IMG/VR virus record: IMGVR_UViG_3300017991_000003 | Location: 64,001 to 128,000 of that record | Direction: 5' to 3' (one strand) | Length of the DNA: 64,000 nucleotides | From: a virus | Part shown: positions 1 through 64,000 of the stretch, one piece after another | Numbering within the stretch: the first letter of the stretch is position 1 | Layout: every line of letters begins with the position of its first letter | Notes under the pieces: model-generated | Database searches by the model: none | What the model was told of the DNA's origin: nothing | The model's input: the letters and a program-made list of their open reading frames with translations, nothing else | Position numbers and translations under genes: made by a program

Positions 1-302
1 AGGTATCCCATGATCTGGACGCCCTCGCTCAGGTAGCGCTTGATCACCGCCCGCCGGGCCTTGGATTGCATCTCACCCGGGACCAGGATTCCGAAGGTCA
101 GAAGCGCCCGGTAAGCCTCGTTGAGATGATCGTAGAGCGCTGCCCTGATATTGCTGTGCTCGGTTCGAGCGGCATCACCTAGCCGCTGATTGCGGCTGAC
201 ATGGGCGAGGGCGTAGTCCAGCGCTACGATGCGAGACTCGCAGTCCTTGATGCGCTCGAGGCAGGTGCTGAAAGCCTGCTCGATGATTGGTGTGTCGGTC
301 AT
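1..302 (-). CDS. hypothetical protein, 3' end truncated by window edge
   Basis: Minus-strand frame opens with ATG at 302..300 (MTDTPIIEQ...) and appears to run off the window start; its ATG overlaps the stop of ORF 299..628 (ATGA). Not in the ORF track; translated by eye only. Confidence 0.3.
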   Translation of the reverse strand, partial: MTDTPIIEQAFSTCLERIKDCESRIVALDYALAHVSRNQRLGDAARTEHSNIRAALYDHLNEAYRALLTFGILVPGEMQSKARRAVIKRYLSEGVQIMGY

Positions 303-628
303 GGCTTGTCGGGGGTTATCGCCAGGAGACGGCCTCGGGGGCAGTCGGTTTCGTGACCACCGTCGGGGAGGTGGGCGTGACAGGTCGGGCACGCATGGCC
401 CTGGCTTTTGCGGTAATCGTCCTCCTGACGAATGATGTCGATGGCTTCGTAGAGCGCCTCGATGATCTCGGGGATGTCACGCACCATGGCGACTGCCTCA
501 ACACCCGAAAGCGGGACTCGGCCAACGTTCAGGTAGTGGCCGATACGGGCCAGGTTCTCCGGGACATCCCAGGTCTGGGCGATCTCGGAATACATGTCGA
601 GCGGTAGATAGTGCCAGCGGTCGGTCAT
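299..628 (-). CDS. hypothetical protein with Cys/His cluster
   Basis: 109-aa ORF; CPTCHAH...H...C cluster suggests metal binding; overlaps neighbours by 4 nt. Confidence 0.5.
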   Translation of the reverse strand: MTDRWHYLPLDMYSEIAQTWDVPENLARIGHYLNVGRVPLSGVEAVAMVRDIPEIIEALYEAIDIIRQEDDYRKSQGHACPTCHAHLPDGGHETDCPRGRLLAITPDKP

Positions 629-1149
629 GCTTTGTCTCGTAGGAATGGAGCTAGCGCTTTGATCAAGGAGTCACGCTGCTCAGGTGTGAGGTCTTCTAGT
701 ACGGCCTTGGCGTTATCCACCAGGTCCTCGACAGCCGTCGGTTGAATCACATGGCCGTGGAGGACCATCGAGCCTTGCAGGCGGAACGCGCTCGTCTTGC
801 TCGGCATCATGGCAGCCATCCTGAACACACCACGACATCCGCTTCCAGCGTCGCAAAGATGTCCGAGCTTGTAGCTAGAGCCGAAGCCGCAGCCGGTGCA
901 GTAGCAGAGCCACGGGACATCGCCGTCAGGGTCGCTTCCCTCACGCCATTGATTCGCGCGCCGAAGCTCCTTGATCCGCTTTACCGTATGCAGCGGCGTC
1001 TCCGGATCACGGTAGCCGTTCAGCATCCGATTGACCCAGTCGCGCACGGACTCGCCGTGATCACGCTGCCATCCGGCGGCGCCGTGGGTGATCGAAGAGC
1101 CCTCAAGGGAGATGCGGAGCTCGGTCCACCAGTCGTGGTCGTCAGTCAT
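625..1149 (-). CDS. hypothetical Cys-rich protein
   Basis: 174-aa ORF with CYCTGCG...C...C motif; 4-nt overlap with downstream ORF. Confidence 0.5.
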   Translation of the reverse strand: MTDDHDWWTELRISLEGSSITHGAAGWQRDHGESVRDWVNRMLNGYRDPETPLHTVKRIKELRRANQWREGSDPDGDVPWLCYCTGCGFGSSYKLGHLCDAGSGCRGVFRMAAMMPSKTSAFRLQGSMVLHGHVIQPTAVEDLVDNAKAVLEDLTPEQRDSLIKALAPFLRDKA

Positions 1150-1579
1150 TTTGATAGAAGGTGTCAGAGCCTAGACCAGCGCGGTGAAGCTCGAAGACGA
1201 GCTCCTCGTGTAGAGGCTCGAGAGCCCGCCACGCTACAGCGTGAACGAGGTCGTTCAGGGCTTGGTGTTGATGCTGGGGGGTGGATCCAGCTGGGACAGA
1301 ACTCATCACCCTGAGAGGGTCAAGACGTGCCTCGAGCGTGCGCGTTTCAGTGTTGACCTGGATCAGCACCTCGACATACGCCGGCTCTAGGCGATCCCTG
1401 CACCCCGGGACTCGAGTGACCTGTAGGACGCGGATCAGGTTGCTCTGGATCTGGGAGAAGGCGTACTCTCGAGCAACCCGCTGAGCGATGTTTTCACGGG
1501 CCTCGACCTGCTTGATCAGGTCAAGCCGATGCTTGGAGACGAGGCGCTTCAGCTCTCGGCGATCTGGCTCAGTCATCAT
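1142..1579 (-). CDS. hypothetical protein
   Basis: ORF 1142..1657; start moved to internal ATG-ATG at 1579 (MMTEPDRREL...) because a GAGGAG Shine-Dalgarno lies about 6 nt upstream; the 1657 start lacks one. Confidence 0.5.
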   Translation of the reverse strand: MMTEPDRRELKRLVSKHRLDLIKQVEARENIAQRVAREYAFSQIQSNLIRVLQVTRVPGCRDRLEPAYVEVLIQVNTETRTLEARLDPLRVMSSVPAGSTPQHQHQALNDLVHAVAWRALEPLHEELVFELHRAGLGSDTFYQND

Positions 1580-1734
1580 AGCGCTCCTCTTGCCACTTCT
1601 TGTGGAGCCACTCAGCCAGCTCCTCCATGTCGCGCTCAGCCGCAGCTCTGCGGACATCGGAGTCGATGTAGGGATCTACGTGGTCGTCGTCGCACAGCTG
1701 GAGCAGGCGCTCCAAGAAGGCCGTCATGCGGGGG

Positions 1735-2040
1735 TTAGTCATCGGTCTTGTTCTCCATCATCCAGTGCCAGACGGAGTAGGCCCACTTGGAGCCGTAATC
1801 CACGTGGCCGGCAGCGGACTGCTCGGCCTCTTTGATGAGCTCGAGGGGCGGCCGGGGGAGGCCGTGAGCCTCCGCCTGGTCTCGAGCTTCTCGCCAGACG
1901 GCCATGACCTCAGCGTTGTGCCACTCCCGGAACCCGCGTTCTTCTCGATGAGCCGCCTCCTTCTGGAAGGCGTCGTAGAGAGCGCGCGGGATCTCGTGGG
2001 TCGGGCGGAACCAGTCCCTGCCGCCGCTCATGTCTGGCAC
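1735..2040 (-). CDS. hypothetical protein
   Basis: 101-aa ORF in co-directional array. Confidence 0.45.
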   Translation of the reverse strand: MPDMSGGRDWFRPTHEIPRALYDAFQKEAAHREERGFREWHNAEVMAVWREARDQAEAHGLPRPPLELIKEAEQSAAGHVDYGSKWAYSVWHWMMENKTDD

Positions 2041-2525
2041 TCCTCGGGAGTGTCAGCGAGTTGGTCGGGCTTGATGACCGTGGTCTTCACATCAGCCGTG
2101 CCAGTCAGCGCAGCCATTTCGAGCGCATGTCGAATAGCACTGTTGACCTGGTTCCAGCGCGCGCGGAGTACACCGGCCGTAGAGCCGAAGACGCAGTGGG
2201 GGTTGTGGTGCTTGACTAGCTCTTCACCGAACAGGGTCGTGATGGTAATGGAGCCATCACAAAGGGCGCAGGACTCGGTCGGGGCGCTTATGTCTTCCCC
2301 CTCGAGGCTCTCTGCGCAGTTGTTGCAGAGGCACATCCAGAGCCCGTCCGCGTACTTGAGCTGCGAGCACTTCTTGCAGGAGAACTCCCCGCAGGAGTCG
2401 CAGGTATCCGTGATCTGGCCTTCGGGATCACCAGGGGCCCAGCCCCCGCTACCACCCCACCCAGGTGGGGCAAGGCAGTCGTAGTCGGCTACGCGGCAGT
2501 AGCCCTTAGTGGCATCGTTTGTCAT
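2028..2525 (-). CDS. hypothetical Cys-rich protein
   Basis: 165-aa ORF with many CxxC pairs (CDSCGEFSCKKC, CLCNNC, CALC). Confidence 0.5.
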   Translation of the reverse strand: MTNDATKGYCRVADYDCLAPPGWGGSGGWAPGDPEGQITDTCDSCGEFSCKKCSQLKYADGLWMCLCNNCAESLEGEDISAPTESCALCDGSITITTLFGEELVKHHNPHCVFGSTAGVLRARWNQVNSAIRHALEMAALTGTADVKTTVIKPDQLADTPEECQT

Positions 2526-2763
2526 GGGCGCATGTTTGGCAGTAGCGATCGTCGGGAGTCTCTATCGGTTTGAAGCTGTCGCAGACGTCGGGGACGTCGG
2601 TGATGTTGCCCCAATCGCGAGGATCACACTTACACGTCAGAGGGATGAGTACCGGTTTGAAGTGGTGATGATCGTCCTCGGGTTGGAGGCAGTACTGGCA
2701 CATGTCGATGCGGCGTCTAGCCTTCGTCATTGATCGTCTCCATATAGATGCGGGTGGTGTCAC
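2506..2763 (-). CDS. hypothetical small Cys/His-rich protein
   Basis: 85-aa ORF, CQYC...HHH...CKC...CQTC motifs. Confidence 0.45.
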   Translation of the reverse strand: MTPPASIWRRSMTKARRRIDMCQYCLQPEDDHHHFKPVLIPLTCKCDPRDWGNITDVPDVCDSFKPIETPDDRYCQTCAHDKRCH

Positions 2764-2889
2764 CCTGCCGGTCGATTACAAGAGCTCGCCGCCCATCCAC
2801 CCAGTACAGGACGAATATGGCGGCGATGATGATGAGGATGGATGCGAGGTCTCCGCCGCAACCGCGGGGGGCCTGGACCTTGATCTCAC

Positions 2890-3306
2890 TCACCCGCGTC
2901 TCCGGTTACCGCGGGACTCACCCCGCTCCCAGAGGGTCTCGCACGCGTCGCATCGGCACTTGGTCCAAGGCCCGTCACGTAGCTTGCCGACGGCTCCGCA
3001 GAACTCACACTCCTGGCTACTACGCTCCTCTGCACGCTCAATGATGGGCGTGAAGACGTCCATGACTCCACTGGTATAGATGCGGAGCGTGCCGAACTTC
3101 TCCTTGATCTGGACAACTCGGCAGTCGTCTTGGATCACAGCCCGCCGACGCGGACTCATGTGCAGGGATAGCCGGGCAGCTTCCTCCATATCCTCGAGGG
3201 CCTCGAACAGGATGTTGAACCAACCGTCGTGGCAGGAGATGACGTCGGGGTCTGGGAGGGTTAGCGGGGCATGCGCCCCGAGGCATGTCCTAAGTGCTTT
3301 TAGCAT
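2890..3306 (-). CDS. hypothetical protein with C-terminal Cys cluster
   Basis: 138-aa ORF; CEFCG...CRCDAC zinc-ribbon-like tail. Confidence 0.5.
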   Translation of the reverse strand: MLKALRTCLGAHAPLTLPDPDVISCHDGWFNILFEALEDMEEAARLSLHMSPRRRAVIQDDCRVVQIKEKFGTLRIYTSGVMDVFTPIIERAEERSSQECEFCGAVGKLRDGPWTKCRCDACETLWERGESRGNRRRG

Positions 3307-3595
3307 GCTTCAAGGCGCGGCTGCGCTGGAGGTAGGTGAGCCGGATACTAGAGGCGCGGGCCCTCGAGGATGCCATCTCCGCTTTCCACAACTCGTGGTC
3401 ATGGATGGCTTTGAGGCAGTTCAAACAGGTTGTGCCCTCGATGTCCGGGTGCGCGTCCTGGCTGTAAGCCGGTTTGACAGTGTTGGGTACTTTTCGGCCG
3501 CACCATGTGCGCCAAGTCCCGTCATGTCGGTAGCTACCGCCGACGTAGTGACGCCAGGCGTGGTTAGCGCGTGCCACGAGCCTCGGCGACCTCAT
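3290..3595 (-). CDS. hypothetical protein
   Basis: ORF 3290..3682, start moved to internal Met to reduce overlap with 3564..3797; CLNC motif. Start uncertain. Confidence 0.35.
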   Translation of the reverse strand: MRSPRLVARANHAWRHYVGGSYRHDGTWRTWCGRKVPNTVKPAYSQDAHPDIEGTTCLNCLKAIHDHELWKAEMASSRARASSIRLTYLQRSRALKHAKST

Positions 3596-3797
3596 TCCAC
3601 CAACCCGGGCCAACCTGCCGACCCGTGCAGCCGGCGGTGCTGCAATCTTCGTTGAGCCGTTCCTCGGTACCCAGTACCCCACACGCGGTGCAGTAGATAC
3701 GAGTGTAGGGCGGGTCCTTACGCTTGGAGCAGATCCGGCGGTTCTCGCGTCGGACGGAGATAATGAGACGGCACGCCTCAGGAGTGAGCTCTTCCAT
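3564..3797 (-). CDS. hypothetical zinc-ribbon protein
   Basis: 77-aa ORF with CTAC...C...C motif. Confidence 0.4.
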   Translation of the reverse strand: MEELTPEACRLIISVRRENRRICSKRKDPPYTRIYCTACGVLGTEERLNEDCSTAGCTGRQVGPGWWNEVAEARGTR

Positions 3798-3799
3798 GA

Positions 3800-4249
3800 T
3801 CAGGGGATGAGGAGGTTGTGGCAGGGGACGCAGAGACTGGCGGACTCGCCGGCGTTACCCGAGTCGAACTCGACGGGCATCTCGCCGATCGACACGAGCT
3901 CGTGCTCCATGTGGATCGTCTCGCCGCAGTGGTCGCAGAAGACGGGCTCCTTGAGCTCCTCGTCGATGAAGACGATCTCAGCACGGGTCACGCGGCCCTC
4001 GTCGTTGGTGGTGACGATCACACGGTAGGCGCCGTCGCCGTATCCGCTGGGGATGGCCAAGCCGATGCCGGATCCGAGAGGTTCCTGCACACCCGAGCCG
4101 TCAGCCTTTTCGCTTCGGTCCAGGTCTTTGCAGAAGTCGGCCCAGGTCAAGGGCCCGTGGGAGGAGTCCGCGCCGATGATGTAGCAGGGGTCGCCTAGCC
4201 AGATCATGCCGGCGTCGACGCCGATGGTGTGGTAAGTGCGTTTAGGCAT
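3800..4249 (-). CDS. hypothetical protein
   Basis: ORF 3800..4345 trimmed to ATG at 4249 (MPKRTYHTIGVDAG...); CDHCG...CVPCH motifs. Confidence 0.45.
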   Translation of the reverse strand: MPKRTYHTIGVDAGMIWLGDPCYIIGADSSHGPLTWADFCKDLDRSEKADGSGVQEPLGSGIGLAIPSGYGDGAYRVIVTTNDEGRVTRAEIVFIDEELKEPVFCDHCGETIHMEHELVSIGEMPVEFDSGNAGESASLCVPCHNLLIP

Positions 4250-4427
4250 CAGGGGTCTCCTCGATGTGGGCAGCGGGATCGGGGCACGTGTTCGCAGCAA
4301 GCCTCGCCCGGTAGTCGACCGAGGTGAAGTAGACGACAGCGACAAGGAAGGCGCCTAGAGCGAGGCTGAGGGAGATGACAACAGCAGCGCTCGGCCAGTC
4401 GAGGCTTGTGGGTTTTTGGCTATTCAT
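4242..4427 (-). CDS. small membrane protein
   Basis: 61-aa ORF with one hydrophobic helix (AAVVISLSLALGAFLVAVVYF). Confidence 0.4.
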   Translation of the reverse strand: MNSQKPTSLDWPSAAVVISLSLALGAFLVAVVYFTSVDYRARLAANTCPDPAAHIEETPDA

Positions 4428-4486
4428 GAATCAGATAGGAGCAGGGCCTGGTGTACATGAGACTCATGCCACACCAGGCCCTCGCG

Positions 4487-7027
4487 TCAGTTGCGCATAG
4501 CTAGCTCTTCTTCCCGCGTCATGACTCGGGAGGTGCTGGGCTGGGTGATCAGCGGACCACGATCGGGGATCAAGGTCTTGCACCACTCCTGCTCCTCCGG
4601 GAGCAGACGCGCACAGCTGGAGGCCAGCTCAACATCGCCGTTCTCGTCGGCTTCGACGAAGTCGGCCCAGTTCTCTGCGGTGAACAACCGATCCTCGCCC
4701 TTGATCCGAGCGAAGAAGGTGCCGACGGGCGGGACGTTGTCATCGCCCTCTTCAGCCCAGTTGTTGTAGCAGATAGAGGTGTCGGCCAGGATCGGGACAG
4801 ACAGCCCGAACCAGTCGTACTCCATGACGTACTTGATGAGCATGGCCGCCTCTTTGGCGAAGCGGATCGGGCACGCATAGATCAGCTCGTCGTGGACCTG
4901 CCCGATCACCCGTAGGCCTGGGTATCGAGGCAGCACGTACTTGCGGATGATGAACATGTTGGCCTTGATCATGTCCGCCGAGGAGCCTTGCACCTTGGCG
5001 TTCAGGATCTTGCCGGGCATGACGTCGTTGTCGTTGAAGTGACGGTGACGTCCGCTGATCATCAGGAAGCTGCGTTGACCTTTCTGCCACTTACCCTGTA
5101 GCGCCTGCATGTAAGCAGGGATGCCGCTGTAGGTCTGGAAGAAGCCATCACGCCAGAGCGCTGCCTTTTCGATGTCGTACTCGCCCTTAGGCGTGAGTAG
5201 CGGCACCATACGGGCGAACTTCTCCGGCCCCATCCCGTAGTTGAAGCCGAAGTTGACGTTCTTGGCCGGCTTCCGCGGGATCCCGAGGCTCTGCGAGGTC
5301 TTGGCGTGAACATCGCCCGTGTGAAACACGAGCCCGTGGCTCGTGATCGTCTCGTGGTAGACGTTGCGTAGGTTGAAGTCGCCAGTGAAGTGAGAGATCA
5401 CTCGAAGCTCGACCTGGCTCTGGTCGCTGACGATCAGGCAGTAGCCCTCAGGTGCCCACTCATCAGGGGGCGGGCACACGAAGACTTCACGTAGCGCCGG
5501 GCCCAGGCCCTGGATCCTCTCGTCGAAGTGCGCGGGCTTTTTGCGGGAAGGGATGTTCTGGAGGTTGGGTCCAGAACTGCTGAACCGGCCAGTATCCGTA
5601 CCGAAGGAGTTGAAGCGACCGTGCACTTGACCATCCCCGGAGTCTTCAACCTTCTCGCCCATGCTTTCGACATAGGTGCTGAGGAGCTTCGAGACAGTTC
5701 GGAAGTTCAGGATGGCCTGCCCGATCGGATGATCGAGCATGCTCAGCGTGGTGGTGTCCGTGCTGATGTACTGCTCCCGGATCTCGTCCGGGATACGGTC
5801 CGGGTTGCGTAGGTCGACTACGCAGTCTTCCCAGAAGATCCGACCGTTGGCAGGGTTGCGCTTCATGTACCCCTGCTCGAGGCACCACTTGACGCCGTCC
5901 TTGGTCAGCTTCGGTAGCGGGATACGCTCCCCGTTGATCCAAGCCCACCGGAACGTGGGAGGCGTCAGGTACAGCGTCTGGAACAGGAGGGTGCAGAGCT
6001 GCTTCGGGCTGTTGGGGTTGAACTCCTGCTTGGCCAGCTCGTAGCAGTGGGAGCGGAACTCCTCGACTAGCGGACGCATGATATTGCCGCGCTTCTTGAG
6101 CTCCTCGAGATCGATCGTCATACCGGCGATCTCCATGCCGATGGTCTGCCACCGGACATCCATCTCGATCTCCATCCACGTACCTGCGCCATCCTTGCGG
6201 ACCTCGGCGAGGAGCTTACGCAGGAGGGGGAACAGGTAGCGGGCGTCGTCGCGGGCGTAGTCTTTGAGGAGCTTCAGAGCCTGCGCGCGCAGGTTGGCGA
6301 TCTTGGTCTCCGCTCGGGCTGTGTGGGCTCGGACGTAGTCCTCGTACTTCCACCGCTCGAGCTCATCAAAGAGTTCATCCCGCCAGGCCAAGAGAGCGCC
6401 ATTCTCCTCTTTCGACAGGTCCTTGCCGGTGATGCCGCGCTCGTCCAACACTTTCTTGCGGATGGCGTTCCAGGACATGGCAGGGTCGTCGAAGGACGGG
6501 TACGGCCGCCACCAGGTCCCAGGCTGGGACCACTTCTCCAGGTTGTCCTTGTGCATGGCCAGTCGCGCGTTAGTCAGATCGATCTCACGCAGGAGCGGAT
6601 TGTCGAGCGCCGCCTCCTCGTAGGTTGTCATCTGCTTACGCAGCCATTTCTGGACCAGCAGCTTGAGGCCCTTGGGACGCTCCTCGTCAACTGCCCAGGC
6701 GTAGCCGAGCGTGTCGAGGCAGCGGGCCTGCCACTCCTCGTACAGCACCATGCCGGCTCGATGGCCGACGATCACGTCGTAGGGGGCGTTGTGCGCCATC
6801 CCGAACAGCTTCGGGTTCGTAGCTAGGCGCTTGAATGTCTCGCACAGCTCAGGCGTGATCTCGAAAGCCCCGGCGCGGTTAGGTGTCGCCAAAGCTAGGA
6901 CGGTGGGTCGCGCCGTCCACGCGTTCTTCGCGTCCTCAGAGCGTCCGGTCTCCGACTCCGTCTCGAAGTCGAACGCAAAGTAGCCCGTCTCGAGGGCGTC
7001 GGCTTCAATCAGATGTAGAGGATCCAT
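4487..7027 (-). CDS. DNA polymerase, family A, with N-terminal 3'-5' exonuclease domain
   Basis: 846 aa; Exo I FAFDFETE; Pol motif A LIVSDQSQVELRV; motif B RKPAKNVNFGFNYGMG; motif C GQVHDELIY; ATG at 7027..7025. Confidence 0.9.
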   Translation of the reverse strand: MDPLHLIEADALETGYFAFDFETESETGRSEDAKNAWTARPTVLALATPNRAGAFEITPELCETFKRLATNPKLFGMAHNAPYDVIVGHRAGMVLYEEWQARCLDTLGYAWAVDEERPKGLKLLVQKWLRKQMTTYEEAALDNPLLREIDLTNARLAMHKDNLEKWSQPGTWWRPYPSFDDPAMSWNAIRKKVLDERGITGKDLSKEENGALLAWRDELFDELERWKYEDYVRAHTARAETKIANLRAQALKLLKDYARDDARYLFPLLRKLLAEVRKDGAGTWMEIEMDVRWQTIGMEIAGMTIDLEELKKRGNIMRPLVEEFRSHCYELAKQEFNPNSPKQLCTLLFQTLYLTPPTFRWAWINGERIPLPKLTKDGVKWCLEQGYMKRNPANGRIFWEDCVVDLRNPDRIPDEIREQYISTDTTTLSMLDHPIGQAILNFRTVSKLLSTYVESMGEKVEDSGDGQVHGRFNSFGTDTGRFSSSGPNLQNIPSRKKPAHFDERIQGLGPALREVFVCPPPDEWAPEGYCLIVSDQSQVELRVISHFTGDFNLRNVYHETITSHGLVFHTGDVHAKTSQSLGIPRKPAKNVNFGFNYGMGPEKFARMVPLLTPKGEYDIEKAALWRDGFFQTYSGIPAYMQALQGKWQKGQRSFLMISGRHRHFNDNDVMPGKILNAKVQGSSADMIKANMFIIRKYVLPRYPGLRVIGQVHDELIYACPIRFAKEAAMLIKYVMEYDWFGLSVPILADTSICYNNWAEEGDDNVPPVGTFFARIKGEDRLFTAENWADFVEADENGDVELASSCARLLPEEQEWCKTLIPDRGPLITQPSTSRVMTREEELAMRN

Positions 7028-7177
7028 TCAACTCCGGTGGTTAGTTGTAAGCGGGGCTCGGCCACCCGCACCCTCCAGCCCGTGCTAGAGCCAGGACCGA
7101 CACGTCCAAAGCACGTGGAGATTCGCCGAGGCGCAAAGAAGCCCGGACCCCGCGCGGGGATCCGAGCTCCTCAGTCA

Positions 7178-8539
7178 TCAGCCCGAGAAGGGGTCGCCGG
7201 CCAAGGGGTCCTGCCCCTCAGCCGGCTCCTTACCGTCACCGGCCTGCTGAGCCCCCGCATCCGGGAGATCCTGGAGCGCGCCCAGGGCCGATCCCGACGT
7301 CTGAACCGGCTGAGTCGCCGGAGCTTGCGTCACTTCGGGCTGGGCCGGCGGGGCAAGGGGCCCTCCAAGAGGAGGAGCGGCGGGGGCAGCGGGCGCGGGG
7401 GCTGCGGCAGGTGCGGAGCCGGGAAAGGGCAGGCCGCCACCCTGCGGGGCCGGCTGCGGCGCCGGGGCCTGCTGCGGGAAGAGGCCGCTACCCTGCGCCG
7501 GCTGCTGGAACAGCGGGGTCGGAGCAGGCTGAGGCTGAGCACCGGATTGCTGCATCGGCTGCTGCATCGGCTGCTGCATCGGCTGCTGCATCGGCTGAGG
7601 CGCCGCCCCGGCCGGCGGCATTTGACCATAACCCGCGCCGCCGGGGACCGTGCCGGTTGCTTGGGAGCCAGGACAGATCTGATCCATGACCCCCGCGTTG
7701 TAGGAGAGGCCTCGAACACCCGGGTGCTCGTCGCAGATCTGCCGGTGCAGACGCAGGATTTCACGAGCCTCCGCCTCGGAGTAGGCCGGGTAGATCTTGT
7801 TGAAGTCCACCGAGCCGGCCAGAGCCGCGAAGTCGCCCTCAGGGTTGGGGGCCATGTAGGCCGCTAGGGCTGTGACTAGCTCCTCGGTCGTGCCGAACGT
7901 CTGTCCCTGGTTCTCGCCCAAGTAGTACATCGGCATCCAGTTACCCAGCTTCGGGGCCTGCTTCTCGTGGGTGCGGTTCACGTTCCACACCGAGCCAAGG
8001 ATCGAGCGGTTCTTCATCTGACTGAAGGCCAGGAACTGATCGAGCATGGACTGGTTAGAGAACATGACCCAGCGGATGCTCCACGGGATCGTCTGCTGCT
8101 GCTTGTTGACCCAAGGGGTCATGTTGAGGACGGCCGCGGCCATTCCCAGCATCGGTTTCGGCTTACCGAGAGCGGGTCCGAACAGGTCCGGCTGACCGTT
8201 CTCGACCGGGTTACCCGCGTTATCGACGCCGGTGATGTGGGCAGCACGAACGATCTCCCACGTGGGGAAGCTAGCGTTCGGCGTGTTTTTCCACCCAGTA
8301 GCCACCCGGTAGTGCGGGATGAGGGTGACGTCGGAAAGGAAGGCGACCTGGATCTGCTGGCCGCGGGGCGCGAAGAACTCGCGATGAGGCTTGCGCTCGT
8401 CCCAGGTCTTGGACCACGGTCCGCTGCCGGCACCGATGGAGACGTTCTCGTTCTGGGCGATGGCCTGGTACTGCTGAAGGCCGCCCTGGGCTTGACCGCC
8501 TTGAGCGAAGGGGGTCGCGGGGTTCGTGGGGTCTGTCAT
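7178..8539 (-). CDS. hypothetical protein with Gln/Pro/Ala-rich low-complexity C-terminus
   Basis: 453-aa ORF between polymerase and primase; tail contains (QQPM)n encoded by a tandem 12-bp repeat. Confidence 0.6.
   Translation of the reverse strand: MTDPTNPATPFAQGGQAQGGLQQYQAIAQNENVSIGAGSGPWSKTWDERKPHREFFAPRGQQIQVAFLSDVTLIPHYRVATGWKNTPNASFPTWEIVRAAHITGVDNAGNPVENGQPDLFGPALGKPKPMLGMAAAVLNMTPWVNKQQQTIPWSIRWVMFSNQSMLDQFLAFSQMKNRSILGSVWNVNRTHEKQAPKLGNWMPMYYLGENQGQTFGTTEELVTALAAYMAPNPEGDFAALAGSVDFNKIYPAYSEAEAREILRLHRQICDEHPGVRGLSYNAGVMDQICPGSQATGTVPGGAGYGQMPPAGAAPQPMQQPMQQPMQQPMQQSGAQPQPAPTPLFQQPAQGSGLFPQQAPAPQPAPQGGGLPFPGSAPAAAPAPAAPAAPPLGGPLAPPAQPEVTQAPATQPVQTSGSALGALQDLPDAGAQQAGDGKEPAEGQDPLAGDPFSG
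7549..7596. repeat. tandem 12-bp repeat (about 4 copies of tgcatcggctgc)
   Basis: Direct tandem repetition read in the sequence inside CDS 7178..8539; in-frame. Confidence 0.8.
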
Positions 8540-8554
8540 GATTCGTTGCGTCTG

Positions 8555-9574
8555 CTAGAGGAGGGAGGAGTATCGATCTGAGAGGTCTTGTTGCGTCAGG
8601 TACTTCGGGTCCTGATCGAGGTGGTACAGCATGCTAGGCACGCCGTGCTTCGTCAATACTTTGTTGACATTTTTGGCGGCATTCTGACCCTCGACATCGG
8701 GGTCCAGGAGGATGCCCACCAGGGACGGTTCGGAGGCTCGAATCAGCTTGGCCTTCTCCGCTGAGAAGGCGAGCCCGTTGATACCCGCGGCACGAGCCCC
8801 AAGCTGGACCAGGTGCATCGCATCAAAGGGGCCTTCAACCAAGGACAGGGGCTTACCGGCCCCATAGGGCAGTAGATGCTCGCCGAACAGGTGACGGCCG
8901 CTCACGAAAGGCCAGATCGTCCAGTACTTGAGGCCGTTTCCTGCTAGGGGCCGAACCTGTGCTCCGACGCAGCGAACGATGCCGACGTCTGGAGACACCA
9001 GGATGGGGAATACGAGGCAGGGCGCCTTGGTCGTTTTCGGGTTGTCGTATCGGTCGGTCCCCATGCCGTCGTCGGTGTAACCGGCGGGGACGGTGGTGCA
9101 GTAGAACTGCTCGATGGCAAAATCGGGATCGACCCCCTTAGCGGCCAGCACATCCCGTCCGAGGGGGAGCATCGGCACACGTAGCAGGTCAGCTAGGAAC
9201 ACGGTGTAGTCCGTGTCCGGGGTCGTACGGGTCTGTCGAGTGACGCCGGCAGCGGAGAAGTCCAGGCTTTCTAGCGCCAACTCCCGCTCTCGGGCCTTCA
9301 TCTGGAGGGCCAATCCCGCATACTGACCACCACTGAGGCGGTTCAGCTCGAGGAGCGTATCCCCCAGTGATGACAGGTGTTTACACGCGTGGCACTTCAG
9401 GAGGGTCACTCCAGGACCCACCGTCGCGGTCATCGACGGCCTTCGATCAGATCCTTTCCCATGAGTCCACGGAGCCAGCAGGCAGGAAAACTTCACATGG
9501 CGGTCCCCCGCGGGTCGAAGCTCCCCCGCTTGGGGCAGCTGGGCGAGGACGGTTCGGAGCTCTACCTCTTGCAT
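8555..9574 (-). CDS. DNA primase, DnaG-like (zinc finger + TOPRIM)
   Basis: CHC2-like zinc finger (KFSCLLAPWTHG...LKCHACKH) and TOPRIM-like segment (LSLVEGPFDAMH...ILLDPDVEGQNAA). Track start 9634 overlaps the divergent gene at 9633, so internal ATG 9574 used; start uncertain. Confidence 0.7.
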   Translation of the reverse strand: MQEVELRTVLAQLPQAGELRPAGDRHVKFSCLLAPWTHGKGSDRRPSMTATVGPGVTLLKCHACKHLSSLGDTLLELNRLSGGQYAGLALQMKARERELALESLDFSAAGVTRQTRTTPDTDYTVFLADLLRVPMLPLGRDVLAAKGVDPDFAIEQFYCTTVPAGYTDDGMGTDRYDNPKTTKAPCLVFPILVSPDVGIVRCVGAQVRPLAGNGLKYWTIWPFVSGRHLFGEHLLPYGAGKPLSLVEGPFDAMHLVQLGARAAGINGLAFSAEKAKLIRASEPSLVGILLDPDVEGQNAAKNVNKVLTKHGVPSMLYHLDQDPKYLTQQDLSDRYSSLL

Positions 9575-9632
9575 CTTTTCGGGTTCTCGGGGTTGGACTT
9601 CATAAGCTAAGACAGGGGAGGACCCCACACAC

Positions 9633-12600
9633 ATGGCCGATAACGTCCAGCTCTACGACGCGCATCTAAACCTCTGGACCCTCAGGACATCCGAGGACAC
9701 AGAAATCCACACGCCGCACCACGTGTCGCGGCTGGCGGACGGGGAGGGGCGCTTCTACAGGCCCGGACGGCCGGTACCTGTGTCGATCTACGGGACGGAC
9801 GGGGTCGAGATCAACATCGAGGCCGGCTCGATCGCTGTCAGCACAGACCACAACGAGGACTCAGTAGCGGTCTTCGGGTCGTCGACCCCTGAGGGGCTGG
9901 AAAACTTCAGGTCGCTGGTGGTGGACCCCCAGGGGCACCTCCAGACCACAGTGGTCTCAGCGCCTGGGGTGGAGCCCGTCGGGGACTCGCCCGACGCGGG
10001 GCAGCTAGGTACGGTCATCCTAGGGGTCCAGGTAGGGGCAACGCCAGCTAGTCAGGTCACGGGGGACGGTCGGACAGCCCCTCTGATCATGGACGATCGG
10101 GGCCGGCTCTTCGTCTCTTTCGGCAACTCCGTCGCGGTTCTGCCCTTCACGCAAAAGGGTGACCTACTTACTTATGACGGATCTGACGAAGTTGTCCTGG
10201 GCCCGACGGTCGACGACGCGCTTCTGACACTGGACTCCAGTACCAGTACCGGCCTCAGGTGGGTGAGCCCGGTGACGAGCTCCCCCAGCCCCGTGCTCTT
10301 CCTACGCGAGGATCTAACATGGGCTCTGCCCTCAGCAGGGGCACCGGGCGGGGCTGCGGGCGGAGACTTGGGCGGGACCTATCCGAACCCGTCTGTGGTC
10401 GCTATCCAAGGGATTTCCACTTCTGCGGCTGCGCCAACGCCTGGGCAGACCTGGGTGTACACCGGCAGCGCTTGGAGTCCGGGAAGCCCGGCTACCGGAG
10501 CTGCTACGGACCACGGGACGCTCACAGGGCTCCTCGACGATGATCACACCCAGTACATCCTGGCTGATGGCTCTCGAGACTTCTCAGGCTCAATCGGCAT
10601 GGGTGGGAATGAGATCACGGATGTGGCCTCTCCTATCCTCGTATCCTGGGCAGCTAACAAGGGTTACGTTGATGATCAGATCACCGCGTCCGTCATCACG
10701 GACCACGGCGGGCTAGGCGGGCTCGGGGATGACGACCATACCCAGTACGTGTTGGTGGCTGGCACTCGTGCGTTCACGGGCGATCAGAGCCTAGGCGGTA
10801 ACAAGATCACGAGTCTGGGGTCCCCGACCACCGCAAGCGATGGAGCCAACAAAGGTTACGTCGACGCTAACGTGGTCACGGACCACGGCGCTTTGATCGG
10901 GCTGGGGGATGATGACCACACCCAGTACATCCTGACTGCGGGGACTCGAGCCTTCAGTGGTAACCAGAGCCTAGGCGGCAACCTGATCACAAGCCTAGGC
11001 TCGCCTACTACCGCAAGTGGTGGTGCTAACAAGGGTTACGTTGACGCGGCTATCACGTCGGCAGTGATCACGGATCACGGAGGGCTTGGCGGCCTGACGG
11101 ACGACGACCATACGCAGTACGTCCTGGTCGCAGGTACTCGAGCGTTCACAGGCAGCCAGAGCCTGGGCGGTAACCTGATCACGTCGCTAGGGTCTCCTAC
11201 TGTTGTAAGTGACGCAGCTAACAAAGGTTACGTTGATGCGCAGATCCCGACGAGCCTACCCCCTAGCGGGGCTGCTAGTGGTGATCTAGGCGGCACGTAC
11301 CCCGGGCCTACTGTGGTGGCCATTCAAGGCACCGGAGTCAGTGCAAACGCTCCAAGTACTGGTGATGGCCTGGTTTACACCGGAGCGGCTTGGAGTCCGA
11401 CCGCGGTCTATCGACCTGGCGGGACGGATGTGGCTGTGGCAGACGGGGGCACCGGGGCGTCGGACGCGTCCACGGCGCGTAGCAATCTAGGCCTGACCAT
11501 CGGGCTCGACGTCCAAGCCCACTCCGCAGTTCTTGACGCTACAACGGCCAGTTACACAACCGCGGCCGAGGGTAAGCTCTCGGGCATCGAGACCAACGCT
11601 GATGTCACGGACACAGCCAACGTGACGGCCGCTGGCGCTGTCATGATCGGCACAACGGCCGCGGCCGGGGACCTGAGCGGTACCTACCCGAGCCCGACGG
11701 TCGTGGCCATTCAGGGGACTGGCGTCTCGAGCACTGCGCCGAGCTCTGGGCAGGCCCTGATCTACTCCGGCACTGTCTGGAGCCCCAGCACGCTCCCCAG
11801 CGGGGTGACGGACCACGGGGCCCTGACCGGACTCGGAGACGACGACCATACCCAGTACATCCTGGTTGGTGGCACTCGCGCCTTCACGGGCAACCAGTCG
11901 ATGGGCGGCAACCTGCTCACGTCGTTGGGGAGCCCGGTGGCGGTAACAGACGCAGCTAACAAGGGTTACGTCAATGCCTCGATCACCGCGGCCGTCGTCA
12001 CGGACCACGGGGCCCTTGACGGGCTGGCCGATGACGACCACACCCAGTACCACAACGACGCTCGGGCGCTGACGTGGTTGGGGACGCGCGACACAGATGA
12101 CCTGGACCCGAGCGCCACCCGTCTCTACATGAGCCCGGGTGAGCGCACCAAGCTCGCCGGGATCGAAGCGCTTGCCGATGTGACCGATGCGGCCAACGTG
12201 GCCGCGGCCGGCGCTGTCATGGTCGGTGACGCTGCGGGCGGTGATCTTAGCGGTACCTACGCAAACCCGTCCGTGGTCGCGATCCAGGGTACGGGTTGCT
12301 CTTCAGCAACGCCGACCGCCGGCCAGACCTGGGTCTACTCCGGGTCCCAGTGGAGTCCTGGCTCACCCGCTGTTGGTGGCGCGTCAGATCACGGAACCCT
12401 GACCGGGCTGGGCGACGACGACCACACTCAGTACATTCTTGTTGACGGTACACGGGCCTTCACAGGCGCAGTTAGTCTCGGTGGGAGCCAGATCAACAGC
12501 CTGGCTTCGCCCACGCTCCCAGCAGATGCAGCCAACAAGGGCTACGTCGACGACCAGATCCCGACGAGTCTACCCCCTAGCGGGGCAGCGTCTGGCGACC

Positions 12601-13409
12601 TTGGTGGGACCTACCCGGGCCCAGACGTGGTGGCTATCCAGGGGACCGCGGTCAACTCGGCGACGCCGACGACGGGTGAGGCCCTGCTCTACTCGGGAAC
12701 GCAGTGGAGCCCTGGGCCGATCAACTTCCTCGAGCTCAACGACGTCGATCCCACAGGCCTGACCAACCTCGACCTGTTCTACTACAGCTCGGCGTCGGGG
12801 ACTATCGTCCGGTCTAGCGGCCTCACGACCTACGCGTTCTACACGCACAGCGGATCGCACATCCACGGACAGTACGACGCAATCGACGGGGATCAGCTAT
12901 CGATCACCCAGCCGGGCGTCAACTACTCCCCGACGACCGACGCGACATACGGCACCAACACGGCGCACCTCGCTGCCCATCTGCGGGGTATCGGTCTGGT
13001 CCTGGAGGATGTCAGTCCCGCGGTCACCAAGCTCGCCGGGATCGAGGCGGGCGCTGAAGCCAACGACGTTCAGACCAAGAGCATCACGATCGAGGCGCCG
13101 ACCACGACGGAAGACATCTCGTTCTTCTACGCTCCGGTAGCGATGACGATCTCAGAGATGGTCACGGTCCTGGTGGGCTCTCCTACGCCGTCCCTAGCGT
13201 GGACGCTCCGGCACAGCACCGACAGGAGCGCTGTGGGCAACGAGGTCATCACCGGGGGATCCACGGCGAATAGTACGACGACCGGTAACGTGCTGACCTC
13301 CTTCAACGACGCAACGGTCCCAGCCAACTCCTTCCTGTGGGTTGAAACGGCGAGCCCCAGCACGAACGTGACGAGCTTCCAGCTCAGCGTTGAGTACACC
13401 GACGACTGA
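9633..13409 (+). CDS. tail fibre protein, repeat-rich
   Basis: 1258 aa; about 7 copies of a ~60-aa unit (TDHGxLxGLxDDDHTQYxL...GGNxITSLGSP...ANKGYVD) resembling phage tail-fibre repeats, plus 5 copies of GDLGGTYPxPxVVAIQG; GGGAGG SD before ATG. Confidence 0.85.
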   Translation: MADNVQLYDAHLNLWTLRTSEDTEIHTPHHVSRLADGEGRFYRPGRPVPVSIYGTDGVEINIEAGSIAVSTDHNEDSVAVFGSSTPEGLENFRSLVVDPQGHLQTTVVSAPGVEPVGDSPDAGQLGTVILGVQVGATPASQVTGDGRTAPLIMDDRGRLFVSFGNSVAVLPFTQKGDLLTYDGSDEVVLGPTVDDALLTLDSSTSTGLRWVSPVTSSPSPVLFLREDLTWALPSAGAPGGAAGGDLGGTYPNPSVVAIQGISTSAAAPTPGQTWVYTGSAWSPGSPATGAATDHGTLTGLLDDDHTQYILADGSRDFSGSIGMGGNEITDVASPILVSWAANKGYVDDQITASVITDHGGLGGLGDDDHTQYVLVAGTRAFTGDQSLGGNKITSLGSPTTASDGANKGYVDANVVTDHGALIGLGDDDHTQYILTAGTRAFSGNQSLGGNLITSLGSPTTASGGANKGYVDAAITSAVITDHGGLGGLTDDDHTQYVLVAGTRAFTGSQSLGGNLITSLGSPTVVSDAANKGYVDAQIPTSLPPSGAASGDLGGTYPGPTVVAIQGTGVSANAPSTGDGLVYTGAAWSPTAVYRPGGTDVAVADGGTGASDASTARSNLGLTIGLDVQAHSAVLDATTASYTTAAEGKLSGIETNADVTDTANVTAAGAVMIGTTAAAGDLSGTYPSPTVVAIQGTGVSSTAPSSGQALIYSGTVWSPSTLPSGVTDHGALTGLGDDDHTQYILVGGTRAFTGNQSMGGNLLTSLGSPVAVTDAANKGYVNASITAAVVTDHGALDGLADDDHTQYHNDARALTWLGTRDTDDLDPSATRLYMSPGERTKLAGIEALADVTDAANVAAAGAVMVGDAAGGDLSGTYANPSVVAIQGTGCSSATPTAGQTWVYSGSQWSPGSPAVGGASDHGTLTGLGDDDHTQYILVDGTRAFTGAVSLGGSQINSLASPTLPADAANKGYVDDQIPTSLPPSGAASGDLGGTYPGPDVVAIQGTAVNSATPTTGEALLYSGTQWSPGPINFLELNDVDPTGLTNLDLFYYSSASGTIVRSSGLTTYAFYTHSGSHIHGQYDAIDGDQLSITQPGVNYSPTTDATYGTNTAHLAAHLRGIGLVLEDVSPAVTKLAGIEAGAEANDVQTKSITIEAPTTTEDISFFYAPVAMTISEMVTVLVGSPTPSLAWTLRHSTDRSAVGNEVITGGSTANSTTTGNVLTSFNDATVPANSFLWVETASPSTNVTSFQLSVEYTDD
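10506..12560 (+). repeat. intragenic array of ~180-bp diverged repeats in the tail fibre gene
   Basis: Repeated DDDHTQY / ANKGYVD units seen in the translation and DNA. Confidence 0.75.
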
Positions 13410-14545
13410 TGAGTGACTTCCTAGTCCAGCGCGATCAGACCGACGTGCCCACCGCCGGCACGACTGCGTCGATCACCGCCGTCTCGAGCCTGAACTCTGC
13501 ATTCGAGATGATGAGCAGCAACCGCCGGATGTCTGGCGGCCCCTCTGCGGTTACGACCAACCAGGAGGCTGATGACCTCTCCGCGGCCGGCGTGCTCACA
13601 GACACGAGCACGATCACCTACTCGCGAGTCTCCGGGTCGAGCTCGAACACGATGCGCTGCGCCATGGAGGTGGTGGAGTACACGGGCCCAGCGGGCGGCC
13701 CCAACGAGTTCATCGTGCGGGGGCGGTACACAGGTCTACTGACCGGCGGCACCAACTCAGTAAGTGTCACCGTGTCCGGTGTCTCTGACAAGGACAGGTG
13801 TATCCCGATCATCACCGGCATCTTGTGCGAGGACACAACGGACGGGGGTGCCCGGGCTACCGGTCTGGTCCTGCTCACAAACGCGACTACCGCAGTGGTC
13901 TATGCAGGCGGGTCCGCCTCTCGTGTGACTGTGCACTTCACGCTAGTTGAGTTCACTGGATCGGCGTGGACTGTCGGGCACGCTGCGGCTGGTCCTGTCT
14001 CGGCTGACTCGGGGTCCGCTACGATCGTCACGGGATCAAACGGCTCGAGCGGAACGACCGTGGATGTCGGGGACTGGGGTACCGCTTGCATCTTCGCGCA
14101 TCATGCGGGCGATCTGGGCTCGGACGCCAATCAGGCCATCGCAGATAACTGGCCCAACATCACACCCACCTCCGGGAGCACGACCTCAGTCGACTACACC
14201 TTCAACTCCCAGCACGACGGGGTCAACAACCTACACCTGGCTCACGTTCTCCAGCACGACGATATGGTCGTGCAGCGGATCACAGACACTGGCAGCCATA
14301 CCGGGGCACGGAACGTGTCGATCCCGTCCACGCTCTCGTCTATTAGCGAGGCTTTCGTGCGAGTGTGCCGAACCTCGAGCGGTGCGGGTACGGCCTACGG
14401 CCGTGGTTGGGTCAACGCCCGGCTGACTACGACCAGCAACGTAGAGCTCTGGGTCCACCGAAACGGCAACTCGATCGATACCCGCATCGAGGTTGTTGAC
14501 CTCTCTAGCATCTCCTCGGCTACCAGGAGGATCTTCGTCGTCTGA
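13409..14545 (+). CDS. hypothetical virion/tail-fibre-associated protein
   Basis: 378 aa, Ser/Thr/Gly-rich; start overlaps upstream stop (TGATG). Confidence 0.6.
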   Translation: MSDFLVQRDQTDVPTAGTTASITAVSSLNSAFEMMSSNRRMSGGPSAVTTNQEADDLSAAGVLTDTSTITYSRVSGSSSNTMRCAMEVVEYTGPAGGPNEFIVRGRYTGLLTGGTNSVSVTVSGVSDKDRCIPIITGILCEDTTDGGARATGLVLLTNATTAVVYAGGSASRVTVHFTLVEFTGSAWTVGHAAAGPVSADSGSATIVTGSNGSSGTTVDVGDWGTACIFAHHAGDLGSDANQAIADNWPNITPTSGSTTSVDYTFNSQHDGVNNLHLAHVLQHDDMVVQRITDTGSHTGARNVSIPSTLSSISEAFVRVCRTSSGAGTAYGRGWVNARLTTTSNVELWVHRNGNSIDTRIEVVDLSSISSATRRIFVV

Positions 14546-15354
14546 TGACTGACAACATCCGAATCCAGACGGTCGACGGAGAGCGGTGGATCCGCACCTC
14601 CGAGATCGGCGGGGTCCACCACCCACACCACATCGCGCGCCTGTCCGACGGCTTGGGCGTGGTGTACAGTCCGGGCTATCCCGTCCCGGTCTCGATCTTT
14701 TCCGCAGATGGGTCGGCAACCATTACGCTTAGCGGCGGCGACCTAGCTGTTGGTCTGGACCATACCGAGGACTCGATCACGATCTGGGCGCACACCAACG
14801 CGGCGGGCTCCGGCAGCCCTGTCGCTGTCGTGGTCGACACCGATGGCCACCTCCAGGTCGACGTGCTCTCGAGCGATTGGCCGCAGCAACCTTTCGACGA
14901 ACCGGTACCAGCTGAGTACTCCGGCATGGTTATGCTCGGGGTCCAGACGGGTAGCCCTGAAGCACAAGCCACGGATGGCGCCTTCGCGCCCTTCCAGTTT
15001 GACAAGCAGGGTCGCCTGATCGTATCGATCGACCAGTCCTACCAAGGCGGGGCCTTGAAGCTGGTATCGGCCACCAAGACGAGCCCGTTCGTCGTGTGGG
15101 AGGATGATGTGCCCGCCTCTCTCCACTATGTCGACGTCTATCGTTGTTCTGGAACGTACACAATTGGCCTCCCTTCTCCCGCTGATCCCGCGGCAGCGGA
15201 TGGCCGAGTAGTCTGGATCAAGAACATAGGCACAGGCATGCTTACACTGAGTCCTGAAGGCGGGACCCTTGAGCTCAAAGCGGGGCTACTGCTAGCTAGC
15301 CGATCCTCTATCACCTTGCGCTCCAACACTGTAGACGACTGGGAGATTCTCTAA
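14545..15354 (+). CDS. tail fibre/spike paralogue sharing the N-terminal domain of 9633..13409
   Basis: First ~160 aa align with the fibre N-terminus (RTSE, HxPHHxxRLxDGxG, PGxPVPVSI, GHLQ, LGVQ, GRLxVS); TGATG coupling. Confidence 0.6.
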   Translation: MTDNIRIQTVDGERWIRTSEIGGVHHPHHIARLSDGLGVVYSPGYPVPVSIFSADGSATITLSGGDLAVGLDHTEDSITIWAHTNAAGSGSPVAVVVDTDGHLQVDVLSSDWPQQPFDEPVPAEYSGMVMLGVQTGSPEAQATDGAFAPFQFDKQGRLIVSIDQSYQGGALKLVSATKTSPFVVWEDDVPASLHYVDVYRCSGTYTIGLPSPADPAAADGRVVWIKNIGTGMLTLSPEGGTLELKAGLLLASRSSITLRSNTVDDWEIL

Positions 15355-16127
15355 TGACGTTCCTACCGCTCGACACAGACTATTACGCCGCCGTCGAGGC
15401 AGGCGAGGTTCCAGGTGCGACCCTGCTCAACAAGTTTGGCAGGGCGGAGATCGGGACATCGTTGACGCCTATCAGTCGGGAGCTGGTCTACCAGACCCCT
15501 ACAACGGCCACAGTGCTGGAGTTTGTATCGGATGATGCCAACGATACGAGCGCAGGGACTGGGGCTCGGGAGATCTCGATCATTGGCCTGAACTCCTCGT
15601 GGGAGGAGGTGATGCAGACCGTCACAACAAACGGGACAACAGCGGTAGCCCTCTCGACCCCGCTAATCAGGATGTATCGGTGGTACGTGACGAAGTCCGG
15701 AACCTACGCCACGTCATCAACGGGATCACATGCCGGGACGCTGACTATCCAAGAATCTGGTGGCGGCACGGTGTGGTCGTCAATCGGCGTAACACCCTTC
15801 CCCACCGGGCAGTCCCAAATCGGGATCACGACCATCCCCATCGGTAAAAGAGGCGTCCTGCTGTCTACTCACGTGTTCGTTGACACGTCTAAGAGTGTTG
15901 ATCTGTACCTGTTTCAGCGGCCTAACGCGGACGTCGTTACAGCGCCCTACACAGGAGCGATGCGCGTTGTTCGAGAGTTCCAGGGTGTCACAGGCCCGAT
16001 TACCTACGTTCCCCGCGGAGGGGCCGGCGCATTCGTCGGGCCTTGTGATATCGGGTTTATGGGCCAGGTAACAGTTGGCACGGCCGCTGTGTCCTGCGAC
16101 TTCGAGCTGCTTCTGCTAGATCTTTAG
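15354..16127 (+). CDS. hypothetical structural protein
   Basis: 257 aa; TAATG coupling to upstream gene; last gene of fibre operon. Confidence 0.55.
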   Translation: MTFLPLDTDYYAAVEAGEVPGATLLNKFGRAEIGTSLTPISRELVYQTPTTATVLEFVSDDANDTSAGTGAREISIIGLNSSWEEVMQTVTTNGTTAVALSTPLIRMYRWYVTKSGTYATSSTGSHAGTLTIQESGGGTVWSSIGVTPFPTGQSQIGITTIPIGKRGVLLSTHVFVDTSKSVDLYLFQRPNADVVTAPYTGAMRVVREFQGVTGPITYVPRGGAGAFVGPCDIGFMGQVTVGTAAVSCDFELLLLDL

Positions 16128-16129
16128 GT

Positions 16130-16164
16130 AAAAAAGAGGAGAGTAGCGAGCCGCTGCCCTCCTC
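16130..16164 (-). terminator. candidate intrinsic terminator between convergent genes
   Basis: A-run 16130-16135 then GAGGAG...CTCCTC stem on plus strand (hairpin followed by U-run on minus strand); long loop, weak. Confidence 0.3.
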
Positions 16165-16208
16165 CACACCGTGGGTCATCACCCCCTAGGATCCTCCCCG
16201 CAGTGTCG

Positions 16209-17174
16209 CTAGATCTGGTACGCGTCCAGCGGCGTGCCGCGGGTCATCCCCAGCCTGAAGCCAGCCGCCTTCGCGTGACCGCCACCGGAGATGGCGATGC
16301 CGCGGTCGAACAAGTCGCGCGCGACGGCCGAGACGTCGATGTCGTTGTCTGCGTGAGTGCGGAGACTGACGATAAGCTGATTGGTATCTCGATCAATGCG
16401 CCAGTTGCCCACAATCGCATCGCCCATCTTGTTGTAGAGAAGCTCAGCAGCCTCAGAGATGTAACGATCCTCAGGAGCCAACCACATCTGGTACCCGCCG
16501 ATCTCGTACAGCGAGACGTTGTAGTTGCTCTCGGCTGCTTGCTTGTAGATGTGCCGGCGGATGCCTCGACCCTCGGCCACAAGCCGGTCCCGGCCATCCG
16601 GGCAATCAAGACTTTGGTTGAGCATGTCCCAGTTCTCCCAGTGCCGGGGATAGCTCTGGATAGCAGCGGCAATCTCCTCAGTGTCCGGAAGCTCCTTCAG
16701 CCATAGATCACGATCACGGATGTACTCGATGAGCGGGGTCGAGTGCTCGAAGAGCAGACGATTTGTCAAAGACGCTCCGCACTCCTCCATGTCGAACACG
16801 GCGAAGTCCCGGCATCCGCTGAGCGCATCCTTGGCGGTCTTGTGGTGATCGATGACCACCAGGTTCTTCATGCGCTCGAGCCAAGCGAGCAGGACATCAC
16901 GGCCCCAAGAGAAGTCCACGATGATGATCTGCCAACCATCCGGGACCTCTGGCACGGTGCCGTCGTAGTTGACTCCGCTGAAAGTCAGCTGGGTCTTACC
17001 GTCCCACAACGTATCGAACCCCTTGCAGAGATCCGTGAAGCCGTGGGCCATGAACCACTTGCGAACAAGCCACGCAGCCGTGAAGCCATCGGAGCAGGGG
17101 TCGTGATAGAACACGACTGTCGGGACGTCCAGGAGGATGCGGACGCCAGGCTCACTTCGGGGCTTGATAGACAT
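16209..17174 (-). CDS. DHH/DHHA1-family phosphoesterase (NrnA-like)
   Basis: 321 aa; DHH motif (VVIDHHKT), DHHA1 motif (SGGGHAKAAGF), N-terminal acidic motif (YHDPCSDG). Confidence 0.8.
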   Translation of the reverse strand: MSIKPRSEPGVRILLDVPTVVFYHDPCSDGFTAAWLVRKWFMAHGFTDLCKGFDTLWDGKTQLTFSGVNYDGTVPEVPDGWQIIIVDFSWGRDVLLAWLERMKNLVVIDHHKTAKDALSGCRDFAVFDMEECGASLTNRLLFEHSTPLIEYIRDRDLWLKELPDTEEIAAAIQSYPRHWENWDMLNQSLDCPDGRDRLVAEGRGIRRHIYKQAAESNYNVSLYEIGGYQMWLAPEDRYISEAAELLYNKMGDAIVGNWRIDRDTNQLIVSLRTHADNDIDVSAVARDLFDRGIAISGGGHAKAAGFRLGMTRGTPLDAYQI

Positions 17175-17562
17175 GAGGAAGTTTCTCGAGGATGAGGTAG
17201 ATGTCGCCAGCGTCCCAGGCAGCGGGATCGGTGAGGGCCTTGAGTACCTGAGTAGACGCCTTCAAATCATCCGGCGCGTAGGGGTCGCCGGTCTTGGCGT
17301 TCGACCACATTTTGGGCGTCAGTCGAAGCGGGCCGGCCCCAACCGGGGAGGACGCAATGTCGCCGCGGTACAGGAGCACGCTGATGACGTAAGCGATCTC
17401 TTGATCATCGAGGTGCTGATCCTCGACAACCTCGGAGGGCATCGACTTCGTCAGCTTGGGACTCACGTAGGTACTGAACAGGTCCCAGGACACGAAGCCG
17501 AGGAACCCGACAAGCAGGAGCGCTACTACGGTAGCGGTAACCCTAGCGATGAAGGTTTTCAT
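17152..17562 (-). CDS. membrane protein, lysis-associated (candidate holin or spanin)
   Basis: N-terminal hydrophobic helix (VTATVVALLLVGFLGFVSW); immediately downstream of the SLT-domain protein; start uncertain. Confidence 0.4.
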   Translation of the reverse strand: MKTFIARVTATVVALLLVGFLGFVSWDLFSTYVSPKLTKSMPSEVVEDQHLDDQEIAYVISVLLYRGDIASSPVGAGPLRLTPKMWSNAKTGDPYAPDDLKASTQVLKALTDPAAWDAGDIYLILEKLPHVYQAPK

Positions 17563-18107
17563 GGTAAGCGCGGACACGGGTCCAGAAGGGGATGGTGGAG
17601 ACCCGGGTCATGCCCATGGGTCCTCCGTTATGAATTCGAGCGATGGTCTCCAAGTCTCGAGCTGCCCAAGCCTCGGGGACCCAGCGAAGCATGTAGGCTT
17701 TGACGACCTGAGCTCCCATGGGGTAGATGCGGCAGAGCTCGTAGTCATCCGGGATACTTGGATCCTGCTCGCGAGCATCCTGCCAGTAGGCGCGGCTGAT
17801 CTGAAAGGGGCCGATTGATGTTCCGCCGCCCCCATCCGGCGGGTCGTACTGGCCGTCGGTCTCGGCAAGCCAGATCAGCTCGAGGACCTGCTCTTCGGTG
17901 AGTACAGGCTCTGCCGGAGCCGGGACACGGTCGGCCGCTTCAACGCCTGCGGCAGCACCATCCTTGAAGCCTTGGTCGTAGGCCAGGCCGCTGTCCTTGC
18001 GGTAGTTGTACGCGGTGATTGACGCACTCAGCACCACCAGGATGGCGGTGACGAGAAACCACGCGACCCAATCGCGGGTGTGGTTGGTGAATGGTTGAGT
18101 AGTCATG
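17543..18107 (-). CDS. membrane-anchored lysozyme-like/SLT-domain lytic transglycosylase (candidate endolysin)
   Basis: ORF trimmed to ATG 18107..18105 (MTTQPFTNH...); N-terminal TM helix (WVAWFLVTAILVVLSASITAY) then SLT-like motifs (LAETDGQ, GPFQISRAYW, IARIHNGGPMG). Confidence 0.6.
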
Positions 18108-18198
18108 CTGGTTCTCTGGGTGGTTGTTACAAGACGTTTGTAGCCAAGGGACTTATGACCGATAGGAGACCCGAGCTGAGCACCCGGATCCCCTGTGG

Positions 18199-19593
18199 CT
18201 AGTAGGCAGCCTGACCACCGCTGCTCGCCATGTCCTGGACAGGGCCGAGCTGCGCGAACCGCATGTCGTAGAGATCCCATTGAACACGATAGGGTTGGTC
18301 GACCGCACCGTCTCGGACCTTGCCGAGCTTCATGTCGATGACGCGGGCGTTGTTACCGGCATCCTTCGGCGGTACCAGGAAGACGAGGTTGTTGGAGTCG
18401 TGCGAGATGCTCTGGCTGAAAGCCACAGCATCAGCGTTCGACCGGGCCAGCGTGCCTTCATTTCGGCGCAGCTGCGTGGCCAGCATGTAGTGACGGTTGG
18501 ACATCAGCGTATGCAGACGCATCTGCCGCATGTTGCCCTCCACCTTCTGCCAGCGCTCCTTACCAGGGCCCTCCATGTAGTAGAAGCCGTCGATCAAGAC
18601 CAGGTCCGCGCCAAACTCCTCAGCCTGTGCGGCAACCTGATCAGGAGTCGTAGCCTGGTTAGGGCCCACGATGCGCAGGTTCTCACCAACGCGAGCGTGC
18701 GGCCCGTCTGCTTTCAGGCTACGCAATGCCTCGAAGTAGGCCGCCTTCTCCACGTCACTTAGCTTCTGCTTCATGAGGCGGTTGAAGCTAGTGCTCGAGA
18801 GCACCGCGGCTTGGCGTCGAGCCACATCGATGGGTGCCATCTCCAGACTGACGATCAAGACCCGAGCGCGGGCGGCGTCCTTCTGCTCCTGCGTCCACGC
18901 CGGGATGTCGGGTGGGCGGTGGAAGATGTAGGGATCTCCCAGGAGGCCGGCGGCACTGTTGAGCACGATGAACCAAGTCTTGCCGAGGCCGGTAGGAGCC
19001 ACACAGCTGGTGATCTGCGCAGGGTGCCAGCCCCCAAGCTGTTCCTGAATGAACAGGAACGGACAAGGGATGCCGAGCTTCACGCCGGCCAGCCGATCGT
19101 TGTAGTCCTGCTCGAGATCCTCAGCGTACTCTCGGAAGTCCTTGATCTCCGTCTTGTGTGCCGAGTACCTAGCTTGCAACGTATGAGCGTACAAGGACAT
19201 CGCGTCCTTGATGTCGAACGGGTCGGTGCGCTCGGTCAGCTGCTTGTGAAGATCCTGAAGGCTCTCTAGCACATCTACACGCACCGCCTCCTTAGCGACT
19301 TCGTCGTAGAGAACCGAGATGCTCGCTTCCGGGATCTCAGTACCAGCCAAGATCGTGGGAAGCTCAGGCCAGGCGCGCTGCGCCGTGTCAGGCGTAGGAA
19401 GCTCGTTGTACTGTGCTCGGTACCCGACGACCCACTCGATGATCTCCGTCATCGGCTCTTGAAAGAACCCGGGGTTGAGTCCGTTCTTGGCGACGTGGTG
19501 GTCGAAGGCGGCTAGGTTCCGGTCACTCAGGATCTTGGTCAGGAAGAGAGCCTCGACCCTGTCTCGAGAGTTGACGTTGGTGAACCCGGTCAC
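18199..19593 (-). CDS. replicative DNA helicase, DnaB-like
   Basis: 464 aa; Walker A (APTGLGKTWF), SLEM motif (LIVSLEMAP), Walker B-like (DLVLIDGF); likely GTG start overlapping upstream stop. Confidence 0.8.
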   Translation of the reverse strand: MTGFTNVNSRDRVEALFLTKILSDRNLAAFDHHVAKNGLNPGFFQEPMTEIIEWVVGYRAQYNELPTPDTAQRAWPELPTILAGTEIPEASISVLYDEVAKEAVRVDVLESLQDLHKQLTERTDPFDIKDAMSLYAHTLQARYSAHKTEIKDFREYAEDLEQDYNDRLAGVKLGIPCPFLFIQEQLGGWHPAQITSCVAPTGLGKTWFIVLNSAAGLLGDPYIFHRPPDIPAWTQEQKDAARARVLIVSLEMAPIDVARRQAAVLSSTSFNRLMKQKLSDVEKAAYFEALRSLKADGPHARVGENLRIVGPNQATTPDQVAAQAEEFGADLVLIDGFYYMEGPGKERWQKVEGNMRQMRLHTLMSNRHYMLATQLRRNEGTLARSNADAVAFSQSISHDSNNLVFLVPPKDAGNNARVIDMKLGKVRDGAVDQPYRVQWDLYDMRFAQLGPVQDMASSGGQAAY

Positions 19594-20159
19594 TGGTATA
19601 GCCCCAGCTCAATAGCTGTTCGGTACTCGCGATGCACCGGATAGGTCTCGATCACCTCTCTCGGGCAGATCACTAGCGTGACCTTGTTTGCAACTGATAG
19701 GCGCGGTGTGAGGATGCCTGACACACTTCGACAGAACCTATCAGAGACGTCGTACGGCGGGAGACCTGTCAGGACGGCGAAAGGACAAGCACGGAGCTCT
19801 TCCCACATGGTCAGCTCAGCGTTTTCGATGCGCGGCTGGTCACGGATAATGGCTCGCTCGGCTGCCGCAATGTCACACCAGAGCAGCCAGTCAGCCCGCC
19901 ACCGGTAGAGCGCGTACAGGGTCTTGAGATCGGCTAGAAACTCGGCATCAAGCTCGACGGCGTGGACGTATCCAGGCTGTTTTGCTAGCCGCGGTTCCCA
20001 ACGTTCTTGCTCAGCCGGGGTAGGTTCGGGCAGATCTTGGAGGGCCTGGATGACGGGAGCAGGGAACCCGTAGTCCGCCAACCAATCAGAGCCAGTCCCT
20101 CTGATCCTCTTCAAGTTGTCGCAGACCCCGTGGTCCGCGGGCCAGATTCGATAGCTCAT
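19590..20159 (-). CDS. hypothetical protein
   Basis: 189-aa ORF co-directional with helicase. Confidence 0.5.
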   Translation of the reverse strand: MSYRIWPADHGVCDNLKRIRGTGSDWLADYGFPAPVIQALQDLPEPTPAEQERWEPRLAKQPGYVHAVELDAEFLADLKTLYALYRWRADWLLWCDIAAAERAIIRDQPRIENAELTMWEELRACPFAVLTGLPPYDVSDRFCRSVSGILTPRLSVANKVTLVICPREVIETYPVHREYRTAIELGLYQ

Positions 20160-20394
20160 ACTGATCGTCGGTGTAGGAGTCGTATAGCTGCTTGATCACC
20201 GGCTCGGTAGCGATGATCCGGTCGAGCCGCTCACATTGAAAATCGGACAGCGCTTTCAAGGCGACGAGGAGCTCGAGCACCTCGAGGCGACTCTGGAGCA
20301 GCACGAACTTGTGCGTGGGGTCCTGAGTACGCAGCGCCTCGTGTTCGAGATGCTCGAGCTCCGTCAAGAGCTCAAAGGGATCGAGCTGGGTCAT
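20086..20394 (-). CDS. hypothetical protein
   Basis: 102-aa acidic ORF; 74-nt overlap with the downstream gene lowers confidence. Confidence 0.35.
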   Translation of the reverse strand: MTQLDPFELLTELEHLEHEALRTQDPTHKFVLLQSRLEVLELLVALKALSDFQCERLDRIIATEPVIKQLYDSYTDDQYELSNLARGPRGLRQLEEDQRDWL

Positions 20395-20711
20395 GTCGTG
20401 ACTTGTCGGGTCTTCACGGGAGGGCCGGCTCGCATGCCTTTGTAGCGGCGCTTCGGAGTCACCTTATTGCGCCGTCTACGTTCCCGCTCTCGAGCCTCCC
20501 GAGTACGGGCAGCGCGCTGAGCCTGAATCCGACGCAACGCATCATCGGCAAGACAGGCTGCACACCAGCCCTCTTTACCGTGATCGCTCAGGTCCGAACA
20601 GATGCTTCCGCCTTGGGACCACATCTCAGAGCAACCAAGGCTCCGGATGCGGACTAGCGCATCGCGCCAGACCCGCTCATCCGCATCCGGGCTTGAGAGC
20701 TGTCTAGGCAT
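20391..20711 (-). CDS. small basic Cys-containing protein
   Basis: Track ORF 20391..20897 trimmed to ATG 20711 (MPRQLSS...), 5 nt after the upstream stop; C...C...C...CAAC cluster, Arg/Lys-rich tail. Confidence 0.4.
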   Translation of the reverse strand: MPRQLSSPDADERVWRDALVRIRSLGCSEMWSQGGSICSDLSDHGKEGWCAACLADDALRRIQAQRAARTREARERERRRRNKVTPKRRYKGMRAGPPVKTRQVTT

Positions 20712-21924
20712 CGGACTCAGCCGGTGCCACCTCTTCAGGGGCCTCGGCCTCCGTGGGCTCCTCGGTCGGCTCTTCCTGGCACTGGGGGCCAGTGTCAGAG
20801 ATGGCCTCGCGATCGAGCTCGAGCCGGCCTTCGAAGAGCTTGTAGAGCGCCACATCGCTCTCCGCGCCAGCCAGGCCGGGCGCGTCCTCGAACACACCGT
20901 AGGTGTTCAGCGACACCGGCCCCTTCGGGTCCGGCTGCTGGATCGTCCAGCTCTTGCCGCCCATGATCAGGCCCTGGCCGGTGCGGATGGCCACACTGAC
21001 CGTGATACCCTGAGGCTGCTGGGCAGCTTCCTGCATGTCGATCACGCTTCCCGAGCGCTCCAGCGGACCCAACTGGGTCAGGAACAGGGCGTAAGCGTCG
21101 ATGCGGTCGATCTCACGGCGCAGAACATCGAGGCGATAGGCGTCGCTGTTGACGTTGCACTCGGTCAGGTTCATCAGGACCGTGACCTCCGGGCCGGCGA
21201 TCACGGCGATCATCGGCAGGGGAGCGGTGCGGTTCTGGATCATGGCCAGGCGGTTGGGCTGCTCCAGGATCCGGCCGATACCGAGGGTCACGGGCCTGTC
21301 GAGGTCCTTGTGCTCGTGGTCAGCCCACTGGAAGCGCGTCAGACCCTTAGCGTAGTTCGGGTCCAAACCCAGGCGGACGGTCGGCAGCTCCAGGAAGGGG
21401 CAGCCGTAGTCCACCCAGCGCGCCGGCTGGCAGTTGGCGATGGCGACGATCTCGGGGCGGGCCGAAGTGCCTAGGAAGGCGGGGAGCATGGCCTCGATGT
21501 CCCCCATGGCGCGGCTGTACAGGGAGCCTTGGGTGATGACGTCGCGGCTCATCACCACGGACTCGCCGGGGGTCGGCCGGCGCACGGTCACGGTGAAGGG
21601 CTCCTGCGCCGTGTTGAGCTGCAAGGGCAGCACACCCCCCAGCCGGCGGCAGACGCTGCGCAGGAGGGACGTGGATTGGGTGCTGTGACGGAAGCGCAGG
21701 TCTTCGAACTCGAAGTAGGACTCGGCTAGATCGGTGTCGACATCACCGGTCATCCGGGAGCAGCCGTTGAAGACCTCGATACGGAGCTCGTTGATGTCGT
21801 CAGCCATCTTGGCGATCTCCGAGAGCGACTGCTTCTCGGGATCGGTGAGGTCGATGACTTGGTCGACCTCGAAGGTGCGGCCGTTGATCAGAAACGTGTT
21901 GGGGGTTAGCTGTGCGGTGAGCAT
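20704..21924 (-). CDS. hypothetical protein with acidic C-terminus
   Basis: 406-aa ORF, ATG at 21924; no recognisable motif. Confidence 0.6.
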   Translation of the reverse strand: MLTAQLTPNTFLINGRTFEVDQVIDLTDPEKQSLSEIAKMADDINELRIEVFNGCSRMTGDVDTDLAESYFEFEDLRFRHSTQSTSLLRSVCRRLGGVLPLQLNTAQEPFTVTVRRPTPGESVVMSRDVITQGSLYSRAMGDIEAMLPAFLGTSARPEIVAIANCQPARWVDYGCPFLELPTVRLGLDPNYAKGLTRFQWADHEHKDLDRPVTLGIGRILEQPNRLAMIQNRTAPLPMIAVIAGPEVTVLMNLTECNVNSDAYRLDVLRREIDRIDAYALFLTQLGPLERSGSVIDMQEAAQQPQGITVSVAIRTGQGLIMGGKSWTIQQPDPKGPVSLNTYGVFEDAPGLAGAESDVALYKLFEGRLELDREAISDTGPQCQEEPTEEPTEAEAPEEVAPAESDA

Positions 21925-21980
21925 GGGCGTTCAGGGGGTTGCGGGTGTGTCGCTGATTGTTGACAGACGGCAGGCTGCTG

Positions 21981-23402
21981 TCAAGGGTTGGGGATGCCTC
22001 GGCGAGCGGCTGTGTACAGCGTGTCGAAGGCCTCGCCCCGGAGCTTGTAGGACGCCATGATGACGTCGCCTTTCCCGGTCGGAGGTGTCTTGTAGGACCT
22101 GAGAGCCTTGACGGCCAGCTCGAGGACCTCGGGCTCGTCGACCCACTCAGGGTAGATGTCCAGGACGCCGTTACGGATCATCGCGTCATGATCCTCGGTC
22201 GAGACAGGAGCGGCGTTGATGTACTCCATGTCGGACATCACGTGGTTGCGCAGCCAGGGGAAGATGTTGTTCCAGGCGGCGGTCCAGTAGGCAGGGATGA
22301 AACCGACGTCTTGGCACCTCTGAGGGCGCATGAAGTCCTTCCAGTCCCGGATCCAGACCTTCAGGAAGACGGCCTGCTGCTGGTTGGTCCTGATCCCCGA
22401 GCTGGCTAGGAGCTCGCGGAACTGGTTCATGATCTGGGTCGTACGGGCGATGGAGTGGGCTAGGCGACCGTTGGGGAGGGTCTCGTTGAACAGGCACTTG
22501 ATCCCTGAGGCCTTACAGGCTGCTCGGATCATGCGGACGAAGTCCATGGACTTCCAGCGATCGACGTGGGAGAGGTCGAGGGGATCGACTCGCTCAGCCG
22601 GCTTGGGGTGGGCTGGGTCCTCCTGAGGGGCCCTGTACTTGGACAGGGTCTGCTTGGACTTCTTCTTGACCCGGTCATCCTGACGGGCCTTCTCCTCGCT
22701 GTAGGCGGACCCACTGGTCACGTCTTGGATGCGCTTCTTCGGGGCCCTATCCCTTCGGGTCATATCCCCCTCCTGAGGGCTTGGCGGGTCCTCCCGCCTC
22801 GACGAGGAATGCGAAGCATTCCGAGGAGAGTCAGAGTCCTTGTAGGACTCTTCCTCGTAAGGGCGGAAGCCGGCTTCACCCTGCTGGCGGCCCCTAGAAG
22901 CGGGGTCACCCCCCGCCGCGGCCACGGTACCGGCCTTGGCCGCCTCCGGGCAGTGCTCCTGTACCCAGGGGTCGTCTCGGTACCTGGCCCACAGTGCTCG
23001 CCAGCACCTGTGGGTGATCGTTCGGGGCCGGAGCTTGACCACTAGGTCCAGCGTGATCGGGACCGGCACGAGCAGGCTCGAGGCCCGGACGCGGTGGGTC
23101 CGATGAAGCAGGCCCACCTCCACAAGCCGGTTCAGGATCGTACGGATCTGCCGGCTCGACAGGTCGCAGACGTCTCCGAGCACACGCGCGGACGCCGAGC
23201 AGATCCCGTTACTGGACGCCTCCGCGAAGGAGACCACCTCCTGATAGACAAAAACCTCGGTCTTGGTGAGGACCGAGGAGCGTCTGACAGCCTTGGACAT
23301 CCGGTCGTAGCCGGAGACCTCCGGGGAGGGGGGCAAAATAATCGCATTTCCCTTAGCAGAAGGGACTTGCGTTCTACCAGTCTCGTGTCCTAGACTACTC
23401 AT
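21981..23402 (-). CDS. winged-helix DNA-binding protein (possible replication initiator or regulator)
   Basis: 473 aa; N-terminal HTH-like segment (SASARVLGDVCDLSSRQIRTILNRLVEVGLL), central low-complexity basic linker. Confidence 0.55.
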   Translation of the reverse strand: MSSLGHETGRTQVPSAKGNAIILPPSPEVSGYDRMSKAVRRSSVLTKTEVFVYQEVVSFAEASSNGICSASARVLGDVCDLSSRQIRTILNRLVEVGLLHRTHRVRASSLLVPVPITLDLVVKLRPRTITHRCWRALWARYRDDPWVQEHCPEAAKAGTVAAAGGDPASRGRQQGEAGFRPYEEESYKDSDSPRNASHSSSRREDPPSPQEGDMTRRDRAPKKRIQDVTSGSAYSEEKARQDDRVKKKSKQTLSKYRAPQEDPAHPKPAERVDPLDLSHVDRWKSMDFVRMIRAACKASGIKCLFNETLPNGRLAHSIARTTQIMNQFRELLASSGIRTNQQQAVFLKVWIRDWKDFMRPQRCQDVGFIPAYWTAAWNNIFPWLRNHVMSDMEYINAAPVSTEDHDAMIRNGVLDIYPEWVDEPEVLELAVKALRSYKTPPTGKGDVIMASYKLRGEAFDTLYTAARRGIPNP

Positions 23403-23461
23403 GTCGAATGACTACTCGGCGTTGTGACCCAGGGCGCATACACCTTCAGGGTCATGAATAT

Positions 23462-23499
23462 GCGGGTGCCCGCCTTGTGCGGGCCCCGCTTCTTTTTTT
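23462..23499 (+). terminator. intrinsic-terminator-like hairpin plus T-run on plus strand
   Basis: gcggg-tg-cccgc-cttgt-gcggg-c-cccgc nested stem followed by ttcttttttt; lies between two minus-strand genes. Confidence 0.45.
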
Positions 23500-23563
23500 G
23501 GGTACCCCGCACCCTACGCGGTCCTGGGGACCGTTTCAAGGTGCGGGGCTCCACAAATCGCAT

Positions 23564-24193
23564 CTAGCCGTCCGTCGTTACCCAGGTGGTCGTCCAGTTA
23601 CCAGCTCCGGCGTCCGGCCCTGTGTAGGTCACCTGCATCACCTGGTCCGTCGTGAGGTCGACCCTCTGCACGTTTGGTTGCGGCTGGGGCCGGGGCTCCT
23701 CGTAGGTGAAGCGGCTCCAGAACTGATCCTCGTCGATAGCCTTCAGCTCGTTTGAGCGCCGGCGGATATCGACCGTACCTGGAGCTAGCTTGAATAGTGA
23801 GACGTGGAAAGTGCCTAGGAGCTCTGTCGCATTGGCCTCTTGGAGTTGCTCGTGACCGTCCAGGTGCCGGAACGGGTACCACCTGTCCGTGACGCCCTGC
23901 ATCCTGCCTCCGATGTCCGAGAAGTGCGGGTAGTCTCGCATGCACGCATTGAAGATACGCTTCCACCATCGGGAGGAGTAGAGCGGATTGGTGCGAGCTC
24001 CGATATCTCGGCCCCTGAGGTGCTCTTCAATGTGTTGGAGGACCCTGAAGACGACAGCGCGGTGATCGCGATCCGTCGGGCCTCGAGAGCGCAGGGTGCG
24101 GAGCGGGAACGTGGCTACGTGAATGCTCTGCTCCTGGAGGTGGCGGGTGTTCGTGATGTGGAGGACCTGGATAGGGCGGGGCCGGCGACTCAT
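23564..24193 (-). CDS. hypothetical protein
   Basis: Track ORF 23564..24298 trimmed to ATG 24193 (MSRRPRPIQ...), overlapping upstream stop (ATGA). Confidence 0.5.
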   Translation of the reverse strand: MSRRPRPIQVLHITNTRHLQEQSIHVATFPLRTLRSRGPTDRDHRAVVFRVLQHIEEHLRGRDIGARTNPLYSSRWWKRIFNACMRDYPHFSDIGGRMQGVTDRWYPFRHLDGHEQLQEANATELLGTFHVSLFKLAPGTVDIRRRSNELKAIDEDQFWSRFTYEEPRPQPQPNVQRVDLTTDQVMQVTYTGPDAGAGNWTTTWVTTDG

Positions 24194-24900
24194 GGCTTGG
24201 TCAGGGTCAGGATGGTGATCATGTAAGGCGTGCGCAGGAGTAGGTACTTGTCCTGGACTGCCCATAGCACGGGGCTCTTGCCTAGGAGGATCAGGCACTG
24301 GCGGAGCTTGGTGACGTTGACGGCCGGGTAACGGCGCTCACCCGAGATGGGGTACTCAGTCGGCTCGGCTCGAAGACCCTGCTGTGGGCAGATCTCCATG
24401 AACTGGTAGTTCAGGGCTGACTGATGTGCTCGCGATTGCGGGATGACACCCAGCGGGTCTCCGGTCACGCGCTTGAAGGCTGCGGAACGAGCAGCCAGTT
24501 GCTGCATCAGATCTGCGTGCGGGTAGTCAGGGCCGGCCTTCACTGGCGCAGCCCTCGGGGTGTCGAGCTGCGTGCTGCTGTAGATCGTGGTGACGGTCAT
24601 GTTGCAGACCATTCGATCTAGCGGCCAGTCCTCGACCCAGGTCAGCTCTTTGGTGATCGAGGGGTGCAGTTGGTAGAGCAGGCGGCCTCGACCGCGTGCT
24701 AGGTAAGGGCGCTTCCACGCAGCCAACCGGTGCGAGCCTTCGACCCGTTGAGGTGTTTGGTACTCCGCAAAGGGGCCGGCCGGTTCTGTCGGTTCTGCGG
24801 CTTTTCGAGGCTGCTCCAGGTGGGTCAGCAGGGTAAGGACTCGCGCCTGATCACCCGCGCTCAGGGCCTCGATACGCTCAGCGATGGTCTTGTCGGTCAC
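24190..24900 (-). CDS. hypothetical protein
   Basis: Track ORF 24190..25041 trimmed to GTG 24900 (VTDKTIAERIEAL...) preceded by AAGGAG about 7 nt upstream. Confidence 0.5.
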   Translation of the reverse strand: MTDKTIAERIEALSAGDQARVLTLLTHLEQPRKAAEPTEPAGPFAEYQTPQRVEGSHRLAAWKRPYLARGRGRLLYQLHPSITKELTWVEDWPLDRMVCNMTVTTIYSSTQLDTPRAAPVKAGPDYPHADLMQQLAARSAAFKRVTGDPLGVIPQSRAHQSALNYQFMEICPQQGLRAEPTEYPISGERRYPAVNVTKLRQCLILLGKSPVLWAVQDKYLLLRTPYMITILTLTKP

Positions 24901-25128
24901 TAAAAAGCTCCTTGGTGAATCAACCGGAGCAGAGCTCCGGAGGTGAAAGGTGCCCCACCCGCCGAGAGGCGAGTGGGGCGGTTGCCAGGATGCACACGAA
25001 CTACTGGAGTGGTGGACCTGAGCTGAGCCGGAGTATGGCACCGGATCGAGCCGGATTCAGTGACTGCGTATAGCTCGTTGGGTTTGTCTACCTCGTGGAT
25101 GAGCTCGGAGTCACGACTCGAGCGGAGT

Positions 25129-25290
25129 CGCCTGCCTCGAGCTCATTGTTGCCATCATCTCGTCTGGTTGATGAGATGGCGGCGGCTCCTCCTCTCCTGT
25201 TATCCTGCGCTTACAGTATTCTCGGTGCCCGAGCTCGACCCATCTCGTCAACCTGACGCGATGATGGCAACAATGAGCTCGAGGCAGGCG
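25129..25290. repeat. 36-bp inverted repeat (35/36 matching) with ~90-bp spacer
   Basis: Left arm 25129-25164 cgcctgcctcgagctcattgttgccatcatctcgtc; right arm 25255-25290 is its reverse complement with one mismatch. Confidence 0.85.
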
Positions 25291-25440
25291 CCGCAGCGAG
25301 AGGCGCCGTGGCTCAGCCTCGTGGTGGGCAAACCCACGAGTTATTCGCAGACACTGAAGCCGGCCCGGTTGACATGCTCTGGCTCAGCTCAGGGTCTACC
25401 CGTAGGTGCAAGTGTGGCCGAGGTTGCTGTTGCGCTATCT

Positions 25441-25455
25441 GCGGCGATGCGCCGC
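25441..25455. repeat. short inverted-repeat motif GCGGCGATGCGCCGC, copy 1 of 3
   Basis: CGGCG-ATG-CGCCG core read directly; recurs at 25787 and 26040. Confidence 0.8.
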
Positions 25456-25786
25456 AGGACCCTCAAGTCAAGAGGGAATAGCTCTTCGTGTGCGGGGATT
25501 CCAAGGCAAGAGCCTGGATGGGCGCGCAGAGCATGATCCCGGTCGTGGAGGCGTGCCCGAGCTTTGTACGCGACCCGGTTCGGGTCGAGGATAAAGCGAA
25601 GGACCAGCACGCTGTAACGATCCGTGGATTATGCTCCGCGCTGTCCCAGCCAGCGCTTCGTTGGTAGTGGGAGGCGCCTCCGCTAGGAGGCGACGTCCTC
25701 GAGTTGCGCTACTGAAGCGACCACACATGCTGGCATGTGTAGCTTCAGGTGCGCAGTGCTCGAGGCCCACGACCAGTCGTACAGTG

Positions 25787-25801
25787 GCGGCGATGCGCCG
25801 C
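25787..25801. repeat. short inverted-repeat motif GCGGCGATGCGCCGC, copy 2 of 3
   Basis: Identical 15-mer to copy 1; flanks extend the inverted repeat to 17 bp. Confidence 0.8.
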
Positions 25802-26039
25802 CTGAAGACGTTGTGGATTAGGCCTCCGGTAGGCCCGTTCCAGTCTTTCTACTCCCTTGGAAAGGTAGTCACCTCTTGCGAGGCTGGCTGGCTACCTTGG
25901 TATCGGCGCTCGTAGAGACTACCCGGTCACACGCCCGCCGGAGGCGGGCTTGTGGACGCGTGGTCTCAACGTAATGTGTCACAGGAGACAGCTCGAGGCG
26001 CAGCTCGAGCGGGCCTCCGGCCACAGTTTCTATCACTTG

Positions 26040-26054
26040 ACGGCGATGCGCCGC
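26040..26054. repeat. short inverted-repeat motif (a)CGGCGATGCGCCGC, copy 3 of 3
   Basis: 13-bp core identical to copies 1 and 2; spacing between copies about 345 and 250 bp. Confidence 0.75.
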
Positions 26055-26265
26055 CGCGGAAGTCAGATGGGCTAGCTAGACCACTTCTTTCCTTGCTCCG
26101 CCGAAGATGTACCTGTTGGCAGCCCTGGTACTGGGCTTTTGGCTATGAAGAACGGATCATCGGGGCCAACTACCCTCCTGCTCTTCGTGCCTGTTGGTAC
26201 CGGCCTTTGGCCGGCAGCCGAGCCTGCTCCGGATTATGTGGAGCAGACTCGGTTCACTTGGTGCG

Positions 26266-26733
26266 CTAGCCGCGCTCCTTGACGGGGACCTTCATGATGA
26301 GGACGTCGCCCTCCTTGAGGGTCATCCCGTCGGTCACCTCCTGGCCGCCGATGTGCGGCTTCGACCCCTCGGGGGTGCCGAAGCGGCGAGCGTACTCGGT
26401 CCGCGCGTCGGCGACCGAGGTGCCGGCGGCGACGTTGAGGCGGCCGGGCTCGCCCAGACCGTCGGTGGCCGCGGCGGTGACCGTGGCGACCGGACCCGCC
26501 TGCGGGGTCTCCTGGGTCGTCGGCGCCGTCGTGGCGGTGGGAGCGGTGCGCGTCACGGCGACGGCCACCTCGGTGTCCGTGGGCAGACCCGTGGTCTGGT
26601 CCCACTTGGTCGGATCCGAGTGGTCGACCTCGTAGAGCACGGGGTTGCCGGCCGCGTCGTTCGCGGGGGAGTCGGCGTAGCGGATGCGACGGTTGAGGGT
26701 GTCGAACGCGGGGCGCTTGATGTTTCCGGTCAT
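26266..26733 (-). CDS. small protein with candidate ThiS/MoaD-like beta-grasp (ubiquitin-like) C-terminal domain
   Basis: 155 aa; C-terminal ...IGGQEVTDGMTLKEGDVLIMKVPVKERG resembles ThiS/MoaD but ends RG, not GG; last gene of the RT-JAB-E1 operon. Confidence 0.4.
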   Translation of the reverse strand: MTGNIKRPAFDTLNRRIRYADSPANDAAGNPVLYEVDHSDPTKWDQTTGLPTDTEVAVAVTRTAPTATTAPTTQETPQAGPVATVTAAATDGLGEPGRLNVAAGTSVADARTEYARRFGTPEGSKPHIGGQEVTDGMTLKEGDVLIMKVPVKERG

Positions 26734-26756
26734 GGTGCAGAGGGTGTGTAGAGGGT

Positions 26757-27491
26757 TCAGGTGAGTTGGAGGGAGTGCTGCGTCTGCGGCGCGGCTTTCC
26801 CACCGAGCACGTCGACCACGATGGTGTTGAAGCTGGGCTTCATCGGGTCGTCGATCGTCAGGACCTGGGCGAACCAGGTCTGCAACATGGCCTGGGCGAC
26901 CGCTTGGTTCGCCAGAGCCAGTTGCGGCTGCGTCTCGTACTCCTGGGTGCAGTCCAGCTGATCGGGAAACTCGTTCCCAGGAGTCTCATGACGCATCTCG
27001 GGGTTCCGTTCGGTGAGCGACGCGCAGACGTCCTCGCTGTTGATGCGGCGCCAGAGCATGGCCTGGCCGCTGTCGAGGTCGTTGCCGCCGTCCACCCACG
27101 TGAACTCGTCGAGCTTGTCGAGCTGCTCCTCGAGGAAGCAGCGGGTCTTGTTGTTGTCCACGCAGCCGAACAGCGTGACGCCCTCGACCAACCACTCACG
27201 GTGGTGGTTCAGGAGCCGATCGCTCAGGTACATGGAGATCACCCGGACGTCCAGGCCCGGGAAGGTGTCTCGCAGGGTTCGGGCCATGATCTCGGCTTTG
27301 TTCTGGCCGATGGCCGCGGCGCCGTGCTGGCGCGCGAGGTTGTGGTCCTCGACCTCGTCGCCGTCGATGATGAAGAGGGTCGGATTCTGGATCCGATCCC
27401 CCACCATCTCAGGCGGGTGGGCGAGAAGACGAGCGAGCGGCTCGGCTAGGTGGTAGCCGATGCCGCCCGCTCCGAGGATGGCGTAGATCAT
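26757..27491 (-). CDS. E1-like enzyme (ThiF/MoeB/ubiquitin-activating family)
   Basis: Track ORF trimmed to ATG 27491 (MIYAILGAGGIGYHLAEP...); GxGxxG loop and E1 signature FIIDGDEVEDHNLARQ; collinear with ThiF/MoeB; starts 5 nt after the JAB gene stop. Confidence 0.8.
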   Translation of the reverse strand: MIYAILGAGGIGYHLAEPLARLLAHPPEMVGDRIQNPTLFIIDGDEVEDHNLARQHGAAAIGQNKAEIMARTLRDTFPGLDVRVISMYLSDRLLNHHREWLVEGVTLFGCVDNNKTRCFLEEQLDKLDEFTWVDGGNDLDSGQAMLWRRINSEDVCASLTERNPEMRHETPGNEFPDQLDCTQEYETQPQLALANQAVAQAMLQTWFAQVLTIDDPMKPSFNTIVVDVLGGKAAPQTQHSLQLT

Positions 27492-27495
27492 GAGG

Positions 27496-29394
27496 TCAGG
27501 GGTAGATGGGGAGGGTGGCTTCTGTTTCGGACTTGTTGCAGAAGGCGATCTCCTCGAGGAGGACATCGTCTTCCATGTCGTCGGGGTCCTCGAGGACTCC
27601 GTCCATCTCGAGCACCAGTCGATCCATCTGATCGAGGATCTCTTGGTAGTCCTTGCGGTAGGGAATGCCGGCGTTCTGGGCCGCCTTGCGGACGACAAAG
27701 TAGGTCAGCCGGAACCACTCGAGCAGGACGCCGTCGGAGTCCTCTCGCGAGAATGCCTCGACGTAGCTCAGGTTGGTCTCGATCACGGTCTCGATCACGG
27801 TGTCGATCGACGTCTCGGGGAACACAGTTTTCACCGTCGGGTCGGCGTAGACGTATTTCGAGAGCTTGTCGATCCGGGCATCCAGTGCGATCGACTTGAA
27901 TAGCCGGTCGAGAAGGTCGTCGATGCGATTCATCACCTCGTCGATGACGTCTCGAACCAGCATGCTGTAGAGGGTCTGACGACTCTCGGATGCGCTGTTC
28001 TGCGCTTCTTCGACGATCTCTTCGATCGTGGGGGCGTTATCGAACCACTCACTGGTCGAGGCGTGGTTCATGAGCAGATGCAGGGCTAGGGCCGTAGCGT
28101 TGCTCGACGTCAGACTGTCCTTGAACGAGGTGCAGTACGCCCACACGGCTCGTGGGAAGGTCGTTTGCTGACCCTCCGCCTTCTTGATCAGCTGAAGGGG
28201 GTAGTGCGCTTGCGGTGAGATCACCATGCCGTAGAAGCCGGTGTGCATCCGCTGGATGCGGAACTTCTTATCAGCGACCAGCGAAGGGCCAGAGGCTGTC
28301 TTGCTGACAGGTACCAGTGAGGTAGTCGTCTTCTTCGTCGTCTGGCCAAGGCCACCCTGCGCCCCCGTACCCCCAGTCTTGCCGCCAGGAGTCGAAGGCG
28401 TACCCGCTTTGCCGCCGGTCCACTTTTTCGAGCCATAGCCGCCATACCTGCTGGTCTTGGCTTTCTTCTCCGCCTCCTTGATGGCCTCGCTGGCCAACTT
28501 GAACGTGGTAAGACAACGGGCGGCCTCGCCCATCCTGTCCTTCCAACGCCCCAGGCTTTCCATCGACCCACAGAAGGTCATCACAGTGCTCGTGTCGACG
28601 TCCTCGAGCTTGTCGACGCTGAGACCGACGGCGAGCTCGTCGGGATCGACCCCGGCCTTCAGCATGGCTTCGCACAGTCCGGGGTGGGCGACCCGGTTCA
28701 GCCACAGCTGAATCAGATCCAGGCCGCCCTCCACGAAAGGGATGTCGAACAACTCCTCGAGACCGGTCGCGTGGCGGATGCCCTGCGCCTTCTCGTTGCG
28801 GTAGCCGGGGAGGGCGGTGACGAACGACGGGCACACCGAGAAGGGCGGCTTGTCCACGTTCCCGAAGGTGATGTGGAAGCCCGTCTGGTTGAGCTCGTTG
28901 GCGTCGTCGGTCGAGCTGTGGTAGGCTCCACCAGCGCCGTGACTGTGCGCGGTGCCGACGCAGATGAACTCGACAAGCTCTCCATCCTCGCAGATGGGGC
29001 AAGCGTTGCCGGCTTCGAGCTCGATCGAGCCGATGCGACAGGTCGTGCAGAAGCTCTTGACGTTGGGATCGTACTTCACGTGCCCCGCGGAGGCGGTGTA
29101 CCACGGCGGACTGACGAGGGTGTAGGCGTCGTCGACCGGCCCTCGGTGGAAGAGCACGAAGGCCTCGGTCTTCCACAGGCGGTAGACCTCGGCGAAGTAG
29201 CGGTAGACGAACATCGTCTCCGCCATGGAGATCTTGGGCCAGTTGGTGAGGTCCAGGTCACGCTGGATCTGGTCGGTTTCACCGAGGTCCTCGGCCCGGG
29301 CGGGAACGAAGGCCTGAGCCCAGGCGGCCCCGCCTGGGCCGATGGTCTTCAGCACGTGGGCTTGGTTGCCCTTGTAGTAGATGTCGGTGGTCAT
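27496..29394 (-). CDS. JAB/JAMM (MPN+) metalloprotease-domain protein with N-terminal zinc ribbon and long C-terminal extension
   Basis: Exact JAMM motif HSHGAGGAYHSSTD (HxHx7Sx2D) after CTTC...CPIC; Gly/Lys-rich linker; ATG 29394 overlaps upstream stop (ATGA). Confidence 0.7.
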   Translation of the reverse strand: MTTDIYYKGNQAHVLKTIGPGGAAWAQAFVPARAEDLGETDQIQRDLDLTNWPKISMAETMFVYRYFAEVYRLWKTEAFVLFHRGPVDDAYTLVSPPWYTASAGHVKYDPNVKSFCTTCRIGSIELEAGNACPICEDGELVEFICVGTAHSHGAGGAYHSSTDDANELNQTGFHITFGNVDKPPFSVCPSFVTALPGYRNEKAQGIRHATGLEELFDIPFVEGGLDLIQLWLNRVAHPGLCEAMLKAGVDPDELAVGLSVDKLEDVDTSTVMTFCGSMESLGRWKDRMGEAARCLTTFKLASEAIKEAEKKAKTSRYGGYGSKKWTGGKAGTPSTPGGKTGGTGAQGGLGQTTKKTTTSLVPVSKTASGPSLVADKKFRIQRMHTGFYGMVISPQAHYPLQLIKKAEGQQTTFPRAVWAYCTSFKDSLTSSNATALALHLLMNHASTSEWFDNAPTIEEIVEEAQNSASESRQTLYSMLVRDVIDEVMNRIDDLLDRLFKSIALDARIDKLSKYVYADPTVKTVFPETSIDTVIETVIETNLSYVEAFSREDSDGVLLEWFRLTYFVVRKAAQNAGIPYRKDYQEILDQMDRLVLEMDGVLEDPDDMEDDVLLEEIAFCNKSETEATLPIYP

Positions 29395-29816
29395 GTGGTG
29401 ATCAGGGGTGGGTGGAATCGACGTAGGACGGTCAAGACCGCCTGGGTGTCTTCGTTGATGTCTTGCTCGGCTAGTAGGTGATCGAGCCGGCGCATCCAAT
29501 CACGTAGGGTCGTGAGCTGCTCGGGGCCCATGCTCGCCGGAGGGTCGACGACAGGACGTCGGTCGCTCTCGTCTCGGATCAAGTTGAAGCGGATGTTGTT
29601 GATCCTTCCACCGTCTAGCGCAACTGGATAGGTGCGTTGGAAGATCTGACCAAGAGCCTCGATCATCTCTCGAGTAAGACCCGTCCCCTCAAGATCGAGA
29701 AGGTGCGGTCGGTTCTCGAGGATCCGAGATAGAAGCTCCTCGCGTCTCCGGATAATGGCCTGGTGATCATTGTGTCGATCACGCGCGCCTTGCACGGTGT
29801 CCAGAATGGTGGTCAT
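29391..29816 (-). CDS. hypothetical protein (operon member, no Cys)
   Basis: ATG 29816 (MTTILDTVQ...) overlaps stop of upstream gene (ATGA); 141 aa. Confidence 0.5.
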   Translation of the reverse strand: MTTILDTVQGARDRHNDHQAIIRRREELLSRILENRPHLLDLEGTGLTREMIEALGQIFQRTYPVALDGGRINNIRFNLIRDESDRRPVVDPPASMGPEQLTTLRDWMRRLDHLLAEQDINEDTQAVLTVLRRFHPPLITT

Positions 29817-30655
29817 CGGACCACCTCTCGCCACTTCTCGGCCGCCGTACCGAGCTCCCGGCCCAGTACGATCTCATCGACGTCCGTCTGCCAGGTCATG
29901 ATGCGATCCTCGGTCCAGCGCTGCCATCGACAGAACTGCCAGAGCATGACAGTGTTCATGTTCAGGCCCAGATCACGCCGCCTGTCGTAGTCGGTGTAGT
30001 CACCTTCGGGGAGTTGCTCGAAGTACGGGACCTCTCGAAGCGCTTCGGGAACCTCAAACCCCTCAGGGAGCGGCCCGCTGAAAGGTGGCATGGTCAGGGA
30101 GTGCTCGTAGTGCGCGTTGTAGCCGGACTCGTTGATGAGCTTGAGGACCATCTCCGGGATCGACTGGAGCCCGTTGTACCGGTACTGGCGGAACACAGCA
30201 CCCGTGCACATGCCTCCCGTATCTTGCTGGTTCGGTAGGAATGATTTGTACAGAACCGGGGTGTACCCCGCCTCCAGATGCGGCTGCTGCTTGGTGAAGA
30301 AGCAGCGGGCATCGGAGAGGCGCCCGTCGTAGATCGAGATGATGAAGACGCGCGCAGGCATGGCGACCAGGAATCGAAGACCCTCCGGCCAGCCGCGGTT
30401 CTCGCGGACGTCGATGGAGATCCTCTCAGCCCGCGGAGGCACGACTGCCATGAAGTGCTCGTTGTGGGCATCCTTGGTGTGTGCCAGGATGTTTACGTAG
30501 GGGTGGTACGGAAAGAGGGCGCCAGCGCGCCGGCCTCGTTCCTCGAGGGCGGTCACGACGTCTTCTTCCCGCGTGATGCGGTTGACGTGAACCGTTTGAT
30601 GGATCACGTGACCATCGACGATGACGAGTCGATCGTGGGTTTCGAAGTTGGTCAT
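29813..30655 (-). CDS. hypothetical protein translationally coupled to the reverse transcriptase (candidate accessory/effector)
   Basis: 280 aa; ATG at 30655 overlaps RT stop at 30652 (ATGA); no recognised motif. Confidence 0.55.
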   Translation of the reverse strand: MTNFETHDRLVIVDGHVIHQTVHVNRITREEDVVTALEERGRRAGALFPYHPYVNILAHTKDAHNEHFMAVVPPRAERISIDVRENRGWPEGLRFLVAMPARVFIISIYDGRLSDARCFFTKQQPHLEAGYTPVLYKSFLPNQQDTGGMCTGAVFRQYRYNGLQSIPEMVLKLINESGYNAHYEHSLTMPPFSGPLPEGFEVPEALREVPYFEQLPEGDYTDYDRRRDLGLNMNTVMLWQFCRWQRWTEDRIMTWQTDVDEIVLGRELGTAAEKWREVVR

Positions 30656-31755
30656 GGGAGGTACGCGCGTGTCTCGGCGCTGTAGTTGGTGGGGGTGTTG
30701 TGGTGCACGTCTTGCGCGACACGCAGTTGTAGTTGGAGCGAGGCTCCTTGATCAGGGTTGATGAAGTTGACGTGGTTGACGAGGCCGGCGAGGTGGTCAA
30801 AGTTCACCGGCACAGGGCCTCGGTGCGTCAGCTCTCCCCCACGGGGACAGCGGCCGAAGTGCGCGTCGCAGATGATCTTGTGCAGCCGGGCGCGAAGCGC
30901 GCGCCGTCGAGGCCTGGGAGCGCTTAGCTTCTCGTTGACGACGACGCCGCAGACCGTCATGCGACTGCCGATGGAGCGGAATCGGATCTTTTCGGGGGCG
31001 ACCTTGTAGCCCAGCTTTTTCAGGAACCCGATGACGGGGTACTGGAACTGGTACAGCTTTCTGTAATCCGCCGTGAAGGTCATGTCGTCGCTATAGCGGG
31101 TGTACGCGATCGGCAGGAGTCTGATCTGAGTCTGCGTCTTTCGCCGGCGCTCTCCGTGGTTGTCGACCCACCGCATCGTGGGGTTGGTCCGCCAGGACTC
31201 GATCAGCTTCAGGATGCCGAAGTCCACCTGAGCCCCTGCCAGGTTGGAGAGGAAGGGGGACGTGGGGGCTCCTTGTGGTAGGCCACCATCCAAGAAGCAG
31301 GCGCGTTTGACTCTGTCAAGGAAGAGCCTGTCGGCACGTGACATCGGTTGCATGTACCCCCTGGTCAGGAAGTACTCCAGCTGCTCGAGGACGACGTGGG
31401 GAGACACGGACGGGAAGAAGTCCCGCAGATCGATGTCCAGCTTGTACCGGTGACCTACATGCGGGGCGGCGTTGGTGTGGATACCACGCTTGCGGACGTA
31501 GGCATGAGCTGCTGGGGAGGCCCCGATCCCGAGCGCTTTGAGCTCGCTGAGGATGAGCTTTTGAGCAGCCATTAGCTCCGGGCAAGGGATCTGGAGCTTT
31601 CGCATCTTCTGACGTGTCCGACCGTTCGAAAGCGTCTCGAGTACCGGGACTTCTCGACCATCCCGGGTACGCCTGGTCTTGGGGATTCGTGCGAATCGGT
31701 AGTGCTCAGCTTGAGCGGTGTCCGTCAGGACATTGAATGATGGGTAGCCAGCCAT
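30652..31755 (-). CDS. reverse transcriptase, retron-type
   Basis: 367 aa; RT motifs: HTNAAPHVGHRYKLDIDLRDFFPSV (NAxxH + motif 2), LPQGAPTSPFLSNL (QGxxxSP), YTRYSDDMTF (YxDD), TVCGVVVN (VTG-like); GAGGGT SD before ATG 31755. Confidence 0.85.
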   Translation of the reverse strand: MAGYPSFNVLTDTAQAEHYRFARIPKTRRTRDGREVPVLETLSNGRTRQKMRKLQIPCPELMAAQKLILSELKALGIGASPAAHAYVRKRGIHTNAAPHVGHRYKLDIDLRDFFPSVSPHVVLEQLEYFLTRGYMQPMSRADRLFLDRVKRACFLDGGLPQGAPTSPFLSNLAGAQVDFGILKLIESWRTNPTMRWVDNHGERRRKTQTQIRLLPIAYTRYSDDMTFTADYRKLYQFQYPVIGFLKKLGYKVAPEKIRFRSIGSRMTVCGVVVNEKLSAPRPRRRALRARLHKIICDAHFGRCPRGGELTHRGPVPVNFDHLAGLVNHVNFINPDQGASLQLQLRVAQDVHHNTPTNYSAETRAYLP

Positions 31756-31811
31756 GATCTACCCTCAGATGACGGCGCAGATTGCGCTCAAGGCAAGAAG
31801 TAGCATGTGCT

Positions 31812-32414
31812 TCACTCCGTGGTTTGAGGAAGTAGCGGGAGGTCCGCCTGGTGAAAGGCCTGGAAGATCGCCGAGGCGACGGTCTTCAGACGGCTTTCGA
31901 AGATCAGGTGGTCCGGGTGAGACATCTCCCCAGCGGGCGGGAGCTCTTTGAACAGCCGGTCGATGATGGCTACGAGCAGGTCGTTAGCGTCGGCCTGGCT
32001 GACCAGGAGGCTCCGGGGGCGGAGGTTGATGTTCAGATTGGAGGCTATGCCCCGTAGCACCGGTGGACGGGACCGGGCCGCGTGGACGGCGAAGGCGATT
32101 GAGGCTAGCCGGTGGTTGTTGTCGGCCGCAGACGGTGTGGTGGTGGCGGGGTTGTGCTTGCGGAGCGGGTCCGTGTCGGGGACCGGGTCGGGCAGCACCA
32201 GGGGACCTACGCCGTTTTTGGCCAATCGGTGGTAAAGGCTTAGAGCTGCCAAAGCCCCGAGTCCCATAGCCGGCAGCAATGCGCGGTTGGAGACTCGAGC
32301 GGGGCGTGGTGCGTCGACTGAGTCGGTCGACCACCAGGCGGACAGCCCTTCACGAACGGGCCCTTCATAGAGGGGCCACGTCTTCGTCAAGGCATCAATG
32401 ACGGGGACGTACAT
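31812..32414 (-). CDS. hypothetical protein (uncertain; region may instead be non-coding leader of the RT operon)
   Basis: 200-aa ORF with no Shine-Dalgarno before its ATG. Confidence 0.3.
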   Translation of the reverse strand: MYVPVIDALTKTWPLYEGPVREGLSAWWSTDSVDAPRPARVSNRALLPAMGLGALAALSLYHRLAKNGVGPLVLPDPVPDTDPLRKHNPATTTPSAADNNHRLASIAFAVHAARSRPPVLRGIASNLNINLRPRSLLVSQADANDLLVAIIDRLFKELPPAGEMSHPDHLIFESRLKTVASAIFQAFHQADLPLLPQTTE

Positions 32415-32549
32415 TCAGATCCGGATAGGGAGGTGGAGATGTGTTCGTGTCGGCAAACAGTGGCTCACAGGACTCATGCCATGTCTGTTAGGTCTTTTCA
32501 TGCGGGCCCCCAGGCGCTATCCTGAGCCTGTCAACAACTGGAGACGACC

Positions 32550-33218
32550 ATGTCGCAACGACCCACAGGTTCTCGCCCCGCCCCGCGCGGCTCGATGATG
32601 TCCGCTGACGCCGCTGCCGCCGACGTGCGGGCTCGGCAAGAAGCCGCAGCCCAGGAGCAGCTACAGCAGCAGGCCCAGGCGGCCAATGAGGCTCCCTCTG
32701 AGGAGCAGACCGAGCTCGACGAGGCCATCAGCTCCCAGATCCCCAAGGAGGTTCAAACCTCCCGCGGGATGCGCCCCTACGCCCAGTTCAAGAAGGAGTT
32801 CGACGAGGTCTATGAGCAGGTCCGTGACAAGGACCACCTGCTCTCTGGTCGAGTGACATACTCGACCGAGCTGGCTGGTCTTCCTATCACCATCCAGAGC
32901 CTGCGCCAACGGGACCGGCGGCTGCTGGCGGCCTGGGCCCCTGACGCCCGGGATGAGCATCGGGCATTCATGGATGGGGAGTTCCAGTACCGCTCCCGCC
33001 TGATGGTCCTGTCCCTGGTCCGGGTTGGGGATGTGGAGTTCCCGAGCCTGCCGATCAAGACGGATCCGGAATCTTGGGAGAAGCAGGACCCGATCCAGCA
33101 GGCCCTGTCCTACGTTGAAGACTGGGACGAGACCCTGTTCAACGTGATCTTCGGGCTCCTATCTGACCTCGAGACCGCCAAGCACTTCGCGCTGCTGGAG
33201 AACCTGGGAAACCCCTAG
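32550..33218 (+). CDS. hypothetical protein
   Basis: 222 aa; GGAGAC SD before ATG; Gln/Ala-rich N-terminus. Confidence 0.55.
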   Translation: MSQRPTGSRPAPRGSMMSADAAAADVRARQEAAAQEQLQQQAQAANEAPSEEQTELDEAISSQIPKEVQTSRGMRPYAQFKKEFDEVYEQVRDKDHLLSGRVTYSTELAGLPITIQSLRQRDRRLLAAWAPDARDEHRAFMDGEFQYRSRLMVLSLVRVGDVEFPSLPIKTDPESWEKQDPIQQALSYVEDWDETLFNVIFGLLSDLETAKHFALLENLGNP

Positions 33219-33265
33219 CCACCCCGCTCGCGTACTACCGAGTCCGCCTGCTGCTGCGGGGCGGG

Positions 33266-33559
33266 GTGGATCTAGCGGAGTTCTCCTTCCTCGAGCAGCA
33301 AGACTTCATCGAGTACGAGCGGAAGGAGCAGGCGATGCGGTTCGTCGAGCAGGCGACCCAGATCTACGCCACCGCCAAGGATACGGAAAGTGCTAAGGCC
33401 CTCGTTGAGCGGCTCCGGGAGGAGCTCTTCATCGGCCAGGCCCAGGCCAAAGCTGAGCGCACCAAGCGTCTGAGTGACGAGCTGGTCGAGGCGATCCACA
33501 AGACCTATTCGATCACTACGGCCGGCGGAGCCGCTATCCTTGAGGTGAGCAATGACTGA
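33266..33559 (+). CDS. hypothetical protein
   Basis: 97-aa helical acidic ORF. Confidence 0.45.
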   Translation: MDLAEFSFLEQQDFIEYERKEQAMRFVEQATQIYATAKDTESAKALVERLREELFIGQAQAKAERTKRLSDELVEAIHKTYSITTAGGAAILEVSND

Positions 33560-34112
33560 ATCTTTCACCTCCCAGGTCCTCCGGCAGACCATCAAGCAGG
33601 TGCGGGCCGGGTCTCGAGACCTGACCAGCACCCGGCTTGAGCCTTACTACCGAGGGACGCGGCGCCTCTCGGCGGAGGAGGTGGCCAGCCGAGCCGCGGC
33701 CTCGGCCGCTTTTCGGCAGGAGGCTGGATTCCGACCTCTCTCCACGGCTGAGGCGGCCCAGCAGATCGGGGACAGCGGGGGCCGGGCCCTGTTCCTGACC
33801 CTCATGAGCGGGCTGGGACTGGAGCGTGAGTACGACGAGGACGTCGTCTCTCAGGATGCTGTGGAGGGGGTCCCGGATCTCGGGGACCGGACGACCTTTG
33901 CGGACACCAAAGCCGCCTCAGGCGCCTCGCTGACGGTCCAGGAGGCCCGTGCCGGCCTGCGGGCGGTCGAGGGCCTAGCCAGCCGCCTCCCCACGGGCGG
34001 GCAGGTCAAGCACATCCTTGAGCCCGCGCAGCCGGCCCTGGCGGATGATGATTCCGTGGTCCAGGAGCGGCTCGAGAAGATGTGGGACTACGTCCGCGAC
34101 CTGTTGCCGTAG
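33552..34112 (+). CDS. hypothetical protein
   Basis: 186 aa; overlaps upstream by 8 nt. Confidence 0.5.
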   Translation: MTESFTSQVLRQTIKQVRAGSRDLTSTRLEPYYRGTRRLSAEEVASRAAASAAFRQEAGFRPLSTAEAAQQIGDSGGRALFLTLMSGLGLEREYDEDVVSQDAVEGVPDLGDRTTFADTKAASGASLTVQEARAGLRAVEGLASRLPTGGQVKHILEPAQPALADDDSVVQERLEKMWDYVRDLLP

Positions 34113-34192
34113 GTCCGGTCGGAGCGGGGGTTTATACTCCTAGCAGGCGTAGGAGCCGCTTCTCTGGCACTGGGTGCCAGTGCCAGTAAACC

Positions 34193-36247
34193 ATGCCCGA
34201 CCCCTATCCGAACCAGAACCAGGCGCTGTACGCCCTCCAGCAGCGGATCCAGGCCCAGCAGCAGCAGCAAATGCGGGCTGAGTCCATGGCCGTGGGGGGC
34301 ACGAACTCCATGGCCACTGAGTCCATGCGGGTCTCGATGATGCTGCAACAGCAGCAGCTTCAGCTCCAGATGCAGCAGCAGATGCAGCAGCTGCGCTCGT
34401 CCATGTACGGGACGTTCACGGCTGGGGCGGGCGCCGCATCCCCGGTCATGCGCCAGAACTTCGGCTCTCTGGTGATGGGGGCTGGGGTGGCTCGGGGCGT
34501 CAACACGATGACCGGCGGGCTCCTATACCCGGACTACAACTACCATTGGGGCCTCACCCGGGCTCGGATGGAGCAGGACGCGTCGGACGAGCTCCGTCAG
34601 CGGATGTTCAGCGATGTCGGGAACGAGTTGATCGCTGGCCTGGTCCCGGACGTGATCCGACGCCGGACCGGGGCGGCCTTCGCAGGCTCGAGGCCTGAGT
34701 TTGTGCGGGCAGCTTATGCTCGCTACTCCGGTTTGCGGGGCGGGGACGTGGCCGCGTTCGGCGGTGGAGGTAACGTTGACGGACCTGGTCTGCGATTGCG
34801 GGCTGACGCGACACAGAGCTCAGCGCGGGCGTTCGAGGCCGGGCTTTTGAACCTCAACCGCCGGCTTGGGTATGCCCTCGGTAGCGATGAGGTGAGCATG
34901 CTCCAGGACGTCACGGCAGGCCTCTCGGTCCACCAGGCCTTCCGAGGTCAGCGCGCTGGGGAGTCGGTCCTTGCCTCGGATAACCGCCAGGTTCAGAGCC
35001 TGATTAGCAGCATTCATGACCTGAGTCGTGCTCTCCAGCTGAACGTTGATCAAACGCGCGAGATGGTGAACATGGGCCGGCAGCACGGCTTGATGCCTAA
35101 CAGCTCGGCGTTCCAGGCTCTGGGAGCCATCGGCCAGGGCGGAAACCTGATCCAGATGAGCAACGCGGATCGGGCCCGGTACGCTATGCCGATCATGGCT
35201 CAGGCCCGCGGGATGGGCATGGACGCGGTCACCGCAGTCAACCGGCGGTTCGGTAGTGCGGAGGGCGTCCTAGGCCGCTACCGGGCTGGCCTCATGTCTG
35301 ATGCGCAGCTGTTCCGATTCGGCGGGACCAGTGAGGACGACGCCGCGATGCGCGTCGCGGAGTATCAAGAGCGGCTCGGTCTGGGATACGCCTCGCGGTT
35401 CGGAGGCAGTCTTGGGGCACTCTCCTATGCGGGGCAGTCTGTCGGAGGTGCTATCAGCACCGGGGCCCGGTTGGGTGCGGTTCTTGGATCCAACCCTCTG
35501 GCAGGTTTGCGTGCTTCTATGAGTGGGGCGGTGCGCTCGAACATGGCAGGCTCGATGCAGATGGATGCTTACGCCTATGCGCAGGATGCCTACCGCATCG
35601 GCGAATCGATTCAACCGGGCGGCGGTGAGGTACTTGCCGCTCGAGTATTCGGCCAGATGATCGGTGAGTCTGACCCGGTTCAGGCTATGAACATGTATCG
35701 GCAAATTGCCGGTGAGGTCGGCGCTGTCCAGCGTGGTACGTCGCTCAGTGGGGCAGAGTCTCTGCGGTTTGTCCGTACCCGTCGAATGATGCAGCAGGTG
35801 ACCGGCGAAGCCCCGGATATGTTGGATACAGCTAGGCTGTATCAATCTTTGGCGGGACGGGATGTGACCGCGGTGAGTGTTGCCCGGGCGCTAGCCCTCT
35901 CGGGAGCAGGCAGCAACACGCAGACGTCGCGCGAGTCTATCAACAGTGGCTATCGACAGGCGTCCGTGGATAAGTTCCGAAAGCTGATTACGGGACAGAC
36001 GGATCCGTCGCTCCTAGCCGTGATTGCCGAGATCTCCAACCTAGATGGGACGGGACTATCGGTGGATGTTCTTCAGGACATGGCCATCAACAAGAACAGC
36101 TCTGGGTGGAACACCGACGCTGTCAGTGTTCGGGAGCTCCTGACGATGGATCAGTTCCTCGGTAACTTTGGGAAGATCAACAAGAACCCAGACAAGCCCC
36201 CGAGCGGGACTGAGAACAATCCGATCTACGTGAAGACGGTGAGCTGA
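34193..36247 (+). CDS. large hypothetical protein (possible virion or internal protein)
   Basis: 684 aa; Gln-rich N-terminus (QQQQLQLQMQQQMQQ), Gly/Ala/Ser-rich body; ATG 34193. Confidence 0.6.
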   Translation: MPDPYPNQNQALYALQQRIQAQQQQQMRAESMAVGGTNSMATESMRVSMMLQQQQLQLQMQQQMQQLRSSMYGTFTAGAGAASPVMRQNFGSLVMGAGVARGVNTMTGGLLYPDYNYHWGLTRARMEQDASDELRQRMFSDVGNELIAGLVPDVIRRRTGAAFAGSRPEFVRAAYARYSGLRGGDVAAFGGGGNVDGPGLRLRADATQSSARAFEAGLLNLNRRLGYALGSDEVSMLQDVTAGLSVHQAFRGQRAGESVLASDNRQVQSLISSIHDLSRALQLNVDQTREMVNMGRQHGLMPNSSAFQALGAIGQGGNLIQMSNADRARYAMPIMAQARGMGMDAVTAVNRRFGSAEGVLGRYRAGLMSDAQLFRFGGTSEDDAAMRVAEYQERLGLGYASRFGGSLGALSYAGQSVGGAISTGARLGAVLGSNPLAGLRASMSGAVRSNMAGSMQMDAYAYAQDAYRIGESIQPGGGEVLAARVFGQMIGESDPVQAMNMYRQIAGEVGAVQRGTSLSGAESLRFVRTRRMMQQVTGEAPDMLDTARLYQSLAGRDVTAVSVARALALSGAGSNTQTSRESINSGYRQASVDKFRKLITGQTDPSLLAVIAEISNLDGTGLSVDVLQDMAINKNSSGWNTDAVSVRELLTMDQFLGNFGKINKNPDKPPSGTENNPIYVKTVS

Positions 36248-36948
36248 TGGGGAGCATCGACGACGTCCTGTCTGGCACCGGCCCCGACGATACGGATCTG
36301 ACCCAGGGTCCGCAGGTGTCGAGCTCGGATGATTACGAGATCGTGCTTGGGTACGATCCTGCGGATTATCGCCACCTGGGTGCGGCGATGGGGGCGGAGT
36401 ACGACAAGGTCCCTGCCACGCTGGTAGTTCGCGACATCGGAGACGCGGCCACGGCGCAGGAAGGGATCATCGATGCAGCCAGCACAGCGTTGGCTCAAGT
36501 ACTGCCCTTCCCGCTCGGTCTGGTAGCTAATGCTGGGCTCGAGATCGCGCTCTCGCCGATCGTATTCATCACAGACAAGCTGATCCTTACCAGCGCGGTC
36601 GAGCCTCGCAGCGCCCGATCGGCTATGGTGATGAGCTTCAATCAGCCGACGGTCTACACGTCGGGCATGCAGCCCTACATTTTCCGGTACGCGGGTCACG
36701 TGTTGATCAACGAGCTGGATGGGGACGGGCGCAACCAGTTCTACGCTGCCTACCGGGAGTACCTGCGCGCCTCAGCTAGCCTGGTCGGGGCGGAGCGGCA
36801 GACCATGCCGTGGGTCGTAGAGCTCACCTTCCGAGATATGTTCCGCGCCGGGTATGTGGTCGACCTGTCGATGTCGATCAACGCAGCAGAGCCTAGCAAG
36901 GCTGACATCTCGTTCACCCTCTTCGTGATCGATGACCGGTTCTCCTGA
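36247..36948 (+). CDS. hypothetical protein
   Basis: 233 aa; TGATG coupling to upstream gene. Confidence 0.55.
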   Translation: MGSIDDVLSGTGPDDTDLTQGPQVSSSDDYEIVLGYDPADYRHLGAAMGAEYDKVPATLVVRDIGDAATAQEGIIDAASTALAQVLPFPLGLVANAGLEIALSPIVFITDKLILTSAVEPRSARSAMVMSFNQPTVYTSGMQPYIFRYAGHVLINELDGDGRNQFYAAYREYLRASASLVGAERQTMPWVVELTFRDMFRAGYVVDLSMSINAAEPSKADISFTLFVIDDRFS

Positions 36949-37502
36949 TGGCCTTTGAACCTCGAGACACCGAGCTGCGGGAGCGCTTCGGCGAACAGGC
37001 CCAGGAGCTCTACGAGGGCGACCGGGCGGCTGTCCGTGTCTTCCCCCTGGATGCGACAGGGGCTCTGGTTTTGACCAATCCGGTGGCCGAGTTCGATCAG
37101 CTCTTGATCGGACGAGTCGAGGAGCCGGATCGGGAGCGGGTGCAGTACAGCCAGTCGTTTGACGGCAACAAGCTCTACGCCTACGGCAACGATCACCGGG
37201 TCTATGCGATCTCCGCGGCCTTGCTCGATACGGACCTGGGGACGACGATTCAACCCCCATCAGGCAGCGAGGCGAGCGCGTGGGAAGGGCGCGGGCATCG
37301 TGACTGGGTGCAGTTCTTCGAGCAGTACGCTAGTCTGTGGGCATGCGCTCGGGATCGTCTGCTGGTCCAGCTGACCTACGGTCGGCGCCAAGTCTACGGG
37401 GCCTTCCTTGAGTCGACGCCCAACCTCGTGGCCTCAGCGCCGCACCGGCTGGATCTCCTGCTCTCCTTTTACGTGACCCACAGTCAGCCCATCGAGTTCT
37501 GA
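36948..37502 (+). CDS. hypothetical protein
   Basis: 184 aa; TGATG coupling. Confidence 0.55.
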   Translation: MAFEPRDTELRERFGEQAQELYEGDRAAVRVFPLDATGALVLTNPVAEFDQLLIGRVEEPDRERVQYSQSFDGNKLYAYGNDHRVYAISAALLDTDLGTTIQPPSGSEASAWEGRGHRDWVQFFEQYASLWACARDRLLVQLTYGRRQVYGAFLESTPNLVASAPHRLDLLLSFYVTHSQPIEF

Positions 37503-40500
37503 TGACTGCCGAGACCCGAGCCGGCCTCCTAGCATCCCAGTGGAAGATCTTTCTGGATGGCGTGGAGGTTCCGCACCATGGGTTCAGCATGGTCATGTCT
37601 CAGGATCAGGTCAGCGAGGTGATGCTGAGCCTGGAGCCGGACAAGATCCTGCTCGAGCTTCGGCCGCAGACGATGGTGCACATCTTCGCCAAAGATCGAT
37701 TCCCTGACCCGGCTCCTGGGCAGGAGGATGAGGAAGGTGGTGTGCAGTTTGCCAAGACCTATACCTCGGACGAGGACGAGCTCAAGGACACGTGGCACCT
37801 GTTCTGGGAGGGCGTGGCCGCTGGGCGCACCCACCAGAAATCCAAGGGCAATAGGTCCATCCAGGTTCGAGCACGAGCCTTGGTAGAGAGCCTAGAGCGC
37901 ACCCCGGCCTTCATGATGGGTATGGGAGGGATCGAGTACAGCTCTATTGCTTCCGGCAGCCGACTGCCTGCGACTGTGGCGGGTGTGATCGAGGGCGGCG
38001 GGCCTTCGTCGGTAGACACGCTCAGCCTGTTCACGCTGGCGGATCTCTTCACTAACGACGGGGAGACCGGTTCCGATGTTCCTGGCCGTGATAGCGCTAC
38101 TCCGCGGTTCGCTGAGCGCTTGATCCGCTTGATCACCTACCTCAGTAGTTACAACGGGGTGCTACGTCAGCACGTGGTCCGTGGCCGGCTCCTGAACAAG
38201 ATCGCGTCTATCCCGGATAGCATCCTCGAAGGGATCCTCGAACGATCTGTGGGCCTGAGCCTGCTGGGCGACATGCAGAACCGAATCACGTCGCGCAGCT
38301 CGGTGCTCGACATCATTCGGCAGGTGATGTCCTATGGGTTCTATCACCTGGTCCAGGTCCCTATGCCTTACCGGCCGAGTAAGCAGCCGGAGATGGGATC
38401 GATGATCCCTACTCTGACCGGGAAGCAGGATGAGGAGCAGGCTACCGCCCACCAGATTCCCTACGAGTACTACCGGAACGACTACGTGTTCGTGCCGGAG
38501 ACGTACTACGCGCTGCCGCCTCCGTGCAACTTCGTGTTCCCGGATGAGATGGCAGACCTGTCCATCGGGCGGGAGTTCCAGTCGGAGCCGACGCGGCACC
38601 TGGTACAGGACCCGCACCTAGCCTCCTTCGTTGGTAACTTCTTCTACTGGCTGGCTCCTGAGGACATCATCCGCAAGGCGCGGGAGGGTGCTGGTGATGA
38701 CGTGACCTCGGCGAACCTCTTCGCCATGGCGTCCACGTTTGGCCGCTCGATCAACGTGAGCGGGGCCACGTCACCGTACGCATACCCGGACTCCGCCGAC
38801 TTGGAGAGCGGGTCGGTGCGTAGCCTCCTTGGCGCTGTATCGGACCTAGAGCTGGAGAAGGGTATTGTCCCGAGCTTCGGGCAGAACCGGTTCGAAGCCT
38901 TGGCAGCCGCGGCGTACCTGAGCCGCACAATCCCACGCACGGAGGACCAGGCCACGGCCCAGTCGATCGAAGACTTTGCTAACCCGGAAAATGCTGCGTA
39001 CGCCGACCTGATGGCGGCGGTGGCTAACTACCAGCTTCAGCTGATGCGCTACCGGCGCCAGGGCCAGGTCTCGATGCTTGGGCACCGGTGGATCATCCCC
39101 GGGCTTCCAACCATCATCTTCGACTCGGACATCTCGTACTTTGGTCAGGTCGTGTCGACCACCTTCGTGGTCAACTCTGATGGCCAGGAGTCGACGACTC
39201 TTCAGCTGGATCGTACTCGGCCTGTTCCGAAGATGGAGATCGAGGAGATCCGAGCCGCGCTCGAGGGCCTCTCCACGAAGCTCCAAGAGCTGCAAACCCA
39301 GAAGAGCAAGGTTGCGGACCAGGCGCTGGGGCAGACGATCTCCTCGGCGCTCTCAGGCCCCCTCGCGTCTCAGACTACGCAGTACGGCGGGCTGGGCGCC
39401 AAGATCGAGCAGACTCAGTCCGCGCTCCAGAACTGGAACACGTACATCGGTGGAGATACCGTCGACCTGGTTACGACGACGGGCGCTCCGATCCAGGAGA
39501 CTCTGACGATTGAGGGCACGCAGTTCGATGGGACCGGCTTGACGACCTACTTCCAGGACCTATCGACGGAGGCTGCGGAGATTCAAGCAGGCCTGGATGA
39601 GCTTCTGGTCGATGGGGCGGCTGTCGCAAAGGCTCTCAATACTGGGGAGATCGCTGTTGGCGGATCTGCTTTCTCCACGACCCTGACCAAAGGTGACCAG
39701 ACCATCTACGCGGCGGGCAATGTCAGTCCAGCGTACTTGGCATACCTGTTCCTCGACGTCCCGGTCCTGGTTGATACGACTGGGCAGATCACAGCAGCCA
39801 AGGCGGCGTTGGGTGACGGCTTCTCGGTGTCGGGACTCAAGAGCGCGCTAGGCTCCATTGTCAACGGCGGCGCCTCCAGCGACGTGTTTACAGGTGGCGA
39901 GGCCCCGAACACCGTGGCCGGTGCCCTCGCGGTCCTGACCGTGGCGGCGACGTACTACGAGCTGGCCACGGCGGCGATTGTCGAGTGGCTTACGATTCAG
40001 AAGGACATCGCAGATTCTGGCGAGAACTTGGACTTCCTCGATCTCCCGCCCTCGACCCAGGCTGCGGCTGATCAATCCTACAAAGACCAGTACCAGACGA
40101 TCGTCGACACACTGACGAATGAGATCATCGAGGACGGCCAGAAGGTCCTTGAGGACTTCGATACCCGCTTGGACTGGCCGGCGCCCCCGGCCTTCTTCTC
40201 TGAGGACTTGATTGCCACGGAGAAGTTGGATGACCTGTACCAGACCTCTTTCGGATGTAAGCCGTTCTACACCGGCCCGTACACGGCGACAGCAACGAAC
40301 GAGACTGTAGCGGCCATCCGAGCATCCTTGACTGAGTTGGATCTTGGGGAGCTTGAGACTGAGTCGGGCCTGAGTATGCAGGATCGACTGGAGTACTACC
40401 TCGAGTATCTGTCCGGGGTCTCGGCGTTGAACAACGTCTACCCCATCCTGGAAGGGCAGGAGGAGCTGACGGACGACGTGGCCCCGCCGCCTAGCTGGCA

Positions 40501-40981
40501 TGACGTGGCGGCAGCTGGTGGTGGGCAGGCCACGCCTTTCGAGTGGGCGCATCGGACGTTCCTCAAACGAGAGGCCACGAGCTTGGGGCAGTTCCTCGAG
40601 GATCACAAGCTCGAGCTCGTGACGCAGTTTGCCGACCGACCCACCACCAAGGAGTTCTATCAGATGCGTCCGGTCTCAGGATCGCAGACGACAACCGGAG
40701 CTGGGCTGGTATTCGACGATAGCCTCTTCAGTAAGCTGGTGGATGAGAAGAAGATGACCAACCCTGCATCCACTGTGGTTAGTGATGTTCTTGAGCAGGT
40801 TCTTCCTGGACCCTTCAACGCGGTGGCCGCCTCCGCGGTAGACGCGGCTTCAAGCGATCCATTGATCCAGGAGGCTCGAGAGCAGGCCACCAACAAGTAC
40901 CTGACCACTCAAGCACGGCAGGAGTTGATCCTGTCCTATGCCCGCAAGCACTTCGGCGACCGAGGTTTCGATGGCACGTGA
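37502..40981 (+). CDS. very large hypothetical protein (possible virion structural protein)
   Basis: 1159 aa uninterrupted ORF; TGATG coupling; no catalytic motif recognised. Confidence 0.65.
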   Translation: MTAETRAGLLASQWKIFLDGVEVPHHGFSMVMSQDQVSEVMLSLEPDKILLELRPQTMVHIFAKDRFPDPAPGQEDEEGGVQFAKTYTSDEDELKDTWHLFWEGVAAGRTHQKSKGNRSIQVRARALVESLERTPAFMMGMGGIEYSSIASGSRLPATVAGVIEGGGPSSVDTLSLFTLADLFTNDGETGSDVPGRDSATPRFAERLIRLITYLSSYNGVLRQHVVRGRLLNKIASIPDSILEGILERSVGLSLLGDMQNRITSRSSVLDIIRQVMSYGFYHLVQVPMPYRPSKQPEMGSMIPTLTGKQDEEQATAHQIPYEYYRNDYVFVPETYYALPPPCNFVFPDEMADLSIGREFQSEPTRHLVQDPHLASFVGNFFYWLAPEDIIRKAREGAGDDVTSANLFAMASTFGRSINVSGATSPYAYPDSADLESGSVRSLLGAVSDLELEKGIVPSFGQNRFEALAAAAYLSRTIPRTEDQATAQSIEDFANPENAAYADLMAAVANYQLQLMRYRRQGQVSMLGHRWIIPGLPTIIFDSDISYFGQVVSTTFVVNSDGQESTTLQLDRTRPVPKMEIEEIRAALEGLSTKLQELQTQKSKVADQALGQTISSALSGPLASQTTQYGGLGAKIEQTQSALQNWNTYIGGDTVDLVTTTGAPIQETLTIEGTQFDGTGLTTYFQDLSTEAAEIQAGLDELLVDGAAVAKALNTGEIAVGGSAFSTTLTKGDQTIYAAGNVSPAYLAYLFLDVPVLVDTTGQITAAKAALGDGFSVSGLKSALGSIVNGGASSDVFTGGEAPNTVAGALAVLTVAATYYELATAAIVEWLTIQKDIADSGENLDFLDLPPSTQAAADQSYKDQYQTIVDTLTNEIIEDGQKVLEDFDTRLDWPAPPAFFSEDLIATEKLDDLYQTSFGCKPFYTGPYTATATNETVAAIRASLTELDLGELETESGLSMQDRLEYYLEYLSGVSALNNVYPILEGQEELTDDVAPPPSWHDVAAAGGGQATPFEWAHRTFLKREATSLGQFLEDHKLELVTQFADRPTTKEFYQMRPVSGSQTTTGAGLVFDDSLFSKLVDEKKMTNPASTVVSDVLEQVLPGPFNAVAASAVDAASSDPLIQEAREQATNKYLTTQARQELILSYARKHFGDRGFDGT

Positions 40982-41711
40982 TACGACTGATCGGCCGAGT
41001 AAGGCCATCCGAGACGCCCGGAAGGATACCGATCTAGGTCTGGTAGAGCGGGCGCAGAAGGGCGACAAGGAGGCGCTGAACCGGCTGATCCGTAGCCACA
41101 TGGATCTGATCCAGATGAAGGCCCGCGGGTTCCGTAACGCCCCCATCCCAATCGCGGCGATCGAGGGTGAGGGTATGCGGCTTCTGGCTTTGGCGGTTAC
41201 CAAGTTCGACCCGTCCCAGGGTGTGGCCTTCCGCACGTTCCTCGACAACTACCTGCGCGGGCTCTACCGCTACGTCAACAGCAACAAGCGCGTGGACCGG
41301 GCGCCGGAGCACAGGCACCTGCGCTTCCACCGGTACGAGGCGGTCAAGGGCCTCCTGCGGGTGGAGCATAGTCGAGAGCCCACGGTGGCCGAGCTCTCCG
41401 ATGCGTTGGGCTGGAGCCCTACGGATGTGAAGCAGATGGACCGGATGATGTCCCAGCGTAGCCTGGCGGGCAGCGGCCTCGAGAACGTCAAGGCACTGGA
41501 CCAAGCGCACAGCCGGTACCAGGAGTCGGTTGAGCTGGCGTACGCGGGGTGGACCAAGCAGCAGCAGGCTGTCTACGATCTCAGCATGGGCGCGCACGGT
41601 AAGCAGCGCCTATCATCTGTGCCGGCCATCGCCCGCACCCTTGGGATCACGGCCGACAAGGTCTACAAGATCAAGCGGGAGCTGGCCCAGGAGCTTGGTA
41701 GTTCCCTATGA
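40971..41711 (+). CDS. sigma-70-family RNA polymerase sigma factor
   Basis: ATG 40971 (MARDTTDR...) overlaps end of upstream gene; region 2-like (LVERAQKGDKEALNRLIRSHMDLIQ) and C-terminal region 4 HTH-like (SVPAIARTLGITADKVYKIKRELAQEL). Confidence 0.7.
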   Translation: MARDTTDRPSKAIRDARKDTDLGLVERAQKGDKEALNRLIRSHMDLIQMKARGFRNAPIPIAAIEGEGMRLLALAVTKFDPSQGVAFRTFLDNYLRGLYRYVNSNKRVDRAPEHRHLRFHRYEAVKGLLRVEHSREPTVAELSDALGWSPTDVKQMDRMMSQRSLAGSGLENVKALDQAHSRYQESVELAYAGWTKQQQAVYDLSMGAHGKQRLSSVPAIARTLGITADKVYKIKRELAQELGSSL

Positions 41712-42019
41712 GGATTCAGGACACACCAGAGAGTCTGCGCTTCAGTCACGTCCGCCGGCGGCCTCGATCCGAGTGGCCGAACAACTGGCTCAAGGGCGGG
41801 TCGGAGCCCGGCGACATCATGCTGCTCGAGGGAGACTGGGGGAAGATCGGCGGCATCCTCTGCTTGACCAAGACAGGGCGCTACATGGCGTTGACCGTGG
41901 CCCAGGTCTTCGAAGGCGCTGAGATCGAGTGGCCTGAGCCGGGGGCTGCCTTCTCGATTCACCTCATCGGCGACGCCGTCCAGCTAAAAGTAAAAGAAGA
42001 GCCCGAAGGCCCTTCCTGA
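41708..42019 (+). CDS. hypothetical protein
   Basis: 103 aa; 4-nt overlap with sigma factor gene. Confidence 0.45.
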   Translation: MRIQDTPESLRFSHVRRRPRSEWPNNWLKGGSEPGDIMLLEGDWGKIGGILCLTKTGRYMALTVAQVFEGAEIEWPEPGAAFSIHLIGDAVQLKVKEEPEGPS

Positions 42020-42033
42020 GCCCCGAGAGGCTC

Positions 42034-42252
42034 TCACAGGTCGCGGACGGTGAACCCGTACTGCTGGAACGTGGACCAAGTGTACGGGCTTGCCGTGCGT
42101 TCGGCCCAGTGCTTGGAGCAGTAGTAGGTCGTCTCGGTCCGGGTCAGTGCCTTAGTGGCCGGGGCATCGCACCGACCGCAGGGGATGCTGGCCCCGCCGC
42201 AGCTGGTGGCGACTAGCACGAGGAGCGCGAGCGTGGTGAGGAATCGTCGCAT
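42034..42252 (-). CDS. small putative lipoprotein
   Basis: Track ORF trimmed to ATG 42252 (MRRFLTTLALLVLVATSCGG...); signal peptide with lipobox-like VATSC. Confidence 0.4.
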   Translation of the reverse strand: MRRFLTTLALLVLVATSCGGASIPCGRCDAPATKALTRTETTYYCSKHWAERTASPYTWSTFQQYGFTVRDL

Positions 42253-42337
42253 GACTATGTCGGGTGAGGGTGGTGGTTGGGGTATACACTCCCCAGTCAC
42301 CATACTCATGCCCGACAGGCTCGCCGCTCTTGCTGGT

Positions 42338-42847
42338 TTAGGTGTCGAGCGTGCGAAGCGCCTCCCACTGCTCTTCCCACTTCTCAGCGTCGAAGATGCG
42401 GCGGTACTGCTCCACGGCTTCCGCCTCAGGAAGCGTTGGCATGACCGAAGTCTTGAACCAGTCCTCGATGCGCTGGAACAGCGGCCAGATGGAGCCGGTC
42501 CTTGGGTACACGTGAGCGCAGATCCGAGAACGCCTAGCAATCGTCTTTCGGGTCAGACGGGTGACTTCGAAGAAGGTCCAGTCTGAGGGGATCTGCCCAT
42601 CGTAGAGCAGTGGTGTCCCTGTCGGCCCGGTAGGGTGGAACCGCCACCCATCGCCGACCGGCGGCGCACCTAGCTCAGCTACATCGCCCCATGTTGCGAA
42701 CCCACGCAGGGGGTTCACGGTGAGGATGTCATCACGGACGCGGACATCCGGCCGCAGATCGAAGTGCACAGGGGTTAGTCCATCCATCAGGTGCATGATG
42801 ACTGGGCGCCAGATGTAGTCACCTACGCTGGTCTTGGGGAGGCTCAT
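42338..42847 (-). CDS. hypothetical protein
   Basis: 169-aa ORF. Confidence 0.45.
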   Translation of the reverse strand: MSLPKTSVGDYIWRPVIMHLMDGLTPVHFDLRPDVRVRDDILTVNPLRGFATWGDVAELGAPPVGDGWRFHPTGPTGTPLLYDGQIPSDWTFFEVTRLTRKTIARRSRICAHVYPRTGSIWPLFQRIEDWFKTSVMPTLPEAEAVEQYRRIFDAEKWEEQWEALRTLDT

Positions 42848-43401
42848 CAGAGGAAGTCGTCAAGGGCGTCAAGGGGATCGGTCGGCTTCGGTTTCTTTTT
42901 GCGGCGAGGAGCTCGCTTGGAGAGTGCCTCTCGAACCTGAGCCAGCGTGGCATCTCGAACGGCCACGTCAAAGGATAGCGGGTCTTTCCCAGCAGCCCGA
43001 TCGGCCGCAGCCTCCATACGAAGGTTTAGGTTGACCCATGCAGTCTCAGGTGTCGAGATAGTCTTGGTGCGCGGGAGGCGCCCAGCTGCTACGACAGGGA
43101 TTCGCGGTATCCCTTTGTAGATCCAGTACTTAGAGTAGAAGTGTCGGCCGACTGCGAGTTTGGCTCCCTGCTTCTGTACGTAGGCGCGTAGGCGCGCCCG
43201 CTGCTGTGCTGTGAGCGCGCTGAATCCTGCGACCAGGCTGCGCACGATCCATACGGCCGGCTCCTTGGTCGGGTGGCAGGCTCGATAGAAGCAAGGGGAG
43301 CAGGTGGGTTTGGCTCCCGGTCCGCCGAGATGCCCAGCAGCGGTGCAGCGTACCAGGTCCTCTTTGGCGGTAGGCCTGCCGCAGCGGCTGCACTTACTCA
43401 T
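42847..43401 (-). CDS. hypothetical zinc-ribbon protein
   Basis: 184 aa; N-terminal CSRCG...C...CSPC cluster, basic C-terminus. Confidence 0.5.
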   Translation of the reverse strand: MSKCSRCGRPTAKEDLVRCTAAGHLGGPGAKPTCSPCFYRACHPTKEPAVWIVRSLVAGFSALTAQQRARLRAYVQKQGAKLAVGRHFYSKYWIYKGIPRIPVVAAGRLPRTKTISTPETAWVNLNLRMEAAADRAAGKDPLSFDVAVRDATLAQVREALSKRAPRRKKKPKPTDPLDALDDFL

Positions 43402-43798
43402 TGGGCGAGATCAGGTCGAGCGGCTCCTCGGTGATTCCGGCCATTTCGAGGATCTGAATCGGGGTCAGCGCCTCGGTCGGGTCGTCGCTCCAGGTCATAC
43501 CGCCCGTGAGGAGGTAGACGCGCTTGTCGATGAGCAGCGTCCCCACGTCTCGGCGGTTGCTGTTCAGCACGTCGATCGCGCCCTTGATCGTTTCACTCAT
43601 CTCATCCAGGCGATCGTCCTCTGCATCGTCCTCGCCCCAGATGATGCTGCACATATCCAGCAGCCGGTCACGGGTCAGCGTCTCCGCCCTCTTCTCGAGC
43701 TCTTCGACGCCGTCAGGGTGGTCGGTGATGCAGTAGATCGTCTTACCGTCGTTGAAGGTCGGTAGCTGTGTGATGGCGAAGTTGAAGAATGCACCCAT
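43394..43798 (-). CDS. hypothetical protein
   Basis: 134-aa acidic ORF. Confidence 0.5.
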   Translation of the reverse strand: MGAFFNFAITQLPTFNDGKTIYCITDHPDGVEELEKRAETLTRDRLLDMCSIIWGEDDAEDDRLDEMSETIKGAIDVLNSNRRDVGTLLIDKRVYLLTGGMTWSDDPTEALTPIQILEMAGITEEPLDLISPNE

Positions 43799-43862
43799 AA
43801 GAGAAAGAGGTGGGGGAGGTGCCCCGACCGGTGAGGGTCGGGGCAGGATGGTGGTTGGTCGA

Positions 43863-44348
43863 TCAGTGCGTGTTGCCGGGGGCGGCCCAACCCGCGTGGG
43901 CGGGCACGGGATCGGCCGGCGGGTCCTCGACGGTGGTGGCCTCCGCGGGGAGCTCCGGCGGGTCCTCGTCGACCTCGGGGTGCTCGGCCGCCACGATCTC
44001 GTGGGCCGGCAGCACCTCGGTCGAGGCCGCGTGGACGAGGAAGACGTGACCGGCGGCGTTCGCGTTCTCCTCGGGGTAGAAGAGGTCCGTCCGCTCGACC
44101 ATCGCCAAGGCGAGGGCCTTGGGGACGATGAACACGGTGTCGTCCTCCCGCTCGTCGGGCATGTTGGCGACCTGGATCTGGACCTTCTTGATGTTCAGGT
44201 CCTGCGCGGGGTCGCCGGCCTCCTCGGGCATGTCGGCGAGGATGGGGTTGATCTCGACGGGGTCGATGTCGGCGGGGCGCTCGAGCATCAGGGTCCCCAA
44301 GGTGGTGAGGACGCGGACGGGGGCGGGAAGCAGGTTGATGATGCGCAT
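43863..44348 (-). CDS. hypothetical protein
   Basis: Track ORF trimmed to ATG 44348 (MRIINLLPAP...). Confidence 0.45.
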   Translation of the reverse strand: MRIINLLPAPVRVLTTLGTLMLERPADIDPVEINPILADMPEEAGDPAQDLNIKKVQIQVANMPDEREDDTVFIVPKALALAMVERTDLFYPEENANAAGHVFLVHAASTEVLPAHEIVAAEHPEVDEDPPELPAEATTVEDPPADPVPAHAGWAAPGNTH

Positions 44349-44463
44349 GGTGGTTGTGGGTGGTTGAGGCTCCTGTGAGCCAAATCGGGGTTCAGGGGAC
44401 TCATGACTGATTTCACCAGGAATGTAGGAGAGGCTTGCAGGCCGGGCCCACTTCGGCCTATGC

Positions 44464-44487
44464 TTGACATGTCGCCACTGTGACGAC
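44464..44487 (+). promoter_or_regulatory. TTGACA -35-like hexamer followed by an imperfect 17-bp palindrome (possible promoter/operator)
   Basis: TTGACA at 44464-44469; gtcgccactgtgacgac 14/17 palindromic; no clear -10 hexamer found. Confidence 0.25.
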
Positions 44488-44528
44488 ACTTCTGGGCCGC
44501 GGCCCACAACCCAAGAAAGAGCAAGCAC

Positions 44529-44846
44529 ATGCCGCCTGAACTAGATATCAAGTGGGACCAGGTCCGTGACAGCCTGGCTCTCCAACTGAAGGACGAGGCC
44601 CACGCGCTTCTGGAGTCCACTGATGGGGACCTCGGAGGCTGGGCCGCCCAGATCGCTGCTGACATCGTGGAGGCCGCCTCCCTGGGGCGTGACGATCTCC
44701 TCGAGCACCTCAAGTCTCAGATGCGTACCCTAGCTGGCTCTAAGCGGGTCGAGATCCGTGAGGCCGGCTGGCGCACCCTGGACGCGGCCGTGGGAGCGGC
44801 GGTCAACGTCATGTCCACCATGGTCCGAGCCGCGGTGGTGGCCTGA
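44529..44846 (+). CDS. hypothetical protein
   Basis: 105-aa ORF, first gene after the divergent region. Confidence 0.5.
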   Translation: MPPELDIKWDQVRDSLALQLKDEAHALLESTDGDLGGWAAQIAADIVEAASLGRDDLLEHLKSQMRTLAGSKRVEIREAGWRTLDAAVGAAVNVMSTMVRAAVVA

Positions 44847-45283
44847 TGAGTCGCCTCAAGACGCTTCTGACGGGCGCGGCTCTGCTAGTGGTTGCCGCCA
44901 GCTGCATCACTCCGCGCGCTACCGTCATCCTGGATGACGTGGAGGACTCCTCGATGCTAGTCATCGATGAGCACGATGCTTACGTCGCCCGTACAGATGG
45001 TGAGGGCTCCTGGGCTAGCATCGACGAGGCTGAGGCTGAGGCTATGCTCTCGCAGTCCGCGCTGTTCGCCGAGCTGTTCGCGGATGCCGACGGGACGGGC
45101 TACGTCCAGGTCTCGGTGTTCGAGGGCTTCGCTGACCCGGTGTTCGACCGCTACGTGGGCTGGGTCTCTGAGGAGTTCCCGTACGACCCCGCCGTCGACC
45201 CGATCGAGCCGCTCGACCGTCGAGTTAGGCTTCGAAGCGTCGCGCTGGTCCGTGATTACATCGAGCGGGTCAAAGGCGAATAG
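44846..45283 (+). CDS. putative lipoprotein
   Basis: Signal peptide MSRLKTLLTGAALLVVAASC with lipobox-like AASC; TGATG coupling. Confidence 0.5.
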   Translation: MSRLKTLLTGAALLVVAASCITPRATVILDDVEDSSMLVIDEHDAYVARTDGEGSWASIDEAEAEAMLSQSALFAELFADADGTGYVQVSVFEGFADPVFDRYVGWVSEEFPYDPAVDPIEPLDRRVRLRSVALVRDYIERVKGE

Positions 45284-45374
45284 CTCCGTCCGTCGAACCG
45301 GCCGAAGGCCCTGGAGTGCGATTTCCTCGTACTCCGGGGCCTTGCTCTATACTTGGGGGTGTGGAGGTAACCCC

Positions 45375-45641
45375 ATGACACCCGGTACGAAGAGCAGCGA
45401 GTACTCACTGACCAAAAATGCAGGCGCCGCGGGAGCGGCCGGTCTGTTGATCGCCTTGTTGACGGCGCTGCTCCAGGACGGCGGGATCCAGGATCTCGAG
45501 CTGACCTGGCCTGTGGCCGTGATCCTGGCTACCAGCATCGTAAGCCTGGCTGCCGTGGTCGTCAGCTATAACGTGTCCCGCGGCCTGGCTAAGAGCGAGG
45601 CGAGGGTCCCTGAGGATTACAAGAAGCCTGAGGGCTCGTGA
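45375..45641 (+). CDS. small membrane protein (two predicted TM helices; holin-like)
   Basis: ATG 45375 preceded by GGAGGT SD; hydrophobic segments AGAAGLLIALLTALL and WPVAVILATSIVSLAAVVV. Confidence 0.5.
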   Translation: MTPGTKSSEYSLTKNAGAAGAAGLLIALLTALLQDGGIQDLELTWPVAVILATSIVSLAAVVVSYNVSRGLAKSEARVPEDYKKPEGS

Positions 45642-46069
45642 CCGGCCGCCTGATCCTCCTGCTCACGCTCGTCAGCTGTGCGGTGTTTCAGCCGGACGAG
45701 CTGTCGATGACCTATGAGCGCGGCTTCGGCCACTATGATGCCGACCCCTGGGAGGCGCCGATCTCGGAGGATCAACACACGATCGGGTTCGGTTTGACGT
45801 GGTACATCGGTACCACAATGCCACCGGCTAGGGCTGCTGTTCTTCAGCCAGGCCTGCTCGAGGATGACGAGCCCCCTAAACCGGCCCCACCCCAGCCGCC
45901 CGCCAGTGTGGCACCGGCTACCAGTGCCACAGAGCCGTACAGCCCGGCCATGGATCGGGCCCTGATCTACCAGATCACCACGCTGCTCGGTGCGTTCGTG
46001 GTGGCTTACCAGAACCGTCAGCGCCTCCCAGGCGTGAAGAAGGCCTCGGACGAGGGGAGCGCTGAATGA
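45638..46069 (+). CDS. putative lipoprotein
   Basis: Signal peptide MTGRLILLLTLVSCAV (lipobox-like LVSC); Pro-rich linker; hydrophobic C-terminal segment. Confidence 0.5.
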   Translation: MTGRLILLLTLVSCAVFQPDELSMTYERGFGHYDADPWEAPISEDQHTIGFGLTWYIGTTMPPARAAVLQPGLLEDDEPPKPAPPQPPASVAPATSATEPYSPAMDRALIYQITTLLGAFVVAYQNRQRLPGVKKASDEGSAE

Positions 46070-46509
46070 GAGTTAGTCCAGACATCGTGTTCGGGATGCT
46101 TTGCGGCCTGGAGAAGCAGGCCGAGGAGCGTGAGGAGGTTACGGCCGAGGAGCTCGAGGAGGTTATCCCCGAGACGGACGATGAGCGAGACCTGCTCCAG
46201 CACATGATGCGGGTCGTTTGGGACTGCGGGGCTCGCCCGCTCCCGACCATGCCGCTGCTCTCCGAGAACGCCAAGCAACTAGAGAACACGGTTCTGCTCA
46301 GGGCCCTGGATCGAGCCAACAAGCGGCTCCTGCCAGGCGCCAAGCTGATCCGTAGCGGTCGTCCGATCACGGACATCTTGAAGAAGTTCAAGAAGATCCA
46401 GAGACGTGCCCTCAAGGGCTCGATGATCGGATTCCGCAAGACGATGAAGGCCAATCAGAAGGCTTTGATCACATCCGCGCGCCGCAGCGCCCGCTCCGCG
46501 TATCGATAG
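46066..46509 (+). CDS. hypothetical protein
   Basis: 147 aa; 4-nt overlap. Confidence 0.5.
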   Translation: MRVSPDIVFGMLCGLEKQAEEREEVTAEELEEVIPETDDERDLLQHMMRVVWDCGARPLPTMPLLSENAKQLENTVLLRALDRANKRLLPGAKLIRSGRPITDILKKFKKIQRRALKGSMIGFRKTMKANQKALITSARRSARSAYR

Positions 46510-46578
46510 TCTCGACGGCTCAGTTCGGCTGAGCGCTTCGGGGTATCGGTGCAAGGGGATCAACCACAGTAACTGCCC

Positions 46579-46872
46579 ATGACCAAAGCCAAGAAGAATG
46601 CCCGCGTCTTCGACTTCATTCAGTCTGAGTCGGAGCGAAAGCGCAAACGCCCCTGCCATGCCTGCATGACCGCCAAGGCTAAGCCTCAGGTGGACGAGGA
46701 TATTCGAGCGTGGCTCGAAGCCTGGTCGGCCGGCGAGGCTGGCGATACCACGTGGACTCGCTTCGTCGAGTGGCTCAAGCAAGAGCATGACATCAACCAT
46801 GGTCGCGTTCATCTAGCCAGGCATGCCTCGGAGTGTCTCGGCCTACCCAACCCAACGAAGTCCTATGCCTAG
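46579..46872 (+). CDS. hypothetical protein
   Basis: 97 aa; C/H-containing (CHACMTAKAK). Confidence 0.45.
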   Translation: MTKAKKNARVFDFIQSESERKRKRPCHACMTAKAKPQVDEDIRAWLEAWSAGEAGDTTWTRFVEWLKQEHDINHGRVHLARHASECLGLPNPTKSYA

Positions 46873-47941
46873 CCGTAAGCCCAAGAAAGAGCCGGACACG
46901 CTTCTCCGCATGGAGAAGGCGGAGCACCAGGAGACGCGAGCCAAGATGGAGCGCGCAGCCCGTGCGCATCGGGCCGAGACGACAGAGCTTCGCCTCCTAC
47001 TCAAGCACGCTGATAAGCGTCGGGAGGAGCTCGAGACTGAGATCGATGCCTATTCCCACGCCCTTCGGCCGATCCGCCCGCCGAAGAAGATCCGGCCCCG
47101 CAAGAAGTCCAGCGTCAGCGAGTCGGTCCCGATCGTACTGGCCTCGGATTGGCACCTAGAGGAGCTGGTCCCTAGGGAAACGGTACAGGGGCTCAACGAG
47201 TACAACCCCGAGATCGCGGAGAAGCGAGCTGAGCGGTTCTTCACCAGTGTCCTGCGGCTGATCAATCTGAACAGGCAGCACACGCGGATTGACGACATGA
47301 TCTTGTGGTGCGGCGGCGATTTCATCACCGGCCACATTCATGAGGAGATGAAGGAGACGACGGCGATGGCCCCGCTAGAGGCGGTGGACTTCGCCGCTCG
47401 CCTTTTGCGGCGTGGCTTCGAGTTCCTGCTCAACCATGGAAAGCTCGACAGGATCATCGTTCCATGCTCCTTCGGCAACCACGGCCGCCTCACCCGCAAA
47501 CCCTTCACGACGAAGGCCGCGGAGCACAACCTCGAGTGGTTCATGTATGCCCAGCTGCGGCAGGCCTTCGAGAGTGACGATGCGATCGAGTTCCACGTCA
47601 CCCGTAGTCGGCTGCATGACACGGTCTCGGTCTTTGATCGAAGGATCCGGTTCCACCACGGGGAGGACCTCAAGTACGCCGGGGGCCAGCAAGGCGTCTA
47701 CGGCCGGCTACACAAGGCCCACCAGGCCTGGAACCAGACACGGCCCTGCTACCTCACGTGTGTTGGGCACTGGCATCAAGCCAAAGCATTCCAGGACCTG
47801 GGGATGATGAACGGATCGTTGATTGGCTACTCTGCCTATGCTCAGCTGCTTCAGTGTCAGTTCGAGCCGCCCCGTCAGATGATGTGCTTGGTCGAGAAGG
47901 ACCACGGGATGACGGGGTCCCACCCGGTATTTGTCGAGTAA
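46865..47941 (+). CDS. calcineurin-like metallophosphoesterase
   Basis: ATG 46865 (MPSRKPKKEP...); motifs SDWH (DxH), CGGDFITGHIHEE (GDxx), FGNHGRL (GNH). Confidence 0.65.
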   Translation: MPSRKPKKEPDTLLRMEKAEHQETRAKMERAARAHRAETTELRLLLKHADKRREELETEIDAYSHALRPIRPPKKIRPRKKSSVSESVPIVLASDWHLEELVPRETVQGLNEYNPEIAEKRAERFFTSVLRLINLNRQHTRIDDMILWCGGDFITGHIHEEMKETTAMAPLEAVDFAARLLRRGFEFLLNHGKLDRIIVPCSFGNHGRLTRKPFTTKAAEHNLEWFMYAQLRQAFESDDAIEFHVTRSRLHDTVSVFDRRIRFHHGEDLKYAGGQQGVYGRLHKAHQAWNQTRPCYLTCVGHWHQAKAFQDLGMMNGSLIGYSAYAQLLQCQFEPPRQMMCLVEKDHGMTGSHPVFVE

Positions 47942-47943
47942 CT

Positions 47944-48282
47944 ATGAAGACTCAAGAACTCACCGTCGCCCGTGGTGACATGTACGGGCATCCTCTGGAT
48001 CACTTCTCCACCTCCGAAGAGCTCTACCAGCTGTGGCTCAAGCACTTCCGACACGAGCGTGAGTTGCTTGCCGAGGCCCTCTCAGGGATGCAGGCGGTGG
48101 ACGGTCGTCGGTACCTCTCAGATGAAGAGGCCCTTGCTATCCAACATGCGGCCAAGTTCGTGATCGACAAGCTGGTCCGAGCTGCGCGGTCGCCTCGGTA
48201 CGAAGATCATTGGGATGACATTGCCGGGTACGCCCGCACCGCCAAGATGGTTCTAGGCCTGATCCAGGAGGATGATGGCTAA
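47944..48282 (+). CDS. hypothetical protein
   Basis: ATG 47944 (MKTQELTVARG...), 112 aa. Confidence 0.5.
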   Translation: MKTQELTVARGDMYGHPLDHFSTSEELYQLWLKHFRHERELLAEALSGMQAVDGRRYLSDEEALAIQHAAKFVIDKLVRAARSPRYEDHWDDIAGYARTAKMVLGLIQEDDG

Positions 48283-48592
48283 GTTCGACAACAAAGAGTG
48301 GCGAGCCGCAATCCGTGCGCTGAAGGTGCTGTGCCCTTTGAGCGCTCGGGTTTCTGTCACTCGCGTCGAACTACCCGACGGTGATCTAGGCGACTGCGAC
48401 AACCGTCACGGCCGCTACTACATTCGGGTTCAGAAGATGGAGGACCTAGCCTTGTCCCTTCTGATCCTGACCCACGAGTGGGCTCACGCCATGATCTGGC
48501 CCCTGTACAAGGACCGCGACCCAGACCACACTGGGCACTTCGGGATTGCGTGGGCAGAGGCCTACCGCACCGTCTTCCACAACAACAAGTAG
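48272..48592 (+). CDS. small HExxH-motif protein (possible zinc metallopeptidase)
   Basis: 106 aa; LTHEWAHAM contains HExxH. Confidence 0.45.
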   Translation: MMAKFDNKEWRAAIRALKVLCPLSARVSVTRVELPDGDLGDCDNRHGRYYIRVQKMEDLALSLLILTHEWAHAMIWPLYKDRDPDHTGHFGIAWAEAYRTVFHNNK

Positions 48593-48593
48593 C

Positions 48594-49451
48594 ATGGTTC
48601 ATATTCAGTCGGTCAAGGCCGCCCGCACGAGCATCAACCGGCGGCGCGAGGATATCCAGGCGTTCGCCGCGGCTCCGAACCTTGACATGAAGGACAAGGT
48701 GGTGGTCATCCTCGGCAACAGCCCAGCCCTCAAGGAGGTTGACCTGTCTGTTCTGGACGACGTAGTTACCATCGGGGTCAACCGAGTCGCGGGGGTCTAC
48801 AAACCATCGGCGCTCTTGTTCACCGATCCACCGATCTACTACGTCGAGAAGGAGACCTACGACACTTTCGAGGGTCCCATCTTCACATGGCATGGGATCA
48901 CGCACAGCCTCGAGTGCTTGAAGCGGCCGAACGTCCGGTACTTCAATCTCCAGCCGGAGATCATGAACCTCAAGCACATCAAGTGGCCGTCGACACTCGA
49001 CGACCCTCTGATCCGTGAAGGAACCACCCCACCCTACGCTATCCAAATGGCAGTGCTCGGAGGCGCCAAGGCGGTGGGTATCCTCGGTGTCGACCACAGT
49101 GCGCCCGATCGGCATGCCCGTGGGCAGGAGACGCACTTCTTCGGAACTGTGCGCGGGTCCTGGTACTGCCGGGCCTGTACCCAGTGGTGCGGTCCTAAGC
49201 AGGTGGTTCGGCGTAACCGGGCTCGAGTCTGCCCGAACTGTCGAGCTGAGAATCAGCTGATGCGCCTAGCCAGCACAGGTGGGGGAGGGTGGACTAAGGT
49301 TCACGATGCGTTCTACAAGCAGTGCCGCCAGTGGGCGGCTGCTCGCGGTACCGCCATGTTCAACCTGTCGCCCTTTGCCGACACGCTAATCCATAAGGCT
49401 GAATGGCCTAAAATGACGTGTGAGGACCTAGTCCGCACACATCATGGCTGA
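48594..49451 (+). CDS. hypothetical protein with C-terminal zinc ribbon
   Basis: ATG 48594 (MVHIQSVKAA...); Rossmann-like N-terminal stretch VVILGNSPALK...IGVNRV; WYCRACTQWCG...CPNC. Confidence 0.5.
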   Translation: MVHIQSVKAARTSINRRREDIQAFAAAPNLDMKDKVVVILGNSPALKEVDLSVLDDVVTIGVNRVAGVYKPSALLFTDPPIYYVEKETYDTFEGPIFTWHGITHSLECLKRPNVRYFNLQPEIMNLKHIKWPSTLDDPLIREGTTPPYAIQMAVLGGAKAVGILGVDHSAPDRHARGQETHFFGTVRGSWYCRACTQWCGPKQVVRRNRARVCPNCRAENQLMRLASTGGGGWTKVHDAFYKQCRQWAAARGTAMFNLSPFADTLIHKAEWPKMTCEDLVRTHHG

Positions 49452-49695
49452 TCGCTTTGAGCCGCCGACCACCCCGCCGGCATCCCTACCGCCCTCCGAC
49501 TTCTACCTCGGAGCGAAACTCGCGTATCAGCGCCCTCCCCAGGTCCGCCGTCGTCCAGAAGTTCGAGATCGCACTCGACTTCCCGGCTACATGAACGAGG
49601 CCCGTGTAGCTGAGCAGTGGGACGAGGCCAATCCCACTCGAGGTTCTCAGTTCGGTCACCCCAACGACGAGGCTCATCTATGGGCATGGATCTGA
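49444..49695 (+). CDS. hypothetical protein
   Basis: 83-aa Pro-rich ORF. Confidence 0.35.
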   Translation: MADRFEPPTTPPASLPPSDFYLGAKLAYQRPPQVRRRPEVRDRTRLPGYMNEARVAEQWDEANPTRGSQFGHPNDEAHLWAWI

Positions 49696-50039
49696 AAGTC
49701 ACGGACAAGGAGTGGACCGACGTCTCGTTCAAGACGGTCTCCGAGGTGCTTGAGGCCTGCTCAAGCCTGTTTGGGAAGATCATCCGCACGGTGCACGGGC
49801 CGTTTGGTGATGTGTACGTGGAGTACGAGGCGCACAACTCCGCCGCGTCGGCGGCGTTGAACCTGATCCCTGACACGATCATCACTGTATGGACTTCGAC
49901 CCAATCCACGGGTACCAAGACCCTCAAGATCCAGGCCAGCTACGACGACGTCGATGTGCACGAGCTCGTACTCGATCTGTTCGACATCGTCGACAAGTAC
50001 GTGGACGATCCGGCCCCCTCCCACCACTCGGTGCCGTGA
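49680..50039 (+). CDS. hypothetical protein
   Basis: ATG 49680 (MGMDLKVTDKEW...) inside track ORF 49617..50039. Confidence 0.45.
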   Translation: MGMDLKVTDKEWTDVSFKTVSEVLEACSSLFGKIIRTVHGPFGDVYVEYEAHNSAASAALNLIPDTIITVWTSTQSTGTKTLKIQASYDDVDVHELVLDLFDIVDKYVDDPAPSHHSVP

Positions 50040-50494
50040 AGTGCGACGCTCAGGTCACTCGGTTCGTGCATCGCCCCTACCGGGTGCCTGAGAAGGGTTA
50101 CAGGGTCACAGAGGATCAGGACTACGACTTCACGCGTTGCTACAGGGTGTTCGTCGCTCGCGGTACCGCGGAGGCGCGCAAGCTGGTCGACGTCGTAGCA
50201 CTAGCCGATCGAGACTGCCCTAGCGGTCATCGATCCTTTCAGGTGGTGCGTACCTTCTCCTTCGGGGCGGAGGATGACCTGGACCGGTATCTGCTTTGGC
50301 TCTTCGAGGAGTCGCTGATCGACTCGTTTGGTAACCGACCCCAGCTCGTCGTAGCCGAGCAGTGGAGTGTGACTGCTCAGGAAGAGCTGTCGGCCAAGAA
50401 TCTCCGGACGGCCTTCATCCATCCGGGCCGCCTCGATGAGTGGGGCGTGCTCTCCGGGGACACTGCGCGTAAAGGCGACCTGTCGATGTACTAA
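50036..50494 (+). CDS. hypothetical protein
   Basis: Probable GTG start overlapping upstream stop (GTGA); VKCDAQVTRF...; start uncertain. Confidence 0.4.
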   Translation: MKCDAQVTRFVHRPYRVPEKGYRVTEDQDYDFTRCYRVFVARGTAEARKLVDVVALADRDCPSGHRSFQVVRTFSFGAEDDLDRYLLWLFEESLIDSFGNRPQLVVAEQWSVTAQEELSAKNLRTAFIHPGRLDEWGVLSGDTARKGDLSMY

Positions 50495-50516
50495 AAAGAG
50501 ACGCCTCAGCGTCTCT
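50493..50516 (-). terminator. intrinsic terminator between convergent genes
   Basis: A-run 50493-50497 then 7-8 bp stem gagacgc/gcgtctc with CTCA loop on plus strand (hairpin plus U-run on minus strand). Confidence 0.5.
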
Positions 50517-50521
50517 ACGCC

Positions 50522-50896
50522 CTAGGCGCGGTTCTTCAGGATCCAGTCGACGGGTATCTGAGCCAGCTCGGCGCTGTGCTTGGTGTAGGCTCGCCAGAAC
50601 CAGTCAGAGGTGAGCGCTCTCTGCTCCTCGTTGAGTGCGGGGTTCTCGTCGATAAGCGCTAGGATCTCGTTGATGAGGCGGTAGACGTCGAGCTCATGCC
50701 GCTGTTGCTGTGTTGCCTTGATAGCCAGGCGCCGATGCTGCTCGAAGTCGATATCTCGAAGGGCTGCTGACTGATTGATTAGTCGAACGAGCCCTTCGGA
50801 CGGGACCCACTCGGTGCGGGCGTAGCTGATCAGGTGTAGGAGGCGCTGGTTGATCTCCAGGCGCATCTCCACCTCGGGGCGTGTCGCTAGTTTCAT
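50522..50896 (-). CDS. hypothetical protein
   Basis: 124-aa helical ORF. Confidence 0.5.
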   Translation of the reverse strand: MKLATRPEVEMRLEINQRLLHLISYARTEWVPSEGLVRLINQSAALRDIDFEQHRRLAIKATQQQRHELDVYRLINEILALIDENPALNEEQRALTSDWFWRAYTKHSAELAQIPVDWILKNRA

Positions 50897-50980
50897 TACA
50901 TGAGTCTACCCGCTCGGGGCAGCTCTAGGCAAAAGAAGAAGGGCGCTGGTGGGCGCCCCTCTTCGGGGATGGAAGAGCGG

Positions 50981-51352
50981 CTACTTGCCGTCCACCTCCT
51001 TGGCCTCCTCCTCGGGGGCCGGGACCTCCTCGAGCTCGACGCCGGCGGCGTTGCCGAGGGCCGCGTCGAGCTTGGCGCGGTTGCGCTCGTTGGCGATGTG
51101 CATGTCGGTCAGCTCGTTCTGCTTGGCCTGACCCCTCACGTACCTGTACACGAAGTAGGTGAAGGCGCACGCGGTCAGGAGGCTCGCGCCGGCCTGGGCG
51201 TAGTTGAGCCGGCTGGCCGACTTGGCCACGCCGACCTCGGCGTTGACCAGCTGCTGGGTCTGGTCGTCGGTGAGGGCGCCCAACCCTTCGAGGGGGTTGA
51301 CGGCGTCCAGGGAGGTGTCCAGGTCGGAGGCGATGCGGTTGATCGTTTCCAT
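50981..51352 (-). CDS. hypothetical membrane-associated protein
   Basis: Track ORF trimmed to ATG 51352 (METINRIASDL...); hydrophobic segment AGASLLTACAFTYFVY. Confidence 0.45.
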   Translation of the reverse strand: METINRIASDLDTSLDAVNPLEGLGALTDDQTQQLVNAEVGVAKSASRLNYAQAGASLLTACAFTYFVYRYVRGQAKQNELTDMHIANERNRAKLDAALGNAAGVELEEVPAPEEEAKEVDGK

Positions 51353-51488
51353 GATGGGTGTTGATGTTGGGTGGTGCAGCGGATCTAGCCCCGTCTGGGC
51401 TGGAAAGATCCCCCGCTCACCAGACTCTTGCCACACAGCCCCCTGTTTTTGGCTTTCTAGGTACCACCAGGAGGCCTAAACTGGCTGT

Positions 51489-52151
51489 GTGCCCTCGACG
51501 TCGACTTTCCACTACGAGCATGTCTTTGACCCGTCCCAGACCGTCCTCAAGGGGCGGTCTATGGATAGTGGCCACGGGACTGATCACGGATCTGGTCGTG
51601 GACGGCACGCTGCGGATGAGCCGCCGGAGCGCGTAAGTAAGGCGAGGAGGCTGAGTTACCGCGAACGACGTAAGCGCGGGCTGTCGCTGGCTGAGAGCTG
51701 GCTCACGGAGGATCGACCGGTGGAGCAGATGAACGACGAGGGTGCCAAGTACGGCGAGGCCAAGATCCGCACCTACCACCCATCCGGCCGGGTCACGGAC
51801 AAGAAGCATGTTCAACACCGCACCAAGCAGGGGAAGAACCCGGCGGGGCTCCAGCACAAGGAGACGGGTAGCACACCTGGCGGCCCTAAATGCAACGGCG
51901 GTAACCCCATGGTGAAGCGAGGGATGTCGGTGGCGGATGTGCGTCGAGTGGTTGAGGAGCCGCGCCTCGAGGGGATGGGGGAGAAGCTGGCTGAAGAGTT
52001 GGCTCCTGCGATTGATCCTGCGACCCGTATCCCGGGTGAGGACCCGAAGAAGCGGCTAAAGCGTCAGGCAGTTGCTTACGCCCATGAGGGGCTCCAGGCG
52101 CGGCGCAAGCTCGAGGCTCACTATCAGAATCGAGCGTTGAGGAATGGCTGA
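51489..52151 (+). CDS. hypothetical basic protein
   Basis: 220-aa Lys/Arg-rich ORF; start uncertain. Confidence 0.4.
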   Translation: MPSTSTFHYEHVFDPSQTVLKGRSMDSGHGTDHGSGRGRHAADEPPERVSKARRLSYRERRKRGLSLAESWLTEDRPVEQMNDEGAKYGEAKIRTYHPSGRVTDKKHVQHRTKQGKNPAGLQHKETGSTPGGPKCNGGNPMVKRGMSVADVRRVVEEPRLEGMGEKLAEELAPAIDPATRIPGEDPKKRLKRQAVAYAHEGLQARRKLEAHYQNRALRNG

Positions 52152-52350
52152 GCGACAGTCTCGAGCGGTAGGTCGGCGACAGCGGCACGGCATCCCGGTC
52201 TCTGTCCCTCTCCCTAAGTTCTTGAAGCCAGCCAACTTGCGTCGAATCTCAGAGCGCAAACAAGAGAGCCCGGGTCGGACGTGGCCAGAGCTGATCCGCG
52301 AGGAGATCCTCAAGAGCGCCAAGAGCAAGAAGGCAGCCCGCCCGAACTAA
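52144..52350 (+). CDS. hypothetical small basic protein
   Basis: 68 aa; ATG overlaps upstream stop. Confidence 0.35.
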   Translation: MAERQSRAVGRRQRHGIPVSVPLPKFLKPANLRRISERKQESPGRTWPELIREEILKSAKSKKAARPN

Positions 52351-52384
52351 AAAACAGCTAGACCCCGAGGGAGGGGCCTAGCTG
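52349..52384 (-). terminator. intrinsic terminator (possibly bidirectional region)
   Basis: A-run 52349-52354 then 11/12-bp stem cagctagacccc/ggggcctagctg, loop gaggga; a second GC stem with CGAA loop follows at 52391-52411. Confidence 0.5.
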
Positions 52385-52429
52385 CGGGCAAGGAGGCCCG
52401 AAGGCCCCTCCTGCCCCACCATCACCTGG

Positions 52430-52918
52430 TCACGCGAGCTGCTCGGTCGGGATGACCCGGCCGTTCTGGCTCGCGCGGTGAGCGCGTCGGACCACTTCGG
52501 GGTCCTGGTGGGGGTGGTGGTCGTCGACGGTTCCGACGACCGGGAAGGTCTGCCGCTTGCGCGGCACGGCGATCCTGACGAGGCTGAAACCTTCCTTGCG
52601 GCAGTTCTTCTGCCACGTCCGTGCCTTCTGATCGATGAGCATGTCGCCGAGATCGTCGACGGTGATGGTCATGCGCAGCAGCCAGGGCGCGGCCTTGGCC
52701 AGCTGATCCAGGTCGAGGAGGAGAACGACCGGCATCTGGTCGCCCTTGAACCAGACCTCGTAGGCCTGGTACGCCTTCTGGCTGTCCCCGACCGTGATGA
52801 GGTCGTTGGGGTTCAGGGGGATTGCCGCGAAGATGCGGTCGGCCTGGCAGGCGAACTTTACGGCGTGCCCGCCGCGGAGTTCGAAGGCCCGGAACAGCCG
52901 GGGTTTGTAGTTAGCCAT
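52430..52918 (-). CDS. hypothetical protein
   Basis: 162-aa ORF. Confidence 0.5.
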   Translation of the reverse strand: MANYKPRLFRAFELRGGHAVKFACQADRIFAAIPLNPNDLITVGDSQKAYQAYEVWFKGDQMPVVLLLDLDQLAKAAPWLLRMTITVDDLGDMLIDQKARTWQKNCRKEGFSLVRIAVPRKRQTFPVVGTVDDHHPHQDPEVVRRAHRASQNGRVIPTEQLA

Positions 52919-52970
52919 GGGTGGTGTGATGGTGGTGGGGTGAAACGGATCGTCACCCTACTTATGCCAC

Positions 52971-53642
52971 CTACCCCTCCTCTTCTGGCCGGTCAGGGTC
53001 CACGACCCGGTCAGGGTCCAGACCCTCGACCTTGATGACCTCGGCAGCCGACAACCACTCCACACTGTCCACCGGGACGGCATAGGTGCCTACGGATTGA
53101 TAGTGCTTCTCGCTTAGCATCGTCATCAAGCCGAGGTACTCCGTAGAGTCGCGCAGGCGCAGCATGACTTGCGTGTGGTGCGCGGGGCAGATCACGTGGT
53201 AGACGAGGGTCTCGTGATCATCCAGCTCTTGCTGAGCCCTGTGCCACGTTTCTGGCTCAGGCTTCAGAGCTCGGCCGATAATCCCGCGGCTGATCATGGA
53301 GGCACCTTCTTGATCCGCAGCCTGGGCGCGGTGTAGGGCCTCAGGGATGGGGGGTGCCTCGTCGACGGCGCCGGCGATCATCACGATCGGCTTGTCCCCG
53401 AGCATCTGAACCATGCCCAGCGAGATGTCTATGTCAGGATCTCGGCCCAATAGCCTCTCGGTGATCCGCAAGATCTGATTGGGGTCGATCTTGACGCCTA
53501 CCTCGATACGCAGCGTTCGCCCCTCGTACCCCTCCTTGAGGATGGCGAAGGGCATGGAGCTGTCGATCAGGTAGTTCAGGACAATCTGAACCAGCTCGTG
53601 ATCGTTTCGAGCCAGGTGGATGGTGTTAGCCATGTCGGTCAT
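52971..53642 (-). CDS. hypothetical protein
   Basis: Trimmed to ATG 53642 (MTDMANTIHL...), overlapping upstream stop by 1 nt (TGATG). Confidence 0.5.
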   Translation of the reverse strand: MTDMANTIHLARNDHELVQIVLNYLIDSSMPFAILKEGYEGRTLRIEVGVKIDPNQILRITERLLGRDPDIDISLGMVQMLGDKPIVMIAGAVDEAPPIPEALHRAQAADQEGASMISRGIIGRALKPEPETWHRAQQELDDHETLVYHVICPAHHTQVMLRLRDSTEYLGLMTMLSEKHYQSVGTYAVPVDSVEWLSAAEVIKVEGLDPDRVVDPDRPEEEG

Positions 53643-53935
53643 CAGGCGCCCTCCGGAGAGCAGTAGATTACCCACTGGGTCCCTTTGGGGAGACCCGGGA
53701 TCTCGGTGTAGGACAGGCCCCCGCCGACCAGGGCGAACAGCTGATCGAGCTCGTTGCCGAAGACGGAATGCTCAGGCACCTCGAGGCCGTATGTGTCACT
53801 GTACGTGACTTCGAGGGCGGTGATGTGCTGCATCTGGCCATTGATGGTGAGCCACATCCCGTCCTTAGGGAGCGCTCGGCCGGGGTGATCGGGGTCGAGC
53901 TCCCAGTCTGGGAGCAGGTTGACGATGTTCGTCAT
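53642..53935 (-). CDS. hypothetical protein
   Basis: Trimmed to ATG 53935 (MTNIVNLLPDWEL...), 97 aa. Confidence 0.45.
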   Translation of the reverse strand: MTNIVNLLPDWELDPDHPGRALPKDGMWLTINGQMQHITALEVTYSDTYGLEVPEHSVFGNELDQLFALVGGGLSYTEIPGLPKGTQWVIYCSPEGA

Positions 53936-53981
53936 GGTGGTTGTAGGGGGTAAAGGGGGCGCGTCACTGGACTTATGACCC

Positions 53982-55907
53982 ATGCGTCCGCGCGCTTGGC
54001 TTACACTTTTGGACGTGGCTACGATCAAGAACACCCCGCAGAGCGAGCTCATCGAGAGCCAGACCTGTCCCTCGGCTCTCCAGGAGCTTGTGGACCTAGT
54101 AGATACCCAGCTGGAGACCGTCCTAGGGCCGCTGGGGTTCGATCTAGAGATCATCTACGCGGAGATCAAGGGCAAGCAGGCGGGGGATCTCTGGGACGCG
54201 GTGGTGACGGGCCCTCTCGAGGCGGCAGGCTCGGCGGTGGAGGAGGCGTTCGGATACGACCCGACGTCCATCTCAGCTAGTAAGGCGGAGATCGAGAACG
54301 CGCTCACGGCCATCGTGGATCCGAACAACATCCTGGCGGCCCTCACCCCAATCAAGGAACTAGGCGGGGCGCTCCTGTCTACGGACAAGCTGGTAGAGGG
54401 GGATCTGAGCCCTACGGGGCTGATCAACCAGATCCTGGACCCGACCAAGGAGAAGCAGCTCGACGGTCTTACCGAGTGCAATGAGAACGTGGTCACGGCC
54501 ACGGCGGCAACGATCACTCAGGTTGTAGCCGGTGCGGCTAACGAGGTGCTCAAGAAGGTGGGGGCAGCTCAGTCGATCCTCAGCATGGGTATGTCGCAGC
54601 TGGAGAACTTCGGCGAAGGCCTCTTCCTGCTCGCGGGAGACGCGCTGAACACGGTTCACAACGCTGAGATCATTCTTATCGACCAGATCCTCGACGTCCT
54701 CGTTGAGATGCGAGCGCTGGTGGAGGAGATGGGGAACGAGCCCTTCGGTTTCAACCACTCCAAGGTGGTGCAGGCGGCTCAGACCAACCTGCTCCAGGCG
54801 GACTCCCTCCTGTCGGCGGTCCAGGCAAAGATCGAGACTCGAGCGGGGTTTGACGGCACCTCCTACGACGCGGCTCGATCGATCATCCAGTACGTAGAGG
54901 AGCTCTTGTGCGAGGCGTCAGATGAGTTCGATCTCGGCTTTAGCTCGAAGCCGTATCGACTCCTGTCCCTGGTCTTGACCCTCGAGGCCTACCAGGCTCT
55001 CTGGTATGCCCGGGCTCAGAAAGGGGAGAGCAGCGCGGAGGGGTTGATCAGCTTCCCTGGCAGCCTGCTGAGCCAGCTCCAGACGGATAACTTCTTCTCC
55101 CCGATCATCGCTCTGGTTCGTTGCCAGTTGAACAAGGTGATCCAGGACATGGCGGATACGGACATCCGCGGCGAGCTCCTGCTCTACATCACCAAGGAGA
55201 AGAAGTGGTGCCTCGAGCTCAAGGTCCTGAACGAGACGATGAAAGCCTCGCGCAGCCTTCTTGAGGCGGGAGATGAGGCAGCCGAGTTCTCGGATCTGAT
55301 CCTGGAGGGTGTGGAGACCTACGAGGATACCAAGAAGCTGGTTACAGCTACCGCAGCCGAAGCGCAGGAAAGCATCACAGATGTCCTCACCTACGCACGA
55401 CTCAAGGTCCAGAACCAGTTGACCCCCACTAACCGAGTGACCTCTCGAATCGACGAGGCGGTATCCATCCTCACGCTTCGACGCTCTCAGATCCAGGCGC
55501 AGAGCCAGGCGCTCCTCAGCCTGCTCGGCTTGGGTAACACTGATTTCCTGCAAGGGCTGGCCTACGCCAAGCAGTTCGCAGAGTTCCTATCAGGCAAAGG
55601 CCTGGACGCCATGCTAGGGAGCCTACTTGACGGGGACTTCGACGGTGTCTTCGGGGCTGACGCCTTGACAGCCTCGATAGGCGGCAAGGTAGAGGCCTAC
55701 GCCACCAAGGTCCTCGGCTGTCTAGACACCCAGGACCCAAGCGCGACTGACAAGCTATACACAGTAGCAAAGCAGGCCAACGACGATCTTCGGGCCCAGG
55801 ACGTGCTCGTCAATCTCATCGACGGCTCTGCTTCGCTGTTTGCTCAGGGGGCGCTACTTGAGGCGCAAGAGCGCAGCGTCGACCTGAGCACGATCGAGCT
55901 AAGCTGA
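53982..55907 (+). CDS. large hypothetical helical protein
   Basis: 641 aa, Leu/Ala/Glu-rich, no catalytic motif recognised. Confidence 0.6.
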   Translation: MRPRAWLTLLDVATIKNTPQSELIESQTCPSALQELVDLVDTQLETVLGPLGFDLEIIYAEIKGKQAGDLWDAVVTGPLEAAGSAVEEAFGYDPTSISASKAEIENALTAIVDPNNILAALTPIKELGGALLSTDKLVEGDLSPTGLINQILDPTKEKQLDGLTECNENVVTATAATITQVVAGAANEVLKKVGAAQSILSMGMSQLENFGEGLFLLAGDALNTVHNAEIILIDQILDVLVEMRALVEEMGNEPFGFNHSKVVQAAQTNLLQADSLLSAVQAKIETRAGFDGTSYDAARSIIQYVEELLCEASDEFDLGFSSKPYRLLSLVLTLEAYQALWYARAQKGESSAEGLISFPGSLLSQLQTDNFFSPIIALVRCQLNKVIQDMADTDIRGELLLYITKEKKWCLELKVLNETMKASRSLLEAGDEAAEFSDLILEGVETYEDTKKLVTATAAEAQESITDVLTYARLKVQNQLTPTNRVTSRIDEAVSILTLRRSQIQAQSQALLSLLGLGNTDFLQGLAYAKQFAEFLSGKGLDAMLGSLLDGDFDGVFGADALTASIGGKVEAYATKVLGCLDTQDPSATDKLYTVAKQANDDLRAQDVLVNLIDGSASLFAQGALLEAQERSVDLSTIELS

Positions 55908-55922
55908 CACTGGGAGGGAGTG

Positions 55923-56780
55923 TCAGTAAGGCTGCGTCTGCATGCCTGTGATCTCCAGAAGTCCGTCGACCTCTTCGGTCTGAGCATCGAACAAGAGGCC
56001 CGGGCACTGCTCCATCAGGATCTCGTAGACCTGGTTGAAGATCAGGCGGATTTCCCATTCGGCATGCCGGGAGGTGCGCATCATCAGCATGTGCCGCAGG
56101 GAGCGGACGTTAGCGGACCACCCCAGCTCGTTGGCTTGCCCGTTGGGAAGGACGCGTCGCAGGGCCGAGGTGACCTTCTTCTTGGTAGCGAAGTCCCGGA
56201 TCGGCTCGTCCGGTAGGGCTGATGGGTCTCCCCAGCTGCGGCGCGCTTCCTCGAGCTCGTCATCGGAGCAGACGCCCAAGCGGAGCCGCATCGCGTCGTA
56301 GTGGTCTGTGATGGCGTTGATGACTAGCTCTACTTCATCCATGACCGGAGCCAGGATAGGGTCGACGACGACGTCCAGCTGATCCGTGCGGACGTACCGA
56401 CCACTGGTTTGACTGAAGGCCGTGCCGGCGCGATGCCGAACCATCTCGTGGGTGAAGACGCGGGAGCAGTTCGTGGTTACGAAGTTGAAGGACACATGCT
56501 CGAAGACGCTGCCGTGTCCGTGCTCCAGGGTGGCTCGCACGTTGTCGGCGATGTCACGCGTGCGGCTGATGTTCTCGTTCTTGCCTGGGGTCAGGGCGCT
56601 GTAGCAGAGCTTGGCGTAGAAGCTCGAGATGATCTCCAGATCAGACAGCCCCTGCTGCCTCGCCTTGGCGATGTCAGCCAAGAAGGAGGATTGGTTCGTG
56701 GCTCGGAGATACCCGCTGACAGCGTGGAGGTCCAGCTGGGTGCATCCGATGAGGTGTGTGGTGGGTTCGACGATGGTCAT
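55923..56780 (-). CDS. thyX: flavin-dependent thymidylate synthase ThyX
   Basis: ThyX signature HEMVRHRAGTAFSQTSGRY (RHRx7-8S...RY); trimmed to ATG 56780 (MTIVEPTTHL...). Confidence 0.8.
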   Translation of the reverse strand: MTIVEPTTHLIGCTQLDLHAVSGYLRATNQSSFLADIAKARQQGLSDLEIISSFYAKLCYSALTPGKNENISRTRDIADNVRATLEHGHGSVFEHVSFNFVTTNCSRVFTHEMVRHRAGTAFSQTSGRYVRTDQLDVVVDPILAPVMDEVELVINAITDHYDAMRLRLGVCSDDELEEARRSWGDPSALPDEPIRDFATKKKVTSALRRVLPNGQANELGWSANVRSLRHMLMMRTSRHAEWEIRLIFNQVYEILMEQCPGLLFDAQTEEVDGLLEITGMQTQPY

Positions 56781-56857
56781 AGGTGTAGGGGGCTGCGGGG
56801 TTGAGGCTCCAGTAAAGCAGATGGGACCGGCTTCTGCCTTGTTCTTGTCTCTTTTTC

Positions 56858-56886
56858 TTGACAAGCAGGCACACGCGCAAGAGACT
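56858..56886 (+). promoter_or_regulatory. candidate promoter (TTGACA, 17-bp spacer, weak -10 gagact)
   Basis: TTGACA at 56858-56863 in the divergent region between thyX and the exonuclease gene; -10 is weak. Confidence 0.25.
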
Positions 56887-56962
56887 GAGTCAGATCGGTC
56901 ATGAGTCCTATGAGGCCACCGGTGTTGATCACATCCCTAGGCCACACCCGAACTAGGTGAGA

Positions 56963-56990
56963 GCCGGCTCCTGCCGGCCCTTCTGTTTTT
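56963..56990 (+). terminator. hairpin plus T-run immediately upstream of the exonuclease start (terminator/attenuator-like)
   Basis: gccggc-tcct-gccggc stem then ccttctgttttt ending about 10 nt before ATG 57001. Confidence 0.4.
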
Positions 56991-57000
56991 GGAACCAAGC

Positions 57001-57792
57001 ATGAAACGACCCTTCGCTCCCTTTGACATCGAGACCGCCAAGGTCCTTCCAGAGGATGTCGAGGACATCCGAGAGCATCGCCCGCTGGGAGTCTCCTGCG
57101 CCGTCCTCGTGGTCGGTGATTCGGTCCCTCTTCGTTTCTTCAACCCCGACGATCTCGCGTGGACCCAGGAGCATGCGCAGATGTTCCTGACCACGCTCGA
57201 GCAACACATCGAGGACGGCATCCGCGTGGCTAGCTGGAATGGTCTTGGCTTTGACCTTGACATCCTGGCCGAGGAGGCTGGGGAAGGGGAGTGGCGCGAG
57301 AAGGCCCGCAAGATCGCACTCAACCACTACGACTTGATGTTCCAGGTCATGTGCACCAAGGGCTATCCGGTTAGCCTCCAGAACTCCTGCAAGGGCTTCG
57401 GCCTCGAGGGTAAGCTGGCATCGGTCGGCGGCGCCAAGGCCCCCGCCATGTGGGCGGAGGGGCATAGGCAGGAGGTCCTGGACTACTGTGCTCAAGACGT
57501 GAAGGCGACCCTCGAGGTCTTCGAGTCTGTGGAGTATGCAAGCGAGTTCCGGTGGATCTCTAAGAAAGGGCGCCCGAACTCGTTCGACTGTCCGGAGCTC
57601 CTGACGGTTTCGCAGTGCTTGGAGCTCCCGGAGCCGAACACGAGCTGGATGGACAACCCTATCCCGCGGACGGCTTTCACCCACTGGCTGTACGAGGATG
57701 TCGAGCGTCCGATGCAGCAACCTGTCACGAAGCCCGCAGACCCCACTCCAACAGGGTTTGGTGAGCTGGACTTCATTCAACCCAGGCAGTAA
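57001..57792 (+). CDS. DnaQ-like 3'-5' exonuclease (DEDD family)
   Basis: Exo I FDIETAK, Exo II WNGLGFDLDIL, Exo III YCAQDVKA; track start 56989 is TTG so first ATG 57001 used. Confidence 0.75.
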   Translation: MKRPFAPFDIETAKVLPEDVEDIREHRPLGVSCAVLVVGDSVPLRFFNPDDLAWTQEHAQMFLTTLEQHIEDGIRVASWNGLGFDLDILAEEAGEGEWREKARKIALNHYDLMFQVMCTKGYPVSLQNSCKGFGLEGKLASVGGAKAPAMWAEGHRQEVLDYCAQDVKATLEVFESVEYASEFRWISKKGRPNSFDCPELLTVSQCLELPEPNTSWMDNPIPRTAFTHWLYEDVERPMQQPVTKPADPTPTGFGELDFIQPRQ

Positions 57793-57794
57793 TC

Positions 57795-58106
57795 ATGGCC
57801 ACACACTTCTGCGTCCTTCAAGACGCTATTCGACCTCTGAGTTCCGAAGAGGACGCGACCCTCCTGGCGTTCCTTCAATGGTGCCGAGAGAGCGAGACCC
57901 GCGCTGCGTGGGTAGATGCCTCTGCTTACGTGCTCGAGGGCACGCATTCCGTCATCATTGATGCAGGACTTCTGCGGGGTAACCTGGAGTCTGCGTACTC
58001 ACTCAACCAAGGAGAGCTTCCCTGCCCGGACGCTGTTCGAGACGTCCTCCCCATCCTGGCCAAGCTCTGTGATCAGGATACTCCCCTCGTCTGGCTCAGT
58101 TGGTAA
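57795..58106 (+). CDS. hypothetical protein
   Basis: 103-aa ORF. Confidence 0.45.
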   Translation: MATHFCVLQDAIRPLSSEEDATLLAFLQWCRESETRAAWVDASAYVLEGTHSVIIDAGLLRGNLESAYSLNQGELPCPDAVRDVLPILAKLCDQDTPLVWLSW

Positions 58107-58109
58107 CCC

Positions 58110-58343
58110 ATGCAAGACAAAACTCACATCGTCGTGATGACTGTTACGAGCGGCCGACCCTCCGATGAGGTGGCCAAGCAGGTCCGGCAGCAGTTGGCTC
58201 ACGCAGACTGCCCGTTCACGACCACGCGCGTGCAGGCGGCAGAGCTACCGGAGCACGCGCAGATCACGCAAGTAACGGTGGGGGCCAAGACGCACCCCGA
58301 GTCCCTGATCTTTCCCATCGAGCTGGTCTCGAGCAATGACTGA
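58110..58343 (+). CDS. hypothetical protein
   Basis: 77-aa ORF. Confidence 0.4.
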   Translation: MQDKTHIVVMTVTSGRPSDEVAKQVRQQLAHADCPFTTTRVQAAELPEHAQITQVTVGAKTHPESLIFPIELVSSND

Positions 58344-58869
58344 GCATCTATCCCTCACGCCTAGGGTCAAAGGCGCGCATGCCTTCGCAACCGCGGCCCA
58401 CATGGGCCAAGAGCGCTTCACCGGTGAGAACTACATCACCCACCCTGAGGCCGTGGCCGAGATCGTCTATCAGGCCTTTGGCCACGAGGCGATGATCGAG
58501 TCGCTCCTCATCCTCGCGCTGCTTCACGACGTCTTGGAGGATCAAGGGGAGCACATCTTTCTCGAGGAGCTCCAGGTCGTCGACGGGTTCAGCTACAAGC
58601 TGGTCCTTGAGAAGGATGTGGGGATGATCAAGCTGGCATCCGAGGTCTTGCTCCGTCGTGATGAGATGGGCGCCCTCTGGGCTCTAACTAAGGGATCGAA
58701 AGAGCCGTACGACCAGTATGTCGATCGGTGCCTAGGTAACGCGCTGGCTCGCAAAATCAAGTGGGCCGACACGACGCACAACCGGAGCACGTTGCCCGAG
58801 GGGCACAGCCTCTTCGCGCGCTACAACAAGACCCTGGCCCGTCTAGACGAGGTGCTGTCCGATGAATAG
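58336..58869 (+). CDS. HD-domain hydrolase, SpoT/Mesh1-like (candidate small alarmone hydrolase)
   Basis: 177 aa; AFATAAHMGQERFTGENYITHPEAVAEIV then ILALLHDVLED matches the RelA/SpoT hydrolase H...HP...HD...ED pattern. Confidence 0.7.
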   Translation: MTEHLSLTPRVKGAHAFATAAHMGQERFTGENYITHPEAVAEIVYQAFGHEAMIESLLILALLHDVLEDQGEHIFLEELQVVDGFSYKLVLEKDVGMIKLASEVLLRRDEMGALWALTKGSKEPYDQYVDRCLGNALARKIKWADTTHNRSTLPEGHSLFARYNKTLARLDEVLSDE

Positions 58870-59098
58870 CCACCCGTACCTAGAGCGGTGCCCGTGCTGC
58901 GGGGATGCGCCGTTCGATCCGTTCATGTACGGGTCAGTGTTCCTCGATGGCTGGCAGCGTGTCTGGGAGGGCATCAAAGCCTTCCTCGGGCGCCGCCCCC
59001 CGCGGTACATGACCCTCATCTGCTGGAAGTGCAAACACATCGTCGCCCACGTAGGGATCGACGGCGGCATGAACATGGAGAAGAAGCATGGCTCGTAG
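58862..59098 (+). CDS. hypothetical zinc-ribbon protein
   Basis: 78 aa; CPCCG...CWKCKH. Confidence 0.45.
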   Translation: MNSHPYLERCPCCGDAPFDPFMYGSVFLDGWQRVWEGIKAFLGRRPPRYMTLICWKCKHIVAHVGIDGGMNMEKKHGS

Positions 59099-59621
59099 CT
59101 GGACGCAGTTCGAGCAGCAGGTAGCTAGCCCCCCGTACGCGCTGTCCGAGGAGGCAGCGAAGGACTGGGTTACTCACGCTGAAGCCGGGAACATCGAACT
59201 CTGGGTCAACAACCTCTACCTGGTACTGATCTACCGAGGCGACATCGTCCCGTGCGACGACGCCCTTCGCCCGCGTAACCCGGTGTGGTTGAGCATCCGG
59301 CGTGTGGAGCGCGGGAAGCTACCTCGAGACTGGCGTGACCTCCAGAGGATCAAGAATGAGATCCTGGGTACGCAGTACGAGCTGGTTGAGCTCTTCCCTG
59401 CTGAGGAGCGGCTCGTGGACGAGGCGGATCAGACGCACCTCTGGGGCTTCGAGTCTGTCGGCGCGCGCTTCCCGTTCGGCTACACCGAGCGGGTCATCGG
59501 TACCCCTGAGCAGGCTGAGTCTCTTGGTGGAACCCTACGTGAGTTTGAGTACAAGCCTGGCGAGTGGCATCACCCGCCGGCTCGCGAGCGTCGTGAGGCG
59601 CAGGAGGGCTCTGATGCCTGA
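59088..59621 (+). CDS. hypothetical protein
   Basis: 177-aa ORF. Confidence 0.5.
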   Translation: MARSWTQFEQQVASPPYALSEEAAKDWVTHAEAGNIELWVNNLYLVLIYRGDIVPCDDALRPRNPVWLSIRRVERGKLPRDWRDLQRIKNEILGTQYELVELFPAEERLVDEADQTHLWGFESVGARFPFGYTERVIGTPEQAESLGGTLREFEYKPGEWHHPPARERREAQEGSDA

Positions 59622-59805
59622 GTATCGTGTGTATGCCCTTGTGCGCGGTTCTAAGTACCTCGGCACGGTCGAGGCTGACAGCAAGGAAGAGGCCGAGAAG
59701 GTCGCATGGAATGAGCTCGATCACTTCGTGGGGCTATGCCATCAATGCTCCAAAGAGATTGATGATCCTGAGGTCGATGAGCTCGACATCCTGGAGAACG
59801 AATGA
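59614..59805 (+). CDS. hypothetical small acidic protein
   Basis: ATG 59614 (MPEYRVYALV...), overlaps upstream gene by 8 nt; CHQC motif. Confidence 0.4.
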   Translation: MPEYRVYALVRGSKYLGTVEADSKEEAEKVAWNELDHFVGLCHQCSKEIDDPEVDELDILENE

Positions 59806-59823
59806 GTAAGAAGACGAGCGCTG

Positions 59824-60084
59824 ATGAGTGACGCAACCAAGCAGAGGAGTCTGGATCGAGAACTGTGTGGCGTTCCACGCTACGAGCTGTGGCTGGAGTA
59901 CCCTGAGAGCGATTCATGGAGGTGCCTTGATCTGCGGCAAGAGCATCGCTTCAGCAGCAAGAAGAAAGCCTTCCAAGACGCTAAGTACTACACCCAATGG
60001 CATCCAGATCGTGGACGTGCCTGCGTGTTCGATCGTAAGACAGGACATGTCATAGCGGTTTTCTACCCGGAGCAAGGCAAATGA
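59824..60084 (+). CDS. hypothetical protein
   Basis: 86-aa ORF. Confidence 0.45.
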   Translation: MSDATKQRSLDRELCGVPRYELWLEYPESDSWRCLDLRQEHRFSSKKKAFQDAKYYTQWHPDRGRACVFDRKTGHVIAVFYPEQGK

Positions 60085-60332
60085 GTAAGAAGATGAGCTC
60101 GGCTGTGGCCGAGGCTTTGAACATCAAGCGGGCTCATCGAGCCATCACTGCGCTCGCCGCGTACAAGCAAACGCAGCTCGGCGAGTCTGGTCCTGTGTGT
60201 CGGGATACCCTTGTTGACCTGTTGGTTGATCTGCGGCACGCGCTGGACGTCGTGGATCTAGGCATCACGCTCGAAGAGGCTCTTCGGATCTCCGAGGACC
60301 ACTACACCATCGAATCCGCCGAGGCCGAGTAG
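60081..60332 (+). CDS. hypothetical protein
   Basis: 83 aa; 4-nt overlap. Confidence 0.45.
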   Translation: MSKKMSSAVAEALNIKRAHRAITALAAYKQTQLGESGPVCRDTLVDLLVDLRHALDVVDLGITLEEALRISEDHYTIESAEAE

Positions 60333-60366
60333 CCTCACAACCCTGGGACCTAGGTCCCTTTTAGCC

Positions 60367-62778
60367 ATGCACCGAGCCACACTCATTACCACCGTCCCCA
60401 ACCTCCCCAAGTTCATCCTACGCGGCGTTGTACCACTGCCGCGTGGCTACACATTCGGCGGACCCGGCCAGGACTGCCCTTTTACCATCAAACACCCCCT
60501 GCTGGATGAGAACTGCCCGACGCAGTGGCAACCGGTAAGCTACTACCCGTCGGAGGTGGGACAGGACGCCGAGGTCGCGTCGGCCGAGATTCTTGCCGTG
60601 ATCGACCGCGATGATCTTCCGCCGGGTGTGCGCGCCTTCTTCCAGCTACATGAAGAGGCCAGTGCCTGGTCGTACCCCGAGCCGGCCACCGAGGCGATCC
60701 TGATGACGCAGATGAAGGACGCGGTGCGTCTGCGCGCTACGGATTTCTTCGGCAACGTCTACGAGGCATCCCTGTCTCGCAACATGTTTGCGCAGGTCCC
60801 CGGAGGCCCGAGCGGGCTACCCACCGGTCCGGGAACGATCCTCGACACGCGGACGCATCGCATGGGCTGTGCGATGGGCACGGTGGAGACACACGGGTGG
60901 CTTGACAAGAAGGGCCCGGGTACGGCGGAGGCCCTGCCGTGGTTCTTGGGCTGGCAGGCATTCTTCTCTGTCCGCACCGGCTCGGACGTGGTCGAGCTCG
61001 CGCTCAACGTGCACAACGCCTTCAGCCCTCCCAAGAATCTGTCGGACCCTGCGGGCCATATGTACTTCAAGGAACTCAGCCTGGTGGTGCCCAAGGGCTG
61101 GGCGATCATGTCGGAGTGGCCAGAGCCGTCGATGGGTTCTCCGAAGCCTGATGACAACGACGCCTTCTACGTCATCCCGCTGGTGGCGGCCAATGAGGAC
61201 GGCACGATGCATATGATGGCGCAGCAGGCGGAGCGGGAGTGGCGCCTAGTCCTCTTTGAGGAGGGGAACCAGAGCAACGCACAGGAGGTGCTCAACCAGT
61301 ATGGTTGGGCTGTCCCCGCGCACGACACTGCCGAGGCGGGCCTTGAGAATCCCTGGTGCTGGCAGAACGAGGAGACGGGGAACTACCAAGCACAGCGTTT
61401 CCCGGTCCCGTCCCTGGACCCGCAAGCCTGCCTGGAGCGCACCCTCGTCGAGTACTCGAAGATCCGGGCGGCGTTGGCCTCTCGTACGGCGGTGCAGTAC
61501 CCCGACGCCAAGCCTTATGGTTACTTCCATCCCTACGGCGTGTCCTATGGTGGCATGACTGGGGGCAGCGAGATCTTCCCCTTCGACGGTCTCGTGGAGC
61601 TTACGGCCGGGTCGGTCGAGGGCTTGCTCTACACCCGAGCGCTGCACTTCATGTACAGCTGTCGTCAGCAGGGGATGATCTACAACATCAAGGGCAAGCC
61701 GACCCGCTTCGAGGACTACCTCAAGGATGGGACGTGCGACTGGCACTACCTCAACGCCAAGTGGTATCCCGGCTATGACGGGGACTACGACTTCCTGAAC
61801 GCTGTCTCGACACACCGGCCGGCCATCGAGGCCGCGGGACAGCTCCCGGTCTACGAGCCGCAGGTGACTCGCGAGTATGGCAGCTACTCTTCGTACTATC
61901 AGCCGCAGGACTTCCAGCACTACGTCCGACGCACGCGTAGCTGTCGGACGCTGGCGTGGCTGGACAACGACCCGCTAGCCAAGCGCAAGCTCGAGATGCT
62001 CGCCGAGATCGGGCTGATGTGGTACCACGACATGCCGAGCAACTCGGCGGCCGGCGTCTTCGGCCACCTCTCCACGGAGATCACCGACGGCGGCGACGGC
62101 ATGACCATCCCCGAGGGGCGTGGCGCTGCTTGGGTCATGGACACGGCGGCCGCGGCCTATGCCGTAGGTGAGAAGAGCTGGCGAGACCGCGCTGTCGTCC
62201 GCTCCTGGTTCGAGGCGGTGACCTTCGTACTACGCTCAAGCCTGACCCCGGCCGGCATCTGTCAGGGCTACCGCAAGGGCAAGATGGTCACCATGCACCC
62301 CTTCCTGGGGCAGTACGTCGTCTGCCACCCGTTCGAGCAGGGCCTCCTAGCCCACGGCATGCAGGCCATCCTCAAGTCGGTGTGTGAGGGGCTCGAGGGC
62401 GCCGAAGAAGGACTCTGTCGTGAGTTCCTCCAGATCCAGGCTGATGGGCTGGCCCGCTACATGTGGCGTGACGGTACTGGCGGCGCGTGGACGAAGATGG
62501 CGGTGGGCCCACTCGATGGTGAGCCCTTCGAGTCCATTGACGAGGTCCCCGAGGACGGGTTCTATGGCCCCTACCCCGAGGTCTGGCAGATCGTTCCCGG
62601 CATGGCCTACGCGCTGGCCGATCCCGAGCTCTCCAACGTGACGCGCACCGCACTCATGGCTCGGGTCACGGACTATGCTGGCGGGCACCCGGATCCTGTG
62701 GAGTGGTTCGAAGGGCAAGGCCTGAAGATGATCGAAAACCGGGCGCCGCTGCTTGCATGGCTCCAGTTGAACGACTAG
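60367..62778 (+). CDS. large hypothetical protein
   Basis: 803 aa uninterrupted ORF, aromatic-rich; no catalytic motif recognised; followed by a strong terminator. Confidence 0.65.
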   Translation: MHRATLITTVPNLPKFILRGVVPLPRGYTFGGPGQDCPFTIKHPLLDENCPTQWQPVSYYPSEVGQDAEVASAEILAVIDRDDLPPGVRAFFQLHEEASAWSYPEPATEAILMTQMKDAVRLRATDFFGNVYEASLSRNMFAQVPGGPSGLPTGPGTILDTRTHRMGCAMGTVETHGWLDKKGPGTAEALPWFLGWQAFFSVRTGSDVVELALNVHNAFSPPKNLSDPAGHMYFKELSLVVPKGWAIMSEWPEPSMGSPKPDDNDAFYVIPLVAANEDGTMHMMAQQAEREWRLVLFEEGNQSNAQEVLNQYGWAVPAHDTAEAGLENPWCWQNEETGNYQAQRFPVPSLDPQACLERTLVEYSKIRAALASRTAVQYPDAKPYGYFHPYGVSYGGMTGGSEIFPFDGLVELTAGSVEGLLYTRALHFMYSCRQQGMIYNIKGKPTRFEDYLKDGTCDWHYLNAKWYPGYDGDYDFLNAVSTHRPAIEAAGQLPVYEPQVTREYGSYSSYYQPQDFQHYVRRTRSCRTLAWLDNDPLAKRKLEMLAEIGLMWYHDMPSNSAAGVFGHLSTEITDGGDGMTIPEGRGAAWVMDTAAAAYAVGEKSWRDRAVVRSWFEAVTFVLRSSLTPAGICQGYRKGKMVTMHPFLGQYVVCHPFEQGLLAHGMQAILKSVCEGLEGAEEGLCREFLQIQADGLARYMWRDGTGGAWTKMAVGPLDGEPFESIDEVPEDGFYGPYPEVWQIVPGMAYALADPELSNVTRTALMARVTDYAGGHPDPVEWFEGQGLKMIENRAPLLAWLQLND

Positions 62779-62824
62779 ATTGAGGGTCGATCGCAGGTAG
62801 GCATCTGTGGTCGGTGTAGAGGTA

Positions 62825-62863
62825 GGCCCGGTACCGCACGCAGCGGCGCCGGGCCTTCTTTTT
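62825..62863 (+). terminator. intrinsic terminator
   Basis: Nested stem ggcccgg-ta-ccgc...gcgg-cg-ccgggcc followed by ttcttttt. Confidence 0.7.
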
Positions 62864-62889
62864 AGCTGGCACTGGCTAGGAGTGTCAGT

Positions 62890-62912
62890 AAAAAGAGAGC
62901 CCCGAAGGGCTC
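62890..62912 (-). terminator. intrinsic terminator for the minus-strand gene
   Basis: A-run 62890-62894 then gagccc-cgaa-gggctc hairpin on plus strand; 13-bp direct repeat gggctccggcccc follows twice. Confidence 0.5.
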
Positions 62913-62944
62913 CGGCCCCTGAGGGCTCCGGCCCCGCAGGGGGC

Positions 62945-63352
62945 CTACTGGTCTCGGCGCTTCTTGAGATCCTCGATCCAGCGGGAGACCGCTTCGATCA
63001 TCTCGTACGGCACGCCCTCGTGCCGAAGGATCGCCTCGGCATCGGCGATCTGCTGGTTGAGCTCCGGGCGGGCCAGCTCCGGTTCGGGCTCCGGCTCCGC
63101 CGTCTTCGCGGTGCTGGCGCCGCAGGCCGCGAGACCCATGACGGCCTCGCCGACCTTGGCGATCTCGCCCGCGAGCTCGACGACGTTCCCCTCGAGCTCC
63201 CAGCTCGAGGCGCTTTTGAGGACCTCGCGACCGTCATCGGTCAGGACGGTGAGGGTGTAGGCGGGGATGTTGATCGAGATTTTCATCTGGGTGGGTGGTG
63301 GTGATGGTGTCTCCGGAGTAGACATCTCCGGATCACTAAACACATGCCCCAC
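62945..63352 (-). CDS. hypothetical protein
   Basis: 135-aa ORF. Confidence 0.5.
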   Translation of the reverse strand: MGHVFSDPEMSTPETPSPPPTQMKISINIPAYTLTVLTDDGREVLKSASSWELEGNVVELAGEIAKVGEAVMGLAACGASTAKTAEPEPEPELARPELNQQIADAEAILRHEGVPYEMIEAVSRWIEDLKKRRDQ

Positions 63353-63386
63353 AACCCCCTCTTAGTTGCTGTTTCAGGTACCAGCT

Positions 63387-63407
63387 AAAAGAGGGGCCGA
63401 AGCCCCT
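63387..63407 (-). terminator. intrinsic terminator
   Basis: A-run 63387-63390 then aggggc-cgaa-gcccct hairpin on plus strand, just downstream of minus gene 63430..63627. Confidence 0.45.
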
Positions 63408-63429
63408 AGCCGGCTTACGGGCCGGCGAC

Positions 63430-63627
63430 CTAGCTCACGATAGCGGCATAGAGTGCACCTGATCCCAGGGCCATCCACAGGATGACACCCACGATCATGG
63501 CTCCGATGAAGAGCCAACTCACAGTCGCCTCATACCAGTCGGCGTCCGCGCCGGGTCTGAGATCCTCTCTGCCGCGGATCAGCCACGGGATGAACTTGAA
63601 GGCCATGACGAGGGCGAAGGCCAGCAT
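63430..63627 (-). CDS. small membrane protein
   Basis: 65 aa, two hydrophobic segments. Confidence 0.4.
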   Translation of the reverse strand: MLAFALVMAFKFIPWLIRGREDLRPGADADWYEATVSWLFIGAMIVGVILWMALGSGALYAAIVS

Positions 63628-63662
63628 AGGAGCCCAACTACCCAGCAGAACAATACCATGGT

Positions 63663-63956
63663 CTATACCTCCTCCTCGAAGAGCTTCCAGACCTCGAAGT
63701 CGCTGAGCCGGCGCCTCGAGCCGTCCTGCATGACCCAGCAGGGATCACCCATCACATCGAACTGGGCCAGCGTTACGCGGTCGTTCACGTCATGCCACGT
63801 CTGGGCTACATGCACCGGGTGAGACCGGAGCGTCGTCGGCACGACCCGGGGCAGGACCTGGTCCGTGCGGCTCCACAGCTTGGTGGATGGCGTGCGGCTG
63901 AAGGTCAGCTGACCGTCCAGCAGGATCTTCTCGAGTCGACGAACGTCCTCAGCCAT
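63663..63956 (-). CDS. hypothetical protein
   Basis: 97-aa ORF, ATG at 63956. Confidence 0.45.
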   Translation of the reverse strand: MAEDVRRLEKILLDGQLTFSRTPSTKLWSRTDQVLPRVVPTTLRSHPVHVAQTWHDVNDRVTLAQFDVMGDPCWVMQDGSRRRLSDFEVWKLFEEEV

Positions 63957-64000
63957 TCGGTCCTCACCAGCGGCCTCAAGGCTTTCTCGATCGGCAGCCA

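Follow-up and report, generated by a model that had tools for sequence, protein, structure and literature searches.

Genes of the cassette

The window, that is, the whole stretch of 64,000 nucleotides (64 kb) that was analysed, contains a variable cassette on the plus strand (9633-16127) that sits between the primase gene and DnaB and is surrounded by replication genes (PolA, primase, DHH and DnaB). The cassette genes follow one another with stop-to-start overlaps, and the primase has 292 aa as called in the identical contig L005. The features discussed below are:

9434..9632, no strand: divergent intergenic region between the primase gene (minus) and the cassette (plus), from reading the sequence
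9633..13409, plus: long fibre protein, 1258 aa, with an alpha-clade N-terminal module (open reading frame; PHROG tail-fibre matches)
9633..9788, plus: fibre head motif, aa 1-52, MADNVQLYDAHLNLWTLRTSEDTEIHTPHHVSRLADGEGRFYRPGRPVPVSI, the best-conserved segment between clades (head-only HMM)
9789..10136, plus: fibre A/B repeat module, aa 53-168 (profile search)
10137..10502, plus: fibre neck, aa 169-290, including KGDLLTYDGS...GLRWVSP, conserved in the orthologues with a long alpha protein
10353..12654, plus: fibre shaft with repeated units TDHGxLxGLxDDDHTQY... and GDLGGTYPxPxVVAIQG... (direct-repeat families D1-D6)
13029..13406, plus: fibre C-terminal distal domain, aa 1133-1258, common to P0006, P0007 and P0009
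13409..14545, plus: p378, accessory protein (open reading frame; its start overlaps the fibre stop by 1 nt)
14545..15354, plus: p269, short protein, 269 aa, with a beta-clade N-terminal module (open reading frame; beta clade in the tree)
14545..15039, plus: p269 N-terminal module, aa 1-165, made of the head (aa 1-52) and then the A/B unit (BLASTP against the fibre, E=2e-32)
15040..15351, plus: p269 C-terminal domain, aa 166-269, less conserved than the N-terminal module
15354..16127, plus: p257, last gene of the cassette, with a phrog_8198 domain (E=1.6e-17)

The sequence GGGGAGGA (9615-9622) precedes the fibre ATG by 10 nt. The divergent intergenic region yielded no sigma-70-like promoter, and a promoter and terminator scan of the cassette did no better than on shuffled sequence.

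The p378 gene is kept after the fibre gene in the related lineages L024 (74%) and L026 (57%) and is absent in L001. Its family has 29 members of 375-644 aa, none with the head motif, and p378 had no match in Pfam, PHROG, NCBIfam or PDB. Residues 10-173 of p257 match residues 618-775 of P0032, an 857-aa protein in which this part lies downstream of A/B-type repeat matches; the position of p257 is held by an unrelated 407-aa gene in L024 and by nothing in L026. A role of p378 or p257 as a tail-fibre assembly chaperone of the Tfa/gp38 type was considered and rejected: the position fits, but searches of Pfam, PHROG, NCBIfam and PDB matched no chaperone, some relatives of p378 reach 644 aa with extensions of their own, and in P0032 the domain of p257 forms one protein with a repeat shaft.

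Among the genes scanned across the window none matched capsid, portal, sheath or baseplate families. A reverse transcriptase gene is found at 30652-31755; a diversity-generating retroelement target (Mtd-like tip) was discarded as a candidate, as no template/variable repeat pair ties the surroundings of this gene to the cassette or to any other part of the window. Searches of 50,697 phage records for near-identical DNA and, by tblastn, for p269 gave no match. PolA is less than 30% identical to that of any cultured phage, and the phage therefore has no annotated relative. The scan of metagenome contigs recovered only the L001 contig. The scan of bacterial and archaeal genomes returned no relative, and thus there is no sign of prophage copies.

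Two proteins with a common N-terminal module

The preliminary description had claimed that the 1258-aa fibre and p269 begin with homologous domains that have six motifs in common and that they diverge completely afterwards, and it had proposed a pairwise alignment of both N-termini as a check. The alignment bears out all of this, with significant similarity over about 165 residues. BLASTP with composition-based statistics gave a single significant HSP, joining fibre aa 1-166 to p269 aa 1-165, with 70/168 identical positions (42%), 57% positives, 5 gaps and E=2e-32; all remaining HSPs had E>4, and the two proteins are therefore fully divergent past about residue 166. The six motifs, given here as fibre/p269 where they differ, are all in register in the MAFFT alignment: RTSE, HTPHHVSRLADGEG/HHPHHIARLSDGLG, PGRPVPVSI/PGYPVPVSI, GHLQ, LGVQ and GRLFVS/GRLIVS. 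No repeat at the DNA level connects the 5' ends of the two genes, indicating that the duplication is old rather than recent. A third copy was not found by hmmsearch with the module and head-only profiles among all six-frame ORFs of the window.

In the shared module of about 165 residues a head of about 52 aa, confined to the N-terminus, precedes a single A/B unit of about 110 aa. The module matched no entry of Pfam, NCBIfam or PDB, and p269 as a whole matched no PHROG family.

Head motif and repeat unit

The head has the consensus MxDN..RTSE..GxHxPHH..RL..Y..PxPV, or more broadly MxDN...T[ST][ED]..G[VI]HxPHH..., and its near-invariant positions across the two clades of the module described below are DN, T, G, H-PHH, RL, Y and P-PV. 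Identity between the clades is 38% in the head vs 28-31% in the rest of the module, and 15 of the 28 near-invariant columns fall within the first 49 residues. In every protein matched by the head-only HMM the match starts at residue 1 and is never internal; of the shared module only this head of about 52 aa is specific to residue 1. Against a set of 5.8 billion proteins the head-only profile returned three tiny fragments.

The head motif also starts unrelated fibre-like proteins in other phages, namely L016, L020 and Microcystis phage Mwe-JY08. The L016 protein (437 aa) lies downstream of a tail protein with a weak match to central tail fibre J and is directly followed by a gene that weakly matches an Rz-like spanin. 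The L020 protein (674 aa) is encoded between T4 gp15-like and terminase genes, the neck-type genes beside it being Hc2 and gp15-like.

The A/B unit has a much wider distribution: the profile search found it in 310 protein clusters, frequently as tandem arrays of up to 12. Units A and B show a weak likeness to each other (hhalign E=2.9e-5 over 18 columns). A Pfam scan of 46 members of the repeat family gave scattered single matches only, with no family spanning the repeat. In the podovirus MW202647.1 an A/B repeat protein is encoded within the structural gene cluster, downstream of a gene for a P22-type "phage stabilization protein" and a short distance ahead of the lysis genes. P0036 joins the A/B unit to a C-terminal domain to which RefSeq gives the annotation tail fiber protein in its records for Verrucomicrobia phage P8625 and for two Flavobacterium phages. 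Of the roughly 165 residues in common, about 110 thus belong to a repeat of the shaft type that forms tandem arrays in hundreds of other proteins. With so much of the module made of generic shaft repeat, its presence in both proteins is not in itself a sign of a docking function in common.

It could accordingly be argued that the module has no docking role and is a folding or oligomerisation starter together with the first shaft unit, attachment being made by another protein or by another part of the fibre, and the short proteins being assembly factors or decoys. The internal tandem arrays of up to 12 A/B units, which behave as shaft material, would fit this, as would the existence of short proteins made of the module and about 25 further residues (P0011, P0016 and P0017). 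Moreover, in lineage L009 the beta gene is adjoined by an ORF with a zinc-finger-like CxxCxGxG motif, which we take to be reminiscent of DnaJ-type chaperones. However, the head stands at residue 1 in every match and is the best-conserved part of the module, known intramolecular fibre chaperones are C-terminal, and the virion-proximal end is the N-terminus in T7 gp17, T4 gp34 and P22 gp9. We consider this explanation very improbable.

Shaft, distal domains and predicted structure

Past the module, the fibre neck is 66-80% identical to those of L001, L024 and L026, and by phmmer fibre residues 1-289 align with P0009. The fibre orthologues are P0009 in L024 (732 aa), P0006 in L026 (858 aa) and the 697-aa protein of L001. 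The distal domain matches P0006, P0007 and P0009 with E from 3e-47 to 1.8e-50; the C-terminal 130 aa are 64-72% identical in L024 and L026 and have no significant match in the long proteins of L001 (697 aa) or L009 (933 aa). In p269 the orthologues of L001, L024 and L026 are 61-65% identical overall, with 45-60% in the C-terminal domain vs 67-73% in the N-terminal module, and the beta proteins of 188-191 aa are without this C-terminal domain.

The fibre matches PHROG tail-fibre families 2710, 11393, 26630 and 11338 (E from 8.6e-23 to 1.3e-09) through its shaft repeats, and this relationship of the repeat shaft marks the long protein, as predicted from its sequence, as fibre-like. It also matches the PHROG head-decoration family 2647 (E=3.8e-17). 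This last match would suit whisker-like neck fibres or head fibres rather than tail fibres, with the module docking on the collar or capsid, and so would the L020 protein between neck-type genes (Hc2, gp15-like) and the terminase gene and the lack of a recognisable tail gene beside the cassette. On the other hand, the tail-fibre matches are both stronger and more numerous, and in L016 and MW202647.1 the relatives are encoded towards the end of the tail gene cluster, in the vicinity of lysis genes; where a gene lies says little in either direction. A location on the neck or capsid seems to us quite unlikely.

Structure prediction with AF2 gave a pLDDT of 52 for full p269 (17 sequences). For the p269 module, with an alignment of 45 sequences, pLDDT was 79 and pTM 0.29, the model being an extended chain with three strands within residues 3-27. 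Such a locally confident, extended monomer with few intrachain strands is compatible with the protomer of an intertwined, homotrimeric fibre. Foldseek of the module model found nothing significant and no known anchor domain (best E 3 in PDB and 0.019 in BFVD). Sequence and profile searches of PDB were empty save for weak monobody and D13 matches (E>0.1), and the p269 C-terminal domain gave there only weak FN3/monobody-like matches (E 0.17-0.8). A T7 gp17-type N-terminal attachment domain was detected neither in Pfam, for both proteins, nor in PDB or by Foldseek, and there was no PDB match by sequence, profile or Foldseek to a P22-type tailspike head-binding domain or to the T4 gp10-like XD of CBA120.

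Two paralogue clades in related phages

Six related phage lineages, with contigs of up to 193 kb, have the locus in synteny between the primase gene and DnaB. In the six lineages with both genes readable, the contigs of P0016 and P0017 (too short or lacking DNA) being left out of the count, the modules fall into two clades separated with a bootstrap of 100%, and each lineage (6/6) has exactly one alpha-clade and one beta-clade module. Module identity is 24-40% between clades and 25-92% within them (alpha 29-70%, beta 32-92%), and positions 9, 12, 140 and 151 in p269 numbering discriminate between the clades. The fibre and p269 modules form an old pair of paralogues, retained by all the related phages found. 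The lengths of the two proteins (aa) are:

Window: alpha 1258, beta 269
L024: alpha 732, beta 268
L026: alpha 858, beta 269
L001: alpha 697, beta 268
L009: alpha 933, beta 191
L008: alpha 227, beta 1841

The long shaft is on alpha in five lineages and the roles are swapped in L008, whose alpha protein has 227 aa and beta protein 1841 aa. The short partner is often barely more than the module (191 aa in L009, 227 aa in L008). The L009 beta gene shares its strand with the replication genes, and alpha and beta are encoded there on opposite strands. Across lineages the N-terminal modules are 47-73% identical while the distal parts are exchanged, and a kept module with exchanged distal parts is the pattern usually seen where a virion-proximal base carries a variable distal tip. 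As in modular fibres, then, the N-terminus is conserved and the C-terminus exchanged among relatives, and the fibrous repeat shaft is related to known tail fibres.

That alpha and beta are both kept in six lineages argues for either two docking specificities or an alpha/beta junction, and not for tips competing over one socket. In such a junction the modules would bind each other in a branched or adaptor-linked complex, one protein sitting on the particle and the other hanging from its partner. This would agree with the strict retention of one alpha and one beta in 6/6 lineages, with the adaptor-like look of the partner, often a bare module of 183-227 aa, and with the placing of both genes in one cassette with stop-to-start overlaps in the window. 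However, the role swap of L008 fits a fixed relation of adaptor and cargo less well, and the opposite strands of the two L009 genes also speak against it. We regard the junction as rather unlikely.

Proposed docking of two appendage types

Our preferred explanation, to which we give roughly even odds, is that the module is the virion-proximal docking end of two appendage types that are not interchangeable, with one docking position for each paralogue. The cassette 9633-16127 would encode virion appendage proteins of a large uncultured phage; the head would dock an oligomeric protein on the particle and the A/B unit would start the fibre. Because each related phage has retained an alpha and a beta, two kinds of docking position are most likely present on the particle. 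Either paralogue could carry the long shaft that reaches the receptor. In the phage studied here this would be alpha, in a fibre of 1258 aa that has a shaft of repeats and a distal domain open to exchange, and beta, which carries only a C-terminal domain of 100 residues, would be a short stub. We infer the presence of both proteins in the virion, the docking function of the head, the oligomeric state and the separate docking sites. Besides the homology, the tail-fibre matches, the retention of one alpha and one beta and the distal exchange, this explanation is favoured by the constant place of the head at residue 1 and by its conservation between the clades. It is opposed by the position of the cassette among replication genes, the lack of capsid, portal, sheath or baseplate matches in the genes scanned, the strand of the L009 beta gene, the generic nature of the A/B unit and the failure of fold comparison to yield a significant match to a known anchor domain.

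The preliminary description had proposed a shared virion-attachment module with different distal parts that allows two receptor-binding appendages on one anchor. The homologous N-termini, the fibre-like long protein and the distal exchange are in keeping with this proposal. The single anchor is not, as the modules form two old clades (24-40% identity between them, bootstrap 100%) with one of each per lineage. Neither does a second receptor-binding appendage follow, because the short partner often has little beyond the module (near-bare at 191 aa in L009 and 227 aa in L008). If both proteins did plug into the same kind of site, giving mixed or alternating long and short appendages as in adenovirus 40/41, the 15 near-invariant head positions across both clades and the use of the head motif by single fibre proteins of other phages would be accounted for. 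Nevertheless, one socket would not select for two diverged plugs at such evolutionary depth, and the paralogues are only 24-40% identical, differ at the clade-discriminating positions 9, 12, 140 and 151 of p269 and are both retained everywhere. A common socket is thus unlikely in our opinion, and separate docking positions remain the preferred explanation.

A more speculative and doubtful idea is that the head is a portable docking peptide used across tailed phages of differing genome size and layout, and that in the large phages it has in addition split into an obligate alpha/beta pair that forms a two-component fibre base. Should it be true, either partner could carry the shaft, and the fibre would have a heteromeric root, described for no phage so far.

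Comparison with known systems

A constant base with a variable tip is a familiar and well-established fibre design; the module that serves as its foundation here is without a match among described protein families. The combination of a conserved N-terminal anchor and an exchangeable C-terminus is known from T7 gp17 and the tailspikes of Klebsiella Przondovirus (PMC6872550, PMC12692247). As in those proteins, the conserved part starts at residue 1, the distal part is swapped and the length of the shaft varies with repeat number. Unlike in T7 gp17, there are here two diverged anchor paralogues, both obligatory, their genes lie in the replication region and not beside tail genes, and neither in sequence nor in fold is there a match to the gp17 N-terminal domain or to any Pfam anchor. 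The invertible fibre genes of Mu, P1 and P2 have a constant N-terminal Sc and alternative Sv/Sv' C-termini. They likewise join a constant virion-proximal part to alternative distal parts; however, there the change occurs by DNA inversion within one gene, whereas here two separate and permanently diverged genes are involved. In the cassette we noticed neither inverted repeats nor an invertase.

Branched complexes are formed by TSP4/TSP2 of CBA120 and gp66/gp63.1 of G7C, where one protein is able to carry another. The present phage resembles these in having several putative appendage proteins per genome whose N-terminal regions are paralogous assembly or anchor domains. TSP1-4 of CBA120 make up a branched tailspike complex (PMC8825819). 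In contrast to the T4 gp10-like XD domains of CBA120, which have solved structures and to which no similarity was found, there are only two partners here, one of them often a bare module, and branching is hypothetical. Adenovirus 40/41 has long and short fibres on identical penton bases. Two long tail fibre sets, gp52/gp53, are carried by Shigella phage Sf14 (PMC11821841). In both of these, as in the cassette, the genome encodes a long and a shorter fibre next to each other, presumably for wider or staged receptor recognition. Those fibres, however, have been seen in particles, whereas the pair described here is known from sequence alone, its short member may have no receptor-binding part, and the paralogue that is long varies between lineages.

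Which receptor-binding tips can be exchanged, whether naturally or by engineering of phages, depends on the part of the fibre that plugs into the particle. Defining the module, whose repeat unit is present in more than 300 protein clusters of environmental phages, would improve the annotation of many "hypothetical" fibre genes. With its paired alpha and beta, its swapped roles and a variable cassette in one fixed position, the group of large uncultured phages offers a clear and testable case of host-range gene turnover, although the advance in concept will be modest unless the two modules turn out to build a heteromeric base. The phages cited in connection with a portable head are the 150-190 kb family studied here, the contig with a J-like tail protein, the Microcystis phage and a contig with T4-like neck, sheath and portal genes.

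A shared N-terminal module in two proteins of one cassette

The fibre, p378, p269 and p257 are encoded by four adjacent plus-strand ORFs, in which every start overlaps the preceding stop by one base:

9633-13409, plus strand, fibre, 1258 aa
13409-14545, plus strand, p378, 378 aa
14545-15354, plus strand, p269, 269 aa
15354-16127, plus strand, p257, 257 aa

The fibre and p269 ORFs agree in position and length with the preliminary description, which had proposed that the fibre and p269 carry one N-terminal attachment module with different distal parts. The homology of the two N-termini is confirmed: BLASTP gave a single significant alignment between them, joining fibre residues 1-166 to p269 residues 1-165 (42% identity, 57% positives, E=2e-32) with all six of the originally quoted motifs in register, and the remaining segments all had E>4. 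No DNA repeat was found joining the 5' ends of the two genes, indicating that the duplication of the module is old.

Genome setting and relatives

The window covers the part of a large phage genome given over to replication and nucleotide metabolism. Its sequence recurs on further contigs, one 174,660 bp long and the longest reaching 193 kb. The scanned genes, which are part of the window's ORFs, include PolA, primase, DHH phosphoesterase, destabilase-type lysozyme, DnaB, exonuclease, thymidylate synthase, a sigma factor and a reverse transcriptase, and none of them matched a capsid, portal or tail family. The cassette lies between the primase gene and DnaB, opposite in direction to the flanking genes. 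This arrangement is kept in all retrievable relatives, but the contents differ.

Cassette contents in the window and in related phage contigs (lengths in aa)
Window: alpha 1258, 378, beta 269, 257
L024: alpha 732, 382, beta 268, 407
L026: alpha 858, 380, beta 269
L001: alpha 697, beta 268
L009-L011 (180-183 kb): alpha 933 (plus strand); beta 191 (minus strand, behind a BD-FAE esterase gene)
L008 (149 kb): seven genes, the first alpha 227, the last beta 1841

According to hmmsearch on six-frame ORFs, each lineage has exactly two module-bearing genes, with no third copy in the 64-kb window. No relatives were found among 185,579 bacterial and archaeal genomes. It is unusual for such a cassette to lie among replication genes and, in L009, for the beta gene to share their strand, yet in a phage this large neither counts as evidence against a structural role.

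Comparison of the window with L001, L008, L009, L024 and L026 shows the primase-DnaB interval as a variable island of 2 to 7 plus-strand genes, with the alpha and beta module genes as its sole fixed content; its minus-strand neighbours vary among DHH phosphoesterase, SLT or destabilase lysozyme and ribonucleotide reductase. In the 180-kb relatives (L009 12857-14657, minus strand) the short beta gene is flanked by the BD-FAE-type esterase gene and by a 66-aa ORF that resembles a DnaJ-type zinc finger, having the CxxCxGxG motif four times and an acidic tail, and in L013 (3282-4229, minus strand) a BD-FAE esterase gene is again close to the short beta gene. These neighbours may reflect an enzyme or chaperone partnership.

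Anatomy of the module

Among 1.84 billion representative proteins, the module profile matched 310 with E<=1e-3, of which 39 reached E<=1e-10. About 12 proteins, of 183 to 1841 aa, matched over the whole module, with the alignment starting at residue 1-9 in all of them. The majority of the others matched only profile positions ~55-167, often in tandem (12 stretches in P0013; arrays also in P0015, P0018 and P0020). The module thus consists of a head of ~52 residues (consensus MxDN..(R/K)T(S/T)(E/D)..G(V/I)HxPHH..RL......Y..P.PV) and one A/B unit of ~110 residues, whose halves, each closed by a D..G.L.V strand, are weakly alike (hhalign E=2.9e-5, 18 columns). The head is the best conserved part, with a mean alpha-beta identity of 38% against 28-31% elsewhere, and 15 of the 28 near-invariant columns fall within the first 49 residues.

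Neither head nor A/B unit matched Pfam, NCBIfam or PDB sequences and profiles, and p269 matched no PHROG family. An AlphaFold2 model of the module from a 45-sequence alignment (pLDDT 79, pTM 0.29) has three strands within residues 3-27 and hardly any further intrachain sheet, a shape to be expected of one chain of an intertwined and presumably oligomeric fibre. Foldseek with this model returned nothing significant from PDB or BFVD.

With a head-only HMM, the motif was found exclusively at the first residues of proteins, and it also opens otherwise unrelated fibre-like proteins of other phage contigs:

L015, 5926-7656, 576 aa
L016, 10001-11314, 437 aa, in L016 and L017
L020, 6847-8871, 674 aa, in L018-L021
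L022, 8001-9341, Microcystis phage Mwe-JY08 WWT39904.1

The 437-aa gene is ~6 kb downstream of a phrog_4271 tail protein, itself with a weak central-tail-fibre J match, and just after it comes a gene weakly matching an Rz-like spanin. The 674-aa gene is flanked by T4 gp15-like and terminase genes on a contig that also has sheath and portal proteins. This motif of 30-50 residues is present in contigs whose gene sets are siphovirus-like or T4-like and in one cultured cyanophage (Mwe-JY08). In the L020 protein it is followed by ~18 copies of a GGLTDTELRATPVPVSG-type repeat.

Two ancient versions of the module

A neighbour-joining tree of 13 modules separated two clades with 100% bootstrap support. 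Clade alpha holds the window fibre, L001_697, P0006, P0009, L009_933, P0016 and L008_227, and clade beta p269, L001_268, L009_191, P0011, P0017 and L008_1841. Module identity is 25-92% within clades overall (29-70% alpha, 32-92% beta), 24-40% between them and 47-73% among orthologues. All six lineages have one alpha and one beta; alpha is the long protein and beta the short one in five, and in L008 the roles are reversed. The short proteins, either alpha (P0016, 183 aa; L008_227) or beta (P0011, 189 aa; P0017, 188 aa; L009_191), add only some 25-60 residues to the module. In p269 orthologues the C-terminal domain is 45-60% identical, against 67-73% for the module.

These observations accord with the classical plan of phage appendages, in which the virion-proximal N-terminus is conserved and the distal part can be exchanged, and in this outline the original proposal is sustained. 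However, it had envisaged one anchor used twice, and what we find are two anciently diverged versions, both retained in every lineage. This retention points to two docking specificities, which the alpha and beta modules would serve. We prefer this reading at a probability of roughly 0.5, inferring both presence in the virion and the docking partner. Alternatively, the two modules could form a junction between alpha and beta, which we regard as unlikely. Ordinary shaft repeat makes up two thirds of the shared region, and the candidate docking element proper is the 52-residue head.

The idea of two receptor-binding appendages holds less well: in many cases the short partner consists of little beyond the module and so need not be a second receptor-binding device, although p269 does have a C-terminal domain of 100 residues, with a weak and non-significant FN3-like resemblance.

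The long fibre and its shaft

Judged by its sequence, the 1258-aa protein is fibre-like. Its shaft is built of the direct-repeat families D1-D6 (10353-12654), which match PHROG tail-fibre families with E down to 8.6e-23 and also one head-decoration family (3.8e-17). In other phages, proteins with A/B units occur in tail-fibre contexts: the repeat protein of podovirus MW202647.1 lies within a structural gene cluster, with a P22-type stabilization-protein gene upstream and lysis genes a short way downstream, and P0036 has a C-terminal domain to which the RefSeq entries of Verrucomicrobia phage P8625 and two Flavobacterium phages give the annotation tail fiber protein. The distal 130 residues of the fibre are conserved in L024 and L026, with no significant match in the L001 and L009 orthologues.

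The fibre orthologues P0006 (858 aa) and P0007 (1165 aa) are apparently near-identical save for an internal tandem duplication of ~307 residues, which shows a change of shaft length through duplication of a repeat block.

The companions p378 and p257

In three lineages p378 comes after the fibre gene (57-74% identity). Its family comprises 29 environmental proteins (375-644 aa) that carry different additions at the N- or C-terminus, none with the head motif, and p378 had no match in Pfam or PDB. Among its members, P0176 has a signal-peptide-like start, P0181 a Ser/Pro-rich tail, and two are labelled 'trimeric autotransporter adhesin' by JGI. The phrog_8198 domain, a separate gene in the window (p257), is found in P0032 (857 aa) at residues 618-775, near the C-terminal end and downstream of A/B-type repeat matches. 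This order points to a distal fibre element that has undergone gene fission or fusion, and p257 may be such an element, separately encoded. Neither p378 nor p257 resembles known fibre chaperones.

Comparison with known systems

The cassette would work in the manner of the modular receptor-binding proteins known from T7-like and Klebsiella phages (PMC6872550, PMC12692247). Similarities also exist to CBA120 with its branched tailspike sets (PMC8825819) and to phages that have two fibre sets, for example Sf14 (PMC11821841). Neither sequence nor fold places the module in the anchor families of these systems, and it matches none of the family libraries searched. The principle of constant base and variable tip is familiar, but four features are new and testable: the alpha/beta pair and its conservation, the role swap, the portability of the head motif, and a cassette that varies in content at a fixed site.

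Other genes of the window

The replication region includes a reverse transcriptase gene (30652-31755, minus strand; Pfam RVT_1 4.4e-14, phrog_2825 1.4e-34). The 64-kb window showed no template/variable repeat pair at any place, so the gene does not evidently form a DGR directed at the fibre cassette. A sigma-70-family factor (40938-41711, plus strand; Sigma70_r3 3.7e-07, phrog_351 9e-19) is preceded by four large ORFs (34193-40981; 684, 233, 184 and 1159 aa) without family match. Between the PolA and primase genes, a 453-aa protein (7178-8539, minus strand), also without family match, has a P/Q/A-rich tail with PMQQ four times consecutively; in most related contigs (L005, L008, L009-L011, L024/L025) this position is occupied by a gene of 338-462 aa.

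Follow-up and report, generated by a model that had tools for sequence, protein, structure and literature searches.

What would a phage gain from a DHH-type phosphoesterase, and to which branch of that superfamily does the enzyme belong? The question was raised by a gene in the window, i.e., the whole 64,000-nucleotide stretch analyzed here (positions 64,001 to 128,000 of the IMG/VR record IMGVR_UViG_3300017991_000003). The gene was confirmed as real, and the possibility of a pseudogene or a shadow ORF was ruled out by homology and motifs. A secreted enzyme was rejected as well, since the N-terminus of the protein is not signal-like. An identical protein is already on record, encoded by a 174.7-kb metagenome contig (the longest on record is 193 kb).

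The surroundings of the gene are those of a phage. It is the final gene of a leftward operon and comes after the genes for a DnaB-like helicase and an O-like initiator. Translational coupling is suggested by a 23-nt overlap between the end of the adjacent upstream gene and the start of the DHH gene; in the ENA contig (L001), these two genes were called at 9613-10023 and 10001-10966, respectively. The upstream gene product has no PHROG or Pfam match. The operon is closed by a terminator-like hairpin 44 nt past the DHH stop codon, which was missed by a consensus terminator scan and found by direct folding: the RNA of 16128-16208 (minus strand) folds with -37.2 kcal/mol (z = -3.8), and none of 200 shuffled sequences folded as well. 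Megablast analysis of a 6-kb stretch against phages gave no match, indicating the absence of a close cultured relative, in agreement with the tblastn results for PolA (identity of 30% or less). The features of the locus are listed in Table 1.

Table 1. Coordinates in the window of the DHH/DHHA1 gene, its domains and motifs, and the adjacent features.
Feature	Position	Strand	Basis
Complete DHH/DHHA1 phosphodiesterase gene, 321 aa	16209..17174	(-)	ATG 17174-17172, TAG 16211-16209; ORF list
N-terminal DHH catalytic lobe, aa 19-160	16695..17120	(-)	Pfam DHH aa 20-144; AF2 strands/helices E19-24 to H147-156
Motif I, H24-D-P-C27-S-D29-G30	17085..17105	(-)	Sequence read directly
Motif II aspartate D87 (IIVDFS)	16914..16916	(-)	Invariant column in alignments A1 and A2
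Motif III, D109-H110-H111 (VIDHHKTA)	16842..16850	(-)	Invariant (alignment A1); sequence read directly
Motif IV, D154-R-D156-L-W158 (DRDLW)	16701..16715	(-)	Alignment
Ordered helical inter-lobe linker, aa 161-219; helices 165-174, 179-189 and long 192-219	16518..16694	(-)	AF2 secondary structure
C-terminal DHHA1 lobe, aa 220-310, including S270-L271-R272	16245..16517	(-)	Pfam DHHA1 aa 239-307
DHHA1 GGGH motif, G297-H300	16275..16286	(-)	Invariant; sequence read directly
Upstream gene of the same operon, 136-141 aa, hydrophobic N-terminus	17152..17577	(-)	ORF list
Terminator-like hairpin GGAGGAGGG...CUCUCCUC then UUUUUU	16129..16165	(-)	RNA fold

The first-pass annotation had described the product as an NrnA-like DHH/DHHA1 phosphoesterase inside a phage genome and had suggested two roles for it, the recycling of nucleotides or the degradation of second messengers of host immunity, with the fair caution that family membership was the sole basis. 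The superfamily and the phage setting were borne out. The protein matches the PHROG 4771 profile "DHH phosphoesterase" (E 1.4e-53, 183 bits, aa 17-308 against profile positions 16-283 of 363), and Pfam DHHA1 (PF02272) recognizes it with 28.1 bits, above the gathering score of 25.9. The score of Pfam DHH (PF01368) was 20.3 bits (E 7e-4), below the cut-off of 28.1; other members of the same clade likewise reach just 23-25 bits, so this model under-represents the clade, and membership in the DHH/DHHA1 superfamily was based on the motifs, PHROG 4771 and the fold. The AlphaFold model (pLDDT 92) has the two-lobed alpha/beta DHH/DHHA1 fold with the lobes joined by a linker block (pLDDT 93-98). Since the catalytic motifs are invariant across the family, the enzyme should be active, and it looks catalytically competent.

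The NrnA label, in turn, was not supported as a statement of family membership. NrnA (nanoRNase A) is a 5'-3' exonuclease of 2-5-nt RNA that also hydrolyzes pAp. According to the NCBIfam search, the NrnA-specific models are unmatched and only faint RecJ matches appear. The linker is an ordered helix, and JGI labels the homologues as COG2404/NrnB-type. A search of PDB sequences with the single sequence gave only noise, and a profile was required. The top matches among solved structures were archaeal RecJ2 and an uncharacterized DHH protein of H. pylori, and not NrnA. The H. pylori structure (6mtz) is the best sequence-profile match of the N-terminal lobe, including the D-x-W of motif IV. NrnA, CnpB (Rv2837c), GdpP, DhhP and TmPDE share with the window protein the superfamily, the metal site of motifs II-IV and the GGGH substrate lobe; profile matches to this group (E 1e-13 to 1e-8) fall mainly in the DHHA1 lobe, where those to DhhP, TmPDE and Rv2837c were noted.

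The metal site deviates from the canonical one in motif I, where the clade consensus Y-H-x-x-C-x-D-G-F has a cysteine in place of the first aspartate of DxD. H24, D29 and G30 never vary in the family alignments, and at least 90% of the sequences retain C27. The cysteine was found in 80 of the 82 viral-locus homologues and in at least 234 of the 245 retrieved family proteins, and an aspartate occupies its position in rare members (HGDYDG in P0029, HHADADG in L081). The position of the motif is backed by alignment to "HRDADG" of P. furiosus RecJ. Metals can be ligated by cysteine. The DHH of motif III is present in all 245 retrieved proteins; in motif IV, D154 and D156 are invariant and at least 90% of the sequences share R155, L157 and W158, DRDLW being found in most of the 82 viral-locus homologues. 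The window protein also carries 20 additional residues inserted behind motif I (aa 42-62) and has a long branch. A catalytically dead scaffold resembling eukaryotic Cdc45, acting only as a helicase accessory factor, is scarcely credible: unlike in Cdc45, the catalytic residues are all invariant across hundreds of homologues, and no helicase gene is among the neighbors that recur across loci.

Comparison with known proteins shows that the window protein is an ordinary further, divergent member of a known family. PHROG 4771 includes gp125 of Pseudomonas phage EL (YP_418158), gp298 of PaBG, gp259 of Caulobacter phage phiCbK and a "DHH family protein" of Vibrio phage P2/H20-like. Like the window protein, these members contain YHxxCxDG, DHH, DRDLW and GGGH, have a similar size, and are encoded in the company of early, replication or repair genes. 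EL gp125 clearly belongs to the clade (hhalign E 1.5e-58). In total, 111 cultured-phage records match the window protein in tblastn, with an identity of no more than 34%.

Several of the homologues labeled COG2404 by JGI carry the name [quoted passage not shown]. Of the NrnB definition of Myers et al. 2025 (DHH domain, GGGH and COG2404 assignment), the window protein itself shows the DHH domain and GGGH. Both NrnB and the window protein are stand-alone DHH and DHHA1 lobes with a helical linker. The window protein nevertheless lies outside the branch of the characterized NrnB clades A-C, which come from Bacillota and Campylobacterota (Myers et al. 2023 and 2025): the taxonomic range differs and motif I reads C-x-D instead of D-x-D. 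Clade A has a basic C-terminal extension of more than 100 aa, whereas the window protein has only 21 residues past GGGH (family median 19.5 aa) and hence no extension; its short C-terminus resembles those of the short-substrate clades NrnB-B and NrnB-C. The NrnB extension is needed for long RNA and is dispensable for dinucleotides (PMC10570053, PMC12709177). For this reason, its absence was counted in favor of action on short oligonucleotides.

The same feature bears on the possibility of a RecJ/RecJ2-type processive single-strand exonuclease, which would partner the phage replisome or recombination machinery in the resection of ssDNA ends and the removal of flaps or RNA primers. This reading is quite improbable. 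Archaeal RecJ2 (M. jannaschii MJ0831) and RecJ-Cdc45/GAN show 13-14% identity to the window protein and are proteins of 430-470 aa with additional domains, in contrast to the two-lobed core of 321 aa found here, which lacks the OB-fold or extra domains of RecJ. The RecJ models of NCBIfam reach 10-14 bits against cut-offs of 360-397 (TIGR00644, 10.3 versus 396.9; NF053576, archaeal RecJ, 14 versus 360). The basic extension that enables NrnB to act on long RNA is absent, and the cellular orthologues lie with genes of RNA decay and nucleotide metabolism rather than with those of recombination.

The clade to which the protein belongs is large and separate, with 9,485 clusters at 50% identity (E<=1e-30). 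Its hallmarks are the H-x-x-C-x-D-G motif I, the DRDLW motif IV, the ordered helical linker and the lack of a C-terminal extension. It is not purely viral: at least 570 species genomes carry it, and its range takes in phages, giant viruses, Nitrospirota, Binatia, Chloroflexota, Pseudomonas and others, and an archaeal MAG. An ordered inter-lobe helix has been described for the viral/cellular DHH groups 4 and 5 (Profeta et al. 2026, bioRxiv 10.64898/2026.07.21.739742), and helix 192-219 together with the mixed relatives fits the description of "Group 4" of these authors, which, like the window clade, combines viral and cellular members of several domains. In an NJ tree of 152 family members, the window protein formed a long branch weakly grouped with viral sequences; viral and genomic sequences were interleaved, and the direction of transfer therefore cannot be inferred. 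Ten longer members were examined for domain fusions, with no informative additional Pfam domain in any of them.

The gene neighborhoods point to nucleic acid and nucleotide metabolism. At 26 loci, nearly all from Nitrospirales/Nitrospirota, a conserved chromosomal synteny with genes for a rhomboid protein, a LOG-type protein, Maf, Dus and, as assigned by eye only, a PurK-like protein was detected. The gene for the exoribonuclease RNase II (RNB) adjoins the DHH gene at six loci, mostly from Binatia. Such contexts fit a housekeeping enzyme of end-stage RNA decay. The phage copies are located in replication, repair or nucleotide-salvage modules. The gene order in phage EL is NAD ligase, hypothetical protein, RNase H, DHH and RNA ligase; in PaBG, the gene is flanked by clamp loader/SbcC and SbcD, and in RTH11, a dTMP kinase gene is nearby. 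The neighbors in uncultured phage contigs include thymidine kinase, dCMP deaminase, dNMP kinase and adenylosuccinate synthetase. Clustering of neighbors over 70 IMG/VR loci confined every partner gene to six loci or fewer, which indicates that there is no operon-level "system". These contexts also make it very improbable that the enzyme is a phosphatase of pAp (3'-phosphoadenosine 5'-phosphate) or another small molecule, relieving the inhibition of host or phage enzymes: nucleic acid enzymes dominate, and no genes linked to sulfur assimilation or CoA were among the recurrent or annotated neighbors examined. In addition, pAp phosphatase activity usually accompanies nanoRNase activity and does not replace it.

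The best reading, to which we assign about an even chance, is that the protein degrades short linear oligonucleotides as a metal-dependent exonuclease. The housekeeping synteny of cellular orthologues, their location beside RNase II, the salvage, repair and replication modules of phages, and the exonucleases among the nearest folds incline us towards nucleic acid and nucleotide recycling. We infer the substrate class, the metal and the biological role as follows. A divalent-metal-dependent DHH/DHHA1 phosphodiesterase would attack short, linear, single-stranded oligonucleotides, such as nanoRNA or nanoDNA, remnants of RNA primers, and end products of host nucleic acid breakdown, and the nucleoside monophosphates released would feed phage DNA synthesis. 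The N-terminal lobe would provide the metal site (H24, C27, D29, D87, H110, H111 and D154/D156), the DHHA1 lobe (SLR 270-272 and GGGH 297-300) would hold the substrate, and the lobes would close on the helical hinge. The analogy with NrnB and RecJ2 makes a 3'-5' polarity probable, this direction being published for the NrnB proteins that have been assayed. The role may be likened to that of cellular nanoRNases and of T4 DexA, which shows that a phage can dedicate an exonuclease to the scavenging of host DNA (PMC12153337); DexA has an unrelated DEDD/DnaQ-like fold and not a DHH fold, and would be a functional analogue, not a homologue. If this reading is true, the gene is a routine auxiliary one, whose product would be an end-stage nuclease with which the phage replenishes the nucleotide pool.

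A counter-defense role is possible but unlikely. Here, the phosphodiesterase would hydrolyze nucleotide immune messengers, namely, the cyclic di- and trinucleotides of CBASS, cOA or SAM-AMP of type III CRISPR systems, or other signals, so that host effectors would never be activated. The idea is not new: it was proposed in 2021 for DHH proteins of jumbo phages (Iyer et al. 2021, PMC7824862) and shown in 2026 for two other viral DHH proteins. In vitro, mimivirus R106 (Euk-DHH-1B; YP_003986596) breaks down 3'3'-cGAMP along with many further messengers, and the phage protein DAF62216 blocks 3'3'-cGAMP-STING signaling in a cell-based assay (Profeta et al. 2026, bioRxiv 10.64898/2026.07.21.739742); the phage DHH of that study is Ph-DHH-3B. 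The DHH/DHHA1 enzymes also include phosphodiesterases of c-di-AMP and cGAMP, as well as NrN, which is encoded in type III CRISPR loci and is specific for SAM-AMP (PMC10600005). Known phosphodiesterases of cyclic-nucleotide or immune signals include GdpP, CdnP, NrN and MAD. The gene itself is an accessory, patchily distributed early gene, accompanied in some elements by defense-type or anti-restriction genes (S-AdoMet lyase in L173; GmrSD/AbiEii/Macro in L170), and the retron-type reverse transcriptase and E1-like protein of the window are of conflict type.

Against this, EL gp125, a member of the same clade, and the Lausannevirus DHH, a structural relative, were included in the cGAMP-STING screen and are absent from its two reported hits, and knockout of R106 had no fitness cost (Profeta et al. 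2026). According to published data, characterized NrnB enzymes leave c-di-AMP uncut; this result and that for EL gp125 were counted in favor of the exonuclease. Dedicated signal phosphodiesterases are structurally more distant from the window protein, which was unmatched in PADLOC. The housekeeping synteny of cellular orthologues also speaks against counter-defense, and relatives are encoded by giant viruses that infect amoebae, hosts not known to use cGAS-like signaling, which argues for a general role in nucleic acid metabolism. A broader version appears doubtful, in which the C-x-D enzymes of viruses derive from a cellular nanoRNase and destroy a wide range of nucleotide immune messengers; in this case, the cysteine could confer a distinct metal preference or chemistry undescribed for DHH enzymes.

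With the window protein, a family that is already annotated in more than 100 cultured phages gains a further divergent member. This family is very large, extending from phages and giant viruses to housekeeping loci in phyla that have been little studied, and nearly all of its members have a cysteine where textbooks place a metal-binding aspartate. A search of the literature found no published substrate profile or biochemical function for any member of the clade or of PHROG 4771, and a single biochemical study of the family would annotate thousands of genes.

Among the other genes of the window, two are of conflict type, encoding the E1-like protein and the nearby reverse transcriptase, which PADLOC assigned to the retron type. 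A diversity-generating retroelement (DGR) was rejected for the latter, since a template/variable repeat pair was not found; the long direct repeats are all located inside the tail fiber gene.

The DHH gene was recovered in the ORF list as an ATG-to-TAG frame encoding 321 aa, exactly as placed by the first-pass annotation, which had called a DHH/DHHA1 phosphoesterase inside a phage genome. This call was borne out by homology, by conserved motifs and by the surrounding phage genes. In the PHROG profile search, aa 17-308 matched PHROG 4771 'DHH phosphoesterase' (E = 1.4e-53). The Pfam DHHA1 model scored 28.1 bits, above its gathering score of 25.9, and the DHH model 20.3 bits, below its gathering score of 28.1; other clade members likewise fall slightly under the DHH threshold. 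Residues H24, D29, G30, D87, D109-H110-H111, D154, D156 and G297-G298-G299-H300 are invariant in an alignment of 40 sequences. An identical protein is carried by metagenome contigs, the longest recorded being 193 kb, and on a contig of 174.7 kb its gene neighbours are the same. The AlphaFold2 program gave a confident model (pLDDT 92.3, pTM 0.89) with two lobes joined by a long helix (residues 192-219). All of these observations indicate that the gene is real and, consequently, that the plus-strand ORFs lying over it are shadows. The enzyme is an intact, conserved and almost certainly active DHH/DHHA1 protein; an inactive Cdc45-like scaffold is contradicted by the invariant catalytic residues and is scarcely credible.

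By gene content, the window is phage DNA (see table). The DHH enzyme is encoded at the end of an operon of replication genes running leftward from the helicase gene through those of a lysozyme-domain protein and a small hydrophobic protein, with a 23-nt overlap between its start and the preceding gene. The hairpin 3' of the DHH gene faces the terminus of the convergent tail-fibre gene block. The lysozyme-like pair is an odd component of a replication operon; in Xanthomonas phage RTH11, an N-acetylmuramidase gene lies about 1 kb from the DHH gene.

Features of the window, with positions and, where assigned, strand
Feature	Positions	Strand	Remarks
Family-A DNA polymerase	4487-7027
Primase	8555-9634
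Tail fibre	9633-13409	plus	1258 aa, repeat-rich
Strong hairpin followed by U6	16165-16129	minus	44 nt past the DHH stop; -37.2 kcal/mol, z -3.8
DHH/DHHA1 protein	16209-17174	minus	321 aa
Small hydrophobic protein	17152-17577	minus	no family match
Destabilase (i-type lysozyme) domain protein	17543-18280	minus	hydrophobic segment; Pfam E 1e-8
DnaB-like helicase	18199-19593
O-like initiator	21981-23402
ThiF/E1-like protein	26757-27698	minus	Pfam E 9e-14; PADLOC 'E1-E2' matches weak
Prok-JAB-like protein	27496-29499	minus	667 aa; borderline Prok-JAB, 24.3 vs 25 bits
Reverse transcriptase	30652-31755	minus	367 aa; Pfam RVT_1 53 bits, above cut-off
Exonuclease	46823-47941
Thymidylate synthase	55923-56864

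As for the family, the description 'NrnA-like' in the first-pass annotation did not hold. NCBIfam returned only RecJ models, and these faintly (10-14 bits against cut-offs of 360-397). JGI annotates the homologues as 'oligoribonuclease NrnB/cAMP/cGMP phosphodiesterase (DHH superfamily)'. The profile search against PDB sequences matched DhhP, the uncharacterised Helicobacter pylori DHH protein 6mtz, TmPDE, Rv2837c and GdpP, mostly via the DHHA1 lobe. With the N-terminal lobe alone, the top match was 6mtz (E 1e-6), and the distinctive D-x-W motif IV lay within the alignment. GdpP (8.9), the SAM-AMP phosphodiesterase NrN (7.4) and PggH (7.4) were structurally more distant.

The window protein is a divergent new member of a known, already annotated phage protein family. 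Motif I of the clade reads Y-H-x-x-C-x-D-G-F, and most members have DRDLW as motif IV. The Cys stands where the canonical D-x-D has its first Asp, as follows from the spacing to the invariant Asp-Gly, from rare members with Asp there (HGDYDG in family protein P0029, HHADADG at locus L081) and from the alignment to 'HRDADG' of Pyrococcus furiosus RecJ. It was found in 80 of the 82 homologues from viral loci, which were retrieved with patterns that did not include it, and in at least 234 of 245 retrieved family proteins. The corresponding residue, C27, is a putative metal ligand. Few residues follow GGGH (21 aa in the window protein; family median 19.5 aa).

The clade is huge and common to viruses and cells: a HMMER search of 1.84 billion representative proteins yielded 9,485 clusters at E <= 1e-30 and 17,449 at E <= 1e-10. 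The family was detected by tblastn in 111 cultured-phage records, every one at 34% identity or less, including phiCbK-like Caulobacter and Brevundimonas phages, temperate Vibrio anguillarum phages and jumbo phages of Pseudomonas, Ralstonia, Serratia, Klebsiella, Xanthomonas and Acinetobacter. It also occurs on at least 302 IMG/VR contigs. The nearest predicted viral structures include those of phages PaBG, RP12 and ME3 and giant-virus proteins (Marseillevirus, Klosneuvirus, Hokovirus, Pithovirus and Lausannevirus; TM 0.69-0.77). Scanning about 185,000 species genomes with the pattern CxDGF[TG]AAW revealed relatives in at least 570, among them Nitrospirales, Binatia, Dehalococcoidia, Acidobacteriota, cyanobacteria, Pseudomonas and one Thorarchaeota MAG. 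In a quick NJ tree, viral and genomic sequences were interleaved, and the window protein formed a long branch with viral ones.

No neighbour was conserved across 70 viral loci, the largest neighbour cluster covering 6. Genes of nucleotide metabolism and replication recur: thymidine kinase, dCMP deaminase, dNMP kinase and adenylosuccinate synthetase were confirmed by Pfam, and DNA polymerases and methyltransferases were identified by eye. The gene orders are NAD ligase, hypothetical, RNase H, DHH, RNA ligase in EL; clamp loader, SbcC, hypothetical, DHH, HNH, SbcD in PaBG; dTMP kinase, hypothetical, DHH in RTH11; and ThiF, metallophosphoesterase, DHH, helicase in ME3. PurA, a nucleoside deoxyribosyltransferase (weak) and thioredoxin lie near the gene on uncultured contig L172, and clamp loader and RegA on T4-like contig L173. 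In phiCbK-type and temperate phages, it lies amid small early genes. EL gp125 (L165, 32709-33947) has an N-terminal extension of about 110 aa, and its flanking NAD-dependent DNA ligase, RNase H and RNA ligase genes resemble an Okazaki-fragment or RNA-repair cluster.

In 26 cellular loci, nearly all from Nitrospirales/Nitrospirota (L094, L106, L111, L115 and others), the chromosomal neighbours are fixed: a rhomboid gene is at +1 and a LOG/Lysine_decarbox gene at -1, with Dus, Maf and PurK-like genes (PurK by eye only) close by. An RNase II (RNB) exoribonuclease gene adjoins the DHH gene in six loci, mostly of Binatia (L096, L100, L108, L118, L120, L126). Such synteny and adjacency are expected for a housekeeping enzyme completing RNA decay, which suggests that the clade is a candidate housekeeping nanoRNase in these little-studied phyla.

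The closest folds, the synteny of the cellular copies, the surroundings of the phage copies and the absence of an extension for long substrates point to an enzyme that breaks down short linear oligonucleotides into mononucleotides, probably 3'-5', and thereby supports replication of the phage and its supply of nucleotides; we give this reading about an even chance. NrnB proteins are 3'-5' exoribonucleases, and those tested did not cleave c-di-AMP (Myers et al. 2023, 2025; PMC10570053, PMC12709177). RecJ2 is a 3'-5' exonuclease preferring ssRNA (PMC5615345), and a RecJ2/RecJ-type exonuclease acting on ssDNA or RNA at forks or DNA ends is an improbable alternative here; a pAp phosphatase is very improbable. 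T4 DexA, of unrelated fold, provides a precedent for host-DNA scavenging by a phage exonuclease (PMC12153337).

The functional hypothesis of the first-pass annotation, degradation of second messengers used by host immunity, is already published: jumbo-phage DHH phosphodiesterases were proposed to counter SMODS/CBASS and CRISPR signalling (Iyer et al. 2021, PMC7824862). In addition, the DHH enzyme NrN specifically degrades SAM-AMP, a type III CRISPR signal (Chi et al. 2023, PMC10600005). [quoted passage not shown] There, 3'3'-cGAMP, like many other messengers, was degraded in vitro by mimivirus R106, whose knockout had no fitness cost, and one phage DHH (DAF62216) blocked 3'3'-cGAMP-STING signalling. 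Its test panel included EL YP_418158 (gp125, as Ph_DHH_7B), which clearly belongs to the present clade (hhalign E 1.5e-58; YHKNCLDG, DRDLW, GGGH), and the DHH protein of Lausannevirus, a structural relative; neither is among the reported hits. Degradation of immune messengers, favoured by precedent among other viral DHH proteins and by the accessory-gene distribution, seems rather unlikely for the window enzyme. Since DHH enzymes can be promiscuous, the proposed roles are not mutually exclusive. What is modestly new here is descriptive: the almost invariable replacement of Asp by Cys in motif I, the clade size, the housekeeping synteny in Nitrospirales and Binatia, and the fact that no published substrate profile was found for any member.

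One cellular copy is a counter-example: on a Cereibacter sphaeroides-type contig (L170), the DHH gene (8001-8927) is part of an island resembling a mobile element, together with an N6/N4 DNA methylase, GmrSD_C, AbiEii, a Macro-domain protein, a metallophosphatase and a convergent MYG1-type exonuclease gene. These conflict genes are unlike the surroundings in the housekeeping loci.

Megablast of a 6-kb stretch against phages found no match, and thus no close cultured relative, and PolA identity to any record was 30% or less in tblastn. Neither PHROG nor Pfam gave a match for most large ORFs (for example, 34193-36247, 37502-40981, 53982-55907 and 60367-62778). The G+C content is about 62%, and the contig size (175-193 kb) indicates a large, essentially undescribed phage lineage.

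The reverse transcriptase was classed by PADLOC as retron-type (RT_III-A E 2.4e-44, RT_XIII 3e-43), which is unusual in a large phage genome; a search of the 64-kb window for a template/variable repeat pair of the DGR type gave none. Just downstream, the adjoining ThiF/E1-like and Prok-JAB-like ORFs may represent a phage ubiquitin-like conjugation/deconjugation module or a Cap2/Cap3-like pair. They share about 200 nt, and one of the two starts is therefore probably wrongly called. In Acinetobacter phage ME3, the ThiF gene is about 3 kb from the DHH gene. Long repeated DNA in the window is confined to the tail-fibre gene, which holds internal direct repeats of several families: a 90-nt unit, present seven times, encodes a T-D-H-G-x-L-x-G-L-x-D-D-D-H-T-Q-Y-type segment, and other units are of 59 to 215 nt.

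Follow-up and report, generated by a model that had tools for sequence, protein, structure and literature searches.

A gene-free island behind a phage-borne reverse transcriptase operon as a candidate array of retron-type template RNAs

What does a virus keep in 1.36 kb of DNA that seem to encode no protein? The island that raises this question occupies positions 24902-26265 (minus strand) of a 64,000-nt stretch of IMG/VR record IMGVR_UViG_3300017991_000003 (hereafter the window), where it is bounded by the stop of a gene for a Ubl-like protein (26266) and, on the other side, by the GTG with which the next gene starts (24901). The earlier note on this DNA had proposed four roles for it: a replication origin with initiator-binding sites, a structured non-coding RNA (possibly a missing retron ncRNA), a packaging site, or a regulatory hub. 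Retrons are bacterial anti-phage systems, in which one short template RNA lies beside the reverse transcriptase (RT). In what follows we argue that the second of these roles stands, and in a richer form, as three tandem msr-msd-like units, whilst nothing supports an origin, a packaging site, a diversity-generating (DGR) system or a mobile element. We put at roughly two in three the probability that the island is a non-canonical, phage-borne tandem array of three retron-type template RNAs (msr-msd), a reading drawn from predicted folds, their conservation and their linkage to an RT gene.

The island and the operon in front of it

The absence of coding signal, already claimed for this island, is borne out. 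The GC contrast between codon positions, 0.25-0.57 in the flanking genes, falls to 0.01-0.20 within 24900-26260, and a Pfam search with the five largest island ORFs gave no match below E = 0.06. A weak periodicity blip at 25420-25779 was considered as a small ORF and rejected, as the frame statistics fit no ORF there and no family matches. The downstream gene begins at 24901-24899, with a ribosome-binding site conserved in relatives. A tRNA/tmRNA scan of the window found none, and Rfam 15 at gathering score returned only tRNAs over the window and seven related loci, those being in the relatives. The Rfam scan that had been proposed matched no family in the island itself: with E allowed up to 10, the best hit (E = 0.075) was an unrelated sRNA, which speaks neither for nor against a retron. 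Consensus scans for promoters and terminators in the island and the region upstream of the operon gave nothing, with no promoter-like site on either strand of the island, and a DNA similarity search of phage and plasmid records gave no match.

The island does adjoin an RT-JAB-E1 operon, as the earlier note had it, and replication genes. Upstream, on the minus strand, lie the genes for a retron-type RT (30652..31755; the presumed enzyme acting on the island's RNA), a 280-aa protein (29813-30655), a 147-aa protein (29391-29834), a JAB-domain protein of 667 aa (27496-29499), a ThiF/E1 protein (26757 to about 27500) and a Ubl-like protein of 155 aa with a C-terminal KERG (26266-26733); downstream are those for an O-like initiator and a DnaB-like helicase. 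In the vicinity of the island, no gene was recognised as encoding a terminase. About 4.4-4.5 kb with five ORFs separate the RT stop from the candidate array downstream of it, which shares the strand of the RT gene and is probably part of its operon.

As judged by its sequence, the RT is of the retron clade. It matches PADLOC retron RT models at E = 2e-44, and among NCBIfam models the retron St85 RT at E = 2e-38 as against E = 2e-10 for a group II RT; its best PDB relatives are the RTs of retrons Ec86, Kva2, Ec78, Ec83 and Ec67, the top matches all being retron RTs. Between RT2 and RT3 it carries NAxxH as TNAAPH, its YxDD is YSDD, and the V(C/T)G motif is present with an invariant G; region X (NAxxH) and region Y (VTG, the G being most conserved) are given as hallmarks of retron RTs in PMC7736814. 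That other RT classes are matched far less well than retron models also speaks against a DGR, as does the lack of any island segment longer than 19 nt that recurs in the 64-kb window, and with it of a template/variable repeat.

Among cellular genomes none was found with an RT more than 35% identical. A sequence identical to that of the RT occurs on a 193-kb contig, and the system's own contig, of 91.6 kb, is a large phage-like genome. The operon gene order is common to the related loci L004-L008, L014-L020 and L022-L023, and the arrangement RT, a 260-290-aa protein, a 120-160-aa protein, JAB, E1 and Ubl, followed at the matching position by a gene-free gap of 0.6-1.6 kb in every syntenic relative, persists down to RT identities of 36% and a GC of 40%. 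Over these divergent phage contigs (RTs 36-51% identical, GC 40-62%) the layout of the island stays the same whilst its sequence differs, and the a1/a2 arms described below change in a compensatory manner.

Three units on the operon strand

Retron ncRNAs have complementary 5′ and 3′ ends (a1/a2) that enclose the msr and the msd, with the branching G 3′ of a1, and described msds consist of a single or double long hairpin with a stem of 10-50 bp (Mestre et al. 2020, PMC7736814). Read on the minus strand, which is that of the RT-JAB-E1-Ubl operon, the island is composed of three abutting units of one and the same order: a1, G, a variable stem-loop (SL1), a 7-bp triloop hairpin (SL2), one or two long hairpins, and a2 complementary to a1. 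The long, msd-like hairpin region measures 130, 279 and 439 nt in units 1, 2 and 3. SL2, of the type GGCGGCG-CAT-CGCCGCC, comes last among the msr stem-loops in every unit and corresponds to the motif reported earlier in three copies, which we find again: CGGCGATGCGCCGC occurs exactly three times (25442, 25788 and 26041), in a single orientation and, within the window, in the island only.

A leader (26105..26265, minus strand) runs from the Ubl stop to unit 1 and forms two GC hairpins (26218-26252 and 26199-26215); it is not conserved beyond the relative L007. Unit 1 (25903..26104, minus strand, 202 nt) has a1 TCGGCG (26104 to 26099), a candidate priming G at 26098 and a2 CGCCGA (25908 to 25903); in between are an msr stem-loop, SL2 as GGCGGCG-CAT-CGCCGTC (26055 to 26039) and a 130-nt msd-like double hairpin, and the unconstrained minimum free energy (MFE) fold contains 6/6 of the a1/a2 pairs and 7/7 of the SL2 pairs. 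Its homologue in L007, with a1 ATCTAGCG and a2 CGCTAGAT, differs from it by two compensatory pairs. Unit 2 (25499..25862, minus strand, 364 nt) has a1 TTCCAAGG (25862 to 25855), G 25854 and a2 CCTTGGAA (25506 to 25499), SL1 as GGCCT-ACCGG-AGGCC and an SL2 copy at 25802 to 25786, both of which RNAalifold recovers with compensatory pairs; its 279-nt msd-like region forms two long hairpins and holds the perfect 12-bp palindrome noted before (ggaggcgcctcc, 25670-25681). The arms of this unit covary over four loci, as TTCCAAGG/CCTTGGAA, TCTCAAGG/CCTTGAGA, CTCAAGG/CCTTGAG and CTCAGTG/CACTGAG.

Unit 3 (24992..25493, minus strand, 502 nt) has a1 GCACACGAA (25493 to 25485), G 25484 and a2 TTCGTGTGC (25000 to 24992), with SL1 as CCCTC-TTGACTT-GAGGG (25476 to 25460), SL2 as TGCGGCG-CAT-CGCCGCA (25456 to 25440) and a linker of about 45 nt before its giant hairpin; 9/9 of its a1/a2 pairs and 7/7 of its SL2 pairs are present in the MFE fold. 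Its layout recurs, in unrelated sequence, in L004, L007, L015 and L099. Another GC hairpin lies 3′ of the array (24952..24979, minus strand) and is followed by CACCTTTCACC, which L004 has as well; no intrinsic terminator was called there, and the hairpin is possibly either a terminator or a leader of the next gene. In L016, a U-tract terminator on the RT strand follows the units.

Taken over seven loci, 14 units share the order a1, G, stem-loop, triloop hairpin, long hairpin(s) and a2, with one variable stem-loop and one 7-bp triloop hairpin making up the msr of every unit. Folded without constraint and with 15-nt flanks, they form the a1/a2 stem in 13/14 cases (the exception being the first unit of L007) and SL2 in 14/14. 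The arms are of 6-11 bp in the three window units and the 11 units of relatives, in islands that each hold several alternative 8-mer complements by chance; the G stands directly 3′ of a1 in all three window units and in 9/14 overall, and otherwise is 2-4 nt off or absent. Within one genome SL2 is the sole part of the units that can be aligned, with three exact 14-mers in the window, three copies in L007, three with a CAG loop in L004 and four with a GUAG loop in L099. The more distant RT-JAB-E1 loci L030/L100, L101 and L103, of other gene orders, stand outside these counts; their gaps, when folded, gave hairpins and tRNAs and no convincing unit.

The 36-bp inverted repeat described earlier is real (25129-25164 and 25255-25290 are complementary at 35/36 positions, 30 nt exactly, where shuffles are expected to yield none), and it proves to be just the centre of four inverted repeats nested across 25017-25393. 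Together they form, as the msd-like part of unit 3, an imperfect giant hairpin of 377 nt and about 150-160 pairs (25017..25393, minus strand), with 73.6% self-complementarity over 394 nt (E = 4e-56) and an MFE of -281.5 kcal/mol (plus strand) or -248.9 kcal/mol (minus strand), each at a z of about -18. Structure far beyond that of shuffles is likewise predicted for the remainder of the island, 25395-26270 (z = -10.6 on the plus and -12.8 on the minus strand). Giant hairpins with no alignable sequence in common are found in five lineages (the window, L004, L007, L015 and L099), and with the hairpin boundaries set by the inverted-repeat arms, a comparison of the 150 nt upstream with the 40 nt downstream gave a1/a2 as the longest complement in each of these units (permutation p of 0.011, 0.043, 0.001, 0.23 and 0.042, respectively; Fisher combined 3e-5). 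L006, L016 and L017 have no giant hairpin, so that it is dispensable for the operon.

Strand signals and competing readings

The spacer between units 1 and 2 contains a block, GGTAGCCAGCC (25886..25896, minus strand), that is invariant in the window, L004, L006 and L007, and in all four loci corresponds exactly, as reverse complement, to the start of the RT gene, (A)TGGCTGGCTACC; only 0-3 of 300 shuffles reached that length of complementarity. RT nucleotides 31753 to 31743 would pair with 25896 to 25886, over 11-13 nt, the RT gene being 5.9 kb away. This interaction, to which the complementarity and frozen synonymous sites point, requires both partners to be RNA of one strand and hence supports the minus-strand reading, as do the tRNA genes of homologous islands and the terminator of L016, all on the RT strand, and the G·U bias of the msr stems given below; it could couple the amount of array RNA to the translation of the RT in a feedback, and gives the proposed regulatory hub its partial support. 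A pattern scan of IMG/VR for the block returned four extra matches, all by chance and inside coding sequence.

A second strand-specific signal lies in the wobble pairs. The giant hairpin of the window has 9 G·U pairs when read on the plus strand, i.e., in the sense of the would-be cDNA, against 2 on the minus strand, and the five giant hairpins have 9, 17, 16, 13 and 12 on the cDNA-sense (anti-RT) strand against 2, 1, 6, 2 and 2 on the RT strand. Long hairpins are thus biased about 5:1 towards the would-be cDNA strand, whereas the msr stems are biased the opposite way, with 22 G·U pairs on the RT strand against 13; over all msd regions the count is 107 (cDNA-sense) against 36, and the contrast with the msr stems is clear (Fisher p = 4e-5). 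Mutation bias was considered and rejected as the cause, since four-fold sites of the neighbouring genes have, on the cDNA-sense strand, G/C = 1.5 but T/A = 0.68, a composition that does not predict the pattern. A hairpin selected as DNA copied from the minus-strand RNA would leave this asymmetry, although it would also fit an opposite strand that functions as RNA or as single-stranded DNA.

The complementarity of the invariant block to the RT start is also a classical feature of antisense regulators, and the tRNA genes in homologous islands, which are on the RT strand, suggest that the island could be a general zone of ‘RNA genes’. On these grounds the units could be structured regulatory or processed ncRNAs of the operon 3′ region that are not reverse transcribed, be it as protein-binding RNAs as regards SL2, as RNase III substrates or as an antisense regulator of RT translation. 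Their likeness to retrons would then be generic, a multibranch RNA with a terminal closing stem not being unique to retrons, and what conserved structure and covariation prove is a folded nucleic acid, not its reverse transcription. Still, we regard this explanation as unlikely: it does not account for wobbles that favour opposite strands in the long hairpins and the short stems, for the constant pairing of the units with an RT of the retron clade that is left without another candidate template, or for an order from a1 through G, stem-loops and long hairpin to a2 that is common to 14 units.

It is less probable still that the giant hairpin acts as DNA, whether as a plus-strand initiation signal for single-stranded DNA, an origin element (sso or primosome site) or a cruciform at an origin beside the replication genes. 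The sso of rolling-circle plasmids and hairpin primosome sites are indeed strand-specific hairpins, long and imperfect, that lie outside coding sequence and close to replication genes, and here the hairpin precedes the DnaB-like helicase gene and is separated from the O-like initiator gene by 1.6 kb, with the excess of G·T wobbles on one strand that is expected of a single-stranded DNA hairpin. Those sites, however, are of 150-300 nt, need neither a1/a2 arms nor upstream stem-loops and have no link to an RT, whereas the giant hairpin always lies within a1/a2 arms and after two stem-loops, and L006, L016 and L017 keep the same initiator/helicase module without it. The island is not AT-rich either, its GC of 0.61 being that of the genome, and the cumulative GC skew runs monotonically across it with no inflection. 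As to the three-copy motif, which the origin hypothesis would take for initiator-binding sites, its pairing is preserved rather than its sequence: copies in L004 read ACGGCG/CGCCGT and GTGGCG/CGCCAC, with compensatory changes, between copies as well as between genomes, that are foreign to sequence-specific iterons and lend the proposal of an origin no support.

A selfish palindromic element (a MITE or IS remnant) or a plus-strand RNA antisense to the operon is barely probable, for although long imperfect palindromes are typical of MITEs and the plus-strand fold is the more stable one, by 30-55 kcal/mol, in each of the five lineages, the element is single-copy in 64 kb and has no counterpart in phage or plasmid databases, its relatives have in the equal position a hairpin of fully diverged sequence, which is the opposite of a mobile repeat, and a plus-strand transcript would have no promoter-like site and an order of elements inverted with respect to any known RNA class.

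A phage-borne template array among known systems

If the island is an array of retron-type templates, its transcription would follow the minus strand, with the array forming the 3′ end of the RT-JAB-E1-Ubl operon or lying directly behind it, and each unit would fold by a1/a2 pairing around the G, the stem-loop, the triloop hairpin and the msd-like hairpin region. The retron-type RT of the operon may recognise the SL2 hairpin that the units have in common, prime from the 2′-OH of the G adjoining a1 and copy the msd portion into single-stranded DNA (msDNA). The product of unit 3 would measure about 400-440 nt and take the form of a DNA hairpin with about 150-160 pairs. By analogy with bacterial retrons, such msDNA would serve in scaffolding or controlling the co-encoded Ubl-conjugation module; alternatively, it could be a decoy.

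More tentatively, and with somewhat less than even odds, we suggest a conserved core module in a lineage of large phages, located beside the replication genes, in which a non-canonical retron and a JAB/E1/Ubl set go together with a modular, fast-turnover array of one to three templates. One of these would give rise to an msDNA of about 400-500 nt, a mismatch-studded hairpin of about 150-200 pairs and much larger than all msDNAs known so far, which might be a decoy or sponge for DNA-sensing or mismatch-binding proteins of the host, or a scaffold for the Ubl module, used by the phage and not for abortive infection of the host, with the RT tuned by the antisense block.

Should the array reading be true, phages themselves would keep retrons as conserved equipment, and a single RT could serve several templates in an array, with exchange of templates among close relatives. 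Lengths of several hundred nt would then be within reach of natural msDNA, which is of relevance to retron genome editing, where long donor DNA is wanted, and reverse transcription would be tied to a ubiquitin-like conjugation module, a pairing that we did not find described in the literature searched. The strand-specific wobble signature would, moreover, offer a computational way of separating the reverse-transcribed from the non-transcribed parts of candidate retron RNAs. Within that literature, itself an incomplete sample, there was no RT with a Ubl/E1/JAB module in phages, no tandem retron ncRNAs and no msd hairpin of such length.

The protein part of the operon resembles known Ubl cassettes (PRTRC ThiF/JAB, Bil, and type II CBASS with E1/JAB), which likewise combine a ThiF-type E1 with a JAB protein and a small protein whose last residue is Gly. 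In NCBIfam the best matches are PRTRC ThiF protein and PRTRC protein A, and PADLOC matches CBASS E1-E2 models, all with scores below the family cut-offs; no E2 was recognised in the operon. No cassette of the PRTRC, Bil or CBASS type with an RT and an RNA array was described in the literature searched, and we know of no JAB/E1/Ubl partner module among the 13 retron types.

With bacterial retrons (e.g., Ec86/Eco1 and Mx162) the system shares a retron-clade RT with NAxxH and V(T/C)G, the a1/a2 ends, an msr of one or two short stem-loops, an msd of long hairpins that are single or double, a candidate branching G 3′ of a1 in part of the units (directly so in 9/14), and an RT and RNA that are co-stranded in one gene cluster with genes for accessory proteins. 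It differs from them in its carrier, a large phage-like genome, and in having three tandem units, not one. It differs also in the msd of unit 3: whilst units 1 and 2 have double hairpins as described, unit 3 has a single one whose stem of about 150-160 pairs is 3-4 times the described range. The 13 types are those of Mestre et al. 2020 (PMC7736814), where the msr-msd is normally contiguous with ret in one RNA and usually directly upstream of it; here the units are instead at the 3′ end of the operon, and the regions upstream of ret hold no structured RNA (z = -0.8 and +2.4). A retron RNA that controls translation has a precedent in the Type VI retron Retron-Vpa2, whose hybrid RNA is reported (bioRxiv 10.1101/2025.10.22.683967) to control the translation of a co-encoded gene. 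There the repressed gene is a toxic effector inside the same structured RNA, whereas here the block of the array is complementary to the start-codon region of the RT gene, which would be the putative target.

The island and the operon beside it

The 1.36-kb gene-free island at 24902-26265 would, with a probability of about 0.68 judging from its sequence, be a series of tandem msr-msd RNA genes of retron type that serve the reverse transcriptase (RT, gene ret) of the neighbouring operon. The genome is phage-like (DNA polymerase, tail-fibre protein and exonuclease genes), and the region belongs to a long gene block on the minus strand throughout. In this block a 200-aa protein (31812-32414) is followed by the retron-type RT (30652-31755), proteins of 280 aa (29813-30655) and 147 aa (29391-29834), a 667-aa JAB-domain protein (27496-29499), ThiF/E1 (26757 to ~27500) and a 155-aa Ubl-like protein (26266-26733), low-complexity and Thr/Ala-rich in its middle part and ending in KERG; beyond the island come a 236-aa protein with a GTG start at 24901, an O-like replication initiator (21981-23402) and a DnaB-like helicase (18199-19593). 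The curated models closest to the JAB/ThiF/Ubl module (26266-30655) are those of the PRTRC cassette (ThiF protein, protein A) and of CBASS E1-E2, all below cut-off; no E2 was recognised in it, and no family matched the proteins of 147 and 280 aa.

The RT, the only one of the cluster, falls in the retron clade. Models of retron RTs in PADLOC match it at E = 2e-44 and NCBIfam models at 2e-38 (retron St85 RT) and 2e-10 (group II RT), the RTs of Ec86, Kva2, Ec78, Ec83 and Ec67 come closest to it among solved structures, and it carries the motifs NAxxH (as TNAAPH), YSDD and V-C/T-G with the invariant G. An identical copy of the protein is also encoded on a 193-kb contig. The regions upstream of the RT, the usual place of a retron RNA, are short and hold no structured RNA, which leaves the island as the only candidate template.

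The earlier note had described this island as non-coding, with a 36-bp inverted repeat, three copies of a small motif and a palindrome, and all the elements it listed are present and non-random. Codon periodicity is absent and the island's ORFs match no family, the core of the repeat is complementary at 35 of 36 positions, the motif occurs as three exact 14-mers of the same orientation, confined to the island within the 64 kb, and the palindrome lies at 25670-25681. This confirms the observation and extends it, the inverted repeat being far larger than noted: four nested repeats form a single imperfect hairpin of 377 nt (25017-25393; the giant hairpin) with z ~ -18 on either strand, and the other 870 nt are strongly structured too (z = -10.6 and -12.8). 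Searches for Rfam families, tRNAs and phage or plasmid DNA similarity found nothing for the island.

Anatomy of the units and their relatives

On the RT strand, the island resolves into three units (U1-U3) of one plan, where a 5′ arm (a1) and then a G stand ~20-60 nt upstream of the motif, the motif is the second (SL2) of two short stem-loops, and one or two long hairpins precede a 3′ arm (a2) that is the exact complement of a1. In U1 the arms TCGGCG (26104→26099) and CGCCGA (25908→25903) enclose SL2 at 26055→26039 and 130 nt of msd; in U2, TTCCAAGG (25862→25855) and CCTTGGAA (25506→25499) enclose SL2 at 25802→25786 and 279 nt of msd; and in U3, GCACACGAA (25493→25485) and TTCGTGTGC (25000→24992) enclose SL2 at 25456→25440 and a 439-nt msd including the giant hairpin. 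These units abut, with 5 nt between the end of U2 a2 and U3 a1.

Relatives of the RT (36-51% identity) occur on large metagenomic and viral contigs, at loci of 40% to 62% GC. Every neighbourhood examined has the operon order RT, 260-290 aa, 120-160 aa, JAB (~600 aa), ThiF and Ubl, with a gene-free gap of 0.6-1.6 kb 3′ of the Ubl gene and, wherever the contig extends, replication genes next after the gap. The giant hairpin recurs at the equivalent position, with unrelated sequence, in L004 (16084-16479; RT 51% identical to the window's), L007 (9609-10043; 49%), L099 (13916-14315; 40%) and L015 (15514-16007; 36%, GC 40%), and is missing in L006, L016 and L017.

The arrangement of units in the relatives equals the window's, with different arms: the a1/a2 pair of the giant unit is GCAGCAGTTGA/TCAACTGCTGC in L007, ACTTCTAA/TTAGAAGT in L004, AAGGATC/GATCCTT in L015 and CAAACGCA/TGCGTTTG in L099. 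Unit-2 arms covary, from TTCCAAGG/CCTTGGAA in the window to TCTCAAGG/CCTTGAGA (L006), CTCAAGG/CCTTGAG (L004) and CTCAGTG/CACTGAG (L007), and unit 1 of the window and that of L007 are two compensatory pairs apart. When the 150 nt before each of the five giant hairpins are compared with the 40 nt after it, the longest complement is in every case the a1/a2 pair (p = 0.011, 0.043, 0.001, 0.23 and 0.042 against shuffles; 3e-5 when combined by Fisher's method). Folded with 15-nt flanks and without constraints, 13 of 14 units form the closing stem and all 14 form SL2; for the conserved core of unit 2, RNAalifold on a MAFFT alignment finds both stem-loops, with compensatory pairs.

The small motif likewise recurs as structure and not as sequence: GGCGGCG-CAT-CGCCGTC (three copies) in L007, ACGGCG-CAG-CGCCGT, GGCGC-GCA-GCGCC and GTGGCG-CAG-CGCCAC in L004, GACGGTG-AAT-CGCCGTC in L006 and CGGCG-GUAG-CGCCG (four copies) in L099. 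Its stems change in a compensatory way both between copies and between genomes, which means a hairpin and rules out a protein-binding iteron. The units of one genome are unalignable with each other except for SL2, which fits a single trans-acting protein recognising every unit, plausibly the RT.

L017 and L020 have JAB, E1 and Ubl proteins 92-98% identical and flanking DNA 93-96% identical, and different islands (15093-15868 and 7928-8923): one has a 325-nt insertion immediately 3′ of the Ubl stop, and a ~390-nt segment is swapped for non-alignable sequence, in what looks like a cassette-like turnover of the RNA array.

Some further features of the related loci deserve mention. The homologous islands hold tRNA genes on the RT strand in L014 (Ala and Gly, 15796-15949) and L015 (Ala, 15087-15160, ending 4 nt before the a1 of the first unit). 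The L014 contig stops (16176) ~150 nt past a hairpin like SL2, perhaps because assembly broke off at a giant hairpin, and a 201-aa gene called within that of L007 (9422-10027, opposite strand) is probably spurious. The ribosome-binding site and GTG start of the gene downstream of the island (GGAGCTTTTTAGTGAC, 24899-24914) are kept in the window and L007, and only their TTTTTAGTG core in L004 and L006; a CACCTTTCACC tract (24941-24951) 3′ of the terminal hairpin is common to the window and L004. Distant viral contigs (L101, L103, L105, L112, L114, L165, L038 and L039; GC down to 31%) link a retron-like RT, 28-33% identical, to JAB and/or E1, but there the JAB and E1 genes precede that of the RT; in L101 a 1.35-kb gap without genes, holding tRNA-like sequences, lies 2.1 kb downstream of the RT.

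Strand, wobble pairs and rival explanations

Four observations would put the island RNA on the RT strand: the tRNA genes in the L014 and L015 islands are on it, as is a U-tract terminator 3′ of the units of L016, G·U pairs of the msr stems favour it (22 vs 13), and the complementarity of an island block to the RT start requires it. The msd regions show the inverse: the five giant hairpins have 9, 17, 16, 13 and 12 G·U pairs when read on the opposite strand but 2, 1, 6, 2 and 2 when read on that of the RT, and the totals for all msd regions are 107 and 36 (Fisher p = 4e-5 for msd versus msr stems). The strand opposite the RT has the sequence that a cDNA would have, and selection on a folded DNA product, in which G·T is a tolerated mismatch, would explain this pattern. 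Mutation bias is a poor source for it: on the cDNA-sense strand, four-fold degenerate sites of neighbouring genes have G/C = 1.5 but T/A = 0.68, and such bias therefore does not predict a joint enrichment of G and T. The asymmetry is an indirect sign of reverse transcription: it would equally arise from a functional RNA, or a DNA in single-stranded form, of the plus strand.

The serious rival to a reverse-transcribed array is that the island encodes structured RNAs without reverse transcription. This would explain the structures and the antisense block; it leaves unexplained why the wobble pairs are split by strand and why the linkage to a retron RT is so strict. That the giant hairpin is a replication origin or a single-strand initiation signal is improbable; initiator and helicase genes are nearby and wobble on one strand fits, but relatives keep these genes without the hairpin, the hairpin is always framed by a1/a2 arms and two stem-loops, and an AT-rich element and a skew switch are absent. 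Amongst the candidates put forward in the earlier note, a structured or retron ncRNA is the best supported, whilst the origin and the packaging site are left unsupported. A DGR finds no support (no template/variable repeat pair), and a MITE is improbable (a single copy, with its position kept and its sequence diverged).

The RT start and comparison with known retrons

The island's most conserved sequence is GGTAGCCAGCC (25896→25886), in the spacer that separates U1 from U2, invariant in the window, L004, L006 and L007 amid diverged surroundings. Its reverse complement stands, without a mismatch, at the RT start, (A)TGGCTGGCTACC (31755→31743, minus strand), and this 11-13-nt complementarity occurs once in each of the four loci (block and RT start at 15600 and 10001 in L004, 15494 and 10001 in L006, 9104 and 3143 in L007). 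Synonymous sites of RT codons 2-4 (GCT GGC TAC) are identical in all four genomes, in contrast to the variable codons 5 and 6; both the block and the MAGYP start are missing from relatives further away. This suggests RNA-RNA pairing of the block with the RT translation start, possibly as a feedback loop between array and RT, and a preprint on type VI retrons offers a precedent for a translational role of retron RNA (bioRxiv 10.1101/2025.10.22.683967).

At the DNA level, the block and the RT start form an 11-13-bp inverted repeat bracketing the entire 5.9-kb operon. Immediately 5′ of the ribosome-binding site of the RT gene (~31770-31788, minus strand), a small hairpin, GCGCA-ATC-TGCGC, is followed by CGTCAT; kept in L004, L006 and L007 and resembling the 3′ half of the SL2 motif (CGCCGTCA), it could be an RT-binding operator.

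Full-text literature searches found no description of such a system, and the species-representative genome set has no cellular RT more than 35% identical to the window's. As defined by Mestre et al. 2020 (PMC7736814), a retron ncRNA is bounded by complementary ends and has a G next to a1, between one and three short msr stem-loops, and an msd that folds into one long hairpin or two; the layout of the island units is the same, with a candidate priming G directly after a1 in all three, though over the 14 units this G is adjacent in nine and in the others 2-4 nt off or absent. What differs from retrons is the location on a large phage-like genome, the three tandem templates with their cassette-like turnover, the place of the array at the operon's 3′ end, 4.4 kb from ret and so without the contiguity used as a retron criterion, the msd stem of ~150-160 pairs as opposed to the 10-50 bp described (PMC7736814), and the partner genes, a JAB/E1/Ubl module closest to PRTRC and CBASS E1-E2 models.
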